From Alphaproteobacteria bacterium (GTDB lineage Bacteria > Pseudomonadota > Alphaproteobacteria > Rs-D84), in assembly GCA_017534945.1 (NCBI GenBank), contig JAFXVB010000023.1:1-58385 (forward strand): a stretch of DNA of 58,385 nucleotides, given 5' to 3'. The position numbers and the translations under genes are program-made. Each line of letters opens with the position of its first letter. Position 1 is the first letter of the stretch. Of this stretch, positions 1 to 58,385 are shown piece after piece. A model generated the notes under the pieces. The model saw only the letters and a program-made list of their open reading frames with translations, did not search any database and was not told the DNA's origin.

Positions 1-10
1 AGGAAGTTTC

Positions 11-262
11 ATGCAAAAAATATGTCAAAGCTGTGCTATGCCGATGAACGATGAATCTGTATTTGGAACAAACAAAGACGGTTCTAAAAATTCAGATTAT
101 TGTATTTATTGCTATAAAGATGGTCAATTTCTTCAACAAGCAACTATGGAAGAATACATCGAAATGATGGTTCCGTTCGCGTCTCAGGCAAATATGACTG
201 GTGATCAAATGCGTGAATATTGTCAAAAAATATATCCGACATTAAAAAGATGGAAAAAATAA
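11..262 (+). CDS. zinc-ribbon domain protein (Zn_ribbon_2-like)
   Basis: CQSCAMPM...DYCIYCYKDG motif; 83 aa. Confidence 0.8.
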   Translation: MQKICQSCAMPMNDESVFGTNKDGSKNSDYCIYCYKDGQFLQQATMEEYIEMMVPFASQANMTGDQMREYCQKIYPTLKRWKK

Positions 263-283
263 AACGACCACCAAAACGGAGGT

Positions 284-806
284 CTTTTTATTTTGGCAGG
301 GCCATCTGTGCAATTCACGAGCTGATTTTATTCACAATTTGTTGCAGTTTGGGAAAGATGTTAAGTTATTTTTGAACTTGTAATACTAAAATTGCTAAGA
401 TATAATCGCATTGCAAAAGGATACATAATGACAAAAGAAGAACAAAAACGAGAAAGGAAATATAATTATCTCGGTACATGTGCAATAATTGTTTTATTCG
501 GTTGTACCATTTACATGGTGGGTGGTGTCATAATACCAAGAGGAATAAAAGAAAAGGAAGAAAAAGCCAAGCAAGCTGTTATCGATAACAAAGTGAAACA
601 ATACGAACAAACATTGCCTTATTACAAAGAATATCTACAAACCAAGGAACAAATCACACAATATCGTGATAGTTTGCAACGTGTGATAAAATAGTTCGTA
701 AATGTGTGAAACGGTGTGTGTTTTCAACACCTAACTTACGAACTCGTGAAAGCATTAGAAATCCAATCAAAAAAACACCCAAACGGTGGCCTTTTTATTT
801 TGGCAG
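284..806. repeat. 16-bp direct repeat CTTTTTATTTTGGCAG (284-299 and 791-806)
   Basis: Exact match; includes the last 6 nt of tRNA-Glu; similar hairpin terminators lie next to both copies. Confidence 0.7.
428..694 (+). CDS. hypothetical protein, one TM helix plus coiled coil
   Basis: AAAAGGA SD before ATG 428; hydrophobic stretch LGTCAIIVLFGCTIYMVGGVII. Confidence 0.6.
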   Translation: MTKEEQKRERKYNYLGTCAIIVLFGCTIYMVGGVIIPRGIKEKEEKAKQAVIDNKVKQYEQTLPYYKEYLQTKEQITQYRDSLQRVIK

Positions 807-875
807 CCCCACTCGGATTTGAACCGGGATTCTCGCCTTGAAAGGGCGGTGTCCTAACCATTAGACGATGGGGCC
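801..875 (-). tRNA. tRNA-Glu(TTC)
   Basis: Reverse complement GGCCCCATCGTCTAATGGTTAGGACACCGCCCTTTCAAGGCGAGAATCCCGGTTCAAATCCGAGTGGGGCTGCCA; cloverleaf with encoded CCA. Confidence 0.97.
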
Positions 876-949
876 AAAACTCTGTAATGCCGACAAATTT
901 TATATGAAAAAATATCACTTGTCAAGTATTTACTGTCGAAATACGGGGG

Positions 950-1651
950 TTATTCCCTCCAAACCACAGATTCGAATTTAGAATTTATATAATTCCGCAA
1001 TTCAGTGTTATTAAAAAATTGTTCGCGGGCCTCGGGGGTGGTCGCGTGTTCTGCATCCTCGAAATGAGGTTGATATTTTTGGATTGCGATTTTTTTTACA
1101 CCGCGTCCGGCACAATCCTGAACAATTTCCATCAAATCATCTTTGGTGATAAAACGCGGGTCGCATGTGACACGAACCTCGAAATCTTTGCCGGTTGAAA
1201 TCCAAAAATCTAATGATTTACTCATTTGGTCGTATGCAATACCATTTCCAACCAGTGATTCATATTTTGCGCGTGTTGCCTTGTAATCAATGCCCGCCCA
1301 ATCAACAAAAGGTGCCGCACGTTTTAATAAATCAGGATAAAAACCATTTGTGTGCAATCCAATTGCAAATCCCAATTCCCGCACACGTTTCATATACTCA
1401 ATGGTGGCATCGCCTTGCATCAACGCTTCGCCACCAGAAAAAACGATGGCCTCTAAACGTCCCGTACGTGATTTAATCCAATCAAATGTTTTTTCCGGGT
1501 CGTATGGACCATCACCAACCTGTAATAAATGGGGATTGGAACAATACGCACACCGCAAAGGACATCCAACCAAGAACAGCACAGCCGCCAATTTTCCAGG
1601 ATAATCAATTGTGGTGAACGGAACCAATCCCCCAATTTGAATTTCGCGCAT
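950..1651 (-). CDS. nrdG: anaerobic ribonucleotide reductase activating enzyme (radical SAM)
   Basis: TTIDYPGKLAAVLFLVGCPLRCAYCSNP, FSGGEA; downstream of nrdD. Confidence 0.93.
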   Translation of the reverse strand: MREIQIGGLVPFTTIDYPGKLAAVLFLVGCPLRCAYCSNPHLLQVGDGPYDPEKTFDWIKSRTGRLEAIVFSGGEALMQGDATIEYMKRVRELGFAIGLHTNGFYPDLLKRAAPFVDWAGIDYKATRAKYESLVGNGIAYDQMSKSLDFWISTGKDFEVRVTCDPRFITKDDLMEIVQDCAGRGVKKIAIQKYQPHFEDAEHATTPEAREQFFNNTELRNYINSKFESVVWRE

Positions 1652-1655
1652 AACT

Positions 1656-1841
1656 TTAAGCCGCTTTCTTTAACAATTCCTGATGACGAGCCCCCGTAGT
1701 CAAACAATTACATTCTTTGAAAGTATTGCGTTCTTCAAATTCCGCGCGTTTACCAATGTTAAAGTTGCTTACCGGACGGTAATATCCCATTGCGCGTGAA
1801 AATTTTTCGCATGGTGTTCTTAAATTTGTTTCTGGGTTCAT
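1656..1841 (-). CDS. stand-alone NrdD C-terminal glycyl-radical peptide
   Basis: CEKFSRAMGYYRPVSNFNIGKRAEFEER; own AGGAGG SD. Confidence 0.85.
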   Translation of the reverse strand: MNPETNLRTPCEKFSRAMGYYRPVSNFNIGKRAEFEERNTFKECNCLTTGARHQELLKKAA

Positions 1842-1892
1842 CGTTTTCCTCCTTGTTATTTTTTTTGTTTGTTAAACTGTTTATATCAACCA

Positions 1893-3926
1893 TCACAGGT
1901 CGAAATTTTCATTATGGCAATCAGCACACTCTCTATTGCTGTTTGCCGCAATTTCCGCATCACACTTTGGACAGAAATCATATGCCCCCGGCAAATAGCC
2001 ATGTTTTGGACATATTGAAAATGTCGGTGTCAATGTCATGTATGGAATCTTGTAATTTCCAAAGATTGTCCGTACAATTTTCATTGCCGCATCGGCACTG
2101 GATACGGGTTCGCCCATATACAGGTGGAACATAGTTCCGCCGGTGTATTTGCGTTGTAATTCTTCTTGGTGTTCCAATGCAACAAATGGGTCATCTGTAT
2201 AATTCACAGGCAGTTGTGTTGAATTAGTATAATATGGCGCATCCGGTGTTCCCGCGGTAATAATATCAGGATAATTCTTTTTATCTGTTTTTGCGAAACG
2301 ATATGAACATCCTTCGGCCGGTGTCGCTTCCAGGTTATATAAATTGCCGGTTGCTTCTTGGTAATTCGCCAAATTGTCGCGGATAAAATCCATAACATCC
2401 AAAACCAATTTCTTACCAAATACAGATGCAATGTTTTCGGCGCCGTTTGTAAAGTTCAAAACCATTTCATTTGCGCCATTTACGCCGATTGTCGAAAAGT
2501 GATGATTCCAATCGCCCAAATAACGTTTGGTAAATGGATACAAACCGCGTTCCATATTCTTGGTAAGAATACGGCGTTTGATTTCCAAAGAATCGCGTGC
2601 CATATCCAATAATTTCTTTAATTCGCGGAACAAACCTTCGCGGTCGCCTTTGTGCAAATAACCCAAACGCGACAGGTTGATTGTCACCACACCCAAAGAA
2701 CCGGTCTTTTCCGCAGATCCAAACAAACCGCCACCGCGTTTCAGCAATTCACGCACGTCCAAACGCAAGCGACAGCACATAGAACGCACATCCGTTGGAT
2801 TTAAATCAGAATTCAAGAAATTCTGGAAATTTGGTAAACCATATTTCGCCGCACATTCAAACAAAGGTTTTACATTTGGATGTTCCCATGGAAAATCGTC
2901 AGTAATATTATATGTTGGAATAGGGAAGGTGAACGGACGTCCCAAAGCATCGCCTTCGGTTAAAACCTCTAAAAATGCTTTGTTAATCATATCCATTTCG
3001 GCCTGCAAATCGCCGTATGTAAAGTCAACCTGTTTCCCACCAATAAATGGACGTTGTGCGCGCAAATCCTTTGGACATGTCCAATCAAATGTAAAGTTGA
3101 TAAACGGTGTTTGTGTTCCCCAACGACATGGCACAGCACAGTTAAAGATAAGTGTTTGCATAGAATTTTTAACATCTTCGTATGTCAATTTATCAATACG
3201 AACATACGGTGCCAAATATGTATCAACCGACGAAAACGCCTGGGCCCCAGCAAATTCATTTTGCAAAGTCCCAAGGAAATTCACCATATGTGAAATTGCT
3301 GTTGCCATATGCTTTGCCGGACCACATTGCAAATAACCCGGAACACCGTTAAACCCTTCGTATAACAATTCACGCAAAGACCAACCGGCGCAATAACCAC
3401 TAAGCCACCCAAGGTCATGAATATGCAACGCGGCGTTTTTATGTGCATCCGCAATTTCTTGGGGATACAAATGCAACCAATATTCCGCAGTAACGCGTTC
3501 ACTGGTCCGTAAAATAAGACCACCAATAGAATAGCCGATGTTCGCGTTTTCTTTGACGCGCCAATCGGCCTCTGTCACATAACCATCAATAACCTTTACC
3601 GCATCAATATTTGCATCGCGGATTTCGCTGTGTTTTTGACGATATATAATGTATGACTCTGCGGTTTTATATGCGCGTGAATCCATCAAAGTTTGAACAA
3701 CGGTTTCTTGAACCTGTTCAACGGTTGGAATTGTATCGGCAAATTGTATATCCAATTTATTTAATACAAATTGTGTGATTGTGAAAACCTGAGATTCATT
3801 TAATTCATGTGTAACGGCCACAGCCTTGGAAATTGCATCATAAATTTTTGCCGCATCAAAATCGACAGTTTCCCCAGAACGTTTAATGATTTTTGTCTGC
3901 TTTGTAAGAAATGTAAGTTCACCCAT
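1893..3926 (-). CDS. nrdD: class III ribonucleoside-triphosphate reductase with ATP cone, lacking the Gly-radical tail
   Basis: IIKRSGETVDFD ATP cone, HIHDLG, RSMCCRL, EATPAEG, YTGGT, CPKHG...CPKC. Confidence 0.95.
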   Translation of the reverse strand: MGELTFLTKQTKIIKRSGETVDFDAAKIYDAISKAVAVTHELNESQVFTITQFVLNKLDIQFADTIPTVEQVQETVVQTLMDSRAYKTAESYIIYRQKHSEIRDANIDAVKVIDGYVTEADWRVKENANIGYSIGGLILRTSERVTAEYWLHLYPQEIADAHKNAALHIHDLGWLSGYCAGWSLRELLYEGFNGVPGYLQCGPAKHMATAISHMVNFLGTLQNEFAGAQAFSSVDTYLAPYVRIDKLTYEDVKNSMQTLIFNCAVPCRWGTQTPFINFTFDWTCPKDLRAQRPFIGGKQVDFTYGDLQAEMDMINKAFLEVLTEGDALGRPFTFPIPTYNITDDFPWEHPNVKPLFECAAKYGLPNFQNFLNSDLNPTDVRSMCCRLRLDVRELLKRGGGLFGSAEKTGSLGVVTINLSRLGYLHKGDREGLFRELKKLLDMARDSLEIKRRILTKNMERGLYPFTKRYLGDWNHHFSTIGVNGANEMVLNFTNGAENIASVFGKKLVLDVMDFIRDNLANYQEATGNLYNLEATPAEGCSYRFAKTDKKNYPDIITAGTPDAPYYTNSTQLPVNYTDDPFVALEHQEELQRKYTGGTMFHLYMGEPVSSADAAMKIVRTIFGNYKIPYMTLTPTFSICPKHGYLPGAYDFCPKCDAEIAANSNRECADCHNENFDL

Positions 3927-3939
3927 ATTTTTGTCCTTA

Positions 3940-3987
3940 AATCTATATGTAGTAATTTTTGATTTTGTCTATAACAATATATAGTAT
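3940..3987. promoter_or_regulatory. tandem NrdR boxes, pair 1
   Basis: aatCTATATGTAGtaa (3940-3955) and taaCAATATATAGtat (3972-3987); cores 32 bp apart; next to the nrdD start; match the acaCwAtATaTwGtgt consensus. Confidence 0.8.
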
Positions 3988-4168
3988 GGCGAAAATAATC
4001 TCAATAAAGAAAAATACATTTTTTATATTTTTTTACTTGCATTGCACAAATGGTATGATTTCCGGCGTTTTTTATGGTGCGAATCGTTGAAAAATTGACA
4101 CAAAACACCAATTTGTATGCCGAAAAAAGTCTTTTTTTGGAAAAATACGATTCGAAAAACACCTAATA

Positions 4169-4216
4169 ACACAAAATATAGTGATAAAAACTATAATTGA
4201 CCACTATATGTTGACA
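4169..4216. promoter_or_regulatory. tandem NrdR boxes, pair 2
   Basis: acaCAAAATATAGtga (4169-4184) and ccaCTATATGTTGaca (4201-4216); cores 32 bp apart. Confidence 0.7.
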
Positions 4217-4292
4217 AAATAATATAAAGTTTGATAAATACGATAATCAAATGTATAATATATGTAAAGGATAGATATCAAAGGATGTTCAT

Positions 4293-4901
4293 ATGGCAAA
4301 TAAAAACACTAAATTGCGCGAAGTTTTACTTAATAACGTGGAATATTTAATTGATCATGTTTTCCAGAAACGTGTAAATGCGGTGGACGAACAAATAACT
4401 AAATTAAAATCTGTGTTGGATAATTTAGATGGCCAAATGAAAACTATAACCACAGAATACAGGGAACAAATATTTGACCCTAATACTCTTGATATAAAAG
4501 CTGTGTCTGGTGACGATAAAGATATAATGAAATACACAGAAGACTTTAAAAGTTTGCAAGATAAAAAACGACCAATTGACAATGAATTTAAAAAACTATT
4601 AGAACAAAAGGGAATTTTGGAAACGCCATTACATTTGTTGCAATCGTTGCACAAAGCAAAAAAATCTGTTCAAGACAAACAAATGGCAATTACCGGAACA
4701 GAAACATATATCAGTATGAATGGTCGGTTTGAAAATGTCGACGAAGAAGAAAAAAATTTAGATACATATAATGCTGAATTAAAGGTTTTGGAAACAAAAT
4801 TGGAACAAGAAATTATAAATTGTTTGGATAATACCAATATAAAAAACGCACTTGAACAACTTATACACTTATTACAAAACACGCGCAGCCGTCGCGACTA
4901 A
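4293..4901 (+). CDS. hypothetical coiled-coil protein
   Basis: 202-aa ORF, AAGGA SD, heptad-rich. Confidence 0.7.
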   Translation: MANKNTKLREVLLNNVEYLIDHVFQKRVNAVDEQITKLKSVLDNLDGQMKTITTEYREQIFDPNTLDIKAVSGDDKDIMKYTEDFKSLQDKKRPIDNEFKKLLEQKGILETPLHLLQSLHKAKKSVQDKQMAITGTETYISMNGRFENVDEEEKNLDTYNAELKVLETKLEQEIINCLDNTNIKNALEQLIHLLQNTRSRRD

Positions 4902-6127
4902 TTACAAATTGTGATATATGGCGGAAACGATAATTCTGTGTTCACACCGCGTTCGCCACAATCCATACAATTAAATTTCCTGTTTTGTGAATGTTCCGTA
5001 TCCAACACGACCGCATGTCCTGTTATATCCGATACATTATTAATATATTTTGCATCTGGAAAACCAAAGTATAACCCTTGGGTTTCGCCGGTGCATTCTG
5101 TGGCGTCATCTGGATAACAAGCATTTGATGATATTTTTGTTGTATCAGGCACACAATGTGCAACGCATGTATCTTCGTCAACAATCATTTTTTCGCACGC
5201 AGTACATGTTAATTGACCAATTGATACACTGGATTTTCCGCGCCCCGGTATAACCGGCATTTTTATATGTGAACATTTTGTATTTGTTGCGGTTTTATTT
5301 GGATCAATAATACATTCCCATGTCATTGTTGTATAGTTTAATTTTGCAGTTGTATTTCCGTCGCATTTTCGACTGGGGAAAGGGTCAACACATTCCCAAA
5401 TACCATCAACTAAAATCGCCGTTTGCACAGAATTGCACAACGGTTTCAAAGAATCATCAGGAACACAACTGTTTGTTGCGTAATCCCAAATTGTGTCCCC
5501 GGCGCAACTGGTTTTCGTATTATATCCAATACATTGCCACCGACCGAAACGCAAAATTTTTGATGTTCCAACCGGACACACAACATCGTCAACAGCCGGT
5601 GCAGTAAAGGTCGCCGCCGGATCTGTTTTTGCGAATTGGGTTATATAAACCAATTGACCGTCCATCATATGCATATGTGATACCAAAGATGCCGGCACCG
5701 AACGTTTTGTGACCGTAGCCCCCGAAATAATATTTCCTTCTTGGAAAATCCCAAAATTACCTGCATCGGCAAAATTCTTTTCCAAAATAGTCATGGTATT
5801 ATTAAATTGCGCGTCCGGTATTGTCCCAGACGTTGTGACAACATAATTATAAACACTTGTCCCGCCACATCCTGTCATATTCATGCGTTTATCCAGACAT
5901 ACAATATCAGATTGAATTCCATTTTGTGTCACGCATACATCAACAAACTTTGTTCCATTTAAATTTGCATTATGTACGGCGGCGGTGCATTCTATAATCG
6001 CACGTAAATCAGCGTATTTTACAGCATATTCAGTTTCAAAATCAGGGGTACGCACAGACGGCGCACTGAATATATAATATGCGCCCAAAAATAATGCCAC
6101 CAAAACGGTGAGAAAAATATTCATCAT
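4898..6127 (-). CDS. Cys-rich exported/membrane-anchored protein
   Basis: GGGGGA SD before MMNIFLTVLVALFLGAYY; many C-x-C/W-x-C repeats in the C-terminal half. Confidence 0.75.
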   Translation of the reverse strand: MMNIFLTVLVALFLGAYYIFSAPSVRTPDFETEYAVKYADLRAIIECTAAVHNANLNGTKFVDVCVTQNGIQSDIVCLDKRMNMTGCGGTSVYNYVVTTSGTIPDAQFNNTMTILEKNFADAGNFGIFQEGNIISGATVTKRSVPASLVSHMHMMDGQLVYITQFAKTDPAATFTAPAVDDVVCPVGTSKILRFGRWQCIGYNTKTSCAGDTIWDYATNSCVPDDSLKPLCNSVQTAILVDGIWECVDPFPSRKCDGNTTAKLNYTTMTWECIIDPNKTATNTKCSHIKMPVIPGRGKSSVSIGQLTCTACEKMIVDEDTCVAHCVPDTTKISSNACYPDDATECTGETQGLYFGFPDAKYINNVSDITGHAVVLDTEHSQNRKFNCMDCGERGVNTELSFPPYITICN

Positions 6128-6215
6128 TCCCCCTTGCGATTTATTAAAAGTGTAGGTAATATAAATACAAAAAGCAACAACAAAACCATTAACAAAATAA
6201 AAAGAACTTACGAAT

Positions 6216-6683
6216 ATGAAAAAATTACTTGTCTTATTATTGGTGGCCGGATGTGGATTTCGTCCTATGTTTTCTGGGGATGATACAGACATCTATGTTG
6301 ATAAAATAAATGGCATAAATGGTATTGAATTGCGCAATGCATTAAACGCTAAATTTGGTGGTGCGCGCGATTCAAATGCAATGTATAAATTGGTTGTGCG
6401 CTTGGACGAACCAACAAAAACATACAAAGGCTTGGATACAACCGGAACCGCCACATGGCAGGCAATTAAACTTACCGCGCATTATGATTTATATGCTGGG
6501 AATTCGGTTATTGCATCTGGTAATGAAACCGCGGCGGAATCATATACATTTGTAAATTATTTGGTTGCGGCAAATGCGTCTTATAATAACGCCGTTCAAA
6601 ACATTGTTTCCGTATTGGCGGATAAAATCAGCAGTCGCGCAATCGCAGAAACTCAAAAATATCAAAGTGCGGATAAAAAATAA
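6216..6683 (+). CDS. lptE: LPS assembly lipoprotein LptE
   Basis: Lipobox VAGC followed by GFRPM; directly upstream of holA (conserved synteny). Confidence 0.75.
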   Translation: MKKLLVLLLVAGCGFRPMFSGDDTDIYVDKINGINGIELRNALNAKFGGARDSNAMYKLVVRLDEPTKTYKGLDTTGTATWQAIKLTAHYDLYAGNSVIASGNETAAESYTFVNYLVAANASYNNAVQNIVSVLADKISSRAIAETQKYQSADKK

Positions 6684-7672
6684 TGAAATGGAAGGCGACT
6701 GATTTTAAAAACGGTATTAAAAACACGAAATCTGTGTTGATTTACGGGCCTGATTTGGGTCAGGTTGATGAATGGTGTGATAAAGCGGTCGAAATTCTAC
6801 AAATCGAAAAAGATAATTTGTTTGTAATTGATGCCGATGAATTCCGGGACAGACAAGATTATATTTTTGCCGAAGGATGCAGTCCTTCTATGTTCGGCGG
6901 TCAAAAAATGATAATTATTGCAAATGCCGGTGATGCATCGGCAAAACAAATTGCAGATTTGGTTTTTCATCCTGGTTTATGTGCAACGGTCATTGTTTGC
7001 GCTGGGGAATTGCGCGCGGGTGGTGGTTTACGCACAATGTTTGAAAACGATGCGTCTGTTGCGGCATTGCCATGCTATACTGATGATGCACGCACACTCG
7101 AAGGACTTATTCGCGAAACATTATCTGCATCTGCGGGTATTGACCAAATAACCCCCGATGCCATGGATTACATGACATCGCACCTTGGGGGGGATCGTGG
7201 AATTACGCGCGGTTTTTTATCCAAAATTGCATTGTATGTCGGTGATAAAAAAATCGTAGAGTTAGAAGATGTTGAAAAATGTTTGCCGGATACATCTGCA
7301 TCGGACATTGATGATTATTTGTATTCTTTGACGGCGGGTTATGTTATGCAAACCATGACCGCATTGGATCGATTGATGTATGACAATGTTGAACCAAATA
7401 TGTTGATACGCATGTTGGATTCGCATTTTAAAAAACTTTTAACTGCGGTTGTTGACGGACAATTACCGCGTCTGTTTTGGAAGGTTTCTGACAAATTTAA
7501 TCGCGCAATAAAAATATGGACTGAACCGGATATTGATGCTGTATTGGTTCGATTAAACGAATTGGAACGTCAATTACGTACAACCGGTATGCCGGCAGAG
7601 GTTTTATTACGCGACTTTTCATTAAAATTAGCATTACGAACAACAAAAATGGCACTAAGGAGACGAAAATAA
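6683..7672 (+). CDS. holA: DNA polymerase III delta subunit
   Basis: LIYGPDLGQV, SPSMFGG, LPCYTDD, LGGDRG. Confidence 0.9.
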   Translation: MKWKATDFKNGIKNTKSVLIYGPDLGQVDEWCDKAVEILQIEKDNLFVIDADEFRDRQDYIFAEGCSPSMFGGQKMIIIANAGDASAKQIADLVFHPGLCATVIVCAGELRAGGGLRTMFENDASVAALPCYTDDARTLEGLIRETLSASAGIDQITPDAMDYMTSHLGGDRGITRGFLSKIALYVGDKKIVELEDVEKCLPDTSASDIDDYLYSLTAGYVMQTMTALDRLMYDNVEPNMLIRMLDSHFKKLLTAVVDGQLPRLFWKVSDKFNRAIKIWTEPDIDAVLVRLNELERQLRTTGMPAEVLLRDFSLKLALRTTKMALRRRK

Positions 7673-8433
7673 TGCTTGCATCTGTATATGCCCCAAAGGA
7701 TTTTAAACGGCTTCGTGCGGCGGGTGATTTGGTGGCACGTTGTTTTGATTATATTACACCATATATTCGTGCTGGGATTTCAACCGGTGAAATTGACCGG
7801 TTGGTTGCCGAATTTTTAAAGGCGAACGGCGCGCGTTCATCGGACCTTGGGTACATGGGGTATCCAAAACATATTTGCACATCGGTGAACGATGTTATTG
7901 TGCATGGTATCCCAAACGATAACGAAATTTTAAAAGATGGTGATATTGTTAATGTCGATTTAACTGCGGAATACAAAGGGTTTCATGGTGATTCATCGCG
8001 TATGTTTATGATTGGTAATGTGTCAAACAGGGCGCGTGAATTGGTTCAAACATGCCAAGATGCGTTAAACGCGGCAATATCTGTATGTGCGCCGGGTGTA
8101 CCACTTTCTGAAATTGGCAAAACCATAGAGGCGGTTGTAAAACCACATGGTTTTTCCATATCGCGTGATTTTGTTGGACATGGTATTGGCAAGGTTATGC
8201 ATGATGATCCACAAATATTTCACTTTTACGATAAAATGTGGGATAAAGTGAAAATGGTTCCTGGGTTGGTATTTACGATTGAACCGATGATAAATACTGG
8301 GTTGCCAAATTGTAAAATTGATGCTGATGGTTGGACGGCGCGTACGGTTGATGGCGGGTTGTCTGCGCAATGGGAACATACATTGGGAATCACCGAAGAT
8401 GGTGTAACAATATTCACAGAAAAAATGGTATAA
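7672..8433 (+). CDS. map: type I methionine aminopeptidase
   Basis: CTSVNDVIVHGIP, DSSRMF, GHGIG, FTIEPMIN, SAQWEHT. Confidence 0.97.
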   Translation: MLASVYAPKDFKRLRAAGDLVARCFDYITPYIRAGISTGEIDRLVAEFLKANGARSSDLGYMGYPKHICTSVNDVIVHGIPNDNEILKDGDIVNVDLTAEYKGFHGDSSRMFMIGNVSNRARELVQTCQDALNAAISVCAPGVPLSEIGKTIEAVVKPHGFSISRDFVGHGIGKVMHDDPQIFHFYDKMWDKVKMVPGLVFTIEPMINTGLPNCKIDADGWTARTVDGGLSAQWEHTLGITEDGVTIFTEKMV

Positions 8434-8437
8434 AAAA

Positions 8438-9121
8438 TTGGCGGGCACAGATTCTAAATTTCATAACGGACATCGTGAAAGATTGCGTCAAAAATTTCTG
8501 GACGACAAGTTGGCCGAATACGAAAAACTAGAATTAATGTTGGGTTATGTTGTGCCGCGTCGTGATATGCGTCCATTGGCACACGCATTGTTAAAGAAAT
8601 TTGGATCTTTGGGATGTGTTTTAACCGCGCCATTTGATGAATTGATTGCTTTTCCTGGGATTGGTCGCAATATTGCAATATTTTTGAAATTGGTTCATCA
8701 AATTATGTTGGACGGGTATCGTGGTGCATTGGGAAATGCGCCTATTTTTCATGATATAAATGTTTTAAAGAATTATTGCAAATGGGCATTGGCGGGCAAA
8801 GATGTTGAAGAATTTCATGTGTTATATATGGATACAGATTATCGTTTAATCAAAGATGAAATACACAGTGTCGGCACATTTAATATGGCCGAAGTATATG
8901 CTCGTGAAATTGTGAAACACGCATTAAAATTAAATGCACCGGTTATCGCATTAATACACAATCATCCGGCCAGTGATAAAGGTTTTTCTCAACAAGATGT
9001 ATCAACCACAGAAACATTGCAAAAATTGTGTGATGATTTGGATATAAAATTATATGACCATTTATTAGTATCAAAATATTCTATGTATTCTGGACGCGAT
9101 TACGGTTTTATACATGGTTAA
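8438..9121 (+). CDS. radC: RadC/JAB family protein
   Basis: GHRERLRQKF, HNHPAS, DHLLV; TTG start. Confidence 0.9.
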   Translation: MAGTDSKFHNGHRERLRQKFLDDKLAEYEKLELMLGYVVPRRDMRPLAHALLKKFGSLGCVLTAPFDELIAFPGIGRNIAIFLKLVHQIMLDGYRGALGNAPIFHDINVLKNYCKWALAGKDVEEFHVLYMDTDYRLIKDEIHSVGTFNMAEVYAREIVKHALKLNAPVIALIHNHPASDKGFSQQDVSTTETLQKLCDDLDIKLYDHLLVSKYSMYSGRDYGFIHG

Positions 9122-9621
9122 AAATTAAATTCATAATTTGCATTATTATTATCATAATTTGCATTATTATCATCATCGTCGTATGCAGAATCTGTGATGG
9201 TTGTATGTTCATACATTGGTTGTGTCAAAGTGGCATTACGCATATCTAATAATTCTTGGACTTGGGCCTGTGAAATTTTTATAACATCACACTGTGATAC
9301 AACATATTTGCCGGCACCCAATACATTTACCGCCGGTATAGCCGCAGATAACGTTCCAAAAATCAATACCAAAGTGCGCAAATTTTTTGCGATATCACTG
9401 GCACTGTACATTGCACCACGCACCATAACAACGCCCCATCCCGCCAACAAAAACGCAGTAATAACAGAAATAATAATCCATGCAGTATTTATAAATTCTA
9501 ATAACGGTGGCCATATACATGTTGGATCGGTCAAACATAAATATCCAACCTGGCAACTTTGTATTTCATAACCGGCCTGATTAAGTAATTGTGCCACATC
9601 TGCTAATGCGCCCGGATTCAT
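9118..9621 (-). CDS. hypothetical membrane protein (2 TM)
   Basis: Two hydrophobic segments; short C-terminal NNANY repeat. Confidence 0.65.
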   Translation of the reverse strand: MNPGALADVAQLLNQAGYEIQSCQVGYLCLTDPTCIWPPLLEFINTAWIIISVITAFLLAGWGVVMVRGAMYSASDIAKNLRTLVLIFGTLSAAIPAVNVLGAGKYVVSQCDVIKISQAQVQELLDMRNATLTQPMYEHTTITDSAYDDDDNNANYDNNNANYEFNF

Positions 9622-9633
9622 AATTTATACACC

Positions 9634-10620
9634 TTATTTCTTTGCCGCGGTCGGGAAAAATTCTGGAATCGCAAATTCTTCGTCATTTGCGGCGACACCG
9701 GCCCAACCGAACAAATCACCCATTAAACTGGATTCATTTCTTTTTGCTTTTTTAAAGGGTAATATATTTTTCAATTTTCCAATTCGTCCACCACGCGCAG
9801 AACTTTTTGTCGTGTTTTCGATTTTGTCTTGGTTTTCTGCAAATTCATTTGCCAACATTTCCAAAGTTGCATCTGTTTCGTCAATTGTGTTATCTATGAC
9901 CTGTAAATCTGGTACAGTTTCATCTTTGTCTTCGTGCAAAGATTGCACAGATTGCAACAGTTTTTCTAATTGATTATCTTCGTCATCAATTTCATTTATT
10001 GTTGTGTGTTCTGGTTCAATTGTTGGAATATCATCTGTGATATTTTCTTGATTAAAATCATCGATAATTTGCGAGGCAATTTTTGGTTCGTCGTCCAACA
10101 CATCAATTGATAAATCTATTTCTGGTTTTGCATCGTTCACAGAAACTAAATCTGCATCATCGTTCGTTTCATCGGCATTTAACACAGATAAAATTGGAAT
10201 AACCTCTTTGACTGGTTCGTTTGATTTTTCCGCCACAGGTTCGATTTTTTCTATAACTTCGGTTTTTATTTCATCAACAATTGGTTCTGGGGCGACGATT
10301 TCTTCTGCAATTTTTTTCTTTACGCGTTTTGCGGTTTTTTTAACTGGTACAATGGTGTCCAAAGGTTCATCAACAACATATTCCGGTGTTGATTCTGCAA
10401 CAACCATTGTTGTTTCTTCTATAACCGGTGTAATTTCTGGGGTGGTCGTTTTTTTTGCTTCAAATTGACCGCCAAGGGCATCTTCGGCATCAACCGGCAC
10501 ACCAAACAATATGGTGTCCATGCTTAAATTCAATTCGCGTCGCACAGTTTCAAAGGCATCGCGCACATCGTTCATATTAAAGATTTCACCACCAGAAATA
10601 TAAATAATCTTTGTCTTCAT
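9634..10620 (-). CDS. hypothetical acidic low-complexity protein
   Basis: 328-aa D/E-rich ORF. Confidence 0.75.
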   Translation of the reverse strand: MKTKIIYISGGEIFNMNDVRDAFETVRRELNLSMDTILFGVPVDAEDALGGQFEAKKTTTPEITPVIEETTMVVAESTPEYVVDEPLDTIVPVKKTAKRVKKKIAEEIVAPEPIVDEIKTEVIEKIEPVAEKSNEPVKEVIPILSVLNADETNDDADLVSVNDAKPEIDLSIDVLDDEPKIASQIIDDFNQENITDDIPTIEPEHTTINEIDDEDNQLEKLLQSVQSLHEDKDETVPDLQVIDNTIDETDATLEMLANEFAENQDKIENTTKSSARGGRIGKLKNILPFKKAKRNESSLMGDLFGWAGVAANDEEFAIPEFFPTAAKK

Positions 10621-10716
10621 AACAAAAAATCCCCCATAGAAACAATTTTCCTATTGGATATTATATCATATTTTATGGTTGAACGCACATAAAAAAAGTC
10701 GTAATATATAAATGTC

Positions 10717-10932
10717 ATGACAGAAATAAAACAACAAATATTTCAAGAATTAAATTCATTGGAAAACGCGGTTTTGGGATTGCGTTCGGATGTTTCTGCG
10801 GCTGGTCGTCAAACAGATTTAGAGGTTGCCATTTTAACGCAACAGGTTAAAAATTTGCGTATGAAAAATACGCGTGCGGTGGAAATGATTGATAAAACTG
10901 TATCAATTTTGGAAAAATTAAAGAAAAAGTAA
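10717..10932 (+). CDS. small coiled-coil protein upstream of zapA (ZapB/DUF4164-like position)
   Basis: Heptad pattern; synteny with zapA. Confidence 0.6.
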   Translation: MTEIKQQIFQELNSLENAVLGLRSDVSAAGRQTDLEVAILTQQVKNLRMKNTRAVEMIDKTVSILEKLKKK

Positions 10933-10938
10933 GAAAAT

Positions 10939-11217
10939 ATGAGTGTCGTTACAATATCGATTGTGAATAAAAATTACCAAATGGGTTGCGAAGACGGTCA
11001 AGAAGAACGTTTGATTGAACTGGGGCGTATTGTTGATGCGCGCGCCCGCGAAATTTTGGATAAAATCGGGCCTTTGCCGGAAAATTCATTACTTGCGACA
11101 TTGTGTATTGTTTTGGCAGATGGTATTCATAACCGACCGGCGGTGGCGGCAACCGAAGATGATTTAAAGGAAATTTTGGCGCGTATTCGTGAAATTAAAC
11201 ATAAAATTGGGGCTTAA
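10939..11217 (+). CDS. zapA: cell division protein ZapA
   Basis: VTISIVNKNYQMGCEDGQEERLIELG...LLATLCIVLAD. Confidence 0.9.
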   Translation: MSVVTISIVNKNYQMGCEDGQEERLIELGRIVDARAREILDKIGPLPENSLLATLCIVLADGIHNRPAVAATEDDLKEILARIREIKHKIGA

Positions 11218-11234
11218 AACAAAGGCCCTTTTTT

Positions 11235-12293
11235 TTATCTTTTTTTCAAATTAAACGTATTTAACCCCGGAATCAACGGCACAGACGCAGTGTTCATGCG
11301 AACCATTGGTTGACGTGGTGTAAAAGATTCTTTGTTAAAATATTTTGCACGTGCCATATTTTGTAAATCTTGTCTTTGTGGCATAATTGCGTAATAATCC
11401 TTTGGTACATCATAGACATATTGATACAAATCGTTGTATTGCATATCTTGGATTTTTTTATATTCTTGGGCATACGCGTATTCAGCCAAAGTTAACATAT
11501 CAACGGCAAAAATATGGTCTGTCCTGAACGTGCCAAAAATATCGCCGATGGATTCATTGTTATATCCCGCGTATAAAGCCTTGCCATTTGAATCTGGGAT
11601 AAAAATACCATCTTCTACACGACCGATACCCAAAAACATCACAGCATGGGTATTTGATGGTGTGTTTGATTTTTGAATAATTAAAATTGCGCCCGGATGC
11701 AAAGATTCAACAGACCAATTGTTCCGCGTAAATCTATCAATAACTTTTTGACGAACACTATCAGGTGTGTTTTCATCAACATGATTGCGTTTCAAAAATG
11801 CGTTCAAAGCATTGTTATAGTCTTTGTTTGATTTAAACATTTTTCCATTGTGCAAAACGCCCGCATATTCTGGAGCACTGTATTTTTCCTTCATCAATCT
11901 GCGAAACTCTGGACAAGAATGGCGTGCATTAAATGGAATTAAATTCAAAGTGTCGCCCATTTGCTCTACGGCACGATTCCATTGAATATATTGTCCATAA
12001 ATACAATACCACTGCACAAACGCGCCCGGAAATTCGGCCAAGACTGCGCGTCTGTGTCCACCTTTGGCGTGTTTAATATTATCTTGGCCTTGTAATACAT
12101 TGGCGATATATGTGTCGCATAAATCTTGGGCTTTTTTATTGATTTGTTCTTTTGTACTGGGGATTTTTTGTGTTGCAACCTGTTGTGCGTGTAAAGAACA
12201 AGAACTACTGTTTTTACCAAATTCACCCATGCCCTTTGGTGTAAACAACAAAGAGCCAAATAATAAATATGGTAAAACAGATTTGAATTTCAT
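11235..12293 (-). CDS. hypothetical exported protein
   Basis: SD AAAGGGGGA before MKFKSVLPYLLFGSLL (signal-like). Confidence 0.7.
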   Translation of the reverse strand: MKFKSVLPYLLFGSLLFTPKGMGEFGKNSSSCSLHAQQVATQKIPSTKEQINKKAQDLCDTYIANVLQGQDNIKHAKGGHRRAVLAEFPGAFVQWYCIYGQYIQWNRAVEQMGDTLNLIPFNARHSCPEFRRLMKEKYSAPEYAGVLHNGKMFKSNKDYNNALNAFLKRNHVDENTPDSVRQKVIDRFTRNNWSVESLHPGAILIIQKSNTPSNTHAVMFLGIGRVEDGIFIPDSNGKALYAGYNNESIGDIFGTFRTDHIFAVDMLTLAEYAYAQEYKKIQDMQYNDLYQYVYDVPKDYYAIMPQRQDLQNMARAKYFNKESFTPRQPMVRMNTASVPLIPGLNTFNLKKR

Positions 12294-12300
12294 CCCACAG

Positions 12301-12442
12301 TCCCCCTTTGTTGGCGCAAAACCCACCCGGGTAATGCCACCATTGGTTCGTTATCTTTTCATAACGTACATTCAAATATGCATAAATTTACGCATACCCC
12401 GACTTGTCATCTTCGACAGCCCGCCCAACATATTTAGGGAAC
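12301..12442 (-). ncRNA. candidate structured RNA (6S-like or cis-regulatory leader)
   Basis: Closing stems CCCT/AGGG and GTTGG(G)CG/CGCCAAC; hairpins at 12349-12366, 12377-12396 and 12405-12418; GC-richer than its flanks. Confidence 0.45.
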
Positions 12443-12598
12443 CAAAGATATTACTCTTTATATTTCATATATATCACAAAATTGATTTTGTGTCAAGTCT
12501 AAAAAATACACGGAAAATGTTCTTAAAAACACTTGAAATCCGCCAAATTTTATTTACAGTAAATATCACTATAAATGGTAAAAAAAGGAGTCCCACAC

Positions 12599-14017
12599 AT
12601 GTCAGATATCAAAGTCACAAAAATCGCAGAAACCGATGTTTCGCCAACTATATTGGCATCACACGCAGCAACAATGTGCTATAATGCCGATACCCCAGAA
12701 TTGGGTCGCACGATTGATGTTAAAAAACGTTTGTTTGATACAGGTCATCATTCAACACTGGAACATAACTATTGGACATTTATGATTGAAAATATTCCGG
12801 TTTCCAGTGTTGTATTTGGTTTGCACCTGACCGCACCATTTTATGATACCGATCAACGCAGTGGTCGTTTTTCTAAAATGTATGAAAATCCAGATATGGC
12901 TGACATAAAAAATACATTGGAAACATATTACCCAGATGCACCAGCACAAAACATAACCCAAGCGTGTGATTTTATCGAAAAAGGATTAAATGTTTATGCC
13001 GATAACAAAAACAAAGTGACCGAAATGGCACGTGACGCAATTCATCGTGAACGTCCAATGGCATCTGACAAATATGTTGAATCAAATGCGCCAAAATTGG
13101 CCCAGGAACAATTGCGTATGTTTGTGTCTATGATTGCACCAACGGCGCTTGATTGGACGGTTGACTTGGCAACAATTTGTGCGTTTTACAGAACTGCATG
13201 GACGCCATTTATGCGTGATGTGATGGATAAAATTACGGCTAACATCAAAACAACACATCCTGATATTGCATATATGTTTGATGAATCTGCGCGCAGCACA
13301 AGGGATTGGTCACCGGAATTTGAAAAACATTATGACATAGGTCCGGGTACAGGATTGGTTGTGCCAAAAACCCGATATATGGGTACCATAACACGTCCAG
13401 AATTCAAATTGCTGGATTATAAATATAACAACGAAAAATTTATGCCTAATCAATCGCGCGATACGGTCGATACTTTGCAATTCAGTCCGGAATATATGGA
13501 CAATTCGTTAATGTATGTACGCAGTCGTATTCATGTTGATGCGGGTGCGACAATGGGTCAAGATCAACGTCACCGCAGTATCAAACGTTCTAAACCCATA
13601 TTTACCGGATGTTTCTATTTGCCACCATTATTGGACATGGCCGGATTGAAACCGGTTGCGGATAACTGGATGCGTGATTTTTATAATATGGTGCGTAATC
13701 CAGAAATTCCAAATGGTTTTGTCACATCCATTGCACCATACGGGGCAATGGTTCGGTATGATAAACATGCGGATTTGAACGCATTGATTCACGAGCAAGG
13801 CAAACGCACATGTTGGTGTGCCCAAGAAGCCATTTATCACCTGGCGTGTGATTTGCGGCGTGAATTAGAAGAAAATCTCGTTTCAGATGCGGCGGTTTTG
13901 GATTACCTGACCCCACCATGTTTATCAATGGAGCATTGTGTCGAAGGTGCACGCTATTGTGGTCGTGATTTGAAAAACGAAACATTGGAAAAATATTTCC
14001 GCGACAGACAAATCTAA
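12599..14017 (+). CDS. thyX: FAD-dependent thymidylate synthase, tandem-domain type
   Basis: GHHSTLEH, DQRSGRF, QDQRHRS, EQGKRTCWCAQ; AAGGAG SD. Confidence 0.85.
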   Translation: MSDIKVTKIAETDVSPTILASHAATMCYNADTPELGRTIDVKKRLFDTGHHSTLEHNYWTFMIENIPVSSVVFGLHLTAPFYDTDQRSGRFSKMYENPDMADIKNTLETYYPDAPAQNITQACDFIEKGLNVYADNKNKVTEMARDAIHRERPMASDKYVESNAPKLAQEQLRMFVSMIAPTALDWTVDLATICAFYRTAWTPFMRDVMDKITANIKTTHPDIAYMFDESARSTRDWSPEFEKHYDIGPGTGLVVPKTRYMGTITRPEFKLLDYKYNNEKFMPNQSRDTVDTLQFSPEYMDNSLMYVRSRIHVDAGATMGQDQRHRSIKRSKPIFTGCFYLPPLLDMAGLKPVADNWMRDFYNMVRNPEIPNGFVTSIAPYGAMVRYDKHADLNALIHEQGKRTCWCAQEAIYHLACDLRRELEENLVSDAAVLDYLTPPCLSMEHCVEGARYCGRDLKNETLEKYFRDRQI

Positions 14018-14029
14018 AAAGGTATAAAT

Positions 14030-14434
14030 ATGAACACAAATGAAGCAAAGTTTCACGAATCCCGTCGTATATTCATTATAAACCCCGATTTAGGATTAGT
14101 GATTGCTCCACCAAAGGTCAACATATCTCATGTGGATATGGTATACAACATGGGGTTCGATGACAAGCAGTATGCCAATGTTGTTTTGAATAAAATACCA
14201 CGTGGTTATTATATGAAAGGTGAATTGTGTGTGTACCAGGGGGCTTATGGACCAACATGGGAATTAGCGCAATCTAATTATCAAATTGTGCAACAATATA
14301 TACCTGACTTGCGTGCGTTGTTTAATTTGAATGACAATTCAAATATGTATCTGGGTGTGCGTGTGGGCAAGGTTGGTGATGTATGGGAAAAAATAAATAA
14401 AACAACCATTGGACAATTTATGCAACAACGGTAA
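14030..14434 (+). CDS. hypothetical protein
   Basis: 134-aa ORF with AAAGGT SD. Confidence 0.7.
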   Translation: MNTNEAKFHESRRIFIINPDLGLVIAPPKVNISHVDMVYNMGFDDKQYANVVLNKIPRGYYMKGELCVYQGAYGPTWELAQSNYQIVQQYIPDLRALFNLNDNSNMYLGVRVGKVGDVWEKINKTTIGQFMQQR

Positions 14435-14499
14435 AGAATTACGCTTGCGAAAAATTTTGAAATGTTTTAAATTCTGTTAAGTAAATAAAGATAAAGAAC

Positions 14500-16737
14500 A
14501 TGAAAAACACTGCAACAATAAAAGAAAATATTGATTCACAACAATTGGGTGACGCACTATCGGAACGTTATTTGTCGTATGCGGTATCAACGATTGTGTC
14601 GCGCGCACTGCCTGATGTTCGTGACGGATTAAAACCTGTGCATCGTCGTATTTTATTTTCTATGTTGCGTCAAAAGTTATCGCCAAATGCCGCTTTTCGT
14701 AAATGTGCAACGGTTGTTGGTGACGTGTTGGGTCATTATCATCCGCATGGGGATTCATCGGTTTATGATGCTATGGTGCGTTTGGCCCAGGACTTTTCGG
14801 TTCGTTATCCATTAATTGATGGCCAGGGAAACTTTGGAAATATTGACGGCGACCCCCAGGCTGCATACCGTTATACTGAATCAAAAATGACCGATGCCGC
14901 CATGATGATTATGGAAGGTATTGACGAAGACAGTGTCGATATGATGCCGAACTTTGACGGTACAACGGTTGAACCAACGGTTATGCCGGGTGCATTTCCA
15001 AATTTGTTGGCAAATGGTGGTATGGGAATTGCGGTTGGTATGGCAACAAATATTCCAACACATAATGTGGCAGAGGTTTGCGATGCATTGTGTTTGGTTG
15101 TTGATAAACCAGAATCCACCACTGCACAAATTATGAAGAAATTGGTTGGGCCTGATTTTCCAACAGGTGGTGTTTTAATTGATGATTTTGATACGATTGT
15201 AAAAAATTATGATACGGGTCGTGGCGCGTTTCGTATTCGTGCAAAATATATTGTCGAAGAATTGGAACGTGGCGCATCCCAAGTGGTAATCACCGAAATC
15301 CCATATGGTATTGTGAAATCTAAATTGGTGGAACAAATCGGTGAAATGATTGATTCAAAAAAATTGCCATTGGTCGAAGATATTGTTGATGAATCAACCA
15401 CAGATGTTCGTATTGTTATAACGCCGAAAAACAGAAATGTTCCAATTGATAAAATGATGGCGCATTTATTTGCGATGACGGATTTAGAATATAAATTCAA
15501 TATGAATTTTAACGTCATTGATACAAATGGTGCACCGCGCGTAATGCCGATTGGTGATGTGTTGCGTGCATTTATTGCGCATCAAAAGCGGGTTTTAATC
15601 CGTCGCACGAATTGGCGTCTGCGTAATATTGCACATCGTTTGGAAATATTGGGCGGATTATTGGTTGTATATTTGAATCTGGATAGGGTAATTGAAATCA
15701 TTAGAAATGAAGACGAACCGAAACCGATATTGATGGCCGAATTTGATTTAACAGATATCCAGGTTGAATCGATTTTGAATACTCGTTTGCGTTCTTTGCG
15801 TAAATTGGAAGAAATGGAAATCAAACGCGAAGATGCGGAATTGCGTGCTGAACAAAAACAATTGCAAACTTTGTTGGCGGACGAAGAATTACAACGGGAA
15901 CAGTTAAAGGCTTGGTTTGCCGATATTAAAAAGGCATACGATAAAAAATCTGCATTGGGTCGTCGTCGTACAACTTGGAATGCCGCAACCGAAGATATCG
16001 TTGTGAATCCTGATGATTGGGTTGAAAAAGAACCAATGACTGTTATTTTGTCGGAAATGGGTTGGATTCGTGCGGCCAAAGGTCATCTGGATTTGGATAA
16101 TCTGGACATGAAATTCAAAGACGGTGATAATTTGCAAACCGCTTTCCACGCGATGAGTAATGATAAAATCAATATTTTCGGTGCATCGGGTAAAATGTTC
16201 ACGATTTCTGTGGCGGATTTGCCGTCTGCGCGTGGTTTTGGTGAATCTGTGCGTATGATGGTGGATTTGTCGGCTGATGAAAACATTGTTCGTGCATTTG
16301 TATTGGATACATCGGCAAAATATTTATTGGTGTCGCGTCATGGATCTGGATTTATTGTGGCGGGCGAAAATTGTTTGGCACAAACCAAGAACGGGAAACA
16401 GGTCATGAACGTTGATGATACCAATCCTGCGACTTTATGCGTTCCGGTCACTGGGGATACGGTTGCGATTTCTGGGTCAAATGACAAATTATTGGTATTC
16501 AGGACTGATCAAATTCCTGAAATGTCACGTGGCAAGGGTGTAATTTTACAAAAATACAATGCCGAACGCACATATGTATTGGATGTAATGTTCTTTAATT
16601 TGGCAAATGGGTTCAGTTGGACAACGGGTCGTGGCACGACAAAATTGGACGATATAACCCCATGGATGGCCAATCGTGCATCCCAAGGACGCACAATCCC
16701 GGTTGGTTTTCCACGCAGTGGCAAATTCAATAAATAA
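14500..16737 (+). CDS. parC: DNA topoisomerase IV subunit A
   Basis: [29 protein letters not shown]; no GyrA box. Confidence 0.95.
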
Positions 16738-16822
16738 TTTATATTTTTCCAAAAAAAATATTTGACAACAGACTGGTGTAGTAATACTATACTGGTCATA
16801 TTTTTTTAATAGGAAAAAAAGT

Positions 16823-17104
16823 ATGGGGGCGCAAATGACCAACAAAGCACATGCAAAAAACAATACGAACACATCTCAAACGGTGCGTGCAATAATTGCG
16901 AAAGAATGTGATATGCCGATAAAAAGCATAACAAATGGCATGCCGTTTATGGCGAATAAAAATATATCTTTCTTTTCATGTATGGATATTTTATTTGATT
17001 GTGAACAAAGATTTCATGTCGCTTTGCCAGAGGCCGCCTTTCAAAGATTTAATACCGTTGGCGGTTTAACCCGATACATTATATCTCATTCAAACACAAA
17101 ATAA
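16823..17104 (+). CDS. acyl-carrier-protein-like protein, atypical
   Basis: ...DCEQRFHVALPEAAFQRFNTVGGLTRYI matches the ACP C-terminal half; no DSL motif. Confidence 0.6.
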   Translation: MGAQMTNKAHAKNNTNTSQTVRAIIAKECDMPIKSITNGMPFMANKNISFFSCMDILFDCEQRFHVALPEAAFQRFNTVGGLTRYIISHSNTK

Positions 17105-17131
17105 AAAGCCGTTTTATAATCGGCTTTTTTA
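17103..17131 (+). terminator. intrinsic terminator
   Basis: AAAAAGCCG-N9-CGGCTTTTT. Confidence 0.75.
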
Positions 17132-17152
17132 TTTGCTTTTATAATTCATAAT

Positions 17153-18391
17153 GTGATACTTTTCATCAAAAAGGCACGCCGCATGATAAAAATGTATGTT
17201 CCAAAAGATATAACCAGAAAAATAGAATCAAAACCCGGTCCAAATATCGGTGTGCATGATGTCAAATACGTGGAAAACGGGATAATTTGTGTCGATGCCG
17301 CTGATTACAGTGGTGTTGTCTATGACATAAATGGTGATTTATGCGATGCGTCCATAACATACCGTTTCGGTGGAAACACATCAATACCGCGGTTTACCCC
17401 CCCCTGTAATCGTATTACGCGTAATTGCGATTTTATAAATCAAAAGGTTGTATTTCTTGGTGGTGGTTATATATTTTCGCACTTTGGGCATTTTTTAACC
17501 GAAGGATTATCGCGTACATATCCTGGGTTATATAAATCTTTTCAAAATATGAAATTTGTCGTGGTGGTGCGTCGCGGCACAACACAATTACCAACATGGG
17601 CAACGATATTATTCGGGGCGATTGGAATTGCCCCAGAAAACATAATTTTAATAAATCGCACAACACGTTTTGCTGGCGTTTATGTCCCACCCCAAGGTTC
17701 GGTTATAACACAACACATATCACCGATAATGTCGCGGGTATTTGATAAGATATCAAAAAATCTGGGTGGTGAAAAAATAAAGACATACGACAAAATATAT
17801 TTATCGCGTTCCAAAATGAACGATAATCGCACTTTTGGAGAGGGAAATATAGAACGCATATTTGCGAAAAATGGATATAAAATCGTGTGGCCTGAAACAT
17901 TGCCTTTATCGCAACAAATAACATTGGCACGTGGATGTCGGGTTATGGCGGGGACGGCGGGAACGGCATTACATTTGGCATTGTTTATGAAACCGCATGG
18001 AACGGTTGTCCAAATAAAAAGAAACAAATTGGCCCCCGACAGTGCCGAAATTCAAAACGATATCTGTGTGGCGCGTAAATTAGACTTTATTTATATAGCA
18101 GGCAGTGTCGAAGATATCCCAAGTAAACATTTCACAGATGCCCCACAAATTGTCGGCGTTACCCCAGAATTAAAACAATTTTTTGATGATAATAAATTCA
18201 AATATACGAACAAAGATATTGCGTTTGATAATGTTGCACACGAAAAATATATGGCCCAGAGAAAAAAATATAAACAAAAACAAAAATTAAATAAAGTTAT
18301 AAACTTTGTTGCGCGCATGATATCTGTGTTTGGCATAACCAAATATCGCCGCCAAACCCTACGCGAAGGCATTATAAATCTATTTCGTTAA
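17153..18391 (+). CDS. glycosyltransferase family 61 (DUF563)
   Basis: HFGHFLTEGLSR, KIYLSRS, PETLPLSQQITL, GTAGTALHLALF. Confidence 0.85.
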   Translation: MILFIKKARRMIKMYVPKDITRKIESKPGPNIGVHDVKYVENGIICVDAADYSGVVYDINGDLCDASITYRFGGNTSIPRFTPPCNRITRNCDFINQKVVFLGGGYIFSHFGHFLTEGLSRTYPGLYKSFQNMKFVVVVRRGTTQLPTWATILFGAIGIAPENIILINRTTRFAGVYVPPQGSVITQHISPIMSRVFDKISKNLGGEKIKTYDKIYLSRSKMNDNRTFGEGNIERIFAKNGYKIVWPETLPLSQQITLARGCRVMAGTAGTALHLALFMKPHGTVVQIKRNKLAPDSAEIQNDICVARKLDFIYIAGSVEDIPSKHFTDAPQIVGVTPELKQFFDDNKFKYTNKDIAFDNVAHEKYMAQRKKYKQKQKLNKVINFVARMISVFGITKYRRQTLREGIINLFR

Positions 18392-18520
18392 TTGTATTCT
18401 CTGTTTTTCCCAATGTAGCTGTCCCCAGTGCGCCAGCACTGTCCCCTTCTTTCATACCCATGCCCCGCGAAATTGCAAAATTTCGTGGGTGGGAACGAAG
18501 GAGAATGAATTTCGGCATCA

Positions 18521-18548
18521 TTTGAACTTTGAACTTTGAACTCTGTAC
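18521..18548. repeat. heptamer tandem repeat (TTTGAAC)x3 plus one degenerate copy
   Basis: Read directly. Confidence 0.8.
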
Positions 18549-18552
18549 TTTA

Positions 18553-18586
18553 AAAAAATCCCGCCAAATCGGCGGGAAAATTTTTT
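18553..18586. terminator. bidirectional terminator
   Basis: TCCCGCC-aaatc-GGCGGGA between convergent genes. Confidence 0.75.
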
Positions 18587-18766
18587 TTAGTGAGGCATTT
18601 TTGCTTCTGTAAATTCAACATGCTTGCGCAATTTTGGATCGTATTTACGGAACTTCATTTTGCCCTTTGTATTTTCAGATTTAGTATTTTTAGTTGTTGT
18701 ATAAAAGAAACCAGTTTCTTTATTTTCCAACTTGATAACTTCAACTGCGCCTTTCTTAGATGCCAT
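18587..18766 (-). CDS. rpmG: 50S ribosomal protein L33
   Basis: IKLENKETGFFYTTTKN...KFRKYDPKLRKHVEFTEAK. Confidence 0.95.
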   Translation of the reverse strand: MASKKGAVEVIKLENKETGFFYTTTKNTKSENTKGKMKFRKYDPKLRKHVEFTEAKMPH

Positions 18767-18868
18767 TTTAATAACCTTTTGTTTTATTGCACACCGTATT
18801 CTATCGTTTTTTTTGGACAAATCAAGTGTTTTTTATCGTGGCATGTCACCCGAAGCTTTTGCAAAGGG

Positions 18869-18953
18869 TGGTGGGGGTAAAGAGAGTCGAACTCTTATGG
18901 GTTGCCCCACTGGAACCTAAATCCAGCGCGTCTACCAGTTTCGCCATACCCCC
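18869..18953 (-). tRNA. tRNA-Leu(TAG)
   Basis: GGGGGTATGGCGAAACTGGTAGACGCGCTGGATTTAGGTTCCAG...TACCCCCACCA; long variable arm. Confidence 0.97.
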
Positions 18954-19017
18954 ATATTAAATCATTTCATTTGTGTATGGCGGCACTGTCGTAGTCGCCA
19001 TACCCCCCAATAAAAAC

Positions 19018-19137
19018 TTAATATACCGGATAATTACGCGGATATCCCGCCGTTGGATGCTGTAATTCAGATTTTACACCGCAACCCGCCAACAACACCA
19101 ATGATGCCAATAAAAAACCGAATATAACTTTTTTCAT
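19018..19137 (-). CDS. 39-aa lipoprotein (LppL/LptM-like), absent from the ORF track
   Basis: MKKVIFGFLLASLVLLAGCGVKSELQHPTAGYPRNYPVY*; LAGC lipobox. Confidence 0.75.
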   Translation of the reverse strand: MKKVIFGFLLASLVLLAGCGVKSELQHPTAGYPRNYPVY

Positions 19138-19181
19138 GCTACTTATTATATCGCATCACCGCCCATTGTCAATAAAACAAA

Positions 19182-19203
19182 AAACCGCAGTTTCCTGCGG
19201 TTT
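19182..19203. terminator. terminator downstream of tRNA-Asp
   Basis: AAACCGCAG-tttc-CTGCGGTTT. Confidence 0.75.
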
Positions 19204-19210
19204 AAATTTC

Positions 19211-19288
19211 TGGCGGGATGTAAGGGGCTCGAACCCTCGACCTTCTGCGTGACAGGCAGACGCTCTAAACCAGCTGAGCTAACACCCC
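19211..19288 (-). tRNA. tRNA-Asp(GTC)
   Basis: GGGGTGTTAGCTCAGCTGGTTTAGAGCGTCTGCCTGTCACGCAGAAGGTCGAGGGTTCGAGCCCCTTACATCCCGCCA. Confidence 0.97.
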
Positions 19289-19347
19289 ATCGGTGCTTGT
19301 TATATTATACTGTTCATTATGACTTTGCAAGTATTTTTTTTAATTTT

Positions 19348-20346
19348 TTATATTAATTTGCCCATGGCCACCGCTGTATCACACATACGGTTTGAAAAAC
19401 CCCACTCGTTATCATACCATGCGGTCACATGAACCAAATGCCCATCAATAACATGAGTTTGGGTCGCATCAAAGTTCGCACTGTGTGCATCATGCGTAAA
19501 ATCAATGGATACAAGTGGCGCATCGCAATATCCAAATATGGCGGATTTTGCGCGTTTCATCGCCGCATTAACTTTGTCTGTATCGGTCTCTTTTTCTGTA
19601 TTAACGACCAATTCGACGACGGAAACATCCGGGGTTGGCACGCGGATTGCGATACCATCCAGTTTGCCAGATAATTCTGGCAAAACCAAACCAATGGCAC
19701 GTGCCGCACCGGTTGTTGTTGGAATCATAGACATCGCCGCCGCACGTGCGCGCCGAAAATCTTTATGATTTTTATCCAATAATTGTTGATCGCCGGTATA
19801 TGCATGCACAGTTGTCATCCATCCATTTTTTATGCCGAATTTTTCGCTTAAAACCTTTGCCACCGGTGCCAAACAATTCGTAGTGCATGACGCGTTTGAT
19901 ACAATTAAATCTTTTTTTGTTAATGTTTTTTCATTTACACCGAACACGATTGTTTTATCTGCCCCCGCCGATGGCGCAGAAACCAAAACGCGTTTTGCCC
20001 CCGCCACCAGATGAACACGTGCTTTATCCGCCGCAGTAAATAATCCGGTGCATTCCATAACCACATCAATCTTTAATTTTTTCCAAGGTAATTTAGATGG
20101 GTCGCGTTCACAGATGCATTTTATTTTTTGATTTCCGGCAATGATGATATCTTTATCTAATTTTACATTCATCGGCAATTTTCCATGCACAGAATCATAT
20201 TGCAATAAATAAGCGTTTTGTTCTGCGGGTGCCAAATCATTTATCGCAACAAATTCTATATCACGACGATTTGATTCCAATGCTGCACGCAAAACCAAAC
20301 GACCAATACGACCAAAACCATTGATAGCAACTCTCACTTTTTTCAT
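19348..20346 (-). CDS. gap: glyceraldehyde-3-phosphate dehydrogenase
   Basis: INGFGRIGR, SNASCTTNCLAP, WYDNEWGFS. Confidence 0.98.
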   Translation of the reverse strand: MKKVRVAINGFGRIGRLVLRAALESNRRDIEFVAINDLAPAEQNAYLLQYDSVHGKLPMNVKLDKDIIIAGNQKIKCICERDPSKLPWKKLKIDVVMECTGLFTAADKARVHLVAGAKRVLVSAPSAGADKTIVFGVNEKTLTKKDLIVSNASCTTNCLAPVAKVLSEKFGIKNGWMTTVHAYTGDQQLLDKNHKDFRRARAAAMSMIPTTTGAARAIGLVLPELSGKLDGIAIRVPTPDVSVVELVVNTEKETDTDKVNAAMKRAKSAIFGYCDAPLVSIDFTHDAHSANFDATQTHVIDGHLVHVTAWYDNEWGFSNRMCDTAVAMGKLI

Positions 20347-20459
20347 AAATAATCCTTTTTGTATTCAATATAATGATAGCATTTTTAACAGGTTGCGACA
20401 ACCAGATTTTTTGCCGGCATTGCTTGAAAATACGATATTTGCCAATTATAATGTGGTTG

Positions 20460-21365
20460 ATGAAAACGCGTGATATAATCATTGTTGGACCGACCGCATC
20501 TGGCAAATCTGGGTTTGCCGATGGTTTGGCGCGTCGTATAAATGGTGTGATTATAAATTGTGATAGTGTTCAAATTTATCGCGGAATTGAAAACATTTCG
20601 GCCAGTCCTTTTGCCGGTCATATTGATGAAATAAATACCGAAATGTTGGATGGTATCCCATATAAATTGTTTTCTGTACGTGATTTATCGGTGCAACAAA
20701 GTGTTTGTGATTATCTGGAATTGGCGCGCACAGCGTATGCGGATGCGAAAAAGGCGGGGCGCACTGCAATTTTTGTTGGGGGGACTGGATATTATGCAAA
20801 TGCATTGTTAAACGGTATATCGTCTATGCCGGATATTGGTGCGGATGCCCGTAATCGTGCGCGTGAATTGGTGGCACATGATATTATTGCGGCGCGAAAA
20901 ATGTTGCCGGTGGAATTTACTGCAACCGACCCACAACGCGTGGCAAGGGCGTTAGAGGTGTTTTTGGAAACCGGTCACCACATCACAGAATTTCAACATG
21001 CAGAACGCACAGGTGCGGTTTTGCCGGCGGATACAATAAAAATTTTGATAACCCCAGATGCCGATACATTGCGTTCGCGAATTGCCGCGCGTATCCCAGA
21101 AATGATTGACGGTGGTGCAATTGATGAGGCACGCACAATAATAAAAAACAATTGGAATCCAATGCGTGCAATTGGTGCGGTGCAATTGGTTGATTATTTA
21201 AACGGTAAAATTTCGCGCGATGATGCAATTTCAAATTGGATAACAAAAACAAATCAGTATGCAAAACGACAACGCACATGGTTTCGTGGTCAATTTTTTG
21301 CCGATATAACAATCAATCACGTACCCACAGATGACGATATCGAAAAAATTATTCGTAATATTTAG
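20460..21365 (+). CDS. miaA: tRNA dimethylallyltransferase
   Basis: GPTASGKS, NCDSVQIYRG, VGGTGYY, YAKRQRTWF. Confidence 0.95.
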   Translation: MKTRDIIIVGPTASGKSGFADGLARRINGVIINCDSVQIYRGIENISASPFAGHIDEINTEMLDGIPYKLFSVRDLSVQQSVCDYLELARTAYADAKKAGRTAIFVGGTGYYANALLNGISSMPDIGADARNRARELVAHDIIAARKMLPVEFTATDPQRVARALEVFLETGHHITEFQHAERTGAVLPADTIKILITPDADTLRSRIAARIPEMIDGGAIDEARTIIKNNWNPMRAIGAVQLVDYLNGKISRDDAISNWITKTNQYAKRQRTWFRGQFFADITINHVPTDDDIEKIIRNI

Positions 21366-22056
21366 TTAATGTTTTTGCGGTAATTTCTGTTTTACGCATT
21401 TTTCGCCGACGATTATGCAGACTTTCGAAATCAAGGGACGCATCCGCCCAGACGCACCACTCCCAATCAATAACACCGGTGATTTTGAAAGTTTTTGGAT
21501 TAATCAACACATTACTGCACAAATCAGTATGACACCAATGTTCGCCTGTTTTGTTTTTCAAATCAGCAATAGAAGCCGGATTTGCAGAATGTAATTTTTT
21601 TAAAAACTTTGCCAATTGTTCTGCAATTTCATCACTGTGTGCATTTAATTGTCGCAGTGGCAAATTTGCCAAAATCACACCCGGAATAAAATTCGTTTTA
21701 TAAAAAATAAATTTATTTCCATGGATAATTTCAATCTTTGGAATTTCAACTGTACAATACCGGCGCAAAGCGTTAGTAATGCGTCTTTCGCGTTCCAGAC
21801 GCGGAAAAACCGTTGTTGCCTCTGCCAATCTTTTACGAACTTTATATACATCTTTTTCATCAAAAATAAAAGCCAAACATCCGCCGCCTTTGGCAATACG
21901 CATTTTTCTATTGCGCAATTCCGGAACTGTTTTTAATAAATCATCTAGTTTTTCGCGATATCCAAACAAAGTCCAATCACGAAAATGACGGCGTGCCCGG
22001 GGAAAAATAATCAAAAAACTGAGTGCATATGCAACATCAAAAAATAATTTCCACAT
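21349..22056 (-). CDS. aminoglycoside-phosphotransferase-like kinase
   Basis: HTDL..NVL and GVIDWEW motifs. Confidence 0.75.
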   Translation of the reverse strand: MWKLFFDVAYALSFLIIFPRARRHFRDWTLFGYREKLDDLLKTVPELRNRKMRIAKGGGCLAFIFDEKDVYKVRKRLAEATTVFPRLERERRITNALRRYCTVEIPKIEIIHGNKFIFYKTNFIPGVILANLPLRQLNAHSDEIAEQLAKFLKKLHSANPASIADLKNKTGEHWCHTDLCSNVLINPKTFKITGVIDWEWCVWADASLDFESLHNRRRKMRKTEITAKTLTKYYE

Positions 22057-22126
22057 AAAAAATCCCTGTTTTTAATTTGATATAAATGGTATTGAATTTT
22101 AGAAAAAAAACAAGTATTTTATTGGT

Positions 22127-24325
22127 ATGTTTAATTCTGGCACTGTTGTAAAAGTTTTGATTCCAAATGTAGTGAACACTGGTTATGACTATCGTTTAAC
22201 CGGTGATGCTGATTTGGGACAATTTGTACGCGTGTCTGTTATGAACCGTCCATATATTGGCGTTGTGTTTGGCTTTGGTGACAGTGGTTTGCCCCCCGAC
22301 AAAATAAAAAATGTGGCTGAAATATATCCATCAAAATTATCCGCCGATGATTTATTATGGATTCAAAAAATGTCCGCATGGACTTTGATGACACCGGGTG
22401 CGGTATTGCGTTTGATTATCAATGTGCCGGACGCTTTTTTACCCCCAAAGATAGAACCACTATATAACTTCAATTTTGCGGCAACCGGTAAAATGACGGA
22501 TGCACGCCAAATGGTAATGGATGCATATTCTGCAAACGATAATACGGCAATGACTATCACCGATTTGCGTAATATTGCGCGGGTCAGTCATGCGGTTATA
22601 AACACGATGATAAAGCGTGGATTATTGACATTGTGTGATAATCGAATTATTGAATCAAATGAGTTTAATTATATATATCATGATACAGGAAATGTTATTT
22701 TAAATGACGAACAATCTGGGGCGGCACGCGTTATCGGCGATGCCATAGATGTTGGCGGTTTTTCTGTGCATTTATTGGACGGAATAACAGGCAGTGGTAA
22801 AACCCAGGTATATTTTGATTCTGTATTGCGTGCATATAATGCGGGAAAATCTGTATTGTTGATGATGCCTGAAATCGCATTGACCGCGCAATTCATGACA
22901 CGATTTCAAAAACGGTTTGGTGCACCACCTGTGGTATGGCACAGCAATCTAACCGCGGCGCGTCGTCGTGAAATTTGGCGTGGTGTTTTGAATAAAAAAA
23001 TCCGTATCGTTGTCGGCACACGCAGTGCTTTGTTTTTACCATGGCAAGATTTAGGTTTAATCGTCATTGACGAAGAACACGATACTTCATATAAACAAGA
23101 AGATATGGGAAATTATCATGCACGTGATATGGCGATTTTGCGCGCAAAAATTGCTGGATTCCCGATTGTCTTGGCATCTGCGACGCCATCATTGGAAACA
23201 TTAAATAATGTGGATTTGGGCAAATATAAAATATTAAAATTGACATCGCGATTTGGTGGGGCGCAAATGCCGATTATATCGACATTGGATATGCGTGAAA
23301 ATCGTCCCACAGATTACAAATTGCCAAACGATGATACGTCCCATCATGGAAATCTGTCGCCTGCATTATGTGATGCAATTGCAGATACATTAAATGCCAA
23401 ACAACAGGTTATGTTATTTATCAATCGTCGCGGCTTTGCGCCAATTACGCAATGTAAAAAATGTGGTTGGGTGGCGATGTGTCCGGAATGTTCTGTGGGC
23501 ATGACATATCACAAAAGGTTGAATAAATTATTATGCCATATGTGCGGTCGCACAATGGAATTGCCAAAGAAATGTCCCGAATGTGGTGGCGAAGTGTCAC
23601 AGTTCGGTGTCGGTTTGGAACGTATAGAGCAAGAGGTGTCGGCGCGTTTCCCAAATGCACGTACCGCATTGGTATCCAGTGATACAATAATGACGCGTCA
23701 AACATTAGAAAGATTGGTGGCAAAAATGGAAAACGGCGAAATAGATATTGTCATCGGTACACAAATTTTGGCAAAGGGACACCATTTTCCAAACTTGACC
23801 TTGGTTGGTGTGGTGGATGCAGATATGGGATTATATGGTACTGATTTTCGTGCCGGTGAGCATACATTTCAACAACTGTTTCAAGTCGCGGGCAGGGCGG
23901 GTCGCGGAAAATTTCCGGGTCGTGTATTACTACAAACATATCAACCGGATAATCCGGTTTTGACCGCGATTTGTAAGTGCGACAGGGACAGTTTTATAAA
24001 AAACGATATGGAATCACGCCGAAGTGCGAAAATGCCGCCTTTTGGTCAACTGATTGCTGTGATTGTCGAAGGGGAAAAAGAACAAACTTTAAAATCTTTT
24101 TGTGAAACATTGGCGGCGTCCGCACCAAAGTTAAATGGTGGAAAAATTATGGGGCCAATTGCTGCACAAATTTATCAAATAAGGAATTGGTACCGCATGC
24201 GTTTTTTAATTGCCGGCGATGCAAATGCAAAATTACAACCGGTGGTTTCACATTGGTTGTCAACGGTTCGCACGCCTGCGAACATTCGAATAAAAATAGA
24301 TGTCAATCCACAAAACTTTATGTAA
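22127..24325 (+). CDS. priA: primosomal protein N'
   Basis: GITGSGKT, DEEHD, NRRGFAP, CKKC/CPEC/CHMC/CPEC, AGRAGR. Confidence 0.97.
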   Translation: MFNSGTVVKVLIPNVVNTGYDYRLTGDADLGQFVRVSVMNRPYIGVVFGFGDSGLPPDKIKNVAEIYPSKLSADDLLWIQKMSAWTLMTPGAVLRLIINVPDAFLPPKIEPLYNFNFAATGKMTDARQMVMDAYSANDNTAMTITDLRNIARVSHAVINTMIKRGLLTLCDNRIIESNEFNYIYHDTGNVILNDEQSGAARVIGDAIDVGGFSVHLLDGITGSGKTQVYFDSVLRAYNAGKSVLLMMPEIALTAQFMTRFQKRFGAPPVVWHSNLTAARRREIWRGVLNKKIRIVVGTRSALFLPWQDLGLIVIDEEHDTSYKQEDMGNYHARDMAILRAKIAGFPIVLASATPSLETLNNVDLGKYKILKLTSRFGGAQMPIISTLDMRENRPTDYKLPNDDTSHHGNLSPALCDAIADTLNAKQQVMLFINRRGFAPITQCKKCGWVAMCPECSVGMTYHKRLNKLLCHMCGRTMELPKKCPECGGEVSQFGVGLERIEQEVSARFPNARTALVSSDTIMTRQTLERLVAKMENGEIDIVIGTQILAKGHHFPNLTLVGVVDADMGLYGTDFRAGEHTFQQLFQVAGRAGRGKFPGRVLLQTYQPDNPVLTAICKCDRDSFIKNDMESRRSAKMPPFGQLIAVIVEGEKEQTLKSFCETLAASAPKLNGGKIMGPIAAQIYQIRNWYRMRFLIAGDANAKLQPVVSHWLSTVRTPANIRIKIDVNPQNFM

Positions 24326-24350
24326 AAAATTCAGTGCATTTGGCACTGAA

Positions 24351-24725
24351 TTATCTTTCATTACTTGGCATTTGTCTTGGCATACGTTTCCGGGCAATCA
24401 TATTTATTAATTTCATTTTTGCGCGTTTGAATATGCCGGGTTTATTGCTGTGTGATTTTTCGCGTTCTTGCTCTTGTAATTGTTCGTCTAATTTTTGTGC
24501 TTCATATTTTTTCAATGCTACCTCGTCCAGAACTTTTCCATTTTTATCGACAATGCCTGCACTTATCAATTCTTTATTTGCGCGATATTTATTGCGTCTT
24601 TCGACTTCCTTTAAATACATTGATAATTCATTGCGTTTATCATTGATTGCGACACCGTCGTGGGTCATCAAACCTAATTCAATCAATTCTTCTTCGGACC
24701 CATCGTATTTTAACTCTTTTGCCAT
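24351..24725 (-). CDS. hypothetical protein
   Basis: 124-aa charged ORF. Confidence 0.6.
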   Translation of the reverse strand: MAKELKYDGSEEELIELGLMTHDGVAINDKRNELSMYLKEVERRNKYRANKELISAGIVDKNGKVLDEVALKKYEAQKLDEQLQEQEREKSHSNKPGIFKRAKMKLINMIARKRMPRQMPSNER

Positions 24726-24753
24726 TTTTTTAGACTCCTTTTTTGAAACTGTT

Positions 24754-25713
24754 TTATACTACTTCGGTCACAGCACGCAAACCACCGTCGCGCGATAATT
24801 GTACCACACGAATTTTCTTTTTCATCTCTTGAATTAAATCTGCGCGGTTATATGCGGGTTGTGTATGTAAAATTCTGTCTGCAAACGCGGCGTATGCGGC
24901 CTCGGCTGATTCTGCGTGAATAGTGGTGTAAAAATGGTCGTGTCCTGTGCCCAACATTTCCCACAAAACCGAAGCATTACTTGTTGAAATTTCACCGCCA
25001 ATAATAACATCCGGGGTCATACGAACAACCAAGTCCAATAATCGTGCATAATCAAAATCATTATTTTGTTCAGTGCGCGACAATATAAAATGCACACGAT
25101 TTTGTTGTGCCACATGAATTTCGCGTGCATCTTCGACGGTAATAATGCGCGCGTTTTGATCGATTAATGTCAACATATGGTTCAAGAAAGTTGTCTTACC
25201 GGTTGCTGTTGCACCACTAATCAATATAGGACTTGCATCATTTATTGCGTGCATCAATCGGTCATACGGATCGTCTGGACGTACTTTTTCGCGTGGTTTA
25301 ATTTTTAACAATTGTTTTCCATGTTCCAAATGATAGTTTTTAAAACTGACATCTGTTGCGCCACCACCACGAATACTCATTGCGACGCCGCCAGTTAAAT
25401 CATTGTCATCATATTGTACATTTGGACCGGCAATTGCAGAAAACCTGTGGTTCCCAGGCAATGTGGCATAAACAACCGGCACACCATGATACGGATCAAA
25501 TGGTTGTTCATAAATATTTGCCACAGTATGAATTAAATCCACCAAATATTGTTTGGAAAGTTGTGGCGCAGAATAAGCAACCCATGGCACGCGCGCACCA
25601 TGCAAACGCATCCATACCTGGCCCGCATGATTTATTGCGATTTCTTCTACAAAAGACGGAGTATAAAATTCCGCCAAAGGTTTTAATAAAGAATCAAGAA
25701 CTACATTTGTCAT
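24754..25713 (-). CDS. virB11: VirB11-family secretion ATPase
   Basis: EEIAIN, ISGATATGKTTF, ITVEDARE, RMTPDVIIGGE, TTIHA. Confidence 0.85.
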   Translation of the reverse strand: MTNVVLDSLLKPLAEFYTPSFVEEIAINHAGQVWMRLHGARVPWVAYSAPQLSKQYLVDLIHTVANIYEQPFDPYHGVPVVYATLPGNHRFSAIAGPNVQYDDNDLTGGVAMSIRGGGATDVSFKNYHLEHGKQLLKIKPREKVRPDDPYDRLMHAINDASPILISGATATGKTTFLNHMLTLIDQNARIITVEDAREIHVAQQNRVHFILSRTEQNNDFDYARLLDLVVRMTPDVIIGGEISTSNASVLWEMLGTGHDHFYTTIHAESAEAAYAAFADRILHTQPAYNRADLIQEMKKKIRVVQLSRDGGLRAVTEVV

Positions 25714-25796
25714 TTTATTTTTATTTTATCATAAATCGCCCCTTGAATCAAAAAACTTTATTTGCTAGAATAAAAATATAGATAAGAGAAAGAGAA

Positions 25797-26363
25797 ATGA
25801 AAAAATCACTATTATTTGCATTGTTTTTGGCACCGTTTTTTGCGGGTTGTGGCGGCGATAATGCGTATTACAACGATGATTACGCCAATGGTGGCGCGGA
25901 TGCACCATATTACAACGAACGTACGGCTGGCTTTATGAACGCCGATAATGAATATGGCGAAATCGATTCGGCACGCCCACGCACAGATGCAGAAAAGGAT
26001 GCTTCGCACAAATTATGGAATTCTTCCCGTATGGAAACCCGGTGGCAAGAATATCGTGGTGCGATGGTGCGGATTCAAATATTACTTGGGAACAGCGAAC
26101 TGCGTCGCATGCGTTTGCGTATGATACAAAGTGCTGATGGAATGGATATTGATGGTGATGCGCGTTCCGTATTGGCACATGTGGCTGATTATGAAATGAA
26201 ACGCGTATGTGGACGTAATGTCGAAAATATTGTTATCGTGTATGATGAACCTTCGTTTGAAGTTATGCGCCCAACCCCGTTCTTTGATTACAGGGTAGAG
26301 GCCGAAGGTCCAACAATGCGCGAATATGGTTTTCGTTGCGTGTATAACAAAACAAAAAAATAA
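25797..26363 (+). CDS. hypothetical lipoprotein
   Basis: FAGC lipobox. Confidence 0.7.
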   Translation: MKKSLLFALFLAPFFAGCGGDNAYYNDDYANGGADAPYYNERTAGFMNADNEYGEIDSARPRTDAEKDASHKLWNSSRMETRWQEYRGAMVRIQILLGNSELRRMRLRMIQSADGMDIDGDARSVLAHVADYEMKRVCGRNVENIVIVYDEPSFEVMRPTPFFDYRVEAEGPTMREYGFRCVYNKTKK

Positions 26364-26387
26364 TCATCAAACAAAAAGGATAGAAAT

Positions 26388-26717
26388 ATGAAAAAATTAG
26401 CCACAGTGTTGGGTGTTGTTGGTTCGTTGTCTTTGGTTGCATGTGATTCACATGCGGGTGCAAAAAACGGTGATACGGTAATAATTGATTTTGCTGGATT
26501 TGATGGGGGTGTTCAATTTGATGGCGGCACCGCACAAAATTATCCACTTACATTGGGCAGTGGTCAATTCGTTCCTGGATTTGAAGAACAATTAATTGGT
26601 GCAAATGTTGGTGAAACACGCGATGTGAATATAAGATTCCCAGATAATTATGTGCCAAGCCTTGCCGGGCACCAGGTTGTATTCAAAGTCACCGTAAAAG
26701 AAATCAAATCAAAATAA
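26388..26717 (+). CDS. FKBP-type PPIase lipoprotein (trigger-factor-like domain)
   Basis: LVAC lipobox plus GDTVIIDF...LGSGQFVPGFEEQLIG...FPDNY. Confidence 0.85.
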   Translation: MKKLATVLGVVGSLSLVACDSHAGAKNGDTVIIDFAGFDGGVQFDGGTAQNYPLTLGSGQFVPGFEEQLIGANVGETRDVNIRFPDNYVPSLAGHQVVFKVTVKEIKSK

Positions 26718-26745
26718 AAATCCCCCAAATGGGGGATTTTTTTAT
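26717..26745. terminator. bidirectional terminator closing the phage-like operon
   Basis: AAATCCCCC-aaat-GGGGGATTT with A and T tracts. Confidence 0.8.
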
Positions 26746-26999
26746 TTTATTACTGCGGATTTAATAAGTGTCACATCTTCTTTTATTCCGTCAATTTTTA
26801 ATTGCAATTGTCCAATCCCAGATTCCAAAATTGTTGTGCGATTTTCCAGTGCTGTGATACGCGATTCCATCCGTTCCAGTTCTGTCAAAGAAGAATCTTG
26901 TCGGGCAACCCAATACACAACACCAAAGGCAAATACTAATAAAAACCAACTGCTTCGTAATAATTCCAAGAAATTTATTATATTTTGTTTTCGCGGCAT
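26742..26999 (-). CDS. TM plus coiled-coil phage-type protein
   Basis: WFLLVFAFGVVYWVA followed by heptads. Confidence 0.6.
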   Translation of the reverse strand: MPRKQNIINFLELLRSSWFLLVFAFGVVYWVARQDSSLTELERMESRITALENRTTILESGIGQLQLKIDGIKEDVTLIKSAVIK

Positions 27000-27001
27000 T
27001 T

Positions 27002-27202
27002 TTATTCTCCACCTTTACCGCGCGCAATCATTGATTCAATTTGACGAACAAAGGCACGATTGGCCTCGGCCCAACGCAATTCATTGTCTGTGGCATTTTG
27101 TCCCAATATTCGTTCGATTGTGATTTTACGCATATGTTGTAATACGGCACGACCAGACGGAGTATTAAATGTGCGCGCATATTGTTTTTCTGTATCTTGC
27201 AT
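27002..27202 (-). CDS. small conserved phage protein downstream of the portal (Bbp19-like)
   Basis: YARTFNTPSGRAVLQHMRKIT...LRWAEANRAFVRQI. Confidence 0.7.
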   Translation of the reverse strand: MQDTEKQYARTFNTPSGRAVLQHMRKITIERILGQNATDNELRWAEANRAFVRQIESMIARGKGGE

Positions 27203-27217
27203 TATTATCCTCCTTTT

Positions 27218-28441
27218 TTACAACACAGTATCTGTTGATGCAATTGCAATTGGTGCCATGTATTTTAATTCCGCATCACTGTGCAGTGATATCGGTTCAA
27301 TCACACCACGTCGCGACAAAATTTGCAATCCGCGTTCACACAGTGGTCTTATAAATTCATGCAATAACCGACCATATGTTGCGCCCAAAACACGCATCAT
27401 ATCGGCATTACGAGCCAATACTTCGGTTGCGGTCATTTCGCGGTCGGACATAAACCCAAGTCTGTCTGCCAACAAAGTATGGCGAATTCTGTCGCGCAAA
27501 TCGTTTAATACCAATTGTGAAACATCAAAATTTGCGCCGCTGGAAAGTGGGGTTAATCCAGAACTACCCACTGCTTTTGGAATTATTGCGCCGGGGGTCA
27601 GGTTTATGTTTTGTAAATTGATAACACCGTCATCATCGGCTTGCCAAATACCGCTGACCGCTATGGTTGCATTTTTCAAAACCAATTCTACAACTTTGTT
27701 TGCGGTTTTTATATCTGGCAAAGCGCGTAATACTGGACTCCGTCCATACAGTTCGCCACTGCATACACTCCAACGGAAAATCAAATAAGGATTTGTTTCA
27801 AATGTGCCGGTTGCGACAATATTATCTTCTATTGCGCCGTCAATATCTAACCATGCAACAAATTCCAAACCAACTAAAGATTGAATCAATCGCAGCGGAG
27901 TATCTGGATTTGCTTCGATTTTTTTCATAACATCTTTTGTGGGGACCCAATTTGGATAACGCATCATCACATCTGTTGCACTCATACTTGTTGTGTGAAA
28001 AATAGCGTTTGGTAAAATCGCAATATCTGTCATTGGGATTGTTGTGAAAGAAAAAGCACTGGTTGCACCAATTGGATTTTCTGTCATAAACATACATGCG
28101 GTACCATAGATACACAAATCCATATATGCCTGATGCACTGTTGTATAAAAATTAGAATCGTTCAAATTTGCGCGCAATGCATTGGTTGCGATTTCTGGAT
28201 TTGGCGAAGCATCGCTTTCTTTGACTAAATTTATCCACAACGATTCTGGGGGTGTCAATAATGTATAAATAGATGCTGCTAAATTATCAACCGCATCTGC
28301 CGCGGTACTATCAAATAATGTTGCAACTTCTGTATTGGTTGTTGGAACGGTATAACGACGCGCGTCATCCCATCGTTGCAACCAAGGTTCACGCAAAGTA
28401 ATTGCTTTGTTATACATTTTTTGTAAATTTTTTATATTCAT
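27218..28441 (-). CDS. portal (head-to-tail connector) protein, T7/BPP-1-like
   Basis: LFDSTAADAVDNLAASI, FRWSVCSGELYGRSPV..ALPDIK, MTATEVLAR, LGATYGRL. Confidence 0.9.
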   Translation of the reverse strand: MNIKNLQKMYNKAITLREPWLQRWDDARRYTVPTTNTEVATLFDSTAADAVDNLAASIYTLLTPPESLWINLVKESDASPNPEIATNALRANLNDSNFYTTVHQAYMDLCIYGTACMFMTENPIGATSAFSFTTIPMTDIAILPNAIFHTTSMSATDVMMRYPNWVPTKDVMKKIEANPDTPLRLIQSLVGLEFVAWLDIDGAIEDNIVATGTFETNPYLIFRWSVCSGELYGRSPVLRALPDIKTANKVVELVLKNATIAVSGIWQADDDGVINLQNINLTPGAIIPKAVGSSGLTPLSSGANFDVSQLVLNDLRDRIRHTLLADRLGFMSDREMTATEVLARNADMMRVLGATYGRLLHEFIRPLCERGLQILSRRGVIEPISLHSDAELKYMAPIAIASTDTVL

Positions 28442-28456
28442 ATTTTTCTCCTTTAT

Positions 28457-29305
28457 CTATATTTTGAAATTTGTGTTTGCAGTATACATTCGTGTGGTAT
28501 GGTCATGTGGTCGGCATGGTATCGGCGTTGCATTTATTGCACCCGAAAACGCATCCAATCCGTCATCATGACCAATGCCGCCAATCGGTGACCACCCAAG
28601 CATTTCTGCCATAAAAGGCGTTTGTTGAATGCGGGTATGTGCAAATATGCGACCCGCACCCAAAAGTGGTTCCAAAGTATTTAAAATTCGTAATTCTTTT
28701 TTCGTATTATTTGTAATTTTTTGAACATATATACCACCACCACGATTGGCGATTTTATCCGCTAATATTTCGGGCAGTGCATTTCCCAATCCATTTGTTT
28801 CAACGGCCAACCTATGCAACTTATATTTATTTAGAAAATCCAAAACAATATCGCATTGATATGTTAATGGTTGTGGGCAATTATCCGGGACAACCATGTA
28901 CATAATATCATGTAAAAATATGTTATGAGATTTATCATCGCGAAATATCAAAACACATACACTGGAATCTGTATTTTTATGTCCCAATGCAGGATCCCAA
29001 TATACGGCGGCCCCAGTTATCGCCCAATCACCAATTTTTGCATTTGTTGGATTAAATTCGTGTGAATATAATTGAATTTTCCCTGGGTCTAAACGAATAT
29101 TATCCATCGGTGTAAATTTCAGCATCATTTGTGCCATGAAATGATGTTCACCGACGTTTTTTCTTAATTCATTTATTTTGTCAACTGGGAACACTTCTGG
29201 CCAAGTTGGCACGCCATCTGGGGTTTGGATTGGTAAAGAAAATTTTTTATATCCAATTAAAAAAGGCGTTGAAAAATGAAATTTTTTATTTACTATATTT
29301 GACAT
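28457..29305 (-). CDS. terminase large subunit, C-terminal nuclease half
   Basis: WPEVF..., YWDPALG, AVETNGLGNALP, HDDGLDAFSGAI; GGGAG SD inside the dnaB antisense strand. Confidence 0.85.
   Translation of the reverse strand: MSNIVNKKFHFSTPFLIGYKKFSLPIQTPDGVPTWPEVFPVDKINELRKNVGEHHFMAQMMLKFTPMDNIRLDPGKIQLYSHEFNPTNAKIGDWAITGAAVYWDPALGHKNTDSSVCVLIFRDDKSHNIFLHDIMYMVVPDNCPQPLTYQCDIVLDFLNKYKLHRLAVETNGLGNALPEILADKIANRGGGIYVQKITNNTKKELRILNTLEPLLGAGRIFAHTRIQQTPFMAEMLGWSPIGGIGHDDGLDAFSGAINATPIPCRPHDHTTRMYTANTNFKI
29269..29296 (+). promoter_or_regulatory. putative dnaB promoter (leaderless transcript)
   Basis: TTGAAA-16-TACTAT ending 7 bp before ATG 29304; no SD. Confidence 0.5.
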
Positions 29306-30872
29306 GGACTTTACTCCCAAAACTTTACCTACGAATCTGGAAGCCGAACAAGCGGTGTTGGCGGCTGTGTTGATGAATAATCGTGCTTTGGAAAAAGTCG
29401 GTGATTTTTTAAAACCCGAACACTTTTCACATCCTGCACACCAAGAAATTTATAAATTGGCATTGCGTCGTTTTGCGGCGGGCGTTCCTTTTGATATCAT
29501 TACGGCCAAAGATTATTTGACGCAACAGGGGACATTGGAAACCGTCGGTGGCATTAATTATTTGACTGAATTGTCTTCTGCTGGGGCGACGGTGGTAAAT
29601 GTTGAACAATATGGTCGAATTGTTTACGAAAACGCAATGCGCCGTCAATTGATTGCGCTGGGGCAATCAATTATGGATGATGCGTATGTTGAAAACCTAG
29701 ATAATCCTGTGGCGCGCCAATTGGAATGTGCGGAACAAAAATTGTTTGATATGGCGTCTGTTGGGGTTGCCGAACATGAACCTGCAACAATTGGTGTGGC
29801 ATTGCAAAGCGCATTGGAAGAAGCGCAAATTGCATACAAGGCCGATGGAAAATTATCGGGTTTAACCACTGGACTTACCAATTTGGATAAATCAATCAGT
29901 GGTTTGCATCACTCGGATTTAATTATTATTGCGGGTCGTCCTGCGATGGGTAAAACCACATTGGCGATGAATATCGCATTTAATGCGGCAAACGCAATTA
30001 TGACGGGACGCGCGAATAATCAATACAAAGGTGTGGTTGCGTTTTTCTCACTTGAAATGTCCGCATCACAATTGGCAACACGTGTTTTATCGTCCCAGAC
30101 AAAAATTCCGGCAACATCTATGCGTGAAGGTTCGTTGACTGATGAAGAATTTTTAAAAATGTCCCAATATTCCAAGGCAATCGCGCAAACGCCATTGGTT
30201 ATTGATGATACGGCGGGTATGTCTGTGCCTATGATTCGCACGCGTGCGCGGCGATTGGCGCGTAAATACGGTGGAATTGCATTGATTGTCATTGATTACC
30301 TGCAATTGATGATGTCGCCCGGTGGCAAACGAAGTGAAAATCGTGTCCAAGAATTGTCCGAAATTACTCGCGGTTTAAAAATGTTGGCCAAAGAGTTAGA
30401 TGTTCCTGTGATTGCATTGTCTCAATTATCACGCAGTGTTGAAATGCGTGATGATAAACGACCACAATTGGCGGATTTGCGTGAATCTGGATCAATTGAA
30501 CAAGATGCCGATATTGTTATGTTCACATATCGTGAAGAATACTATTTGGACAATCGTGATCCATCACAACGCATTTCTAATACAACATCACAAAACAGTG
30601 TTGAAACATGGCAAAGACGGCTTGAACGCGCCCGGGGCAAGGCGGATGTGATTATCGGTAAAAACCGTCATGGCCGACCCGAAACGGTTCGTTTGGCGTT
30701 TCTGGGTGATTATTGCCTGTTTGATAATTTGGATGAAATGGCGGAACGCAATACCGCACCATTACCCGGTGATTTCGCAGATACAGGCATCCCTGAACAA
30801 CATAATATTGTGCCAAATGACGATAATATTGGTGTTGATGTGTCCGCGATTCCTGATGATATACCATTATAA
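29304..30872 (+). CDS. dnaB: replicative DNA helicase, host type
   Basis: LPTNLEAEQAVL, AGRPAMGKT, FSLEMS, IDYLQL, LSQLSR, DLRESGSIEQDAD. Confidence 0.97.
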   Translation: MDFTPKTLPTNLEAEQAVLAAVLMNNRALEKVGDFLKPEHFSHPAHQEIYKLALRRFAAGVPFDIITAKDYLTQQGTLETVGGINYLTELSSAGATVVNVEQYGRIVYENAMRRQLIALGQSIMDDAYVENLDNPVARQLECAEQKLFDMASVGVAEHEPATIGVALQSALEEAQIAYKADGKLSGLTTGLTNLDKSISGLHHSDLIIIAGRPAMGKTTLAMNIAFNAANAIMTGRANNQYKGVVAFFSLEMSASQLATRVLSSQTKIPATSMREGSLTDEEFLKMSQYSKAIAQTPLVIDDTAGMSVPMIRTRARRLARKYGGIALIVIDYLQLMMSPGGKRSENRVQELSEITRGLKMLAKELDVPVIALSQLSRSVEMRDDKRPQLADLRESGSIEQDADIVMFTYREEYYLDNRDPSQRISNTTSQNSVETWQRRLERARGKADVIIGKNRHGRPETVRLAFLGDYCLFDNLDEMAERNTAPLPGDFADTGIPEQHNIVPNDDNIGVDVSAIPDDIPL

Positions 30873-30949
30873 TTTTCTGTACAGATTTTACTTGCCAAGT
30901 ATTTAAAAATTGACTAAACTTTTGTCAAGTATTCCAAGGAGTCAATAAT

Positions 30950-31957
30950 ATGGCACAAGAAGAAATCATTTTTCCAAATAATATACGAACAATCCGTTTG
31001 AACAACGGCATGAAAATGACGGAACTGGCGCGTAAGACCGGTTTAAGTTTGTCTGCTGTATCAAAAATAGAAAAGGGTGTTCGTCGTTTAAACCAAAAAC
31101 AGTTATTAAACATCTGCAATATTTTGGGTTGCAAACTGTCTGACATTTTCATCAAAGAATCTGATGCGGTTGCTGATAAATGGCAAACTGAAATTAAACG
31201 CCGTTTGAACGATAACGAACATGGCGGGTTAAAGGTTTTTGGTTCTGGATTGCGTAAAATCCGTCAATTACAGGGCAAAACCATTGCCCAGGCGGCCAAA
31301 GATGCCGGTATGACTTTATCTGTGTACCATAAAATTGAGATTGGCCAACGCGAAATTTATAAAAACGAAGTTGAACCTTTGGCAAAATCTTTTGCTTTAT
31401 CCGCCGAAGGCATGTTCGATAAAATCGCAAATCTTTATAAATCTGGCGAATTAACCAAACAGATAAACAAGGTCAAAGAACGTGTTAAATCTGTTTTGAT
31501 TCCTGATAATCCTGTATCTGGTATTGATATGCATGATGGATTATATGGTGCGAAATTATATGACAGTGCGCGCCGAAAATTGGTACCGGTGTTTGGGTCG
31601 CCTGCGGGTCGTGCAATTTCCTTTAAAAGAAATGATAAGGTTATGATTGTCGCGCCGGCATCACTTGAAGGTCGCAAATCAATTTACGCTGTTATTCCAA
31701 ATTCAAAACGCACAGGTGGTTTTATTCCTGAAAAATCGTATGTGTTTGTTGATGCAATGCAACCGGCCAATGCGGGTGATTTGGCATTATGTTTTGATGC
31801 TGATTTTGCAAAATTGGGTGCCGAAGATGTCATCAATGCTCAACTTGCGATTATACATGCCGATGCCAAGGGCAAATTATACGGCGCGATTGTTGACCCT
31901 CAGGAAAAAATTTACGCCAAAACCATGCATCGTGTTGTTTTGATTTTGACCGAATAA
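30950..31957 (+). CDS. XRE-family regulator with two HTH domains and a C-terminal S24-like region
   Basis: IRTIRLNNGMKMTELARKTGLSLSAVSKIEKG; LRKIRQLQGKTIAQAAKDAGMTLSVYHKIEIG. Confidence 0.85.
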   Translation: MAQEEIIFPNNIRTIRLNNGMKMTELARKTGLSLSAVSKIEKGVRRLNQKQLLNICNILGCKLSDIFIKESDAVADKWQTEIKRRLNDNEHGGLKVFGSGLRKIRQLQGKTIAQAAKDAGMTLSVYHKIEIGQREIYKNEVEPLAKSFALSAEGMFDKIANLYKSGELTKQINKVKERVKSVLIPDNPVSGIDMHDGLYGAKLYDSARRKLVPVFGSPAGRAISFKRNDKVMIVAPASLEGRKSIYAVIPNSKRTGGFIPEKSYVFVDAMQPANAGDLALCFDADFAKLGAEDVINAQLAIIHADAKGKLYGAIVDPQEKIYAKTMHRVVLILTE

Positions 31958-31980
31958 TAATTTGATGGAGGGGGAAAAAC

Positions 31981-32640
31981 ATGAAACCAAAAGCAAATCT
32001 TGTCGCACAAAGATTGGTTAACCTGTATCGTCAAGAACACGTAATTCTGGGCGGATGGGCTGCGTTAAACCCTATCTTTGTTAATGAAGCCACCGAAGAT
32101 GTCTTGATTGAAATGGCGGATTTGCCGACGGGTAAAATGTTGGTTCAGCACATTAAAAATTTGCGCAGTGGAAAAACCCCTATGGATTCGATTGACCGAA
32201 ATCTTTTGCCATATGGCGGTTTGATGGCGGAATCTGCGGTTACCATGCCATTGGATGAAAAACAATGGATTGATTTAGAAAACGCAATCAATAATTTTAC
32301 ACCAACTCAACAAGGTTTAATTGATTTACAAAAATTGGATATCATCAAAAGATTTGGTGACGAATGGTTGGTTGCAATTAAAACAATTTTATCTGGTCGT
32401 CCTGAATTATTACCAAAATGGAAAATTGTCATGCAAACATATCGCGCATATCATTTGTGGGATATGGCGACCCAAATTATAAATCAACCATTAACAGAAC
32501 GTGCGCGCGCACAAATTCAGGCTGATATGCCTGAATATGAAACTTTTTTGCCTATGTTCGCAGATGAAGGTAAAAAATTATTAGAACGTCTGCGTACATT
32601 TATGAAGGAAACCAAACACCCAGATACCCAACAAGATTAA
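31981..32640 (+). CDS. hypothetical protein
   Basis: GGAGGGG SD; 219 aa. Confidence 0.75.
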   Translation: MKPKANLVAQRLVNLYRQEHVILGGWAALNPIFVNEATEDVLIEMADLPTGKMLVQHIKNLRSGKTPMDSIDRNLLPYGGLMAESAVTMPLDEKQWIDLENAINNFTPTQQGLIDLQKLDIIKRFGDEWLVAIKTILSGRPELLPKWKIVMQTYRAYHLWDMATQIINQPLTERARAQIQADMPEYETFLPMFADEGKKLLERLRTFMKETKHPDTQQD

Positions 32641-33254
32641 TCGTCATCATCGCTTGTTCTGTATATTGTATCCATTGTATGCGGGGTTCCAATATAAATC
32701 ATTGTGCCGTTTGGTGATAAAATAAAATCCAATTCTCGTAATTTTTCGCGTAATGCTTCGCGCTTTTGTGGGGTGTTGGAAGTATTTGGAACTTCCACAT
32801 CATCGCATATTATTAAATCTGCGCGCATACCGGTAATATTGCCATGTATTCCTTGGCAAATAACAGACGGTTCACGAATCCCAATTGGACGATTTATTGT
32901 TATTTTATCATTTGCCCACTCTTTTTTTGGATTTGGAACCATATCGAAACACAGCGGATGGTTTTCTAATATATTTTTAATATGTTGAACCATGCGTGCC
33001 GCCAATACAGTATGTGCCGACAAAACCAATATTCTGGTTTTTGGACGTAAATATAAAATATACGCCGCAAATATTCCAACAATGGTAGATTTACCAGAAT
33101 GTCGAAACGCCATCAACAAACCTCTATGATTTGGTGATTGCCATACATCATACAAAAAATTTAACATATCTTTGTGGTGTTTTGGTGTTTTATATCCCAA
33201 AATATCATTCCAAGAATCAGCAAATTGGTGGACTTGTGTAAGCATTTTATCCAA
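32637..33254 (-). CDS. terminase large subunit, N-terminal ATPase half
   Basis: LMAFRHSGKST (Walker A), ADLIICDDVE (Walker B), IYIGTPH. Confidence 0.88.
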   Translation of the reverse strand: MDKMLTQVHQFADSWNDILGYKTPKHHKDMLNFLYDVWQSPNHRGLLMAFRHSGKSTIVGIFAAYILYLRPKTRILVLSAHTVLAARMVQHIKNILENHPLCFDMVPNPKKEWANDKITINRPIGIREPSVICQGIHGNITGMRADLIICDDVEVPNTSNTPQKREALREKLRELDFILSPNGTMIYIGTPHTMDTIYRTSDDDD

Positions 33255-33594
33255 CTATATCATCAACTCGTGAAAGTAATTTTTTCAATAAATTTGGTTT
33301 GTTTGTTTTTATATTTTTTAATTTTTCTAAATTATCCTTTTTTTTATCTTCAAAAGATTGTGCTGTTTCATCCCGCATACGACGCAAAACCGCGCCTGTC
33401 ATAGTGTTGGACGCGGATACGCCACTGGCGCCGTATTTGGCGCGTTGCGAAGCCAATGCTTTTTTTATTAAATTAGTTTTATTTTGTTCGTCATTTGCTA
33501 TTTTTTGCAAAATTTCCTGACGTTGGTTATTTGCAGATTTTTTTGTTTTTTGATAATTCAAAATTTCGTTAACATCGGATACCAATTGTCCCAT
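33247..33594 (-). CDS. phage virion protein (internal-virion-like)
   Basis: ALASQRAKYGASGVS motif; position after tail tubular B. Confidence 0.55.
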   Translation of the reverse strand: MGQLVSDVNEILNYQKTKKSANNQRQEILQKIANDEQNKTNLIKKALASQRAKYGASGVSASNTMTGAVLRRMRDETAQSFEDKKKDNLEKLKNIKTNKPNLLKKLLSRVDDIVG

Positions 33595-33612
33595 TTTTAT
33601 CTCCTTTTTGTA

Positions 33613-35325
33613 TTAAATTTCGTATTGTCCATAAATTGTCACAGAAAAAACTGTAATCGGCATAGGTTCATCGCCATGTAATGTCCACAGTGGTGTTGAT
33701 TCATCTATTTGTGAACCCAACATATTCATAGATATATCACCAGAAAATCCTGGGGATGACGGCAAATAAACTTCGTTTGGTAATTCAATACGCATATTGT
33801 TTATAAAAGCGCTTTTGGTATTCATCAAACGTAAACTTATTTTGCGCAGACGTAAATGTACCGGACGATGTCCAGAAAAATTCATAGGCACCCCCGATGC
33901 ACTAAATTCAATTTTATAAGTTGTTGAATCTGTCAAAGCAGTATGCGAAAATTTTGCCAGTTTATATGTGCTATTGTTTTCTATAATAACAAAAGTTTCG
34001 CCGCCACTGATTGCCACAGATGTAAATTTTCCGTATGTTGTATATCGTGCCCATGCAGAAATCCCAAGATTAGTGTTTTGGTTTAATACGGCTATATCGC
34101 CATTTTTATTCACAATATACAACTGTTTTGATACTTTGTTATATGCAATATCTGTTGGTTCATTAATCAAGTGTTTGGCAAAAATACATAAGTCATCAGC
34201 GTTATATTTATCACCCAAAGTATCCAAAGATAATTTACGAATATCTTTCATAGTATTGGATACAAAAACAGTTTCGCCTTCGATTTTTTGTGGCGTCAAC
34301 GAATATCCTGTGACACTTCCAACTGTTGTATGCTGTTTGATGTTTATATTGGATGGGGTAAGTGGTTGATTGGCGATTGCCCATTCTCCATGTGATGTTA
34401 AGACCTGTAATTTATCGCTACTGATTAAATTACATATTTCTTGTCTTTCTTTGGATAATAATGTTGTTGTAATTGCTTCGTCATCTAAGCCTGTGCCGGC
34501 ATTAAAATTATGGTGTTCACCTGTTTGTGACATCCAAATACCACCGGGATTATAATATGTGCCACCAAATACCAATCTATCTTGGTGAAAAGTCACAGAA
34601 CGTGGCCATCCATGACGCGAATCAAACGCACTTTCTAACCAATCAGTAATAGCGGTTCCTGGTAAAGTATATTCTTCCACACTTTTAGCATAGACCACAG
34701 TTGGATTGACATATTCAATAATTTCCCATGTTTGATTTCCAAATTGCACAATTGTTCCAACATTTGATGATGTCCAATAATTGCCAGATGCAGTAAATAC
34801 CGCAGACATTGACCCATATGGGCCACTGGTAAGTGTGATTGAAATGCCGCGCATTTCATCATATTTCATTAAAGGAAATTGTGGGTATATTCCTGTGGAG
34901 TCATAAAAACTGAATATCCCCAAAGAAAAACTGTTGCCACTTTTTGTTAAAATATATGGGCAAATATCCGGATGAACAAAAATCATAGAATCACCACGAC
35001 CTGTGAATTGTATTTTTGATAAAGATTCCGTTGACCATGGCGATACTAATGTTTGCACTAATGTATCATTGGAATAAATTGATACTGTAAAATTAGTAAA
35101 TACCAATATATAATTTTCTTGTTGTGAAATATCAAACGAAAATATACGTGCCGCACCAGATAATACAGCAACATCAACCAATCCCGGACGTAATGTCAAT
35201 CCGCCACCGGCCAATACATCCATGTTTTCCAAATGTGCCAACCCAGATATATTTTTGTTCAAGTAAAATTCAGGTGCAATTTCACCATTTGCAAAAGAAT
35301 TTTGTGTATGTATAAATTCTGTCAT
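33613..35325 (-). CDS. tail tubular protein B / stabilisation protein
   Basis: QNSFANGEIAP, GWPRSVTFHQDRLVFGG, WMSQTG. Confidence 0.85.
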   Translation of the reverse strand: MTEFIHTQNSFANGEIAPEFYLNKNISGLAHLENMDVLAGGGLTLRPGLVDVAVLSGAARIFSFDISQQENYILVFTNFTVSIYSNDTLVQTLVSPWSTESLSKIQFTGRGDSMIFVHPDICPYILTKSGNSFSLGIFSFYDSTGIYPQFPLMKYDEMRGISITLTSGPYGSMSAVFTASGNYWTSSNVGTIVQFGNQTWEIIEYVNPTVVYAKSVEEYTLPGTAITDWLESAFDSRHGWPRSVTFHQDRLVFGGTYYNPGGIWMSQTGEHHNFNAGTGLDDEAITTTLLSKERQEICNLISSDKLQVLTSHGEWAIANQPLTPSNINIKQHTTVGSVTGYSLTPQKIEGETVFVSNTMKDIRKLSLDTLGDKYNADDLCIFAKHLINEPTDIAYNKVSKQLYIVNKNGDIAVLNQNTNLGISAWARYTTYGKFTSVAISGGETFVIIENNSTYKLAKFSHTALTDSTTYKIEFSASGVPMNFSGHRPVHLRLRKISLRLMNTKSAFINNMRIELPNEVYLPSSPGFSGDISMNMLGSQIDESTPLWTLHGDEPMPITVFSVTIYGQYEI

Positions 35326-35340
35326 AACATACCTCCTTTT

Positions 35341-35859
35341 TTAAAATCTGGCATTAATCAAAGAAAATTGCTCTATCCCAGAATTTATATCTGTGGTGGA
35401 ATCTATAAACTTTGCATTTTGAAATTCTGCTTCATATAAATTGATAAGTGTTCTTAACATTTGTTGACTGCCGGTAAGTGGTATACAAAATTCTATCGCT
35501 AATTTAGTAGCAGCCAACGCAACAAAATAACTTGGAAATTTTTCTGTGCTTACACGCATAATGGCCATCATTTGAACATTATCTGTATTTGCACAAATTT
35601 GATTTCCATATATTCGACCATTACAATGCAAAATCCTTAGTACATTTTCAGGAATAATAAATTCATTGTCTTGATTTTTTTCAATTGATAAATTTTGTGT
35701 GGCGAAACGCCATGGATGATTTGACAACAAAGCATCAATTACTATGTCATATAATGTTCTGGCTAATTGTGCAGAAGCACTGTCTGTATTAAGTGATACC
35801 AACGGTTTTTCGCCCAACTTTAACAATGCCATAGAACATAAATCTAATTTCGTAAGCAT
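35341..35859 (-). CDS. tail tubular protein A / adaptor
   Basis: LDLCSMALLKLGEKPLVSL, HPWRFA, FPSYFV.LAA.KLA. Confidence 0.85.
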   Translation of the reverse strand: MLTKLDLCSMALLKLGEKPLVSLNTDSASAQLARTLYDIVIDALLSNHPWRFATQNLSIEKNQDNEFIIPENVLRILHCNGRIYGNQICANTDNVQMMAIMRVSTEKFPSYFVALAATKLAIEFCIPLTGSQQMLRTLINLYEAEFQNAKFIDSTTDINSGIEQFSLINARF

Positions 35860-35875
35860 ATTTATCCTTTTTAGT

Positions 35876-35906
35876 AAAAAGATAGTGGGACAAATATCCC
35901 ACTATC
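35876..35906 (-). terminator. terminator after the capsid genes
   Basis: GATAGTGGGA-caaata-TCCCACTATC plus T5 on the minus strand. Confidence 0.7.
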
Positions 35907-35932
35907 ATATTAAGTTTGTTTTATAGTTTATA

Positions 35933-36163
35933 TTAAGACAATGCATCTACTGTCACAGTATCGCTTGCTACTGCTATTGTCATGATGGATGTGCCGTCTG
36001 ACGCATTGATTATGATAATATCGCCAGTATTCATTAATGTCGCAACATTGTTGAAATACCCACTCGCAGAAATTGCGGTCAATGTTTCATCCGCGGCATA
36101 GTGCCACAAAGTAAAACCATTTGCATACGCAATTACAGATAATTTTTTATTTTGAAATGCCAT
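35933..36163 (-). CDS. small phage protein after the capsid gene (decoration-like)
   Basis: LSVIAYANGFTLWHY...GYFN...GDIIII. Confidence 0.7.
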   Translation of the reverse strand: MAFQNKKLSVIAYANGFTLWHYAADETLTAISASGYFNNVATLMNTGDIIIINASDGTSIMTIAVASDTVTVDALS

Positions 36164-36202
36164 CTGTTTTCCTTTTGGTTATTTGTTTTATATAGAGTGT
36201 TG

Positions 36203-37024
36203 TTATGCGTTATCTTTACATTTAAGACGAACGATTCCATCTTGATCAATCAAGACTGCGCCTTGGGACATGCTGTTGCTAATAAAGTGCGCCGCACGTT
36301 CACCATGCCAAGTAATATCTGTTTTGACTTCTTGACCGCATGCATGACCAATACTGGACGCATGATATATAAAGCAACTGCGTTCTGTTGTATTGCTTAA
36401 CGGCAAATCATTGTGCAAAACCCATGTGATGCCCAACCATTTTCTGGCTTCATAACCTTTGACCATTGGATTGTCGCCAACATAATCTGCTGACACAAAT
36501 TCAGTAATGCCCAACAATTCGTTCCATTGATGAACACCAACAACACCGAATCTGCGGCCATCATCTGGAACATCTTTTTCGTTTAATTTTTCGATTGCTT
36601 GCAAAATCATCGATTTGCTTAAACCGGCTGAAAAGTTGCCAACATATGCGGTGGCACCGTTCATTGCATCAATAATTAATTCATCTGTTTTGCGACCCAA
36701 TGCATACGCACCAGCCGAAGCAACAACACGACGTTCATCAATATTGGTTTTCAATTCATCCAAACTATCAACCCAATCACCAGCATAGTAATCCTGTAAA
36801 ACACATTCCACAGGTTGATGATTCAAATTCATAACTGGCACAATACCATGTCTGGATTTTGTGCTGGCGGTGCCGCGTCCAATTGTTTGGAAAGTTGTAG
36901 ATTGTCCCACAACACCAGATTTGCTGCGAATTGTAGAACGTAATTTTGTGCCCATTTGCTGATAAGCCAAATGAACATCTGCTTCAAATTGTTTCACAAA
37001 AACTTGATCGATAGAAACAGACAT
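36203..37024 (-). CDS. major capsid protein
   Basis: IDQVFVKQFEADVHLAYQQMGTKLR, YAGDWVDSLDELK, AYALGRKTD; AAGGA SD. Confidence 0.88.
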   Translation of the reverse strand: MSVSIDQVFVKQFEADVHLAYQQMGTKLRSTIRSKSGVVGQSTTFQTIGRGTASTKSRHGIVPVMNLNHQPVECVLQDYYAGDWVDSLDELKTNIDERRVVASAGAYALGRKTDELIIDAMNGATAYVGNFSAGLSKSMILQAIEKLNEKDVPDDGRRFGVVGVHQWNELLGITEFVSADYVGDNPMVKGYEARKWLGITWVLHNDLPLSNTTERSCFIYHASSIGHACGQEVKTDITWHGERAAHFISNSMSQGAVLIDQDGIVRLKCKDNA

Positions 37025-37207
37025 ATTTATTCCTTTTGTTAAATTAAAAAAAACATGGTGCAAAAAATTGCACCGACCAAAGATTGATTTTTGTTTTTTT
37101 GATTATGCAAACATAACATTTGCGTCATATAACAAAATGCGGGGTCTGTAAAAGATTGTCCTGCAACAGTTTTAGTTAGACTAATTATTCATCTAACTAA
37201 AATTATT

Positions 37208-37233
37208 AAAAAACCCGCAATTTCTTGCGGGTT
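37208..37233 (-). terminator. terminator after the histone-like gene
   Basis: AACCCGCAA/TTGCGGGTT plus T tract. Confidence 0.75.
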
Positions 37234-37254
37234 AAATTGACTTAAAAGAAAATA

Positions 37255-37575
37255 TTATTTTCTTTTTGCCGCTTTTTTGCATGCGCATTTTTTCGCAGGT
37301 GCTTTTTTAGCAACAGCTTTCTTAGCAACTGGTTTTTTTGCAGCAACTTTTTTAACCGCTACTTTCTTAGCAGCTGGTTTTTTAGCAACTACTTTTTTTG
37401 CAACTGGTTTTTTCGCAGCAACTTTTTTTGCAGGTGCTTTTTTTGCAACTGGTTTTTTAGCAGCTGGTTTCTTTGCAGCTACTTTTTTAGCAGCTGGTTT
37501 TTTTGCTGCAGGTTTTTTAGCAGCAGGTTTAGCGGCAGGTTTAGCAGCTTTTTTTGCTGAAAATAAGAATGCCAT
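37255..37575 (-). CDS. histone H1-like (HC2/AlgP-type) Lys/Ala-rich protein
   Basis: KKPAA/KKVAA pentapeptide repeats; AGGAG SD; TGGACT-17-TAGAAT promoter at 37629-37657. Confidence 0.85.
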   Translation of the reverse strand: MAFLFSAKKAAKPAAKPAAKKPAAKKPAAKKVAAKKPAAKKPVAKKAPAKKVAAKKPVAKKVVAKKPAAKKVAVKKVAAKKPVAKKAVAKKAPAKKCACKKAAKRK

Positions 37576-37686
37576 TCTTCTCTCCTTTTTATGTTTTGGA
37601 TAGAACAAATTTTTTTGTTCTTACTTATATTCTATATGAAAAGAAAATAAGAGTCCAGAAAAAATTATTTTTTTATTTAATTTTTT

Positions 37687-38355
37687 TTAATTTTTTTCAT
37701 TTGAATATAATTTTTTAAAACCATTTTCAATTTTACGAACATATTCAGGATCCGCATCACGCCAATATTTTGGATCGCGCATCATGCGTCTTAAATCTGC
37801 GTCTGTTAAATTTTCTTGCACATCAATATTTGTTTCGATGTGTGGTTCCATTGATTGCATCATCGCGTACACACCTTGGATTCCGCTGGCGCTGGAACAT
37901 AATGATTCAAATGCATCGTGTGGTAAAAATTTTTCACCAAATGTATTTATCGCAGATAAAGCATCGTTCATTTTATCGCGTGACCCAAAAAATTTTTCCA
38001 ATTTTGAAATTTCATCTGTTTCATTTTTAACAGAAAATAATTCTGTGATGACGGGTGATAAAAATTCTTCTGCTACGGAATAAATTTGTTCAACTTGATG
38101 TGATGTTAATCCCATATCATGAAATTTTTGTTTAATCGATTCGTCATCGAACAAATCATTTTTTGGATAATCATCCGCATTTTCTGGCACACCAATTGCA
38201 CGATTAAATTTTTCGCGCGTGACTTTATCGTCATCATTATGTGGCACAGATATCATACCACCAATTTTCTTTTCCAATTCATTATAAGATTTTAATAACG
38301 CATCAACATTGGTTGTGCCATCATCGTTTTGAAATTTTTCTGGTACTTTTTGCAT
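37687..38355 (-). CDS. capsid assembly (scaffold) protein
   Basis: VPEKFQNDDG..NVDALLKSYNELEKKIG; MMRDPKYWRD. Confidence 0.8.
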   Translation of the reverse strand: MQKVPEKFQNDDGTTNVDALLKSYNELEKKIGGMISVPHNDDDKVTREKFNRAIGVPENADDYPKNDLFDDESIKQKFHDMGLTSHQVEQIYSVAEEFLSPVITELFSVKNETDEISKLEKFFGSRDKMNDALSAINTFGEKFLPHDAFESLCSSASGIQGVYAMMQSMEPHIETNIDVQENLTDADLRRMMRDPKYWRDADPEYVRKIENGFKKLYSNEKN

Positions 38356-38557
38356 TTGTTCTCCTTTTTGTATCCTTTGATTTACGCAAGAAATAAATTC
38401 CGCCAAGTGTGAATACAGATTGCATGGTCATAAACAAATCTGCATCGCCAACTAAATAAGCCGCGATGGCGGATAAAATTCCAACGCCTGATAATATATA
38501 TGTTCTGTGTCCGGCCAAGAATCCGCCATGAATAATTTTTTGTATTTTCATTTCCAT
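38321..38557 (-). CDS. putative holin
   Basis: GFLAGHRTYILSGVGILSAIAAYLVG; two TM segments and a basic tail. Confidence 0.55.
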   Translation of the reverse strand: MEMKIQKIIHGGFLAGHRTYILSGVGILSAIAAYLVGDADLFMTMQSVFTLGGIYFLRKSKDTKRRTNAKSTRKISKR

Positions 38558-38564
38558 TTTTCCA

Positions 38565-38975
38565 TTACAAGTAAAATAACAATCCATCTAATTCCAAAAT
38601 ATATCCGCGTGCAATTGACCAAGATGGATTTAATTCTGTCCTATGAAATTTAGTCGCACCAAAACAACAATCTTCCAGATTGTGTTTTAACATTTTATCA
38701 ACAACGCGCGCACACATTTGAAAGGTTCGTGCGTTTGTGTTGACACCTAATAAATCATGACGTTTTGATTTTTTATTCAAAGATTCAAACAATCCAGATT
38801 CCATAACGAAATCCAATTCGGTTTGATTATTGACACGTGCACCATTTACAATCATCGATGCCAAAGCTTCGACCACGCGTAAAGATTGTGCGCATGTTTC
38901 CGCGTAAACAACGCGTGATATTTTATATACATCTGGATTAAAATCATTTTGATGTTTGATTAATGGCAATTGCAT
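38565..38975 (-). CDS. SleB/CwlJ-like cell wall hydrolase (endolysin-like)
   Basis: ISRVVYAET, GATKFH, PSWS, GLLFY. Confidence 0.7.
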   Translation of the reverse strand: MQLPLIKHQNDFNPDVYKISRVVYAETCAQSLRVVEALASMIVNGARVNNQTELDFVMESGLFESLNKKSKRHDLLGVNTNARTFQMCARVVDKMLKHNLEDCCFGATKFHRTELNPSWSIARGYILELDGLLFYL

Positions 38976-39001
38976 TGCGAATACCCTTTGGTTTAAAACA
39001 T

Positions 39002-39028
39002 AAAAAAAGCGCACATAAAAATGTGCGC
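39002..39028 (-). terminator. terminator in the leader of the phage-like operon
   Basis: GCGCACAT-tttt-ATGTGCGC followed by T7. Confidence 0.75.
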
Positions 39029-39093
39029 AAATTAAAAAAGGTAAAAAAAATCACGTCATTCGACGCGCAGATTTCTCCCTCTTGATGCTGTAC

Positions 39094-39122
39094 ATTATAT
39101 CACAAATCGCAACATAAGTCAA
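39094..39122 (-). promoter_or_regulatory. consensus sigma70 promoter
   Basis: TTGACT-17 bp-TATAAT on the minus strand. Confidence 0.75.
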
Positions 39123-39127
39123 GTGGT

Positions 39128-39808
39128 TTATATCATGATTTCATCACCATACGCCAAAACATATCGTGTGCCACACCTTAATACCAATGCACCATTTTCG
39201 TTTATGCCCATCAATTGTGCGGTTGCACCACGATATTTTACAGTTGTATTTAATCCTGTCGCCATAGACATCCATCTTTCGCGCACAATTGCAAAGTCCG
39301 CCTTTATCCATTTATCCAGATATTTCATCAATCGTGTCAAAACATCTTTTTCATTTACCATAACGAAATCATTGACCTTGGTTGTTTTATATTCAGCAAC
39401 ACTAGGATTTGTTGCAACATTGATTCCAATTCCAACAACAACAAATCTTCCATAGTATTCAATTAAAATCCCAGAAATTTTTTTATCATCAACCAATATA
39501 TCATTTGGCCATTTTATAGTCGGTACAATTCCAAAAGAAAACAAAGTATCTGCAACCGCAATTGCCACAGCATAAGACAATCGTGCATCGCGTTCTTCAC
39601 ATCCATAAATAAAACTGGCATACAAATTTCCATGATGCGAAACCCATTTGCGCCGAAAACGTCCACGTCCGGCACTTTGTGCCGCAGCAACAATGGCGGT
39701 GTGATCACCGGCACGATGCTCTGCAATCATAGTTGTTGCCATGGTTTGCGTGCTGGGGATTTTATCAAAAGAAAATACTTTATACAGAGCCAATTTTATA
39801 AACCCCAT
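39128..39808 (-). CDS. birA: biotin-protein ligase (no HTH)
   Basis: QSAGRGRFRRKW, IKWPNDI, KISGIL, GIGINV; start uncertain. Confidence 0.92.
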   Translation of the reverse strand: MGFIKLALYKVFSFDKIPSTQTMATTMIAEHRAGDHTAIVAAAQSAGRGRFRRKWVSHHGNLYASFIYGCEERDARLSYAVAIAVADTLFSFGIVPTIKWPNDILVDDKKISGILIEYYGRFVVVGIGINVATNPSVAEYKTTKVNDFVMVNEKDVLTRLMKYLDKWIKADFAIVRERWMSMATGLNTTVKYRGATAQLMGINENGALVLRCGTRYVLAYGDEIMI

Positions 39809-40199
39809 CTTTTAATATTATAAAATCACGTCCACACAATTTGCGCAAATCGTAAATTGCATTTTCAATCGTATGCACAGATGCCGGCAAATGTTCCAAT
39901 GTTGACTTTAATTCTGGGCCTGTCATACCACCACCGCGCCGTAATGCCACAATGATACCCTGTTGAATATTTGATAATTGTGGTATTTTATTACCAAACA
40001 CAGATTTTAAAATTCGTGTGTTGTCGGCATGTTGAACAATCAAAGATTTCAATTGTTCGGGGGATATTGCCGCGGGCAGGGGAATATTATCCAAATTTAC
40101 ATCCAATACATTTGGTGTATCCAACACAGTCGCCCCAAGCGACAATAAAATGTGGCGCCATGTGGAATCACTGGAAAAAACCCGAATGCCATTTAACAT
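39780..40199 (-). CDS. hypothetical protein with a C-terminal winged-helix-like domain
   Basis: HTIENAIYDLRK...GVYKI. Confidence 0.6.
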   Translation of the reverse strand: MLNGIRVFSSDSTWRHILLSLGATVLDTPNVLDVNLDNIPLPAAISPEQLKSLIVQHADNTRILKSVFGNKIPQLSNIQQGIIVALRRGGGMTGPELKSTLEHLPASVHTIENAIYDLRKLCGRDFIILKDGVYKIGSV

Positions 40200-40319
40200 A
40201 TTTTTAGGATAGCAAAAAAAAGGCACAAGTCTATAAAAAACGCATGAAACAGTATTGCATTTTTATTTTCTGGGTGCTACACTTTCCCGCGTATAAATAA
40301 AGAGAAAAAAGGATAACAT

Positions 40320-41561
40320 ATGTATATACTTGCTTTGAACTGCGGTTCTTCTTCATTAAAATATCAGGTTTTTGATGCCGACACCAAAGAACCTTTGGTT
40401 TCTGGAAATGTTGAAAAGATAGGATTGCCGGATTCTTTCGTGACTCAAAAGTATCCAGATGGCGAAAAAATTCGCAAAGATGTTTCTATGGCTGATCATA
40501 ATCAGGCTTTAAATGTCGTAATCGGTTTATTGCGTGAGGCTTCCATAGACATCAGTAAAATTGCCGGTGTTGGTCATCGTGTTGTGTTGGGTGGTGAAAA
40601 ATTTGCGAACTCTGTTGAAATCACAGACGAAGTTATTCAAAAAATTGATGAATTATCAATGATTGCACCATTGCACAATCCTGCGGCTTTGGTTGGAATT
40701 ATGGCGGCAAAACAATTATTGCCAAACGCGACCCAGGTTGCTGTGTTTGATACTGCATTTTATAACACTTTACCTGATTATGCATATCGTTATGCTGTGC
40801 CGGCGGCATGGTATCGTGAACTTGGTGTTCGTCGTTACGGTTTTCATGGAACATCACATTTGTATGTTTCAAAGCGCGCGGCGGCGCTTTTGGGAAAGCC
40901 TGCAAAAGATTGTAATTTGATTACATTGCACATTGGATCTGGGGCTTCGGCTGCGGCGATTAAAAATGGTGTTGCGGTGGATACATCATTGGGTATGACA
41001 CCGGTTGCGGGTTTGGTCATGGGAACACGCCCGGGCGATTTGGATGCCGGTGTTGTGTTATATGTAATGCAAAGATTGGGACTGACCCCGGAACAAATGC
41101 AAAAACATTTGAACAAAGATTCTGGACTGTTGGGTGTGACCGAATGTTTTGCTGACCGTCGTGATGTAGAGGCAAACAGGGAAACAAAACCAGAATGCCA
41201 ATTGGCAATTGAAATGGAGGCACACGCCGTCCGCAAATACATTGGCGCATTTTTGGCAGAATTGGGTCATGTTGATGCAATCGTATTTACCGCCGGTGTG
41301 GGTGAAAACGATGATTATTTGCGCGCACAATTTTGCAAGGGTTTGGAACCTTTGGGAATTAAACTGGACCCAGAAAAAAATGCCGCGGCATTGGCACGCA
41401 AAGGTGTTGAAAGTGCGATTATCAGCACAGACGACAGCCCGATTAAAATCATTATGGTTGCAACCAATGAAGAATTGGTTATTGTCGAAGATACATTGGC
41501 AATCATGAACGGTACATATAATCCAGATCACCTTAAAATGGATTATTCCTTTGCAAAGTAA
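40320..41561 (+). CDS. ackA: acetate kinase
   Basis: LNCGSSSLK, GHRVV, APLHNP, FDTAF, RYGFHGTSH, FTAGVGEN, TNEEL. Confidence 0.97.
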   Translation: MYILALNCGSSSLKYQVFDADTKEPLVSGNVEKIGLPDSFVTQKYPDGEKIRKDVSMADHNQALNVVIGLLREASIDISKIAGVGHRVVLGGEKFANSVEITDEVIQKIDELSMIAPLHNPAALVGIMAAKQLLPNATQVAVFDTAFYNTLPDYAYRYAVPAAWYRELGVRRYGFHGTSHLYVSKRAAALLGKPAKDCNLITLHIGSGASAAAIKNGVAVDTSLGMTPVAGLVMGTRPGDLDAGVVLYVMQRLGLTPEQMQKHLNKDSGLLGVTECFADRRDVEANRETKPECQLAIEMEAHAVRKYIGAFLAELGHVDAIVFTAGVGENDDYLRAQFCKGLEPLGIKLDPEKNAAALARKGVESAIISTDDSPIKIIMVATNEELVIVEDTLAIMNGTYNPDHLKMDYSFAK

Positions 41562-41608
41562 ATAATTTTTAAATGTAATGGTATTTGCCGACAGAAATGT
41601 CGGCATTT

Positions 41609-42274
41609 TTATTTCTTTAATTTGCGTAATATTTTCTTTTGTGCATCTGTAATGCGATATGATTCAATTGCTTTTTGAATTGTTTTATTACGTGTCCAAT
41701 CGTCTAATTTGTTTAAATATAAAATCGCATCATCCCAATTTGTTGCCAAAGCCGTTGCGAAATACCATGCGCGCATCATATTGATATAGTATTCATCACT
41801 ATGCACATTGGCAACCATATCGACGTATTCATTGTGAAATGCGTCTTTGAGATAATATCGCATCAATAACCCAATTGCAAATCGCACAGTAAAGACATGT
41901 TTTGATTTTATCCATTTATAAATATATGGTTTTAATCTGTCTGTATTTTTCGCAAACACGCGCGGTATTAATTGATCGCAAGTTGCCCAATTATCAATAT
42001 ATGGCAAAAAAGATTCAACCAATATAACACATTTATCAAAATCATTTATTCCCGATAATATAAATGCATGAATTTGATTTTCTTCAAAATAAAAGTGAGG
42101 CAGTTCACATAAAAACTCATCTGCATTTGAAAAGTTTTTTGCATATTTGCGTAAAATTGGTGTTTTAACGCCAATCACACGCTTGGCATCAATATTTGGT
42201 ATTAATCCAGCATTAAATTTTGCGAACTTTTCATCGCGCATATCCAACAAATCAAAATAAACTTTATCATTCAT
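41609..42274 (-). CDS. DNA alkylation repair protein (AlkD-like)
   Basis: IDNWATCD, EYYINMMRAWYFATAL, NKTIQKAIESYRI. Confidence 0.88.
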   Translation of the reverse strand: MNDKVYFDLLDMRDEKFAKFNAGLIPNIDAKRVIGVKTPILRKYAKNFSNADEFLCELPHFYFEENQIHAFILSGINDFDKCVILVESFLPYIDNWATCDQLIPRVFAKNTDRLKPYIYKWIKSKHVFTVRFAIGLLMRYYLKDAFHNEYVDMVANVHSDEYYINMMRAWYFATALATNWDDAILYLNKLDDWTRNKTIQKAIESYRITDAQKKILRKLKK

Positions 42275-42341
42275 AAAACAATTATTTCAAAACAAGATAT
42301 AAAATCAAAGTAAAATATACCCCGCAATTTGCGGGGTTGTT

Positions 42342-42674
42342 TTATCTTGCGTTGCTTTGCACCACATATCCAGATTTTTCCATTTGTTTTTGCATTTTTT
42401 TGAACCAATGTTTTGCGGCCAATTTACCCCAGTTTATTACACCATGTCCAACAAAAGGAAAATAATAAACCACCCGACATGTTCCGCCGTTAACATCTTG
42501 ATACATATGGATATTTTCAGGGTCCGTCCAACGTGGTTGTGGGATATTTGTGGTTCCGTAAAAATGAACCTCTACATCATATCCGGCAATACCATCATCA
42601 GCATTAAAAACACTTTCAACACTGCGAAGTTTATACGGTTCGGCATATTGAATTTTTTTATTCAGTTTAGTCAT
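42342..42674 (-). CDS. hypothetical protein
   Basis: AAAAGGA SD; followed by terminator ACCCCGC/GCGGGGT. Confidence 0.65.
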   Translation of the reverse strand: MTKLNKKIQYAEPYKLRSVESVFNADDGIAGYDVEVHFYGTTNIPQPRWTDPENIHMYQDVNGGTCRVVYYFPFVGHGVINWGKLAAKHWFKKMQKQMEKSGYVVQSNAR

Positions 42675-42810
42675 TTATTATCCTTTTTTATTTCATACAT
42701 GGCCCATATCCCCATTGATACAAAGGCTAACACAGTTTCTCGAACAAAACAAGTCATTATTAATTTTATCGCGCGTTGTTGTTCAAAAGTAAATCAATGT
42801 TAAAATCAAA

Positions 42811-43044
42811 TTATTTTCTATCTAAATACTTTGCAAATTCTGTAAAACTGGTCCCCGTCAGGTCTAAAATTTTTGCTATGGTTTCTAAGGAAAGCCATCG
42901 TGGTTGTCCATATTTTGTTTTGCGTTTTGATGGATTAAAAGTCGTTGGATCTAAACCTGCCGCACGTGCCATGCCACTGCAACTGAAATGATTTATGCGT
43001 GCCAATTCATCTATTGCATGCCACATATCCCGATTGCGTAACAT
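42811..43044 (-). CDS. alphaproteobacterial Cro/CI-type HTH protein lacking the S24 domain
   Basis: WHAIDELA...SGMARAAGLDPTTFNPSKR...RWLSLETIAKIL. Confidence 0.85.
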   Translation of the reverse strand: MLRNRDMWHAIDELARINHFSCSGMARAAGLDPTTFNPSKRKTKYGQPRWLSLETIAKILDLTGTSFTEFAKYLDRK

Positions 43045-43385
43045 ATAACACTCCCTTTTTACATAAGAATATTATACTAATGGCTGGCGGATTGTGCAAT
43101 GTGCTATAACGCTATACGATAAATATGATAATATTCACAACCAACGCCCGAAGCGGTTGAAATGCTTGCAATACATAAAACTAAAATTTTTGTAAAATTT
43201 GCAAAACCAATATGGGAAATATTCCTAAAATGATCTTCGTCCGCGTCATTATGATAAAAATATATTAAAAAAAGACTGTGTATTTTCGAATCGTTTCCTA
43301 TACGATATTCCAAAAATCATACAAAAGAGAGAATGTGTAAACTAATTTTTACGGAATTAAATTTGATTAGATTAGATTTATAAAT

Positions 43386-43468
43386 TTGACTTTTGTATAT
43401 ATGTGTTATACCCTAACCAGTAAAGAAAGGAGACTAATAAGACATTGGGCGCTTGTTGGTCTTTTTTT
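43386..43468 (+). promoter_or_regulatory. promoter plus leader terminator of the radical-SAM operon
   Basis: TTGACT..TGnTATACC; AGACTAATAAG/CTTGTTGGTCT stem followed by a T-run. Confidence 0.55.
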
Positions 43469-43484
43469 ATTATAAGGATGAACT

Positions 43485-44606
43485 GTGGCAAATAAAACAT
43501 ATAATTACGACATATCCAATAAATTTATTGAATATTTTGACGGAAGGGTTAAACAAGTTTTCTTTTATACAACAGAGGACTGTCACTTACGTTGTAAACA
43601 ATGTTTGTATAAACCTAATTTGTTTTTTCAAATGAATAAAAGACATGAAATCCCGCTAAACCAAATGTGTGAATTGGCGCAAGATGTTTATACACTGGGG
43701 GCACGAAAAGCAACGATTATGGGCGGGGAACCATCAAAATATGGCGATTGCGAACACAAAGATTTAGGTCGTTTTATAAGATATTTGAAAGAAATCGGTT
43801 ATGCTTATGTGAGAATGGATACAAATGGTCAATTTGAAGATGATATGCTGAATTTGCCAGAGATAAAAAAGTTAGACGAGGTTTCTTTTAGCATAGATGG
43901 TTATTGCCCAACAATAAATGATTTCTTACGTGGGGCTGGCGCTTTCGATAAGTGCACTAAAAATATAAAAAGGGCGGTGGATTTAGGATATACTGTTGAC
44001 ATAACATCATGTATACATCCTATGTTGTTACAAAAGGATAAAAAAGGCCAATTAGAAATAGAAAATATGATACTTTTTGCCCAAGATCTTGGGGTTAGAA
44101 ATATCAATTTTCATGTTTTGTTTAAACATGGTTTTCCGATGGATACCTGGACAGAAGATACCGCTGTAAAACCAGAAGATTGGATTGTAGCAAGAGATAT
44201 TTTGGCAGAAAAAGTGGCATCTGGTGCATATAAAATTCATGTTCGTATTCCATACCACTTTGTAACACAAAAGGAATTTGATGCACATCCACAATATTAT
44301 GGGTATTGTCCTGCAAAGCTAGGAGAACGTTTATTAATCCATCCAGATGGTCAAATTAGAATTTGTTCTGGGTTAATCAGTTCAAAATATTGTGTTGCAA
44401 AATATTATGATCATAAAATTGTATGGGAAGAAGGCTATACAAACGAGCTATCTGATCATGATTTAGACAATCCAACACCGTGTACTAATCAAAGCAAGGG
44501 AATGAAATGTGGTAATTACTGTCCATTATGTTTCTCGTTCAAACCATATCAAAGAGAATATGTATGGCAGAATAAATTACAATGGGAACAACAGCATGTT
44601 AAATAA
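43485..44606 (+). CDS. radical SAM protein with a twitch/SPASM-like C-terminus
   Basis: CHLRCKQC, MGGEP, CPAKLGERLLIHPDGQIRIC. Confidence 0.92.
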   Translation: MANKTYNYDISNKFIEYFDGRVKQVFFYTTEDCHLRCKQCLYKPNLFFQMNKRHEIPLNQMCELAQDVYTLGARKATIMGGEPSKYGDCEHKDLGRFIRYLKEIGYAYVRMDTNGQFEDDMLNLPEIKKLDEVSFSIDGYCPTINDFLRGAGAFDKCTKNIKRAVDLGYTVDITSCIHPMLLQKDKKGQLEIENMILFAQDLGVRNINFHVLFKHGFPMDTWTEDTAVKPEDWIVARDILAEKVASGAYKIHVRIPYHFVTQKEFDAHPQYYGYCPAKLGERLLIHPDGQIRICSGLISSKYCVAKYYDHKIVWEEGYTNELSDHDLDNPTPCTNQSKGMKCGNYCPLCFSFKPYQREYVWQNKLQWEQQHVK

Positions 44607-45519
44607 TATTTCTTTTTCATTGACGAACAAGTGCAACAGTCGTTGTAGGATTTGCAATATATGGAAAACGAAGTCGTTTGAAGATGAAATGTCTGTACCG
44701 GATATTAAACATTTATTTGAACATAAGTGTTTTTCACAGGTGGATACTATAAGTTTGACAGGTGGAGAACCATTTTTGAGAAAGGATATTATAGATGTAG
44801 TGTACGGATTAAAAGAAAGCATGCCAAACTTGCAAAGGTTGTTTTTAAACACAAACGCGACCAATATACCCAAAATTGTACAGGTTTGTAAAATATCTAG
44901 CAATTTATTTAACAGTGTTATTCTAAGTGTTTCTTTGGACGGAGAAAAAGAAATTCACGATCGTTTACGTGGAATAAAAAATTACGATAACGTTATCAGT
45001 CTTTTAAAAGTTATGCAGCAACTCCCAGAAATCAATTTGTCTGTATCAATGACGTTGTCCCAAGAAAATACCAATTTAAAGAATTTAAAACACGTGAAAA
45101 ATATTGCCGAAAATAATAATGCAATGTTTAATTTCCGGTTTGCAGACAAGTCATCAACTTACTATAAAAATATGGATTTAGACTTGTCCGTAACAGAAAA
45201 TCAAAAAAAACAGGTTTCTGATTTTATTATTGCGAATTGTTCTGATAATGCTTTTTTAATGTGCTTGAAACAGTTTATAGATACGGGTAATCTAGATTTG
45301 TTGATTCAGAATGGAAAAAATAAATGTCTTGCAGGTAAAAAATTTGTATTTATTCATCCAAATGGTGTAATTTCGCCTTGCTTGTATAGTACACAACATA
45401 TAGCACCAGATGATTTATTATCAAAAGCACCCATTGTTATTGGAACAGACACGCCTTGTCCATGTTGTACAGATTGTGTTATATATCCAATGTTGGAAGA
45501 ACTACAAAAATCAAGATAA
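44596..45519 (+). CDS. radical SAM/twitch protein
   Basis: CNSRCRIC, LTGGEPF, CLAGKKFVFIHPNGVISPC...CPCCTDC. Confidence 0.92.
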   Translation: MLNNISFSLTNKCNSRCRICNIWKTKSFEDEMSVPDIKHLFEHKCFSQVDTISLTGGEPFLRKDIIDVVYGLKESMPNLQRLFLNTNATNIPKIVQVCKISSNLFNSVILSVSLDGEKEIHDRLRGIKNYDNVISLLKVMQQLPEINLSVSMTLSQENTNLKNLKHVKNIAENNNAMFNFRFADKSSTYYKNMDLDLSVTENQKKQVSDFIIANCSDNAFLMCLKQFIDTGNLDLLIQNGKNKCLAGKKFVFIHPNGVISPCLYSTQHIAPDDLLSKAPIVIGTDTPCPCCTDCVIYPMLEELQKSR

Positions 45520-45538
45520 ATAACCAAAAGGAAAAATA

Positions 45539-46216
45539 ATGTACGAAGAATTGGTTGAAATAGTAAAAAATAAATTAAAATCGTCATCTCATGATTTGTC
45601 TCATACTTTCAGGGTATATAGCAATTGTATAAAAATAGCTCAAAACGAACCAAATTGTGTTGTAGATATTGATATTTTACAGGCTGCGGCTTTGCTGCAT
45701 GATATTGCGCGTCCCGAAGAAGACATGGCAAAAGATGGGAAAAAAGTAGATCATGCAATATTAGGCGCACAACAAGCACAAGAAATATTGGTAAATTTAG
45801 GAAAAACACAACAGTTTTCAGAATCTGTAGCTTCTGCAATCAAAACGCATAGGTTCCGCGGAGGGCTTGTGCCAGAAACTATGGAAGCCAAGATATTATT
45901 TGATGCAGATAAATTGGATGTTATTGGTAATATCGGTATTGCTCGTTCGTATATGATAGCTGGGGAACAAAAACAAGATATTTATAATGATTGTGATATA
46001 AATGAGTATGTGAAAAACAACTTGGTTGGTGGTGTTCCATCTGGAAAGATAATAGATATTTCAAAACATACACCGAATATAGAATTCGCGACTAAAAATG
46101 TGAATATCCCAAACAAAATGTTCACCCAAACGGGTAAAGAACTTGCTTTGGCGCGGTTGAAAAGAATGGAAGAATTTTTCAATATATTAAAACAAGAAAT
46201 TAGAGGTTCTATGTAA
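45539..46216 (+). CDS. HD-domain phosphohydrolase
   Basis: HDLSHTFRV, LLHDIAR, FDADKLD.IG.IGIAR. Confidence 0.92.
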   Translation: MYEELVEIVKNKLKSSSHDLSHTFRVYSNCIKIAQNEPNCVVDIDILQAAALLHDIARPEEDMAKDGKKVDHAILGAQQAQEILVNLGKTQQFSESVASAIKTHRFRGGLVPETMEAKILFDADKLDVIGNIGIARSYMIAGEQKQDIYNDCDINEYVKNNLVGGVPSGKIIDISKHTPNIEFATKNVNIPNKMFTQTGKELALARLKRMEEFFNILKQEIRGSM

Positions 46217-47157
46217 TGCATTACACAGAAGAAAATAATAGAATCAAATCGGATTTTATAACGTTTTTTAAAGAAAAGGGGTATGTTTTAGAGCCAAGTG
46301 TTGCATTAAATTCTAAAATAGACCCGTCTGTGTTTTTGGTTGGAAATTGTACGAATGTATTCAAACAACGTTTATTGAATCAAAATATAGGTAATAGCGG
46401 GCATGTGCTGGTGCAACCTGCAATAAATTCAAAAAAAATTCCAGATTTTTTCTCGCAAGAAATAAAACGATTTTCTTCATCATACACAAGTCTTGGGATT
46501 TTGCATGAATTAAAATATTTACACGATGTTATAACCTTGCAATACGAATTTTTTACGCAAATCGTTGGACTTGATTCTGCAAAAATATCCATAAGTGTAA
46601 ATTTTAACGATAAGGATTTTATAGATGCTCTTAAACACTATAGAAATTTGAATATTATAACAGAAAACGAATCTTGCAGAAACAAATTTGGTCAATGCGG
46701 AGATTTTTTGTTAACAGGTAGAAATATTCGTTTTTACTACAACGGAAATAATATTTGTGTATTATCTGTATATCAAAATGGCAAAAAAGATTTAGCAATA
46801 GAGAGTTCTTCAACGATACAAGTATTGTTAATGGAAAAATATTCTTTATCTAACACGATGGCGGTATCTGTATTAAATGACTTTTATCAAGCATCTAATA
46901 ATTATGAATTAAAATATTATGATTGCATATCCACAGTGGCCGAAATGTTACATTCTGGTATAAGGCCAAATTCGTCACATATGGATGGAAGAATTTTAAA
47001 AAAATACATCAAAATTGTAATTCAAACATGCAACAAAATGGATAAAAATTTAAGAAATTATAGTGATCTTATAGCTTTCTATTTAAATTCTACTTATCCT
47101 AATCATTGCATGGATATAAAATCAGTGGTGCAAGAGGCTTTTGAAAAATGTCGATAG
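46216..47157 (+). CDS. truncated, degenerate alanyl-tRNA-synthetase-like protein
   Basis: FITFFKEKGY..EPS, DPSVFLV, VQPAI, GIRPNSSHMDGRILKKYIK align to the AlaRS catalytic and helical domains. Confidence 0.7.
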   Translation: MHYTEENNRIKSDFITFFKEKGYVLEPSVALNSKIDPSVFLVGNCTNVFKQRLLNQNIGNSGHVLVQPAINSKKIPDFFSQEIKRFSSSYTSLGILHELKYLHDVITLQYEFFTQIVGLDSAKISISVNFNDKDFIDALKHYRNLNIITENESCRNKFGQCGDFLLTGRNIRFYYNGNNICVLSVYQNGKKDLAIESSSTIQVLLMEKYSLSNTMAVSVLNDFYQASNNYELKYYDCISTVAEMLHSGIRPNSSHMDGRILKKYIKIVIQTCNKMDKNLRNYSDLIAFYLNSTYPNHCMDIKSVVQEAFEKCR

Positions 47158-48041
47158 TTTTATCATATGATCCACGCACAGAGCCTTATTATGGTTTTTT
47201 TATTAAAAATGGTTACTCATATATCGGACATGGGTATATGCATGTTGTATTTGAGAAAAACGGAATAATTTACAAAGTATTACGCTCGGCATTTGGTACG
47301 GATAAAGATGTAAACAGATTTAAATTTGAAGCAGATATGCTAGAAACAGTGTCCAGGTACGGTGTTCCTGCGGCATCCGTTGTGCATATATATGCACCAG
47401 ACGAATTAATTCCAAATTATTGTGTCTTGGCAGAGAAAAAAATATTGGGTAAAATATATTCGTCCGAAGAATTAAATATAAAAAGAGTGTGCGAGATACA
47501 ATCTGTTTTAAATAAAGTACACAATATATCTCTAGATTTTTTTGGACCAATTTCTACACCGGTTTTACAAGTAAATACTTGGCGCGAATATATGAATTAT
47601 TTAATTAAAAAAGCGCATAAAATCAACAATATATTAAAAATTGATATAAACATACAAAAAGTAGAACAGTATTTTATAACACAATATAATTACAATGATA
47701 AAGCAAAATTTTTAATTCTGGACCCTAATGAAAAAAATTACATATTTGACTCTGATGACAATTTGAACGGTGTCATAGATATTGATCATCCTATTGCTTT
47801 TGATCCTTTATACGAGTTTGCGGGTTTTTTATATTCCAGACCCAAAACATTTTCTTTAATGCATAGGGCTAAAATTATAGATACAAAAGATATGCCTGTA
47901 ATCAAAAATTACGCAATAATTTATACTTTATACGATTTGTGGTTTCGATATGAAAAAAACAAATGTGTTATAAATAAAAGATTGGATTATTATATAAAAA
48001 AGGCTACAATGTTCTTGAAAAACTCAAAGGAAATATTATGA
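47148..48041 (+). CDS. aminoglycoside/choline-type phosphotransferase
   Basis: LDPNEKNYIF, GVIDID, FDPLYEFA. Confidence 0.75.
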   Translation: MSIVLSYDPRTEPYYGFFIKNGYSYIGHGYMHVVFEKNGIIYKVLRSAFGTDKDVNRFKFEADMLETVSRYGVPAASVVHIYAPDELIPNYCVLAEKKILGKIYSSEELNIKRVCEIQSVLNKVHNISLDFFGPISTPVLQVNTWREYMNYLIKKAHKINNILKIDINIQKVEQYFITQYNYNDKAKFLILDPNEKNYIFDSDDNLNGVIDIDHPIAFDPLYEFAGFLYSRPKTFSLMHRAKIIDTKDMPVIKNYAIIYTLYDLWFRYEKNKCVINKRLDYYIKKATMFLKNSKEIL

Positions 48042-48763
48042 AACTTATATTATGTGGCGGGGGCTGGGCAGAAAAAACTGTGATTCCAAATAAATTATTT
48101 GAAACCCTAATTGATACAAGTAAACCTATTTTGTATATCCCGTTGGCCAGAAATGCAGGTGAAGATAATTATGACAGTTGTAAAACATGGCTAGAGGGCG
48201 AATTTCAAAACATAAGACATGGTGAAATCGTTATGTTGCGTTCGGTATCAGAAATAGCAGATAAAAACGTGAATGATTTTACTGGGGTGTTTATTGGTGG
48301 GGGAAATACATATAAATTATTGAAAGAATTAAAAGAAGGCCCCGCATTTGATTGGTTACAAGAATATATACAAACAAACGGCGTCATTTATGGTTGCAGT
48401 GCCGGATCAATTATTTTTGGACACGATATAGATGCTTGTTTATATATGGATGAAAACAATGTTGCACTAACAGATGTGAAAGGGTTTAATTCAATTTTCG
48501 GTTTTTCTTTTACAGCACATTATACCAACAAAAACGAAGAAAAAACAAAAAAAGCAACAGATTATTTGATTGAATATTCTAAAAAAACACTCGTTTTGGC
48601 TTTGCCAGAAGAAGATAGTTTGTATATAAACGGTGATTTAGTTAAAGTCATTGGTTCAAGACCATATTACGTTTTCAATAAAGGTATTAGATTAGAATTT
48701 CAACCAAACACAGAATATACCCAGGATGAGTTTATAAAACAAATAAGCAATGTCCAGATTTAA
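48038..48763 (+). CDS. peptidase family S51 (dipeptidase E-like)
   Basis: ILYIPLA, FIGGGNT, YGCSAGS, TAHY. Confidence 0.88.
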   Translation: MKLILCGGGWAEKTVIPNKLFETLIDTSKPILYIPLARNAGEDNYDSCKTWLEGEFQNIRHGEIVMLRSVSEIADKNVNDFTGVFIGGGNTYKLLKELKEGPAFDWLQEYIQTNGVIYGCSAGSIIFGHDIDACLYMDENNVALTDVKGFNSIFGFSFTAHYTNKNEEKTKKATDYLIEYSKKTLVLALPEEDSLYINGDLVKVIGSRPYYVFNKGIRLEFQPNTEYTQDEFIKQISNVQI

Positions 48764-50306
48764 TGTAAATATTTCCAAATTTGAACAAAGTTCTCTATCT
48801 GATAGTCAGACAAGGGAACTTTTTACATATATAGAAAAAAAATTACCAGATTTGATACGTATTTGCGGGCGCGCTATTAAGTATGTATTACGAAATAATT
48901 TGGATTACAGATTGATAACTGTTGGTAATGATTATGTGATAGTAATAAGAAAAACAACAAAATCAAGCAGTTCAATTTGTATAGGTTATCCTTTTCCAAT
49001 AATGGTGAAAAAAATATATCAGGGTTTATTTGATGGTTTTTGCGTTAATTATTACATAAGGGGGGACAAGTTAAGAAATGCACAACGCATGCATTTGCTT
49101 CAAAAACTCAAAGAAAATAACAAAAATTTTTCTATTAAATTTTGTCATTCTAAATTTGGTTTAAGATTCGCCTTGCAAAGATATATCAAAACCTTAAAAC
49201 CGTATACGTTATATTATCTAGATTTATATAGATTTATAGGAGATTCTTTTTTAAGTACATATATGTTAGATGCTTTTGCAAAAGAATTAAATATAAAACA
49301 AAGTATCGTGTTGTCCCAACATGCGCAAAAACTTTCTGGTTTTTATAAAACAATGGATTTAAATGATTGGGATAAAGTATCAGATAACGGTATATATATT
49401 TTTTCTGATTTATTGGATATAGATGATGCATGGGTTCATGAATTTGCTGTAAAACAAGCTAAAAATGGGGTTTATATATTAAATAGTAGAAATAGTTTTT
49501 TTGTAAAAAATGAGGATACAGTTCAATATTTTGCAATAAAAAATAAACCAGACATATTGCTTACACGTGGTAATATATTTGCATATATGAACAGAAGTAT
49601 TTCATCGTTCATAAAAACGAAACTGCATATATATAAAAAAACTATCAAAATTGAAAACATAAAAAGGATTTATATAAATCCTTTCTCGTCATCAATACAA
49701 AAAAGTTTCTCAGAACAAGAAATGTTTTATCTTGTAAAACAATTAAAAACAGATTTTCCATATGTCGACATTTTTATACCATTTGGTTATGATGTTAGCA
49801 CAAAAATATACAGTATAAAAATTTCAAAAAAGTTAAATTTAAAAAGACTAAAAGACAAAGGGTTTTATGACTTAATCAATAAACTACGTTCAAACCATAT
49901 TGATTTAATAATAACTCCAGATACCGCACTGACGCATATTGCAACAAAATGTAATATAAAAAATATTGTTGTTTTTAAATCTGGTTTTTGGGATCCCCTA
50001 TCTTTGCAATCGCTTGCCGCAGAATCGCCGCTGTCGTTTATTAGTCCAAATCCATATCAATTGCCAATAGTGTTATCATCGGCAAATAATAAAGATTTTC
50101 ATAAAGTTTCAGATGTCATATGCCTAATTCAAAAGGTTAATAGTCAAAAAATTGATAAAATATATAATTTTTGTTCTTTTAAGTTTTCGTTATTTGACAA
50201 TATCATATTGTTCAAATTAAGAAAGATATTAGGGCTAACATACAAATTAAAATATTATAAAAAAAGGAAAACAAATGGTATGTGTGATTCAAAAATGGGT
50301 GTTTAA
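48750..50306 (+). CDS. glycosyltransferase family 9-like protein with an N-terminal extension
   Basis: FIGDSFL, YINPFSS, LIITPDTALTHIA. Confidence 0.7.
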   Translation: MSRFNVNISKFEQSSLSDSQTRELFTYIEKKLPDLIRICGRAIKYVLRNNLDYRLITVGNDYVIVIRKTTKSSSSICIGYPFPIMVKKIYQGLFDGFCVNYYIRGDKLRNAQRMHLLQKLKENNKNFSIKFCHSKFGLRFALQRYIKTLKPYTLYYLDLYRFIGDSFLSTYMLDAFAKELNIKQSIVLSQHAQKLSGFYKTMDLNDWDKVSDNGIYIFSDLLDIDDAWVHEFAVKQAKNGVYILNSRNSFFVKNEDTVQYFAIKNKPDILLTRGNIFAYMNRSISSFIKTKLHIYKKTIKIENIKRIYINPFSSSIQKSFSEQEMFYLVKQLKTDFPYVDIFIPFGYDVSTKIYSIKISKKLNLKRLKDKGFYDLINKLRSNHIDLIITPDTALTHIATKCNIKNIVVFKSGFWDPLSLQSLAAESPLSFISPNPYQLPIVLSSANNKDFHKVSDVICLIQKVNSQKIDKIYNFCSFKFSLFDNIILFKLRKILGLTYKLKYYKKRKTNGMCDSKMGV

Positions 50307-50730
50307 TGATAATATAAGCATGAAACAACAAAGTATGCTCTTATCCGGATTACGTGGGTGTGACGGTATATATAACGATGATATATCAAAAACAATAATC
50401 AGGAAAATTCGGTGCACCGTATTAAATAATGCTGCCGACAATAATACAAATTTTATGCGAGGGGACATATCTCTAGATGTATTAGCTAATTTTGCCAAAA
50501 GTCGTAATAAATATCCTGTACATTTTTATATGCATGTTTGTTATTGTTGTGAAATCATTGGTTTTAAACATCCTGATGAAAATATCAGAAAATGGTTTTA
50601 TAAGGCTTATTGTTTATTAGTCAAAGCTCTTTACCTTAACCCAGAAACAGAACAAGAATGCGATGAAAGACTTCAAGACGGTAAAACAATATCTTTTGAT
50701 GATTATGCAAAAAACATAATCACATATTAG
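50275..50730 (+). CDS. hypothetical protein
   Basis: 151-aa ORF; LLSGLRGCDG, PVHFYMH. Confidence 0.7.
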   Translation: MVCVIQKWVFNDNISMKQQSMLLSGLRGCDGIYNDDISKTIIRKIRCTVLNNAADNNTNFMRGDISLDVLANFAKSRNKYPVHFYMHVCYCCEIIGFKHPDENIRKWFYKAYCLLVKALYLNPETEQECDERLQDGKTISFDDYAKNIITY

Positions 50731-51361
50731 AATTTTGGTTATAAAGTTCAGGGTTAAGGTTCTTGTCGTTATACATCTTTAGTTGTTTGTAAACAATCGG
50801 TCTTTTGGTACCATTAATGTATTCTGTAATCAAATTTTTAAACGCAGAAACCAAATCCTTTTGTTGTTGATTCAGTTTATTTAATCTATCAACAATCATT
50901 TTATAATCGTTGTCTTTGGATTTGGCTAATGTTCTTCGTTTTTTCTCTGCGTTCATATGGTATATTTTTAAAGATAATATTGACAACCTATCAATTATAC
51001 TACCAATAGATTCCGTATTAAATGGTATAGACGAATCATTAACAATAAAATCTTTTAATAATAATATAAAGTTGTCATCAATTTGTTCGTAAAATTCTGT
51101 TCGTTGTTTATTAAGAAAATCAATTTCTCGCTTACAATCAGCAATGTGCTTATCAGAAATATCTAGATTTCGTGTTACATCTTCAATGTGCCATAATTTA
51201 AAATTCATAAAATGATTATTGATAACATTTTGGATAACTAAATCAGCATTATCAACTAAAAAATCAATGTTTTTATGCCATTTTCGTGTTAATGTGGCTT
51301 GGGTGTAAACAATTTTATCCACAAGAATACACAATTTTTCTTTCAAATCAGCCGAACCCAT
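50720..51361 (-). CDS. DUF4254 family protein
   Basis: LWHIED, ESIGSIIDRLSILSLKIYHM, YKQLKMYND. Confidence 0.85.
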   Translation of the reverse strand: MGSADLKEKLCILVDKIVYTQATLTRKWHKNIDFLVDNADLVIQNVINNHFMNFKLWHIEDVTRNLDISDKHIADCKREIDFLNKQRTEFYEQIDDNFILLLKDFIVNDSSIPFNTESIGSIIDRLSILSLKIYHMNAEKKRRTLAKSKDNDYKMIVDRLNKLNQQQKDLVSAFKNLITEYINGTKRPIVYKQLKMYNDKNLNPELYNQNSNM

Positions 51362-51546
51362 TTATACACCTCTGATGCATGTTTATACAGATGATATAGA
51401 AAGTCAATGTTTTTATTATTCTTAAGGAATTATCGCATAATAATTTATTATTCATAAGGGTAAAAATTGATCAAAATAATTTAGTCGCTTTTTCTCTTCA
51501 GGGGACTGCGCATTCATTTTTAAAAGAATATAAACACTCAACAATT

Positions 51547-51837
51547 TTGCGTGAAGAGTTTATGGAACCGTTGGGGTTGTCCATGAATGCTCTGGCACGT
51601 GCGATTGATGGCCCGGCAAACTATATTCATGGTATCGTGCATGGAATACGTGGTATTTCTGCTACGATAGATTTGCGCCTTACTCGTTACTTTGGTTTAT
51701 CCCAAGGATACTTTCTGCGTATTCAAATGCATTACGATATGGTGTTGGCCTCTCGTAATATAAGCGATAAAGAACTGGCAAAAATTATACCGCTTAATCG
51801 TCCGGCAAATGAAAGTTTAAATGTTGCTGTGATATAG
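51547..51837 (+). CDS. higA: HigA-family antitoxin, orphan, N-terminus uncertain
   Basis: LREEFMEPLGLSMNALARAI...DLRLTRYFG. Confidence 0.85.
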   Translation: MREEFMEPLGLSMNALARAIDGPANYIHGIVHGIRGISATIDLRLTRYFGLSQGYFLRIQMHYDMVLASRNISDKELAKIIPLNRPANESLNVAVI

Positions 51838-51865
51838 CGTTGGTTCGTTTTTTGAATGACACGCC

Positions 51866-51895
51866 CTATGAGGCGTGTTTTTTTATTGTATATGT
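51866..51895 (+). terminator. terminator
   Basis: ACACGCC-ctatga-GGCGTGT plus T tract. Confidence 0.75.
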
Positions 51896-52785
51896 TGTGT
51901 AATGTGCTTTGTGTAGCTAATATGTAGATTTTTGTTTTTATGTTGGTATTCCACCATAAATAGAGAAAATTTTTAGCAGACATACGGACCGCAGTTGCCT
52001 GTTTCCTGCGGATTTTAAGAGTTTTTTTATTGTGATATACGGACTGGTCCGTATATTTAGGGGTGTTTTTTGTAAAAATGGCCATTTTTATGCTTTTATA
52101 AATGATCAACATTTTATCAAATTTTCCCGGAAATCCGCAGTTTTTGTATGTATAATTTATCTGACAAAGCGACATACGGATTAACAGCGACCCCTTAATG
52201 AATATTTATTTTTATGCACTTGAGTGTAAACCTAACGGCCTGTGTGCCACAGATGCTGCGGTGTTGCAGAGTTGTGCTTTTGCAAAAAATTAACAAAAAA
52301 TACACCCAAAAGTGTGCTAAAGTTGTACCAAAATATATCTGGGGTGTAGCTGTTTTTTTAGAGCGCAAAAAGGCCTTACAAAGCCCGATTGAACTAGATT
52401 TAAATGTATCTTGTGTATAGAAAATTTCTTTTTGTGTTTGCCTGACGTTTTAACAGTAATTTTATTGCAAAAATAGTATTTTTTCTACGCCAAAATGCAT
52501 AAAAATAACCGAAGATAATTTGTATAAAATGTCATATAACAATAGTATGTAAAGTAGCATATGTGTTGTTTTTTATTCGTAAACATATTGCAGGTTTCAT
52601 GTTTGTCTTGTTATTGGCATAATAAAAATAATTATTAGTGATACTTGAAAAATCGTTTTGATGTATTACCTTTACAGAGAAGAAGTAAGAATACGAACCT
52701 TTCTGAAAGGTTCGTTTTTTTATTGACTTTTTATAAATTTAATGTCAAAATCAACAAAACTTCGTTAAAAATGGAGTGAAATATC

Positions 52786-53976
52786 ATGTTTTTAAACTTT
52801 AAAATCAAAAATTATCGTTCAATAGGTCAAGAAATTGTGGTGGATTTCGCTATATCTGATAGCCAGAAAATAAGTGCTTATTCAGAAGTGAATGGCAAGG
52901 CCATAAATAACATAGCTTGTATTGTTGGTCCTAATGCTAGTGGTAAAAGCAACATTCTCAAGGGAATAGTATTGTTCTTGCGTTACATGTGTAGGTCGTA
53001 TTCAATTCCCAGTTTTAGAGATGCGAGCCTTTTTGATACACATTTTTGTTGTAAGGGTCAACCAATAGAGTTTTCAACTGAATTTATAGACGATGACACA
53101 CAATATAAATACGAGATATCAATTCTTAATAATGTTGTTCTGAAGGAAACATTTTCTGTATTAAATGAAGACACAAAACGGTATAACATAGTTTTTAAAA
53201 GAGAAGCTTATAAGCCTATTCAGACAACGATTGATATAAATGAACAAGATTTAGAAAGACTACAAAACGATATGTCTTTGTTATCTTTGATGCTCGAATT
53301 GAATTATTTTAATAAAAACGAATTGAAAATATTAAAAAGCTTTTTAACAAACGTTAGTCCAGAGTTTTATGTTGGTTATCCAAATCCTCTGGTGAGATTA
53401 AATGCATTAACAAGAAGACTCGAACAGGATGGTTTGTTGTTGGAAGAACTAATAGAAGAATTGAAAAACATATATACTGGGATAACGGGGTTGTCTTTGG
53501 ACAAACTAAAAAATGCTAATGCTAATGCGCTTGGTGAAAAGGAGTATTCGACTATAATAGCTCATCACAAGATAGCTAATTCAAATCATCCTTTGCTCAT
53601 TTTGGAGGAGTCTAGCGGCACATTACATTATATAGAGCTGTTTATACATTTATACGAAATTTTCAAAAATGGTGGATTATTGATATCTGATGAATTGGAG
53701 CAAAGTTTACACCCCGATATCACCAATAGAATCATAAGCAGGTTTTTGGATAAAAATAAAAATCCGAATAATGCGCAGATTTTATTTACAACACATAATC
53801 CATGGTTTTTACAAGATTTAACAAAAACACAAATCTTTATAGCAGAAAAGAATACTAAAGGTGAGACGGAATTAACAAGATTGGATGATATACAAGGCGT
53901 TAGAAACGATGAAAACTATTTCATAAAGTATTTGGCGGGAGAATATGATGGTCGCCCAAAGATAAAGGATGTGTAG
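52786..53976 (+). CDS. AAA_21/AbiEii-like ATPase
   Basis: IVGPNASGKSN, ESSGT, LISDELEQSLHP, QILFTTHNP. Confidence 0.9.
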   Translation: MFLNFKIKNYRSIGQEIVVDFAISDSQKISAYSEVNGKAINNIACIVGPNASGKSNILKGIVLFLRYMCRSYSIPSFRDASLFDTHFCCKGQPIEFSTEFIDDDTQYKYEISILNNVVLKETFSVLNEDTKRYNIVFKREAYKPIQTTIDINEQDLERLQNDMSLLSLMLELNYFNKNELKILKSFLTNVSPEFYVGYPNPLVRLNALTRRLEQDGLLLEELIEELKNIYTGITGLSLDKLKNANANALGEKEYSTIIAHHKIANSNHPLLILEESSGTLHYIELFIHLYEIFKNGGLLISDELEQSLHPDITNRIISRFLDKNKNPNNAQILFTTHNPWFLQDLTKTQIFIAEKNTKGETELTRLDDIQGVRNDENYFIKYLAGEYDGRPKIKDV

Positions 53977-54721
53977 GGTTATGAATAGGAAAAAGCGTAA
54001 TTCTATAGTCGTCGTACATGAGGGATATCGGGAGGGCTATTTTGTGGAATACATATCACAATTTAGCCCTTTGAGGGTAAATTTGCAACCCTGTTATGGC
54101 GAAAGTGCTACACATGTACTCAATATGGCTTTCAAGCGTTCTGATTTGGGACTCAGAGTGGTGGCTTTTTTTGATGAAGATTTTGAAGGTATAGAACAAC
54201 GTAAAATAGAATCTGAAACTTTTAAAATTTTATCAGCACGTTGGGGGACAGAAAATGAAATTTTGTCTAGTACTTCGTACAAAGAATTGCAGGGTCTTAA
54301 TAGTAAGAACAAAAACCCTGTATTGGCTGTATCAAACCCGCAATCAATAGAGGGGCTTATATTAACTATTCTTGATGTGCCAGAATCGGAACTTGAGGGT
54401 AAATCTACAAATGTATTAAAAGGTAAATTAGATGTATTGCTTAACAAAGTTGTTCTTAAGCAGGAAGACGCGGAACTTATCGCTTTATATGATGAAAAAA
54501 TTGCAAAACATAACGCGGAGATACAAAAATTATTAGAAGAGGAGCCTAAAAATAATACATTGTTAAAATATCATAATGGAAAAAAACAAGAATTTGGACG
54601 TAAGAAAAATGAAGTAATTTTTAAGCGTTTTTTAGCCAACAATATCAGTTTAGAGATTTTACAGAATAAGCGTGTCACAATAAAATCACTAGATATTTTA
54701 TTAAGCGAATTAGGAATATAA
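53969..54721 (+). CDS. RloB-like TOPRIM protein
   Basis: IVVVHEG.REGYF, AFFDED, VSNP. Confidence 0.7.
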   Translation: MCRVMNRKKRNSIVVVHEGYREGYFVEYISQFSPLRVNLQPCYGESATHVLNMAFKRSDLGLRVVAFFDEDFEGIEQRKIESETFKILSARWGTENEILSSTSYKELQGLNSKNKNPVLAVSNPQSIEGLILTILDVPESELEGKSTNVLKGKLDVLLNKVVLKQEDAELIALYDEKIAKHNAEIQKLLEEEPKNNTLLKYHNGKKQEFGRKKNEVIFKRFLANNISLEILQNKRVTIKSLDILLSELGI

Positions 54722-54727
54722 AAATTA

Positions 54728-55009
54728 TTATTTATGTCTAGCTTTATGACATTTATCACAAATAGAAACAAGCCAGCCAATCGGTTCGCGACCGATGTTT
54801 TTTGCGTATTTTAGATGGTGAACTTGGGTTGCGCGTGAACCACAATAAACGCAGCGCCAATGGTCTCGTTTTAATACAAGATAACGTTTTCGTTGCCAGG
54901 CTTCGGATTGTAAATAGTCGTTTCTATAATAATCTCTGCGCAATTTACGTTTGAAACGGTTAATAAATACACATACAGCAACAAAGATAACAGCAGTTAA
55001 AAATTCCAT
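54728..55009 (-). CDS. HNH endonuclease with an N-terminal hydrophobic segment
   Basis: CVYCG..ATQVHH...LVSICDKCH. Confidence 0.85.
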   Translation of the reverse strand: MEFLTAVIFVAVCVFINRFKRKLRRDYYRNDYLQSEAWQRKRYLVLKRDHWRCVYCGSRATQVHHLKYAKNIGREPIGWLVSICDKCHKARHK

Positions 55010-55033
55010 TGCAATTTATAACCTATCCAAGTA

Positions 55034-56008
55034 TTATGCCGGCAGGTACACTTTTCTAAGAGGTAATAAAAGTTTACCTTCTGCTCTAAAGTTATCATAG
55101 TGCAGGGTAACTAACTCTGCTAACATATTTAAATCTATCAATGTTAGAGGTATTTCAGAACGATCTGCTTCATATTTAGCTTCTTTTGTAAAACCGCCTG
55201 TGCTGATATACAGACATTTATCTCCTTTTCTACGTCCGCCCATAAAACTTCGTATTTTTTGTGTACCCATTTGGCCCTCTCTATGCTTGACCTCCACAAA
55301 AATACGGGGTTCTTCCAATCCGAGGCCGTCCTTAGAAGCAAAGACATCTGTGCCTCTGTCAGAACCTTTTTGAGTTCGTCTAGCAATATACCCCATTGCA
55401 TTTAATATTTCTTTCGCCAATTCTTCCATATCATCAGGTGCTAAAGAAAGAATTTTATCTTTTAATAATTCAACAGAGTTTTCTAAAAGATTACCTGTTT
55501 GTTGTTCTGTTTCTTGTTCTTTTTCATCTTCTGTTTTTTCTTGAATCTTTTTACCTTCAAGTATATTTCTGAATTCTGATTCTATTTCTTTTGTTACACT
55601 AAACAAGGTTTGAGATGCCCCCAAATAATTTTTAGCAGTTATAGACAGAAGATCTCTAGAAACAGTCTTTTTATTCCATTTTACTTTCCGGATATTAGGT
55701 CTTTCCTCTTTTTTAATAAAAGAATAATCGCTTGTGATTTCTGCTATATGATACACGCGTAATGAAGAATCATACGTTATAACGAGATCTCCAATTTTCA
55801 TTTTGTTAGCAAAATTATCGAGCATACTTGCCCAGACGGGGATAGATTTGTATTTGTTTGGGTATTCTTTTGATAAAGCTTGTTTTATATTTTCTCGACT
55901 TTTACCATGTAGATCACCTATCAACCCCCAACCAAGAGCAACAATATTTTTCCCTATAAATTCCGGTAATAAATCGCCGCCTAAAGATCGCAGCATCCAC
56001 ATAGACAT
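55034..56008 (-). CDS. Mrr-family (type IV-like) restriction endonuclease
   Basis: MWMLR, DRGTDVFA, VEVKHR, ISTGGFT..A..EA. Confidence 0.88.
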   Translation of the reverse strand: MSMWMLRSLGGDLLPEFIGKNIVALGWGLIGDLHGKSRENIKQALSKEYPNKYKSIPVWASMLDNFANKMKIGDLVITYDSSLRVYHIAEITSDYSFIKKEERPNIRKVKWNKKTVSRDLLSITAKNYLGASQTLFSVTKEIESEFRNILEGKKIQEKTEDEKEQETEQQTGNLLENSVELLKDKILSLAPDDMEELAKEILNAMGYIARRTQKGSDRGTDVFASKDGLGLEEPRIFVEVKHREGQMGTQKIRSFMGGRRKGDKCLYISTGGFTKEAKYEADRSEIPLTLIDLNMLAELVTLHYDNFRAEGKLLLPLRKVYLPA

Positions 56009-56171
56009 AGTTTACTCCTATAGTATCTGTTAATCACTTATGATTATACACCCAAACCCACCTTTTTGCAATATGGAGTAATACGGTTCAAATTTTATAA
56101 TGTAAAAATATTTGTTCTCTTGACTTTACATCTTATTTTCGGGTACGTTCGCTTAAACGGGAAATAATGAT

Positions 56172-57056
56172 ATGGTGGACACAAAGAGACAACATTATGT
56201 GCCAAGGTTTTTGTTGAAACACTTTTGTGCGGATGGTCATACAATAAATGTTACAGACATCATTGAAAATAGAACATATCCTGCAAACATTATGAATGTG
56301 GCACAAGAAAAATATTTTTATGAGTTAGATACAGATAAGGGCAAGGTCTCATTAGAGAAACAATATGCTGGGTTAGAAGACAAAGTTGCTCCAATTATTG
56401 ATAAAATTGTAAAAACAGAATCTATAGGATGGTTTAAGGATGAGCATTTTCAAATTTTAGAAGATTTCATTTTGTGTCAGTTTTATAGAACCAGAAAATA
56501 TGTAAATCATGTGAAAAGTTTTCTGCAATCAAATAACATACCTTTATTAGATTTGGTAGATCAAGAAGGAAACATAAAGAAAACTTTAAATTGTGAGGAT
56601 ATTGGTATAGATGATAATGTTGCCAGGGTTATGAGTTATAATTTTTTGTATCATGTTGAACACGATGACGTTATCCGTGATGCTATAGCATCGATGGAAT
56701 GGACATTGTTCAAAGCAACTGGTACGCAGAATTTTATCACGTCTGATAACCCGACAGTATTAAACAATCATTTGGCATTTATGGAAGATAACGGTAAAAC
56801 AAGCGGTTTTGAATTGCCTCATTCGCAAATATTTTTGCCAATTTCATCAAAGTTAATATTAACATTGACGGCCGAAACTATGGCGGAAGAGGCCAGGACA
56901 AACTTATTAAAAGTTATGATGAAAGGAATTCCAGTGGTAATTAGTGATGCGTTTAAATGTTCTGTTACTGGTGAGGCAGCACGATGTCCAGACGGACTTG
57001 TCAAACTGTTTAACGAATCGCAAAAACGCAATGCAGAACGGTTCCTTTTTGACTAA
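56172..57056 (+). CDS. DUF4238 domain protein
   Basis: QHYVPRFLLKHF, FITSDNP, FLPIS. Confidence 0.88.
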   Translation: MVDTKRQHYVPRFLLKHFCADGHTINVTDIIENRTYPANIMNVAQEKYFYELDTDKGKVSLEKQYAGLEDKVAPIIDKIVKTESIGWFKDEHFQILEDFILCQFYRTRKYVNHVKSFLQSNNIPLLDLVDQEGNIKKTLNCEDIGIDDNVARVMSYNFLYHVEHDDVIRDAIASMEWTLFKATGTQNFITSDNPTVLNNHLAFMEDNGKTSGFELPHSQIFLPISSKLILTLTAETMAEEARTNLLKVMMKGIPVVISDAFKCSVTGEAARCPDGLVKLFNESQKRNAERFLFD

Positions 57057-57435
57057 TTTTAATGTTTTTCTAACAATTCGCTTAATAAATATAACAAAAA
57101 AGGGGATAAAAACACATAAAATACCTTGTTTTTACGCTCTGAATATCGCAGAAAACAGGCGTTTTAAAAATGCAAGCAAAAAAGCGGCTTTTTTGCTCAA
57201 AAAGGTTAATGAAAAACATGATAAAATACTGTATATTGTGGTTGTGGATGAATTGAGACACAAAATGTTGATAAAACATCCTGGGGATATTGCTCTAACA
57301 ACATCCCCAAAAACGGTTACCCAAATATAATAAGGGGCACCTAACTCACTCCTTATTATAGCAAAATTTTATGCTATTGGCAAATATTTTGTTTTTTTGG
57401 GTGCATGGTAACTTGACTAAAATAAGGAGTTTAAT

Positions 57436-57696
57436 ATGTCAAGATGTTTAAGAACATGGGACTTGGAAGTCCATCACAAAAATGTTAACGGTGGTAACGG
57501 ACTGGATAATGCGAAAGTATTATGCCATAAATGTCACGTTAATACCAGTTCTTATGGTGATACAGGACACAATAGCCCAGAACCCTTTTCTCAAGAAACA
57601 AAAGATAAGGCGCTAAGACGTGCAAATTATCAATGTGAATGCACAAAAGGTGATTGCTGTTGGTCGCAAGACCGGTTTATTATTTGTTCTACTTGA
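57436..57696 (+). CDS. small HNH-like protein, apparently circularly permuted
   Basis: LEVHH...DNAKVLCHKCH precedes FSQETKDKALRRANYQCEC. Confidence 0.7.
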   Translation: MSRCLRTWDLEVHHKNVNGGNGLDNAKVLCHKCHVNTSSYGDTGHNSPEPFSQETKDKALRRANYQCECTKGDCCWSQDRFIICST

Positions 57697-57741
57697 CATT
57701 AACCCTTGTTTTGGGCTAAGTTTTTCCTAAGGAAAGGAATT

Positions 57742-58385
57742 ATGTTCGGTATAGAAAATAGGCGGTATATAGGTAACAAATGCAAGCTAATGCCATGGAT
57801 ACGTGATTTGATTGTTGCAGAATGTCCAAGGTGTGTGTCTTTGTTTGATGTTTTTGCGGGTACAGGCTGCGTATCGGCATGTTTGCTCGATCTGTATGAC
57901 AATATCATAATTAACGATTTCTTGTTTTCTAATGAAGTAATATATAAGGCTTTCTTCGGAAAGGGGGTGTATAATCAAAAAAAGTTACAGAAGATAAAAG
58001 AAACATATTTAAATATACCAGCGACGCAACTACAAAAGTCGAATTATGTATCTGATATGTTTGGAAATAAATTCTTTTCATATAATGATGCGGTGAAAAT
58101 AGGTTATATTAGACAAGATATAGAAAATCTATATTTGAACAAAAAAATAAATGCAAAAGAACATGATATATTATTAGCGTCGTTATTATATTCTGCGGAT
58201 CATACGGCAAACACAGTGGGCCATTATGATGCTTTTATAAAAAAATCGGGATCGGCCCGGCCTTTTGAATTTGATTTGATATCACCAATAGATACAAAAA
58301 ACAAAAAAATAAAGATATACAGAGAAGATGCAAATAAATTAGCCGAACATGTTTGTGCGGATATTGCTTTTATAGATCCACCATA
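57742..58385 (+). CDS. Dam/M.FokI-like DNA adenine methyltransferase, partial (runs off the window; absent from the ORF track)
   Basis: GGAAAGGA SD; RRYIGNK, DVFAGTG, INDF, NTVGHYDAF, FIDPP(Y) at the window end. Confidence 0.92.
   Translation, partial: MFGIENRRYIGNKCKLMPWIRDLIVAECPRCVSLFDVFAGTGCVSACLLDLYDNIIINDFLFSNEVIYKAFFGKGVYNQKKLQKIKETYLNIPATQLQKSNYVSDMFGNKFFSYNDAVKIGYIRQDIENLYLNKKINAKEHDILLASLLYSADHTANTVGHYDAFIKKSGSARPFEFDLISPIDTKNKKIKIYREDANKLAEHVCADIAFIDPP

Follow-up and report, generated by a model that had tools for sequence, protein, structure and literature searches.

A radical SAM cassette with a truncated AlaRS-like protein in Candidatus Enterousia: a possible route to a modified nucleoside

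What could eight tightly packed genes, together with a convergent ninth, produce in a gut bacterium with a tiny genome? The locus occupies positions 43485-51361 of the window, the whole 58,385-nt stretch of DNA analysed, which belongs to a 0.91-Mb Candidatus Enterousia assembly. It encodes two radical SAM enzymes (R1 and R2), an HD-domain phosphohydrolase, an AlaRS-like protein (AlaL), an APH-fold kinase, an S51 peptidase, a GT9-like protein (GTL), and p151, all on the plus strand, followed by the convergent DUF4254 gene. All nine open reading frames, their domain calls, and the tight packing agree with the eight-gene operon plus DUF4254 described in the original prediction. Successive genes are spaced by -11, +19, -1, -10, -4, -14, and -32 nt (overlaps negative, gaps positive), and no plus-strand terminator-like site was found within the eight-gene run. 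The AT-richness visible at the outset was borne out, with 30.3% GC in the cluster against 38.8% genome-wide. No other 8-kb stretch of the assembly is as AT-rich, and only 0.25% of all its 7.9-kb segments are equally low in GC, every one overlapping this region. A conserved non-coding 5' leader of about 175 nt (43311..43484, plus strand), detected by nucleotide comparison, is about 75% identical to the sequence preceding R1 in L029 and L030, is partially shared with L005, and matched no Rfam family. No tRNA gene was found near the cassette, and the cassette proteins include no transporter or exporter, membrane protein, or signal segment.

The same genes occur together in L002-L009, L025, L026, L031, and L034-L043, a co-occurrence far beyond chance, so the set recurs, in other uncultured bacteria, where the original prediction had allowed that it might never do so. 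Within L002-L009, other gut Alphaproteobacteria among them, protein identity is 40-86%, with R1 and the HD protein most constrained, and a Bacilli MAG preserves a decayed remnant. A core consisting of HD, R1, DUF4254, R2, the APH-type kinase, and GTL recurs in distant environmental lineages, making DUF4254, formerly treated as an outsider, a core member. Of 151 genomes sampled from the order, only 1 has AlaL, and synteny to the closest relatives stops right after ackA. On these comparative grounds, together with its GC content, the lowest in the assembly, the cassette is horizontally acquired, mobile, and accessory. Its gene content makes it one variant within a family that is widespread, unstudied, and built around R1 and the HD phosphohydrolase. 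No characterised pathway matching the gene set was found, and the combination remains as unrecognised as it had first appeared.

R1 (43485..44606, plus strand) matches Pfam Radical_SAM (PF04055) at 46.1 bits against a cut-off of 29.5, as well as Fer4_12, and its SAM-cluster motif CxxxCxxC is formed by C33, C37, and C40 (CHLRCKQC). In its C-terminal Cys-rich domain, C275, C294, C333, and C349 are invariant across 26 diverse aligned homologues, a conservation that fits an auxiliary Fe-S cluster of the SPASM/twitch type. At least 353 homologues share at least 48% identity, and R1 is 80-86% identical in related cassettes, compared with 40-77% for the other cassette genes; by these alignments no gene of the cassette is better conserved, and R1 anchors the cassette family. 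Profile comparison with the PDB returned MoaA (5e-12), viperin (1.6e-7), and BlsE (3e-4), which puts MoaA and viperin, both users of NTPs, closest to R1, a likeness at the level of the superfamily. Assignment of R1 or R2 to a characterised radical SAM subfamily (MoaA, viperin, ScmF, SkfB, PapB, or BtrN-type) was rejected, as the best NCBIfam equivalog scores were 53-66 bits against cut-offs of 170-650, none of which was reached. The NCBIfam MoaA model gave the two enzymes 41-56 bits against a cut-off of 284, and viperin models gave R1 26-29 bits, with the NCBIfam viperin model at 26 against 180. The earlier analogy to BtrN is thus a generic one.

The genomic partners of R1 are largely enzymes of nucleotides or nucleic acids. 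Of 44 non-redundant R1 loci that are not of this cassette type, 31 have EndoIV- or ExoIII-family genes next to R1, often with CYTH; other neighbourhoods hold NUDIX with dCMP deaminase, or a Tmk-like kinase and carbamoyltransferase, ATP-grasp, MFS, and aaRS-like genes. The AP-endonuclease partners could alternatively mean that the substrate of R1 is DNA or RNA rather than free nucleotides.

R2 (44596..45519, plus strand), a twitch/SPASM-type enzyme, matches Radical_SAM at 52.9 bits (cut-off 29.5) and carries the SAM-cluster motif CNSRCRIC. Its start is probably ATG 44596 instead of GTG 44509, because homologues are 307 aa long. The C-terminal cysteines, arranged as CX12GX4C and then PCPCCTDC, again fit an auxiliary Fe-S cluster; the NCBIfam N_Twi_rSAM model scored 65.6 bits against a cut-off of 170, and comparison with the PDB gave SkfB (8e-9). 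Other type A loci contain one to three R2 copies. The HD protein (45539..46216, plus strand) matches PF01966 at 55.5 bits and, in the PDB, 2pq7 (4e-25), YedJ 3gw7 (4e-14), and the 5dqv family (6e-11). It resembles YedJ/YpgQ-family structures over its whole length, and scored 77 bits against a cut-off of 286 for the PRK10119 equivalog. The HD gene adjoins R1 in 18 of 19 non-redundant type A loci, the exception, L033, being a 4.9-kb contig.

Peptide maturases (SkfB, PapB, and WgkB) are among the best NCBIfam and PDB matches of R2, which raises the idea of a RiPP pathway in which both SPASM/twitch enzymes would crosslink a precursor peptide, perhaps small DUF4254 proteins, with trimming by the S51 peptidase and glycosylation. 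Distant type A loci do present DUF4254 as two small ORFs directly downstream of R1. Such a pathway is nevertheless very improbable, since the maturase scores fall far under the family cut-offs, R1 is partnered by nucleotide enzymes, and a leader-peptide-like ORF, an RRE, an exporter, and a protease of the usual kind are absent; DUF4254 itself is a confidently folded helical bundle of 213 aa, missing in L005/L008 and accompanied elsewhere by heptosyltransferases without any radical SAM enzyme.

AlaL (46216..47157, plus strand) is a 313-aa protein that matches Pfam tRNA-synt_2c at 30.9 bits (cut-off 30.3) in its N-terminal 150 residues only. Alignment with hhalign against AlaRS N-terminal regions gave a probability of 94.9% over 302 columns, covering E. 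coli AlaRS positions 1-371, that is, the catalytic core and the beginning of the domain for tRNA recognition. Both class II ATP-binding arginines are replaced, the motif-2 Arg by Asn71, invariant in the subclade, and the motif-3 Arg by Ser197. The wider family comprises proteins of 300-420 aa (223 representatives at E<=1e-10), most of which keep the motif-2 Arg, while the motif-3 Arg is found in 0 of 40 aligned members. A genuine AlaRS was rejected on the TIGR00344 score (22 bits against 457), the length of only 313 aa, and the loss of both arginines. Truncation combined with loss of ATP-site residues matches the published description of AcmF, a truncated AlaRS-like protein without ATP-binding residues that acts as an Ala-tRNA-dependent transferase (Zheng et al. 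2024, via PMC12945691).

Genes for AlaL and/or PheS/PheT-like proteins occur in 15 of the 16 type A loci that are informative, whereas in 0 of 44 other R1 loci do they lie within six genes of R1. Distant loci bearing the core almost always adjoin class II aaRS-like genes, whether AlaL, dedicated PheRS paralogues, or both. One 1.0-Mb genome (G151) has two pheS genes, and its cassette-linked PheS groups with the cassette-linked copy of L002 (100/100 support), apart from the housekeeping PheS. The Candidatus Enterousia host genome has one pheS only. Modification or repair of tRNA or nucleic-acid ends, in which R1 and R2 would work on DNA or on the last nucleotide of a tRNA, ends would be healed by the HD protein, the kinase, and partners of the AP-endonuclease type, and tRNA recognition would come from the aaRS-like proteins, would account for the frequent EndoIV/ExoIII partners, for the part of the tRNA-recognition region kept in AlaL, and for the PheRS paralogues that travel with the cassette. 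The HD domains of CCA-adding enzymes, moreover, work at tRNA 3' ends. We consider this role improbable, given that RNA ligase, nuclease, and known RNA-repair proteins are absent, as are nearby tRNA genes, that the GT9-like transferase and S51 peptidase would be left without an obvious role, and that the nucleotidyltransferases of cassette variants are of the sugar-activating type.

The kinase (47148..48041, plus strand) scored 21.2 bits for Pfam APH, under the cut-off of 23.2. Proteins of L025 and L026 in its BLAST cluster have precomputed APH, choline-kinase, or fructosamine-kinase matches, and the kinase motifs Dx4N and IDxD are seen in the sequence, consistent with an APH-fold (protein-kinase-like) small-molecule kinase. 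Where the cassette is split, the kinase gene remains next to AlaL. The S51 protein (48038..48763, plus strand), a PepE-like serine hydrolase, matches PF03575 at 94.1 bits (cut-off 23.9); alignment to the PDB structures of Lmo0363 and PepE shows the nucleophile motif GxSAG kept (GCSAG versus GESAG) together with the His of 'AHY' versus 'PHY'. Its score against the PepE equivalog was 63 bits, with a cut-off of 156, and its gene is missing from L009 and several distant type A loci. The conserved, Cys/His-rich p151 (151 aa; 50275..50730, plus strand) gave no match in Pfam, NCBIfam, PADLOC, or PHROGs, and its homologues, 63-76% identical, occur only in L005/L008 and L007, at the same position.

GTL (48750..50306, plus strand; 518 aa) is extended by an N-terminal domain of some 150 aa and has no significant Pfam match, GT9 (PF01075) scoring 14.9 bits against a cut-off of 22; PF01075 is precomputed on some of its homologues, and those of distant type A loci reach 577-613 aa. 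Its AF2 model (pLDDT 89.5, pTM 0.88) adopts a GT-B fold, and Foldseek returned WaaC 2H1F (E 7.8e-7, TM (target) 0.61) and GT9 3TOV (3.7e-6). Because the model lies closest to WaaC and a GT9 structure, the GT9-like label first given to this protein holds structurally. The donor is another matter. The cassette of the host contains no nucleotidyltransferase and no CTP_transf_like protein (HldE/RfaE-II, ADP-heptose type) was found in the host genome, which therefore leaves the GTL donor unexplained; no canonical or other GT9 was found there either. Neither ADP-heptose supply nor an LPS-core gene context, expected for a GT9 heptosyltransferase, is present in the genome. Cassette variants do carry sugar-activating nucleotidyltransferases, RfaE-II-like in L010, L034, and L043 and NTP_transferase in L025.

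DUF4254 (50720..51361, minus strand), whose gene overlaps the p151 stop by 11 nt, matches PF14063 at 137.9 bits (cut-off 27) and is the sole copy in the genome. Its AF2 model (pLDDT 87.4) is all-helical, a five-helix bundle of two homologous repeats, with no PDB match at E<=0.001. S51 or DUF4254 is missing in some otherwise intact copies of the cassette. GTL and DUF4254 could be taken to place a radical SAM-modified, phosphorylated, aminoacylated sugar on the inner core of LPS or on some other surface glycan, altering phage receptors or host interaction. The WaaC-like fold, the lipid A made by the LpxC-encoding host, and the RfaE-II-like adenylyltransferases of three variants all suit such a modification, as does the fold similarity of APH-fold kinases to WaaP/Kdo kinases. 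In Flavobacteria, DUF4254 is linked to RfaF-type heptosyltransferases, without any radical SAM enzyme (PMC9425974). Even so, this envelope modification, part of the original prediction, seems doubtful at best: the cassette encodes neither flippase nor ligase, and no membrane protein or signal peptide; beyond GTL the genome contributes no GT9, and no nucleotidyltransferase of the ADP-heptose type; a remnant lies in a Bacilli genome; just 1 of 151 genomes of the order has the cassette; and the strong association with aaRS-like genes, like the nucleotide-type neighbours of R1, would go unexplained. Compared with WaaC/WaaF and their DUF4254 neighbour in Bacteroidota, the fold and the GT9-type/DUF4254 co-occurrence are shared, whereas the Pfam GT9 score is sub-threshold, the N-terminal addition is peculiar to GTL, waa and ADP-heptose genes are absent, and the context consists of nucleotide and aaRS enzymes, not LPS genes.

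We tentatively favour, as a real possibility, a cytoplasmic pathway whose product is a nucleoside antimetabolite that is aminoacylated, glycosylated, or phosphorylated. R1 and then R2 would use radical chemistry to remodel a nucleotide or nucleotide-sugar at its sugar or base, the HD enzyme would trim or detoxify phosphates of their product, and the kinase would phosphorylate a hydroxyl, for activation or self-protection. GTL, perhaps with DUF4254, would join a sugar to the scaffold. AlaL, presumably forming no canonical aminoacyl-adenylate, may pass an aminoacyl group from charged tRNA to the product in the manner of AcmF, and the S51 peptidase may remove this cap, for immunity or activation. 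Such a route would end in an antimetabolite of the aminoacyl-nucleoside type, plausibly directed at a class II aminoacyl-tRNA synthetase or nucleic-acid synthesis and used against competitors or phages. An aminoacylated or phosphorylated sugar or nucleoside had been proposed originally; its direction is supported by the proximity of R1 to MoaA and viperin, its phosphoesterase and kinase neighbours, the RfaE-II-type and NTP_transferase variants, and the AcmF-like architecture and ATP-site loss of AlaL, the chemistry itself staying conditional throughout. The proposal of a secreted inhibitor fared worse, the cassette lacking transporter, membrane, and signal segments.

Several known systems come close. 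The nucleoside-type ascamycin cluster (AcmF with AcmD/AcmE) resembles this cassette in pairing a stand-alone protein, AcmF there and AlaL here, limited to the AlaRS aminoacylation domain and the first part of the tRNA-recognition domain, with a hydrolase that might take off the aminoacyl cap. The two radical SAM enzymes, HD protein, APH kinase, GT9-like protein, and DUF4254 have no acm counterpart, however, no sulfamate chemistry is implied, and the host is a gut alphaproteobacterium with a tiny genome instead of a Streptomyces. The albomycin cluster contains the radical SAM enzymes AbmM and AbmJ, the kinase AbmG, and a SerRS paralogue, and its product targets an aminoacyl-tRNA synthetase. The thmABC genes for the nucleoside antibiotic 4'-thiothymidine offer a precedent with a radical SAM enzyme, a nucleoside kinase, and an NTPase for self-resistance (PMC12691670). 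Radical SAM enzymes, a kinase for nucleosides or nucleotides, and a hydrolase of nucleotides thus stand together in these systems as here, with an aaRS paralogue in albomycin; the likeness of R1 and R2 to solved radical SAM structures is at superfamily level. The kinase here is instead APH-fold and the hydrolase an HD protein, GTL and DUF4254 are additional, and the cassette has no siderophore or peptide-assembly part. Some features count against the antimetabolite: resemblance to characterised enzymes is at superfamily level throughout, the lack of an exporter or membrane protein is odd for a secreted antibiotic, the single pheS of the host makes immunity hard to explain if PheRS is the target, and S51 and DUF4254 are absent from some otherwise intact copies.

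A defence island (52786..58383, no strand assigned) directly adjoins the cassette, comprising AbiLi (2e-64), AbiLii (2e-4), PDC-S02 of Mrr type (7e-83), DUF4238-Pers (7e-10), and MTase_II (2e-67) by PADLOC, with the D12 methylase (type II) truncated where the contig stops. Other copies of the cassette neighbour an RT+HTH gene pair, a 1615-aa YjiV_N helicase, and DarTG, AAA_13, and TIR genes. An intracellular anti-phage system producing a toxic or chain-terminating nucleotide analogue on infection, like viperin but more elaborate and with nothing secreted, would agree with this setting, with the absence of an exporter, and with the likeness of R1 to viperin; HD, S51, and kinase would control self-toxicity, and the AP endonucleases beside R1 orthologues could clear 3'-blocking analogues from host DNA. 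Its chemistry overlaps that of the antimetabolite pathway and its purpose differs. We regard it as unlikely, because PADLOC gives only generic radical SAM similarity (29-36 bits), the viperin model falls far short, eight enzymes with no obvious sensor are unlike known defence systems, and a variable-island location is weak evidence. Across all cassette proteins, PADLOC 2.0 returned no specific model and only generic pVip and Cas3-HD matches (15-36 bits). Like R1, the radical SAM enzymes of pVips are related to viperin and MoaA and adjoin kinases and nucleotide hydrolases, often within defence islands; R1 differs in its large conserved Cys-rich C-terminal domain, missing in viperins, in its viperin-model score, and in its seven further companion enzymes.

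More speculatively, and with little confidence, the cassette and the wider R1 family might form a new kind of conflict system around aminoacyl-tRNA synthetases and nucleotide pools. R1 would then represent an unrecognised nucleotide-directed radical SAM lineage parallel to viperin. Where its product is used directly, EndoIV/ExoIII, CYTH, NUDIX, and HD partners would shield the nucleic acids and nucleotide pools of the producer. This cassette type would make a glyco-nucleoside mimicking an aminoacyl-adenylate, loaded by AlaL from charged tRNA, with the PheRS paralogues of sister cassettes as matching immunity genes. The PheRS-paralogue link, the much wider R1 family, and the adjacent defence island had been overlooked in the original prediction.

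All nine open reading frames of the cassette (43485-51361) lie exactly where the original prediction placed them, in a window that is one complete contig (C42) of a 0.909-Mb assembly of 46 contigs. Each gene overlaps the next or is separated from it by no more than 19 nt, and the second radical SAM gene (rSAM2, or R2) probably starts at 44596, judging from comparison with 307-aa homologues. Pfam confirms the two radical SAM proteins, the HD protein, the S51 peptidase, and DUF4254. Among stand-alone HD hydrolases, the HD protein falls in the YedJ/YpgQ group, and S51 retains the GxSAG serine and the histidine. The AlaRS-like protein (AlaL) also matches Pfam, its similarity being confined to the N-terminal ~150 residues of the AlaRS catalytic domain. 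The APH-like kinase is sub-threshold in the window (21.2 versus 23.2 bits), although its homologues carry APH, choline-kinase, or fructosamine-kinase matches; a PDB sequence search with it gave no significant match. The 518-aa GT9-like protein (GTL) has no significant Pfam match, but its AlphaFold2 model (pLDDT 89.5) adopts a GT-B fold; in the PDB its best neighbours are WaaC, a heptosyltransferase, and a GT9 protein, and some 150 residues at the N-terminus form a predicted additional domain. The hypothetical 151-aa protein (p151, 50275-50730) still matches no family in any library searched. Its core, rich in Cys and His (HFYxHxCxCCExIGFKHPD ... LYLNPETE), is strongly conserved, and the protein is limited to Enterousia-type cassettes sharing the window's gene order. 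Membrane-like segments are absent from all nine proteins, and the cassette encodes no transporter or exporter.

The same genes co-occur on other contigs, a point on which the original prediction had made its pathway reading depend. A word-indexed collection of 5.8 billion proteins contains just 14 close relatives of AlaL, and the contigs of these relatives carry the same cassette genes. Gene order is as in the window at L005/L008 and L007 (L-numbers denote loci with cassette, R1, or ackA homologues), while L002-L004 and L031 show a split form comprising rSAM1-rSAM2-HD-S51-GTL, pheST on the other strand, AlaL-kinase, and DUF4254; S51 is missing from the L009 cassette. Measured against the window proteins, the first radical SAM protein (rSAM1, or R1) is 80-86% identical and HD 68-80%, whereas AlaL, the kinase, and GTL reach just 40-60%, which marks rSAM1 and HD as the constrained core. 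Candidatus Enterousia, of the order Rs-D84, is a gut-associated lineage whose genomes are reduced (PMC12306168). An AlaL profile search across 151 genomes of the order returned the window's own genome only, and among GTDB species representatives AlaL occurs in one Enterousia genome, one 'Alphaproteobacteria bacterium', and one Bacilli MAG. The last (JBKDZP01, locus L010, 8031-10258) holds a decayed remnant with a truncated rSAM2, an intact RfaE-II-like cytidylyltransferase, a truncated HD, and an 85-aa AlaL stub, which is evidence for cross-phylum transfer followed by loss. This scattered distribution, together with the remnant, indicates that the cassette is accessory, sporadic, and transferable. 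Annotated plasmids yielded only actinomycete radical SAM proteins ~26% identical to R1, and annotated phages yielded no R1 relatives.

The R1 family extends well beyond the cassette, with more than 350 homologues at 48% identity or above. From 80 metagenomic loci with an R1 alignment, open reading frames were called and clustered, giving 63 non-redundant loci. Nineteen of these are of the window's kind (type A), with R1 at least 56% identical, HD adjoining R1, one to three R2 copies, an APH-type kinase, and GTL. The other 44 (R1 46-56% identical) are without these partners; an EndoIV-type AP_endonuc_2 gene adjoins R1 in 19 and an ExoIII-type gene in 12, so that 31 of the 44 (within L046-L062 and L082-L106) have such a neighbour, frequently with CYTH and DUF5680 or with a PNP_UDP_1 protein. 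Two units recur, namely EndoIV-R1-CYTH-DUF5680 and R1 followed by an unknown 284-aa protein, a PNP_UDP_1 protein, and ExoIII. No earlier description of an association between R1 and AP endonucleases was found in the literature. One further R1 context combines a Tmk-like kinase, a carbamoyltransferase, two ATP-grasp ligases, an MFS protein, a methyltransferase, and two class II aaRS-like genes, and in another, inside a DarTG/TIR island, R1 is flanked by a dCMP deaminase gene and a NUDIX gene. Against solved structures, the R1 profile matches MoaA best (5e-12), then viperins (1.6e-7 and weaker) and BlsE, a nucleoside-sugar decarboxylase. These contexts and matches point to a nucleotide or nucleic-acid end as the putative R1 substrate. 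Reading the cassette as a modification system for tRNA or nucleic-acid ends is given a low probability. Membership of the MoaA, pVip, and RiPP-maturase families was rejected on scores below the cut-offs; a RiPP pathway is considered very improbable. Separately, human gut metagenome contigs (L066-L081, L086, and L090-L096) carry a longer R1, ~500-515 aa as called, in an apparent mobile element with a LysR regulator, receiver-domain proteins, a MazF-like toxin, and a large serine recombinase.

Type A loci are further distinguished by linkage to aminoacyl-tRNA synthetase relatives. AlaL, PheS/PheT-like genes, or both are present in 15 of the 16 type A loci with sufficient flanking sequence, against none of the 44 other loci within six genes of R1. 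The 1.0-Mb genome holding L009 has two pheS genes. In a maximum-likelihood PheS tree, its cassette-linked copy groups with the cassette-linked PheS of L002/L031 (100/100), whereas its second copy falls in a housekeeping group (94/97) with PheS of the window's genome and of Enterousia genome G152, which argues that a PheRS paralogue travels with the cassette. In the window's genome, pheS is present once, on a different contig, and the cassette there has AlaL only. Stand-alone PheS-like proteins of 377-388 aa also flank the cassette in sediment and groundwater metagenomes (L037, 586-1725 and 7910-9040; L040, 2402-3541 and 10911-12074; L026, 14444-15580). They are very divergent, with very long branches in the tree, and one has a precomputed FDX-ACB domain, an architecture recalling monomeric mitochondrial PheRS.

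AlaL itself scores below the cut-off for AlaRS membership. Profile-profile alignment with AlaRS N-terminal regions is significant over 302 columns (probability 94.9%), which take in the aminoacylation domain and reach into the beginning of the tRNA-recognition domain. At motif 2 the arginine has given way to Asn71, invariant throughout the cassette subclade, and at motif 3 to Ser197. An exhaustive profile search places AlaL on a derived branch within a larger family, that of AlaRS-like proteins 300-420 aa long, with at least 223 representatives (50% identity clusters) at E<=1e-10, among them P0152-P0299 of the representative library; in 40 aligned members, the motif-2 arginine is retained in most and the motif-3 arginine in none. 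AcmF of ascamycin biosynthesis, a characterised precedent, is likewise a truncated AlaRS-like protein without most of the ATP and alanine-activation residues, and moves alanine from Ala-tRNA-Ala onto a nucleoside sulfamate, while the alanyl group is taken off by a separate hydrolase, AcmE (PMC12945691). AlaL and S51 fit this logic of adding and removing a cap. A published trio of radical SAM enzyme, kinase, and NTPase makes 4'-thiothymidine, with the NTPase providing self-resistance (PMC12691670), showing that small nucleotide-centred radical SAM clusters do make antimetabolites. Family and defence model searches and the literature revealed no characterised pathway with the same gene set, in keeping with the description of the operon as unrecognised.

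The best-supported interpretation of the cassette, with somewhat less than an even chance of being right, is a cytoplasmic pathway to an aminoacyl-nucleoside-type antimetabolite, every step of whose chemistry we infer. The radical SAM enzymes would remodel a nucleotide or nucleotide-sugar, the product would be dephosphorylated, rephosphorylated, and glycosylated, and aminoacylation from a charged tRNA would form the final step, with S51 as the putative de-capping enzyme. An RfaE-II-like adenylyltransferase in three cassette variants and an NTP_transferase in one suggest a route to an activated sugar from kinase through nucleotidyltransferase to the GT9-like protein. Three points count against this interpretation: there is no exporter; the sugar donor is without explanation in the window's genome, which has no enzyme of either nucleotidyltransferase type and no other GT9; and the AP-endonuclease partners of R1 may mean that DNA or RNA ends are the true substrate. 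If the interpretation is correct, tiny-genome gut symbionts devote ~1% of a 0.9-Mb genome to a mobile pathway whose product is an undescribed aminoacyl-nucleoside-type compound, possibly a natural class II aaRS inhibitor produced by a gut lineage not yet cultured. The pathway would also involve new radical SAM chemistry on nucleotides and a second, independent AlaRS-derived aa-tRNA-dependent transferase, and provide the first functional handle on DUF4254, on truncated AlaRS-like proteins forming at least 220 clusters, and on a radical SAM family that is widespread and pairs with AP endonucleases. Even with a different chemistry, the conserved anatomy makes a well-defined target for heterologous expression.

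DUF4254 and GTL bear on envelope glycan modification as an alternative. DUF4254 has been linked to RfaF-type heptosyltransferases (PMC9425974), the sole find in a literature search on DUF4254, DUF5680, and the gene combination, and the pairing of DUF4254 with a GT9-like protein appears to echo that linkage. The window's genome has LpxC; the cassette proteins are soluble by prediction, and modification of an envelope glycan is judged improbable. DUF4254 is confidently predicted as a five-helix bundle, with no Foldseek match in the PDB at E<=0.001. A MazG-like all-alpha NTP pyrophosphatase was rejected, with no MazG-type match in the Foldseek top 50 despite the confident model. In type A loci, DUF4254 occurs as two small open reading frames directly after R1, one for each homologous half of the 213-aa protein in the window.

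The claim of AT-richness is borne out, the cluster having 30.3% GC against 38.8% for the genome, the lowest of any 8-kb segment in the assembly. The AT-rich stretch runs from ~42.3 kb to the contig end and includes a defence island. At 52786-54721 lies an AbiL abortive-infection pair, in which a 396-aa AAA_21 ATPase matching AbiLi (2e-64) overlaps a 250-aa partner with a weak AbiLii match (2e-4); at 55034-58383 lie a PDC-S02 Mrr-type nuclease (7e-83), DUF4238, and a D12 type II methylase truncated by the contig end, so that the contig stops inside the island. PDC-S02 is a candidate defence family. With these neighbours and the viperin matches of R1, set beside pVip scores below the cut-off, an intracellular anti-phage system is unlikely but the most credible alternative to an antimetabolite pathway.

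Synteny with the three closest relatives, whose AckA is 95% identical, breaks directly after ackA; in these genomes the AT-rich stretch is missing beside ackA, as is every gene from 41.6 kb onwards. A simple empty insertion site was rejected, the region being rearranged and not merely empty. Compared with window positions 19351-41558, ackA in L118 (G166:C31) abuts a homologue of 26388-26714 in inverted orientation, indicating that the block at 26.7-41.6 kb is inverted or rearranged between close relatives; one of its breakpoints coincides with the start of the island. No tRNA gene, Rfam family, riboswitch, or T-box was found at the cassette borders, and a promoter scan gave fewer matches than in shuffled sequence. 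The ~175 nt upstream of rSAM1 (43311-43484) match no Rfam family, are ~75% identical in the closest copies (L029, L030, and partly L005), and could be a leader or regulatory element. Homologues (45-57% identical) of a 77-aa open reading frame on the reverse strand (42811-43044) lie close to the cassette in L007 (17123-17350) and L031 (4312-4542), and another is present in the relative L120.

What the first reader, a model, noticed from the sequence alone, without database searches (positions are those of the whole stretch)
46216..47157. AlaRS paralogue that has lost its class II catalytic arginines
Seen: 313 aa covering only the catalytic and helical domains. By-eye alignment to canonical AlaRS gives QxCxR to QPAIN, RHHTFFEMLG to RFSSSYTSLG, and DTGMGLER to ESSSTIQV. 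Known: the motif 2 and 3 arginines bind ATP. Inference: a pseudo-enzyme, a tRNA-binding transferase, or a decoy for an aaRS inhibitor.
Basis: partly seen in the sequence, partly recalled or inferred. Interest (0 to 1): 0.6.

Follow-up and report, generated by a model that had tools for sequence, protein, structure and literature searches.

The report
AlaRS-derived enzyme lacking both catalytic arginines
A one-third-size copy of alanyl-tRNA synthetase that cannot activate amino acids is kept under selection inside a rare, mobile eight-gene cassette of a tiny gut bacterium, where it most likely attaches an amino acid to a modified nucleoside or sugar rather than charging tRNA.

Summary
ORF 46216-47157 (+) encodes a 313-aa protein whose confident model superposes on AlaRS catalytic fragments (Z 28.6). 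Profile alignments place Asn71 at the motif 2 arginine and Val203 at the motif 3 arginine. It is not decaying: 14 clusters down to 39% identity keep length, frame and 45 invariant residues, and the host also has a normal AlaRS.

New here: it belongs to a large unnamed family of short AlaRS-like proteins (at least 218 clusters at 50% identity). The whole family lacks the motif 3 Arg. Only the window's clade, monophyletic and nested within that family, also lost the motif 2 Arg. The wider family sits in cassettes of HD phosphatase, methyltransferase, AlaRS-like gene, S66 (MccF-type) peptidase and an AsnRS-like core. The window's clade sits with two radical SAM enzymes, an HD phosphatase, a kinase, an S51 peptidase and a GT9-like protein.

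The closest characterised analogue is AcmF, the AlaRS-like Ala-tRNA-dependent transferase of ascamycin biosynthesis, which has the same Asp-to-Glu change. Best reading (about 50%): an AcmF-like aminoacyl transferase with a re-tooled, uncharged acceptor pocket. The scan noted this family before in two other genomes, with a similar reading.

The parts
43426..43468 (+). Leader hairpin followed by a U-run (terminator-like), between a promoter-like site and the SD and start of rSAM1
   Evidence: Sequence. Conserved with a compensatory-type change in L001. RNA fold -17.2 and -17.5 kcal/mol, z -4.9 and -5.1. No Rfam match.
43485..44606 (+). rSAM1: SPASM/twitch-type radical SAM enzyme, the most conserved gene of the cassette
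   Evidence: PF04055. 85% and 80% identity in L001 and L002. Large family still about 50% identical across phyla. Model pLDDT 87.8. Structural neighbours tied among SuiB, BlsE, SkfB, anSME, MoaA and viperin at Z 20-23.
44509..45519 (+). rSAM2: second radical SAM enzyme (true start probably later than the longest ORF)
   Evidence: PF04055 and twitch/SPASM NCBIfam hits. Weak PDB hits to SkfB, BlsE and MoaA. 63% and 50% identity in L001 and L002.
45539..46216 (+). HD-domain phosphohydrolase of the YedJ/YpgQ type; its stop codon overlaps the AlaRS-like start (TAATG)
   Evidence: PF01966 and PRK10119. PDB 2pq7, 3gw7 (YedJ), 5dqv. Junction sequence. Falls in the same BLAST cluster as the HD genes of 24 wider-family loci.
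46216..47157 (+). The finding: 313-aa AlaRS-derived protein (P0001), catalytic fold plus partial helical domain
46414..46434 (+). Q67-P-A-I-N71-S-K73: degenerate motif 2 core (AlaRS QxCxRAGGK). N71 replaces the catalytic Arg; K73 is invariant
46750..46761 (+). N179-I-C-V182, aligned to AlaRS E-I-W-N (AcmF E216..Q219): both polar ligands are replaced in this clade
   Evidence: AcmF residues from PMC12945691.
46801..46824 (+). E196-S-S-S-T-I-Q-V203: degenerate motif 3. Invariant Glu at AlaRS Asp235 / AcmF Glu232; Val at the motif 3 Arg
46966..47007 (+). P251-NSSHMDGRILKK-Y264: conserved helical-domain motif aligned to AlaRS PSN-DRGYVIRRI (acceptor-stem-binding domain)
47148..48041 (+). APH-fold kinase-like protein (weak match)
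   Evidence: PF01636 E=2.7e-4, below cut-off. Only a marginal hygromycin kinase hit in PDB. 60% and 40% identity in L001 and L002.
48038..48763 (+). Peptidase S51 (PepE-like) with its catalytic motifs kept
   Evidence: PF03575 E=1.2e-26. GGNT, G-C-S-A-G and His aligned to Lmo0363 and PepE. An S51 gene also follows the AlaRS-like gene in L014.
48750..50306 (+). GT9-like (heptosyltransferase-fold) protein, 518 aa
   Evidence: PF01075 E=0.017 for residues 382-410. Atlas feature score 0.95 and structure TM 0.5-0.68 to GT9 clusters. Conserved in L001 and L002.
50275..50730 (+). 151-aa Cys-rich protein with no detectable family
   Evidence: No Pfam, NCBIfam, PADLOC or Atlas hit. 77% identical in L001, not found in L002.
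50720..51361 (-). Convergent DUF4254 gene, also kept next to the cassette in L002
   Evidence: PF14063 E=2.9e-40. 45% identity at L002:13353-13967.

Best explanation
P0001 is a functional, selected descendant of the AlaRS catalytic core that no longer activates amino acids with ATP. It most likely acts as an aminoacyl transferase of the AcmF type. It would bind an aminoacyl donor, most probably the 3' end of an aminoacyl-tRNA from the host pool, holding the amino group with Glu196, and pass the amino acid to a small-molecule acceptor bound where AlaRS binds the adenylate. That acceptor would be made by its operon partners: two radical SAM enzymes, a YpgQ-type HD nucleotide phosphohydrolase, an APH-fold kinase and a GT9-like transferase, which points to a modified nucleoside, nucleotide-sugar or sugar. 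The S51 peptidase encoded downstream would remove the amino acid again, for self-protection or activation, as AcmE does for ascamycin and MccF for microcin C. Because this clade replaced the motif 2 Arg and the E-I-W-N ligands with Asn, Val, Tyr, Thr and Ser, its acceptor probably lacks the anionic phosphate- or sulfamate-like group and is hydroxyl-rich. Shown: the fold, the motif losses, purifying selection, operon conservation and the family-wide pairing with a peptidase. Inferred: tRNA as donor, the nature of the acceptor, and the role of S51.
For: AlaRS fold with a confident model. Both class II arginines absent. Invariant Glu196 at AlaRS Asp235 / AcmF Glu232, which is essential in AcmF (PMC12945691). 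AcmF is a 370-aa truncated AlaRS-like Ala-tRNA-dependent transferase in a cluster that also holds radical SAM genes and a de-alanylating hydrolase. Retained helical-domain motif PNSSHMDGRILKKY. 45 invariant columns and intact frames down to 39% identity. Operon conserved and translationally coupled in three genomes. A distant family member (24% identity, another phylum) again sits between radical SAM, phosphatase and S51 genes. In the wider family, S66/MccF-type peptidase lies within 5 kb in 18 of 18 well-flanked loci, an AsnRS-like core in 17 of 18, a methyltransferase in 14 of 18 and HD or HAD phosphatases in most. S51 keeps its catalytic motifs. The host has a normal AlaRS with all motifs, so this gene is not needed for tRNA charging.
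Against: No assay and no tRNA-binding evidence. The helical domain stops at about AlaRS residue 354, so the distal tRNA-recognition part is absent. AcmF keeps its motif 2 Arg (R93) and uses it to bind the acceptor, and this clade does not. In the wider family an apparently competent adenylate-forming AsnRS-like core is adjacent, so the natural donor could be an aminoacyl-adenylate rather than aa-tRNA. The rSAM1 fold neighbours include peptide-modifying enzymes as well as nucleoside-modifying ones, so the substrate class is open.
Confidence: 0.5

Rival explanations
1. A tRNA-independent transferase or ligase. The protein takes an activated intermediate made by a partner enzyme (an aminoacyl-adenylate, as the neighbouring AsnRS-like core could make in the wider family, or a phosphorylated intermediate from the APH-like kinase in this clade) and joins it to the acceptor. 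The AlaRS fold is used only as an adenylate- or nucleoside-binding pocket.
For: The AsnRS-like core with intact motif 2 and 3 arginines lies next to the AlaRS-like gene in 17 of 18 well-flanked loci. In the window's clade a kinase occupies the following position. The tRNA-recognition domain is truncated.
Against: The window's cassette has no adenylate-forming enzyme. The clade lost exactly the residues that would hold an adenylate phosphate. The only characterised AlaRS-like relative uses aa-tRNA.
Confidence: 0.2
2. A non-catalytic binding or scaffold subunit (a HisZ-like pseudo-synthetase). It binds a nucleoside-like intermediate or a tRNA and presents it to, or regulates, the radical SAM, HD or kinase partners.
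For: Both catalytic arginines are gone. HisZ-type regulatory aaRS paralogues appear among the structural neighbours at Z 13-15. Translational coupling to HD and the kinase.
Against: The conserved residues cluster at the active-site equivalents, including the Glu that is essential for catalysis in AcmF. The most constant partner across the superfamily is a peptidase, which fits making and breaking an aminoacyl bond.
Confidence: 0.15
3. A pearlin- or RiPP-like pathway. The protein adds an amino acid from aa-tRNA to the end of a scaffold peptide, the radical SAM enzymes modify it, and the S51 peptidase releases the modified residue.
For: The rSAM1 model is as close to the peptide maturases SuiB, SkfB, PqqE and anSME as to nucleoside enzymes. 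SPASM/RiPP maturase NCBIfam hits. A peptidase is in the operon.
Against: No conserved small precursor ORF upstream or inside the three intact loci. HD nucleotide phosphohydrolase, kinase, GT9-like, HIT and MccF-type partners point to nucleotide or sugar chemistry.
Confidence: 0.08
4. An immunity decoy that sequesters an AlaRS-directed inhibitor (an aminoacyl-adenylate mimic) made by the cassette or by competitors.
For: AlaRS-shaped pocket. The cassette lies at the edge of a variable region rich in defence genes. aaRS-inhibitor clusters often carry aaRS-like resistance genes (established knowledge, from memory).
Against: The residues that bind the adenylate phosphate and ribose are the ones replaced. 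A peptidase better suited to immunity is already present. A stoichiometric decoy would be costly.
Confidence: 0.07

Closest known systems
AcmF (ascamycin biosynthesis, Streptomyces sp. 80H647 / JCM9888): AlaRS-like aminoacyl-tRNA-dependent transferase (Zheng et al. 2024 ACS Catal 14:3533, as reviewed in PMC12945691)
   Same: Short stand-alone AlaRS-like protein (370 aa against 313 aa) with only the aminoacylation domain and part of the tRNA-recognition domain. Lacks the ATP and alanine activation residues. Glu replaces the amino-group-binding Asp (AcmF E232, here E196). No Asp-plus-Asn G3:U70 recognition pair. Encoded with radical SAM or Fe-S genes and with a hydrolase that removes the aminoacyl group.
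   Different: AcmF keeps its motif 2 Arg (R93) and has Glu216/Gln219 to bind the nucleoside sulfamate; here these are N71, N179 and V182. The partner genes differ: no sulfate-activation genes and no extra full-length AlaRS (AcmD). The hydrolase is S51, not alpha/beta. The host is a 0.9-Mb gut alphaproteobacterium. Direct sequence comparison was not possible.
Canonical alanyl-tRNA synthetase catalytic fragment (e.g. PDB 9jc7, 1riq, 3hxu)
   Same: Same fold over about 300 residues (Z 28.6). Shared N-terminal motifs (F-x-x-F-F, D-P-S/T, F-K, Q67, L-G94) and a helical-domain motif.
   Different: About 14-16% identity. Both class II arginines are lost, along with the E-I-W-N Asn and the GPCGPC loop. 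No distal tRNA-recognition, editing or C-Ala domains. Scores 22 bits against the 457-bit alaS cut-off.
Microcin C immunity and maturation logic (MccF, S66 peptidase)
   Same: The wider family is almost always next to an S66 peptidase, and this clade is next to an S51 peptidase with a related Ser-His-Glu-type chemistry and a PepE-like profile. This suggests an aminoacyl-nucleotide-type bond is being made and cleaved.
   Different: No MccB-type adenylyltransferase and no precursor peptide. Analogy of context only; the function of these peptidases is untested.
Other aaRS paralogues that aminoacylate non-tRNA or non-canonical acceptors (SbzA IleRS-like, GluQ-RS/YadB, EpmA/PoxA, AsnA, SerRS-like aa:carrier-protein ligases) and HisZ
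   Same: Truncated synthetase cores recruited to new acceptors or to regulation.
   Different: Apart from SbzA (aa-tRNA-dependent) and HisZ (regulatory), these keep ATP-dependent activation, and none derives from AlaRS.

Membership tests
Canonical AlaRS (NCBIfam TIGR00344 alaS; Pfam PF01411) | Class II AlaRS catalytic fold | tested here: met
   VIA Z 28.6 to 9jc7_A, 300 residues aligned. Foldseek TMq 0.75-0.80.
Canonical AlaRS (NCBIfam TIGR00344 alaS; Pfam PF01411) | Score above curated family cut-off | tested here: not met
   TIGR00344 22.2 bits against a cut-off of 457. PF01411 30.9 against 30.3, marginal and residues 10-155 only.
Canonical AlaRS (NCBIfam TIGR00344 alaS; Pfam PF01411) | Motif 2 arginine (QxCxR) | tested here: not met
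   N71 at that column in three independent alignments. N in 21 of 21 clade members.
Canonical AlaRS (NCBIfam TIGR00344 alaS; Pfam PF01411) | Motif 3 arginine (DTGxGLER) | tested here: not met
   V203 at that column. R/K in 0 of 21 clade members and 4 of 142 wider-family members.
Canonical AlaRS (NCBIfam TIGR00344 alaS; Pfam PF01411) | Full tRNA-recognition, editing and C-Ala domains | tested here: not met
   The protein ends at about AlaRS residue 354. The host's real AlaRS is a separate gene of about 700 aa.
AcmF-type AlaRS-like aminoacyl-tRNA-dependent transferases | Truncated AlaRS (aminoacylation plus part of the tRNA-recognition domain) lacking ATP and alanine activation residues | tested here: met
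   AcmF description in PMC12945691; 370 aa in PMC4257720.
AcmF-type AlaRS-like aminoacyl-tRNA-dependent transferases | Glu in place of the amino-group-binding Asp (AcmF E232, essential) | tested here: met
   E196 invariant in the clade and E in 130 of 142 wider-family members.
AcmF-type AlaRS-like aminoacyl-tRNA-dependent transferases | Motif 2 Arg retained as acceptor (sulfamate) ligand (AcmF R93), with Glu216/Gln219 | tested here: not met
   N71, N179 and V182 in P0001. The wider family keeps R and D-I-G-N.
AcmF-type AlaRS-like aminoacyl-tRNA-dependent transferases | Detectable sequence homology to AcmF itself | not testable with these tools
   No AcmF sequence in reach. Residue-signature scan of 170 retrieved proteins found none, and no AcmF-named protein appeared.
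AcmF-type AlaRS-like aminoacyl-tRNA-dependent transferases | aa-tRNA-dependent aminoacyl transfer to a small molecule | not testable with these tools
   Needs biochemistry.
HisZ-like regulatory pseudo-synthetases | Partnership with the regulated enzyme (HisG) and HisRS-type fold | tested here: not met
   No HisG-like neighbour. HisZ and HisRS score only Z 13-15 against 28.6 for AlaRS.
AlaX / AlaXp free-standing editing proteins | AlaRS editing (second additional) domain | tested here: not met
   The match is to the aminoacylation domain only.
Anti-phage defence systems in PADLOC | Match to a known defence protein model | tested here: inconclusive
   Only generic radical SAM similarity to pVip (E 1e-7 to 1e-9) and of HD to Cas3-HD. 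Nothing for the AlaRS-like protein.

The most novel reading that the evidence does not exclude
Short AlaRS-derived proteins form a large, unrecognised enzyme superfamily that marks a widespread class of aminoacyl-nucleoside or aminoacyl-sugar natural-product cassettes, always carried with a cleaving peptidase, in environmental and human-gut bacteria with small genomes. The window's clade would be a re-invention within it: having lost the last phosphate-binding arginine, it aminoacylates a neutral, radical-SAM-tailored sugar or nucleoside scaffold from aminoacyl-tRNA, giving a new Trojan-horse-type compound in Candidatus Enterousia.
Probability: 0.3. Interest if true: 0.8.

Novelty: new variant of a known kind. 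Interest (0 to 1): 0.62.

Why it matters
Only one AlaRS-derived transferase (AcmF) has been characterised. Here the same idea appears as a family of hundreds of sequence clusters with two distinct, conserved gene cassettes, none of which I could find in the literature searched. The window's clade shows a second step of active-site remodelling, with both class II arginines gone, while staying under selection. That gives a natural experiment in how a synthetase core is converted to new chemistry. The cassette is rare and mobile and sits in roughly 1-Mb gut bacteria, where every gene is costly, which suggests a strong ecological payoff such as an antibiotic-like or defensive metabolite. The cassette is small enough (8 genes, 7.3 kb) to express heterologously, so the question is directly testable.

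Tried and rejected
Contexts were obtained through the search for related loci, the genome search and the fetch from genomes instead.
- hhalign of the narrow clade (A1) against AlaRS aligned only the first ~147 residues. Using the wider family (A2) as a bridge gave a full-length alignment.
A tighter subgroup (A3) worked, so the 60 loci represent one subgroup and are not independent.
- AcmF could not be identified among the retrieved proteins, either by residue signature or by source name.
- L003's fragmented cassette is not rescued by code 4. The split AlaRS-like and AsnRS-like genes in L067 are frameshifts, not TGA recoding.
- No Rfam family in the leader or elsewhere in the cassette.
- PADLOC gave only generic radical SAM and HD similarities.
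- Neither the AlaRS-like clade nor rSAM1 was found in viral contigs.
- rSAM1 was not found in 401 sampled Bacillota genomes.
- No conserved precursor-peptide ORF upstream of rSAM1.
- The rSAM1 fold search could not separate peptide from nucleoside substrates.
- unk151 has no detectable relatives in any library.
- Literature searches for the cassette (AlaRS-like plus radical SAM; MccF plus tRNA synthetase-like; DUF4254) found nothing relevant.
- dN/dS was not attempted, because the available DNA pairs are 60% and 40% identical at protein level and synonymous sites would be saturated.
Full report
**The object.** ORF 46216-47157 on the plus strand encodes a 313-aa protein, P0001. Its ATG shares a base with the stop codon of the preceding HD gene (TAATG), and an AGAGG lies 8 nt upstream. 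Its 3' end overlaps the next gene by 10 nt. It is the fourth gene of a tightly packed, same-strand operon:
- rSAM1, 43485-44606
- rSAM2, 44509-45519
- HD phosphohydrolase, 45539-46216
- AlaRS-like, 46216-47157
- APH-like kinase, 47148-48041
- S51 peptidase, 48038-48763
- GT9-like protein, 48750-50306
- a 151-aa unknown, 50275-50730
- a convergent DUF4254 gene, 50720-51361

No plus-strand terminator-like site lies inside the operon.

**Checking the observation.** Sequence similarity to AlaRS is faint. Pfam PF01411 gives 30.9 bits against a cut-off of 30.3, for residues 10-155 only. TIGR00344 gives 22 bits against 457. phmmer against the PDB gives E=0.26.

The fold, however, is unambiguous. An AlphaFold2 model built on 14 homologues has pLDDT 90.2 and pTM 0.89. 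It matches AlaRS catalytic fragments first by Foldseek (TMq 0.75-0.80, E about 1e-15). An independent all-against-all aligner gives 9jc7_A at Z 28.6, with 300 residues aligned at rmsd 2.8, model residues 5-313 on AlaRS residues 1-354. The next non-AlaRS fold scores Z 16. So the protein is the AlaRS aminoacylation domain plus only the first part of the helical tRNA-recognition domain.

For residue-level mapping I aligned the canonical AlaRS genes of the four host genomes. All have intact QKCIRAGGKHND, HHTFFEMLGN, GDTGPCGPC, EIWN, DTGAGLER and PSN-DRGYVIRRILRRA motifs. I then compared profiles. The narrow clade aligned only over its N-terminal half. The wider family, used as a bridge, gave 306 aligned columns at 99.3% probability, E 1.4e-20. 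In P0001:
- Q67-P-A-I-N71 lies on Q-K-C-I-R.
- R85-FSSSYTSL-G94 lies on (S/R)HHTFFEMLG.
- N179-I-C-V182 lies on E-L/I-W-N.
- E196-SSSTIQ-V203 lies on D-TGAGLE-R.
- P251-NSSHMDGRILKKY lies on PSNTDRGYVIRRI.

**Not decay.** The 5.8-billion-protein collection holds 14 clusters of this protein, at 39-100% identity and all 311-321 aa apart from two shorter, probably partial sequences. Their alignment has 45 invariant columns, among them Q67, N71, K73, S88, Y90, G94, G168-R169, E196, T200, N213-T214, D/E236, P251-N-S-S and R259. The Bacilli MAG locus L003 shows what decay looks like: rSAM2 and HD in pieces and an 85-aa stub of the AlaRS-like gene, not rescued by genetic code 4. The window's genome (0.91 Mb, 89.6% complete) has a separate canonical AlaRS on contig 1, as do the other hosts.

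**A large unnamed superfamily, and a derived clade.** An exhaustive HMMER scan of 1.84 billion cluster representatives found 218 relatives at E<=1e-3. Almost all of the 150 listed are 270-420 aa, and only three score below 1e-30.

Alignment of these shows that the wider family keeps Q-x-C-x-R-T: R or K in 137 of 142 at the N71 column. It also keeps D-I-G-N, with N in 115 of 142 at the V182 column. It already has Glu at the AlaRS Asp235 position (130 of 142) and lacks the motif 3 Arg (R/K in 4 of 142). The window's clade of 21 sequences has N71 in 21 of 21 and V, T, I or N at 182. It also has its own invariant residues: Y90, Y186, T200, N213 and T214.

In a maximum-likelihood tree rooted on canonical AlaRS, the clade is monophyletic (support 1.0) and sits on a long branch. 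It is nested several nodes (support 0.94-0.99) inside the Arg-retaining family, and its sister group still has the Arg. The history is therefore two steps: the motif 3 Arg was lost at the origin of the superfamily, and the motif 2 Arg was lost later in this clade.

**Gene context.** The operon is conserved gene for gene in another Candidatus Enterousia genome (L001) and, except for S51 and the 151-aa gene, in an unrelated alphaproteobacterial MAG (L002). rSAM1 is 85% and 80% identical, HD 80% and 69%, and the AlaRS-like, kinase and GT9-like genes about 60% and 40%.

A Bacilli genome (G676, L014) has a 24%-identical wider-family member flanked by a radical SAM/His_Phos_1 fusion, a second radical SAM gene, an S51 peptidase and a metallo-beta-lactamase-fold gene.

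Sixty metagenome loci of one Arg-retaining subgroup share a cassette of HD, SAM methyltransferase, AlaRS-like gene, Peptidase S66 (the MccF/LdcA family) and an AsnRS/AsnA-like catalytic core without an anticodon-binding domain. In the 18 loci with at least 2.5 kb on both sides:
- S66 is within 5 kb in 18.
- The AsnRS-like core is there in 17.
- The methyltransferase is there in 14.
- HD is there in 8.
- HAD phosphatases are there in others (5 counts across two HAD clusters).

The loci are related, so they are not independent. The AsnRS-like core keeps its own motif 2 and motif 3 arginines. Human-gut variants add a HIT-domain protein, a small P-loop kinase and a radical SAM gene.

The constant partner of the AlaRS-like gene throughout is thus a serine peptidase, either S66 or S51. 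The window's S51 keeps the GGNT, G-x-S-A-G and His motifs. The HD protein is of the YedJ/YpgQ type; YpgQ is, from memory, a nucleotide pyrophosphohydrolase.

**Accessory and mobile.**
- The clade was not found in 400 sampled genomes of the class.
- With rSAM1 as probe, the cassette is present in only 2 of 301 genomes of the order. These are the window's genome and one other among 233 same-genus species, which by its coordinates is the L001 genome.
- ackA upstream is conserved in same-genus genomes, but nothing from about 41.6 kb to beyond 57 kb is. In the L001 genome the cassette lies about 80 kb from ackA.
- The cassette is 26-33% GC, against about 40% for ackA.
- Downstream lie an AbiEii-like ATPase, HNH, an Mrr-type endonuclease, DUF4238 and a D12 methyltransferase.
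- All hosts found have genomes of 0.9-1.1 Mb.

**Comparison with what is known.** AcmF of the ascamycin cluster is a 370-aa protein annotated as alanyl-tRNA synthetase (PMC4257720). It has been shown to be a truncated AlaRS-like enzyme that lacks most ATP and alanine activation residues and carries N219Q and D232E. It transfers Ala from Ala-tRNA(Ala) to the sulfamate nitrogen of dealanylascamycin. Glu232 is essential, Arg93, Glu216 and Gln219 hold the acceptor, and the Asp-plus-Asn G3:U70 recognition pair is absent. AcmE hydrolyses the product back (PMC12945691).

The window's protein shares the architecture, the loss of activation residues, the Asp-to-Glu change and the neighbouring hydrolase. 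It differs in having replaced the equivalents of Arg93, Glu216 and Gln219, and its operon partners are different. I could not obtain AcmF's sequence, so membership in one family with AcmF is untested. No paper describing these cassettes was found.

**Mechanism proposed.** The most economical reading is an AcmF-like aminoacyl transferase. Glu196 would hold the amino group of the incoming aminoacyl moiety. The retained basic helical motif and K73 would bind the acceptor end of an aminoacyl-tRNA. The former adenylate pocket is now lined by Asn, Ser, Thr and Tyr instead of Arg, Asp/Glu and Asn. It would bind a neutral, hydroxyl-rich acceptor produced by the radical SAM, HD, kinase and GT9-like enzymes. 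S51 would cleave the aminoacyl bond for self-protection or activation. The conserved scaffold enzymes (rSAM1, HD) evolve slowly, while the AlaRS-like, kinase and GT9-like genes evolve fast. This resembles the core-versus-tailoring pattern of biosynthetic clusters, but that is inference.

The main rival is that the donor is not tRNA but an activated intermediate from a partner enzyme. A scaffold role, a pearlin-like peptide pathway and a decoy role are less likely. rSAM1's fold does not decide between peptide and nucleoside substrates, and no precursor peptide ORF is conserved.

**Earlier scan notes.** A first-stage note on the same window describes the operon as a whole (e1-5227012). Two follow-ups on other genomes (e1-1112053, e1-946439) described related stand-alone AlaRS-core paralogues and also named AcmF as closest known. 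I reached the AcmF comparison through my own literature search before seeing them. They agree with this report but are not independent evidence.

**Verdict.** This is a new variant of a known kind. The new elements are the derived loss of the second arginine and the two conserved cassette types.

Noticed in passing
window 43426-43468 (and L001:7212-7251): A strong hairpin followed by a U-run sits between a promoter-like site and the SD of rSAM1 (-17 kcal/mol, z about -5). It is conserved in L001 with a G-to-A change that keeps pairing. It looks like a terminator or attenuator locking the operon, reminiscent of the terminator-locked promoters noted elsewhere in this genome. No Rfam match.
   Followed up: partly
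L003:8031-10258 (Bacilli MAG JBKDZP010000004.1): A decayed remnant of the same cassette: rSAM2 and HD in fragments and an 85-aa stub of the AlaRS-like gene. It is not rescued by genetic code 4. This points to cross-phylum transfer followed by loss.
   Followed up: partly
L002:7186-7261 and 14115-15044: In the alphaproteobacterial MAG a tRNA-Phe(GAA) gene lies 23 nt upstream of rSAM1 on the same strand, next to pheS. This could be an island insertion site or a co-transcribed tRNA. The locus lacks S51 but has an alpha/beta hydrolase (S33 aminopeptidase-like) just beyond DUF4254.
   Followed up: no
L015-L074, e.g. L041:6465-11259: The wider Arg-retaining family sits in a conserved five-gene cassette of HD, SAM methyltransferase, AlaRS-like gene, S66 (MccF/LdcA-type) peptidase and an AsnRS/AsnA-like catalytic core with intact motif 2 and 3 arginines. 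It appears undescribed.
   Followed up: partly
L046, L047, L052 (human gut metagenomes), e.g. L047:5052-10136: A variant cassette with a small P-loop kinase (AAA_18), a HIT/DcpS-like protein, the AlaRS-like gene, a divergent S66 peptidase and a radical SAM gene.
   Followed up: no
L066-L069, e.g. L067:6379-9384: In four assemblies the AlaRS-like and AsnRS-like genes are each split by frameshifts into three ORFs, while the S66 peptidase between them is intact. This is not stop-codon recoding (code 25 tested). It could be assembly error, or loss of the synthetic genes with retention of an immunity-type peptidase.
   Followed up: partly
window 51700-58383: The variable region downstream looks like a defence island, with an AAA_21/AbiEii-like ATPase (52786-53976), HNH (54728-55009), an Mrr_cat endonuclease (55034-56008), DUF4238 (56172-57056) and a D12 adenine methyltransferase (57706-end). 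None of it matches the same-genus genomes searched.
   Followed up: partly
G000 contig 1, 4704-6314 region (L004): The host's canonical AlaRS open frame is only about 700 aa, against 888 aa in G402, so it may lack the C-terminal C-Ala domain. That would fit genome reduction.
   Followed up: no
window 43485-44606 (rSAM1) homologues P0176-P0295: rSAM1 belongs to a large family (at least 352 clusters) that stays about 50% identical across phyla (Oscillospiraceae, Parcubacteria). That is far wider than the AlaRS-like clade, so the core chemistry exists without this partner. Matching contig lengths suggest co-location with other AlaRS-like members (P0212/P0173, P0183/P0167).
   Followed up: no
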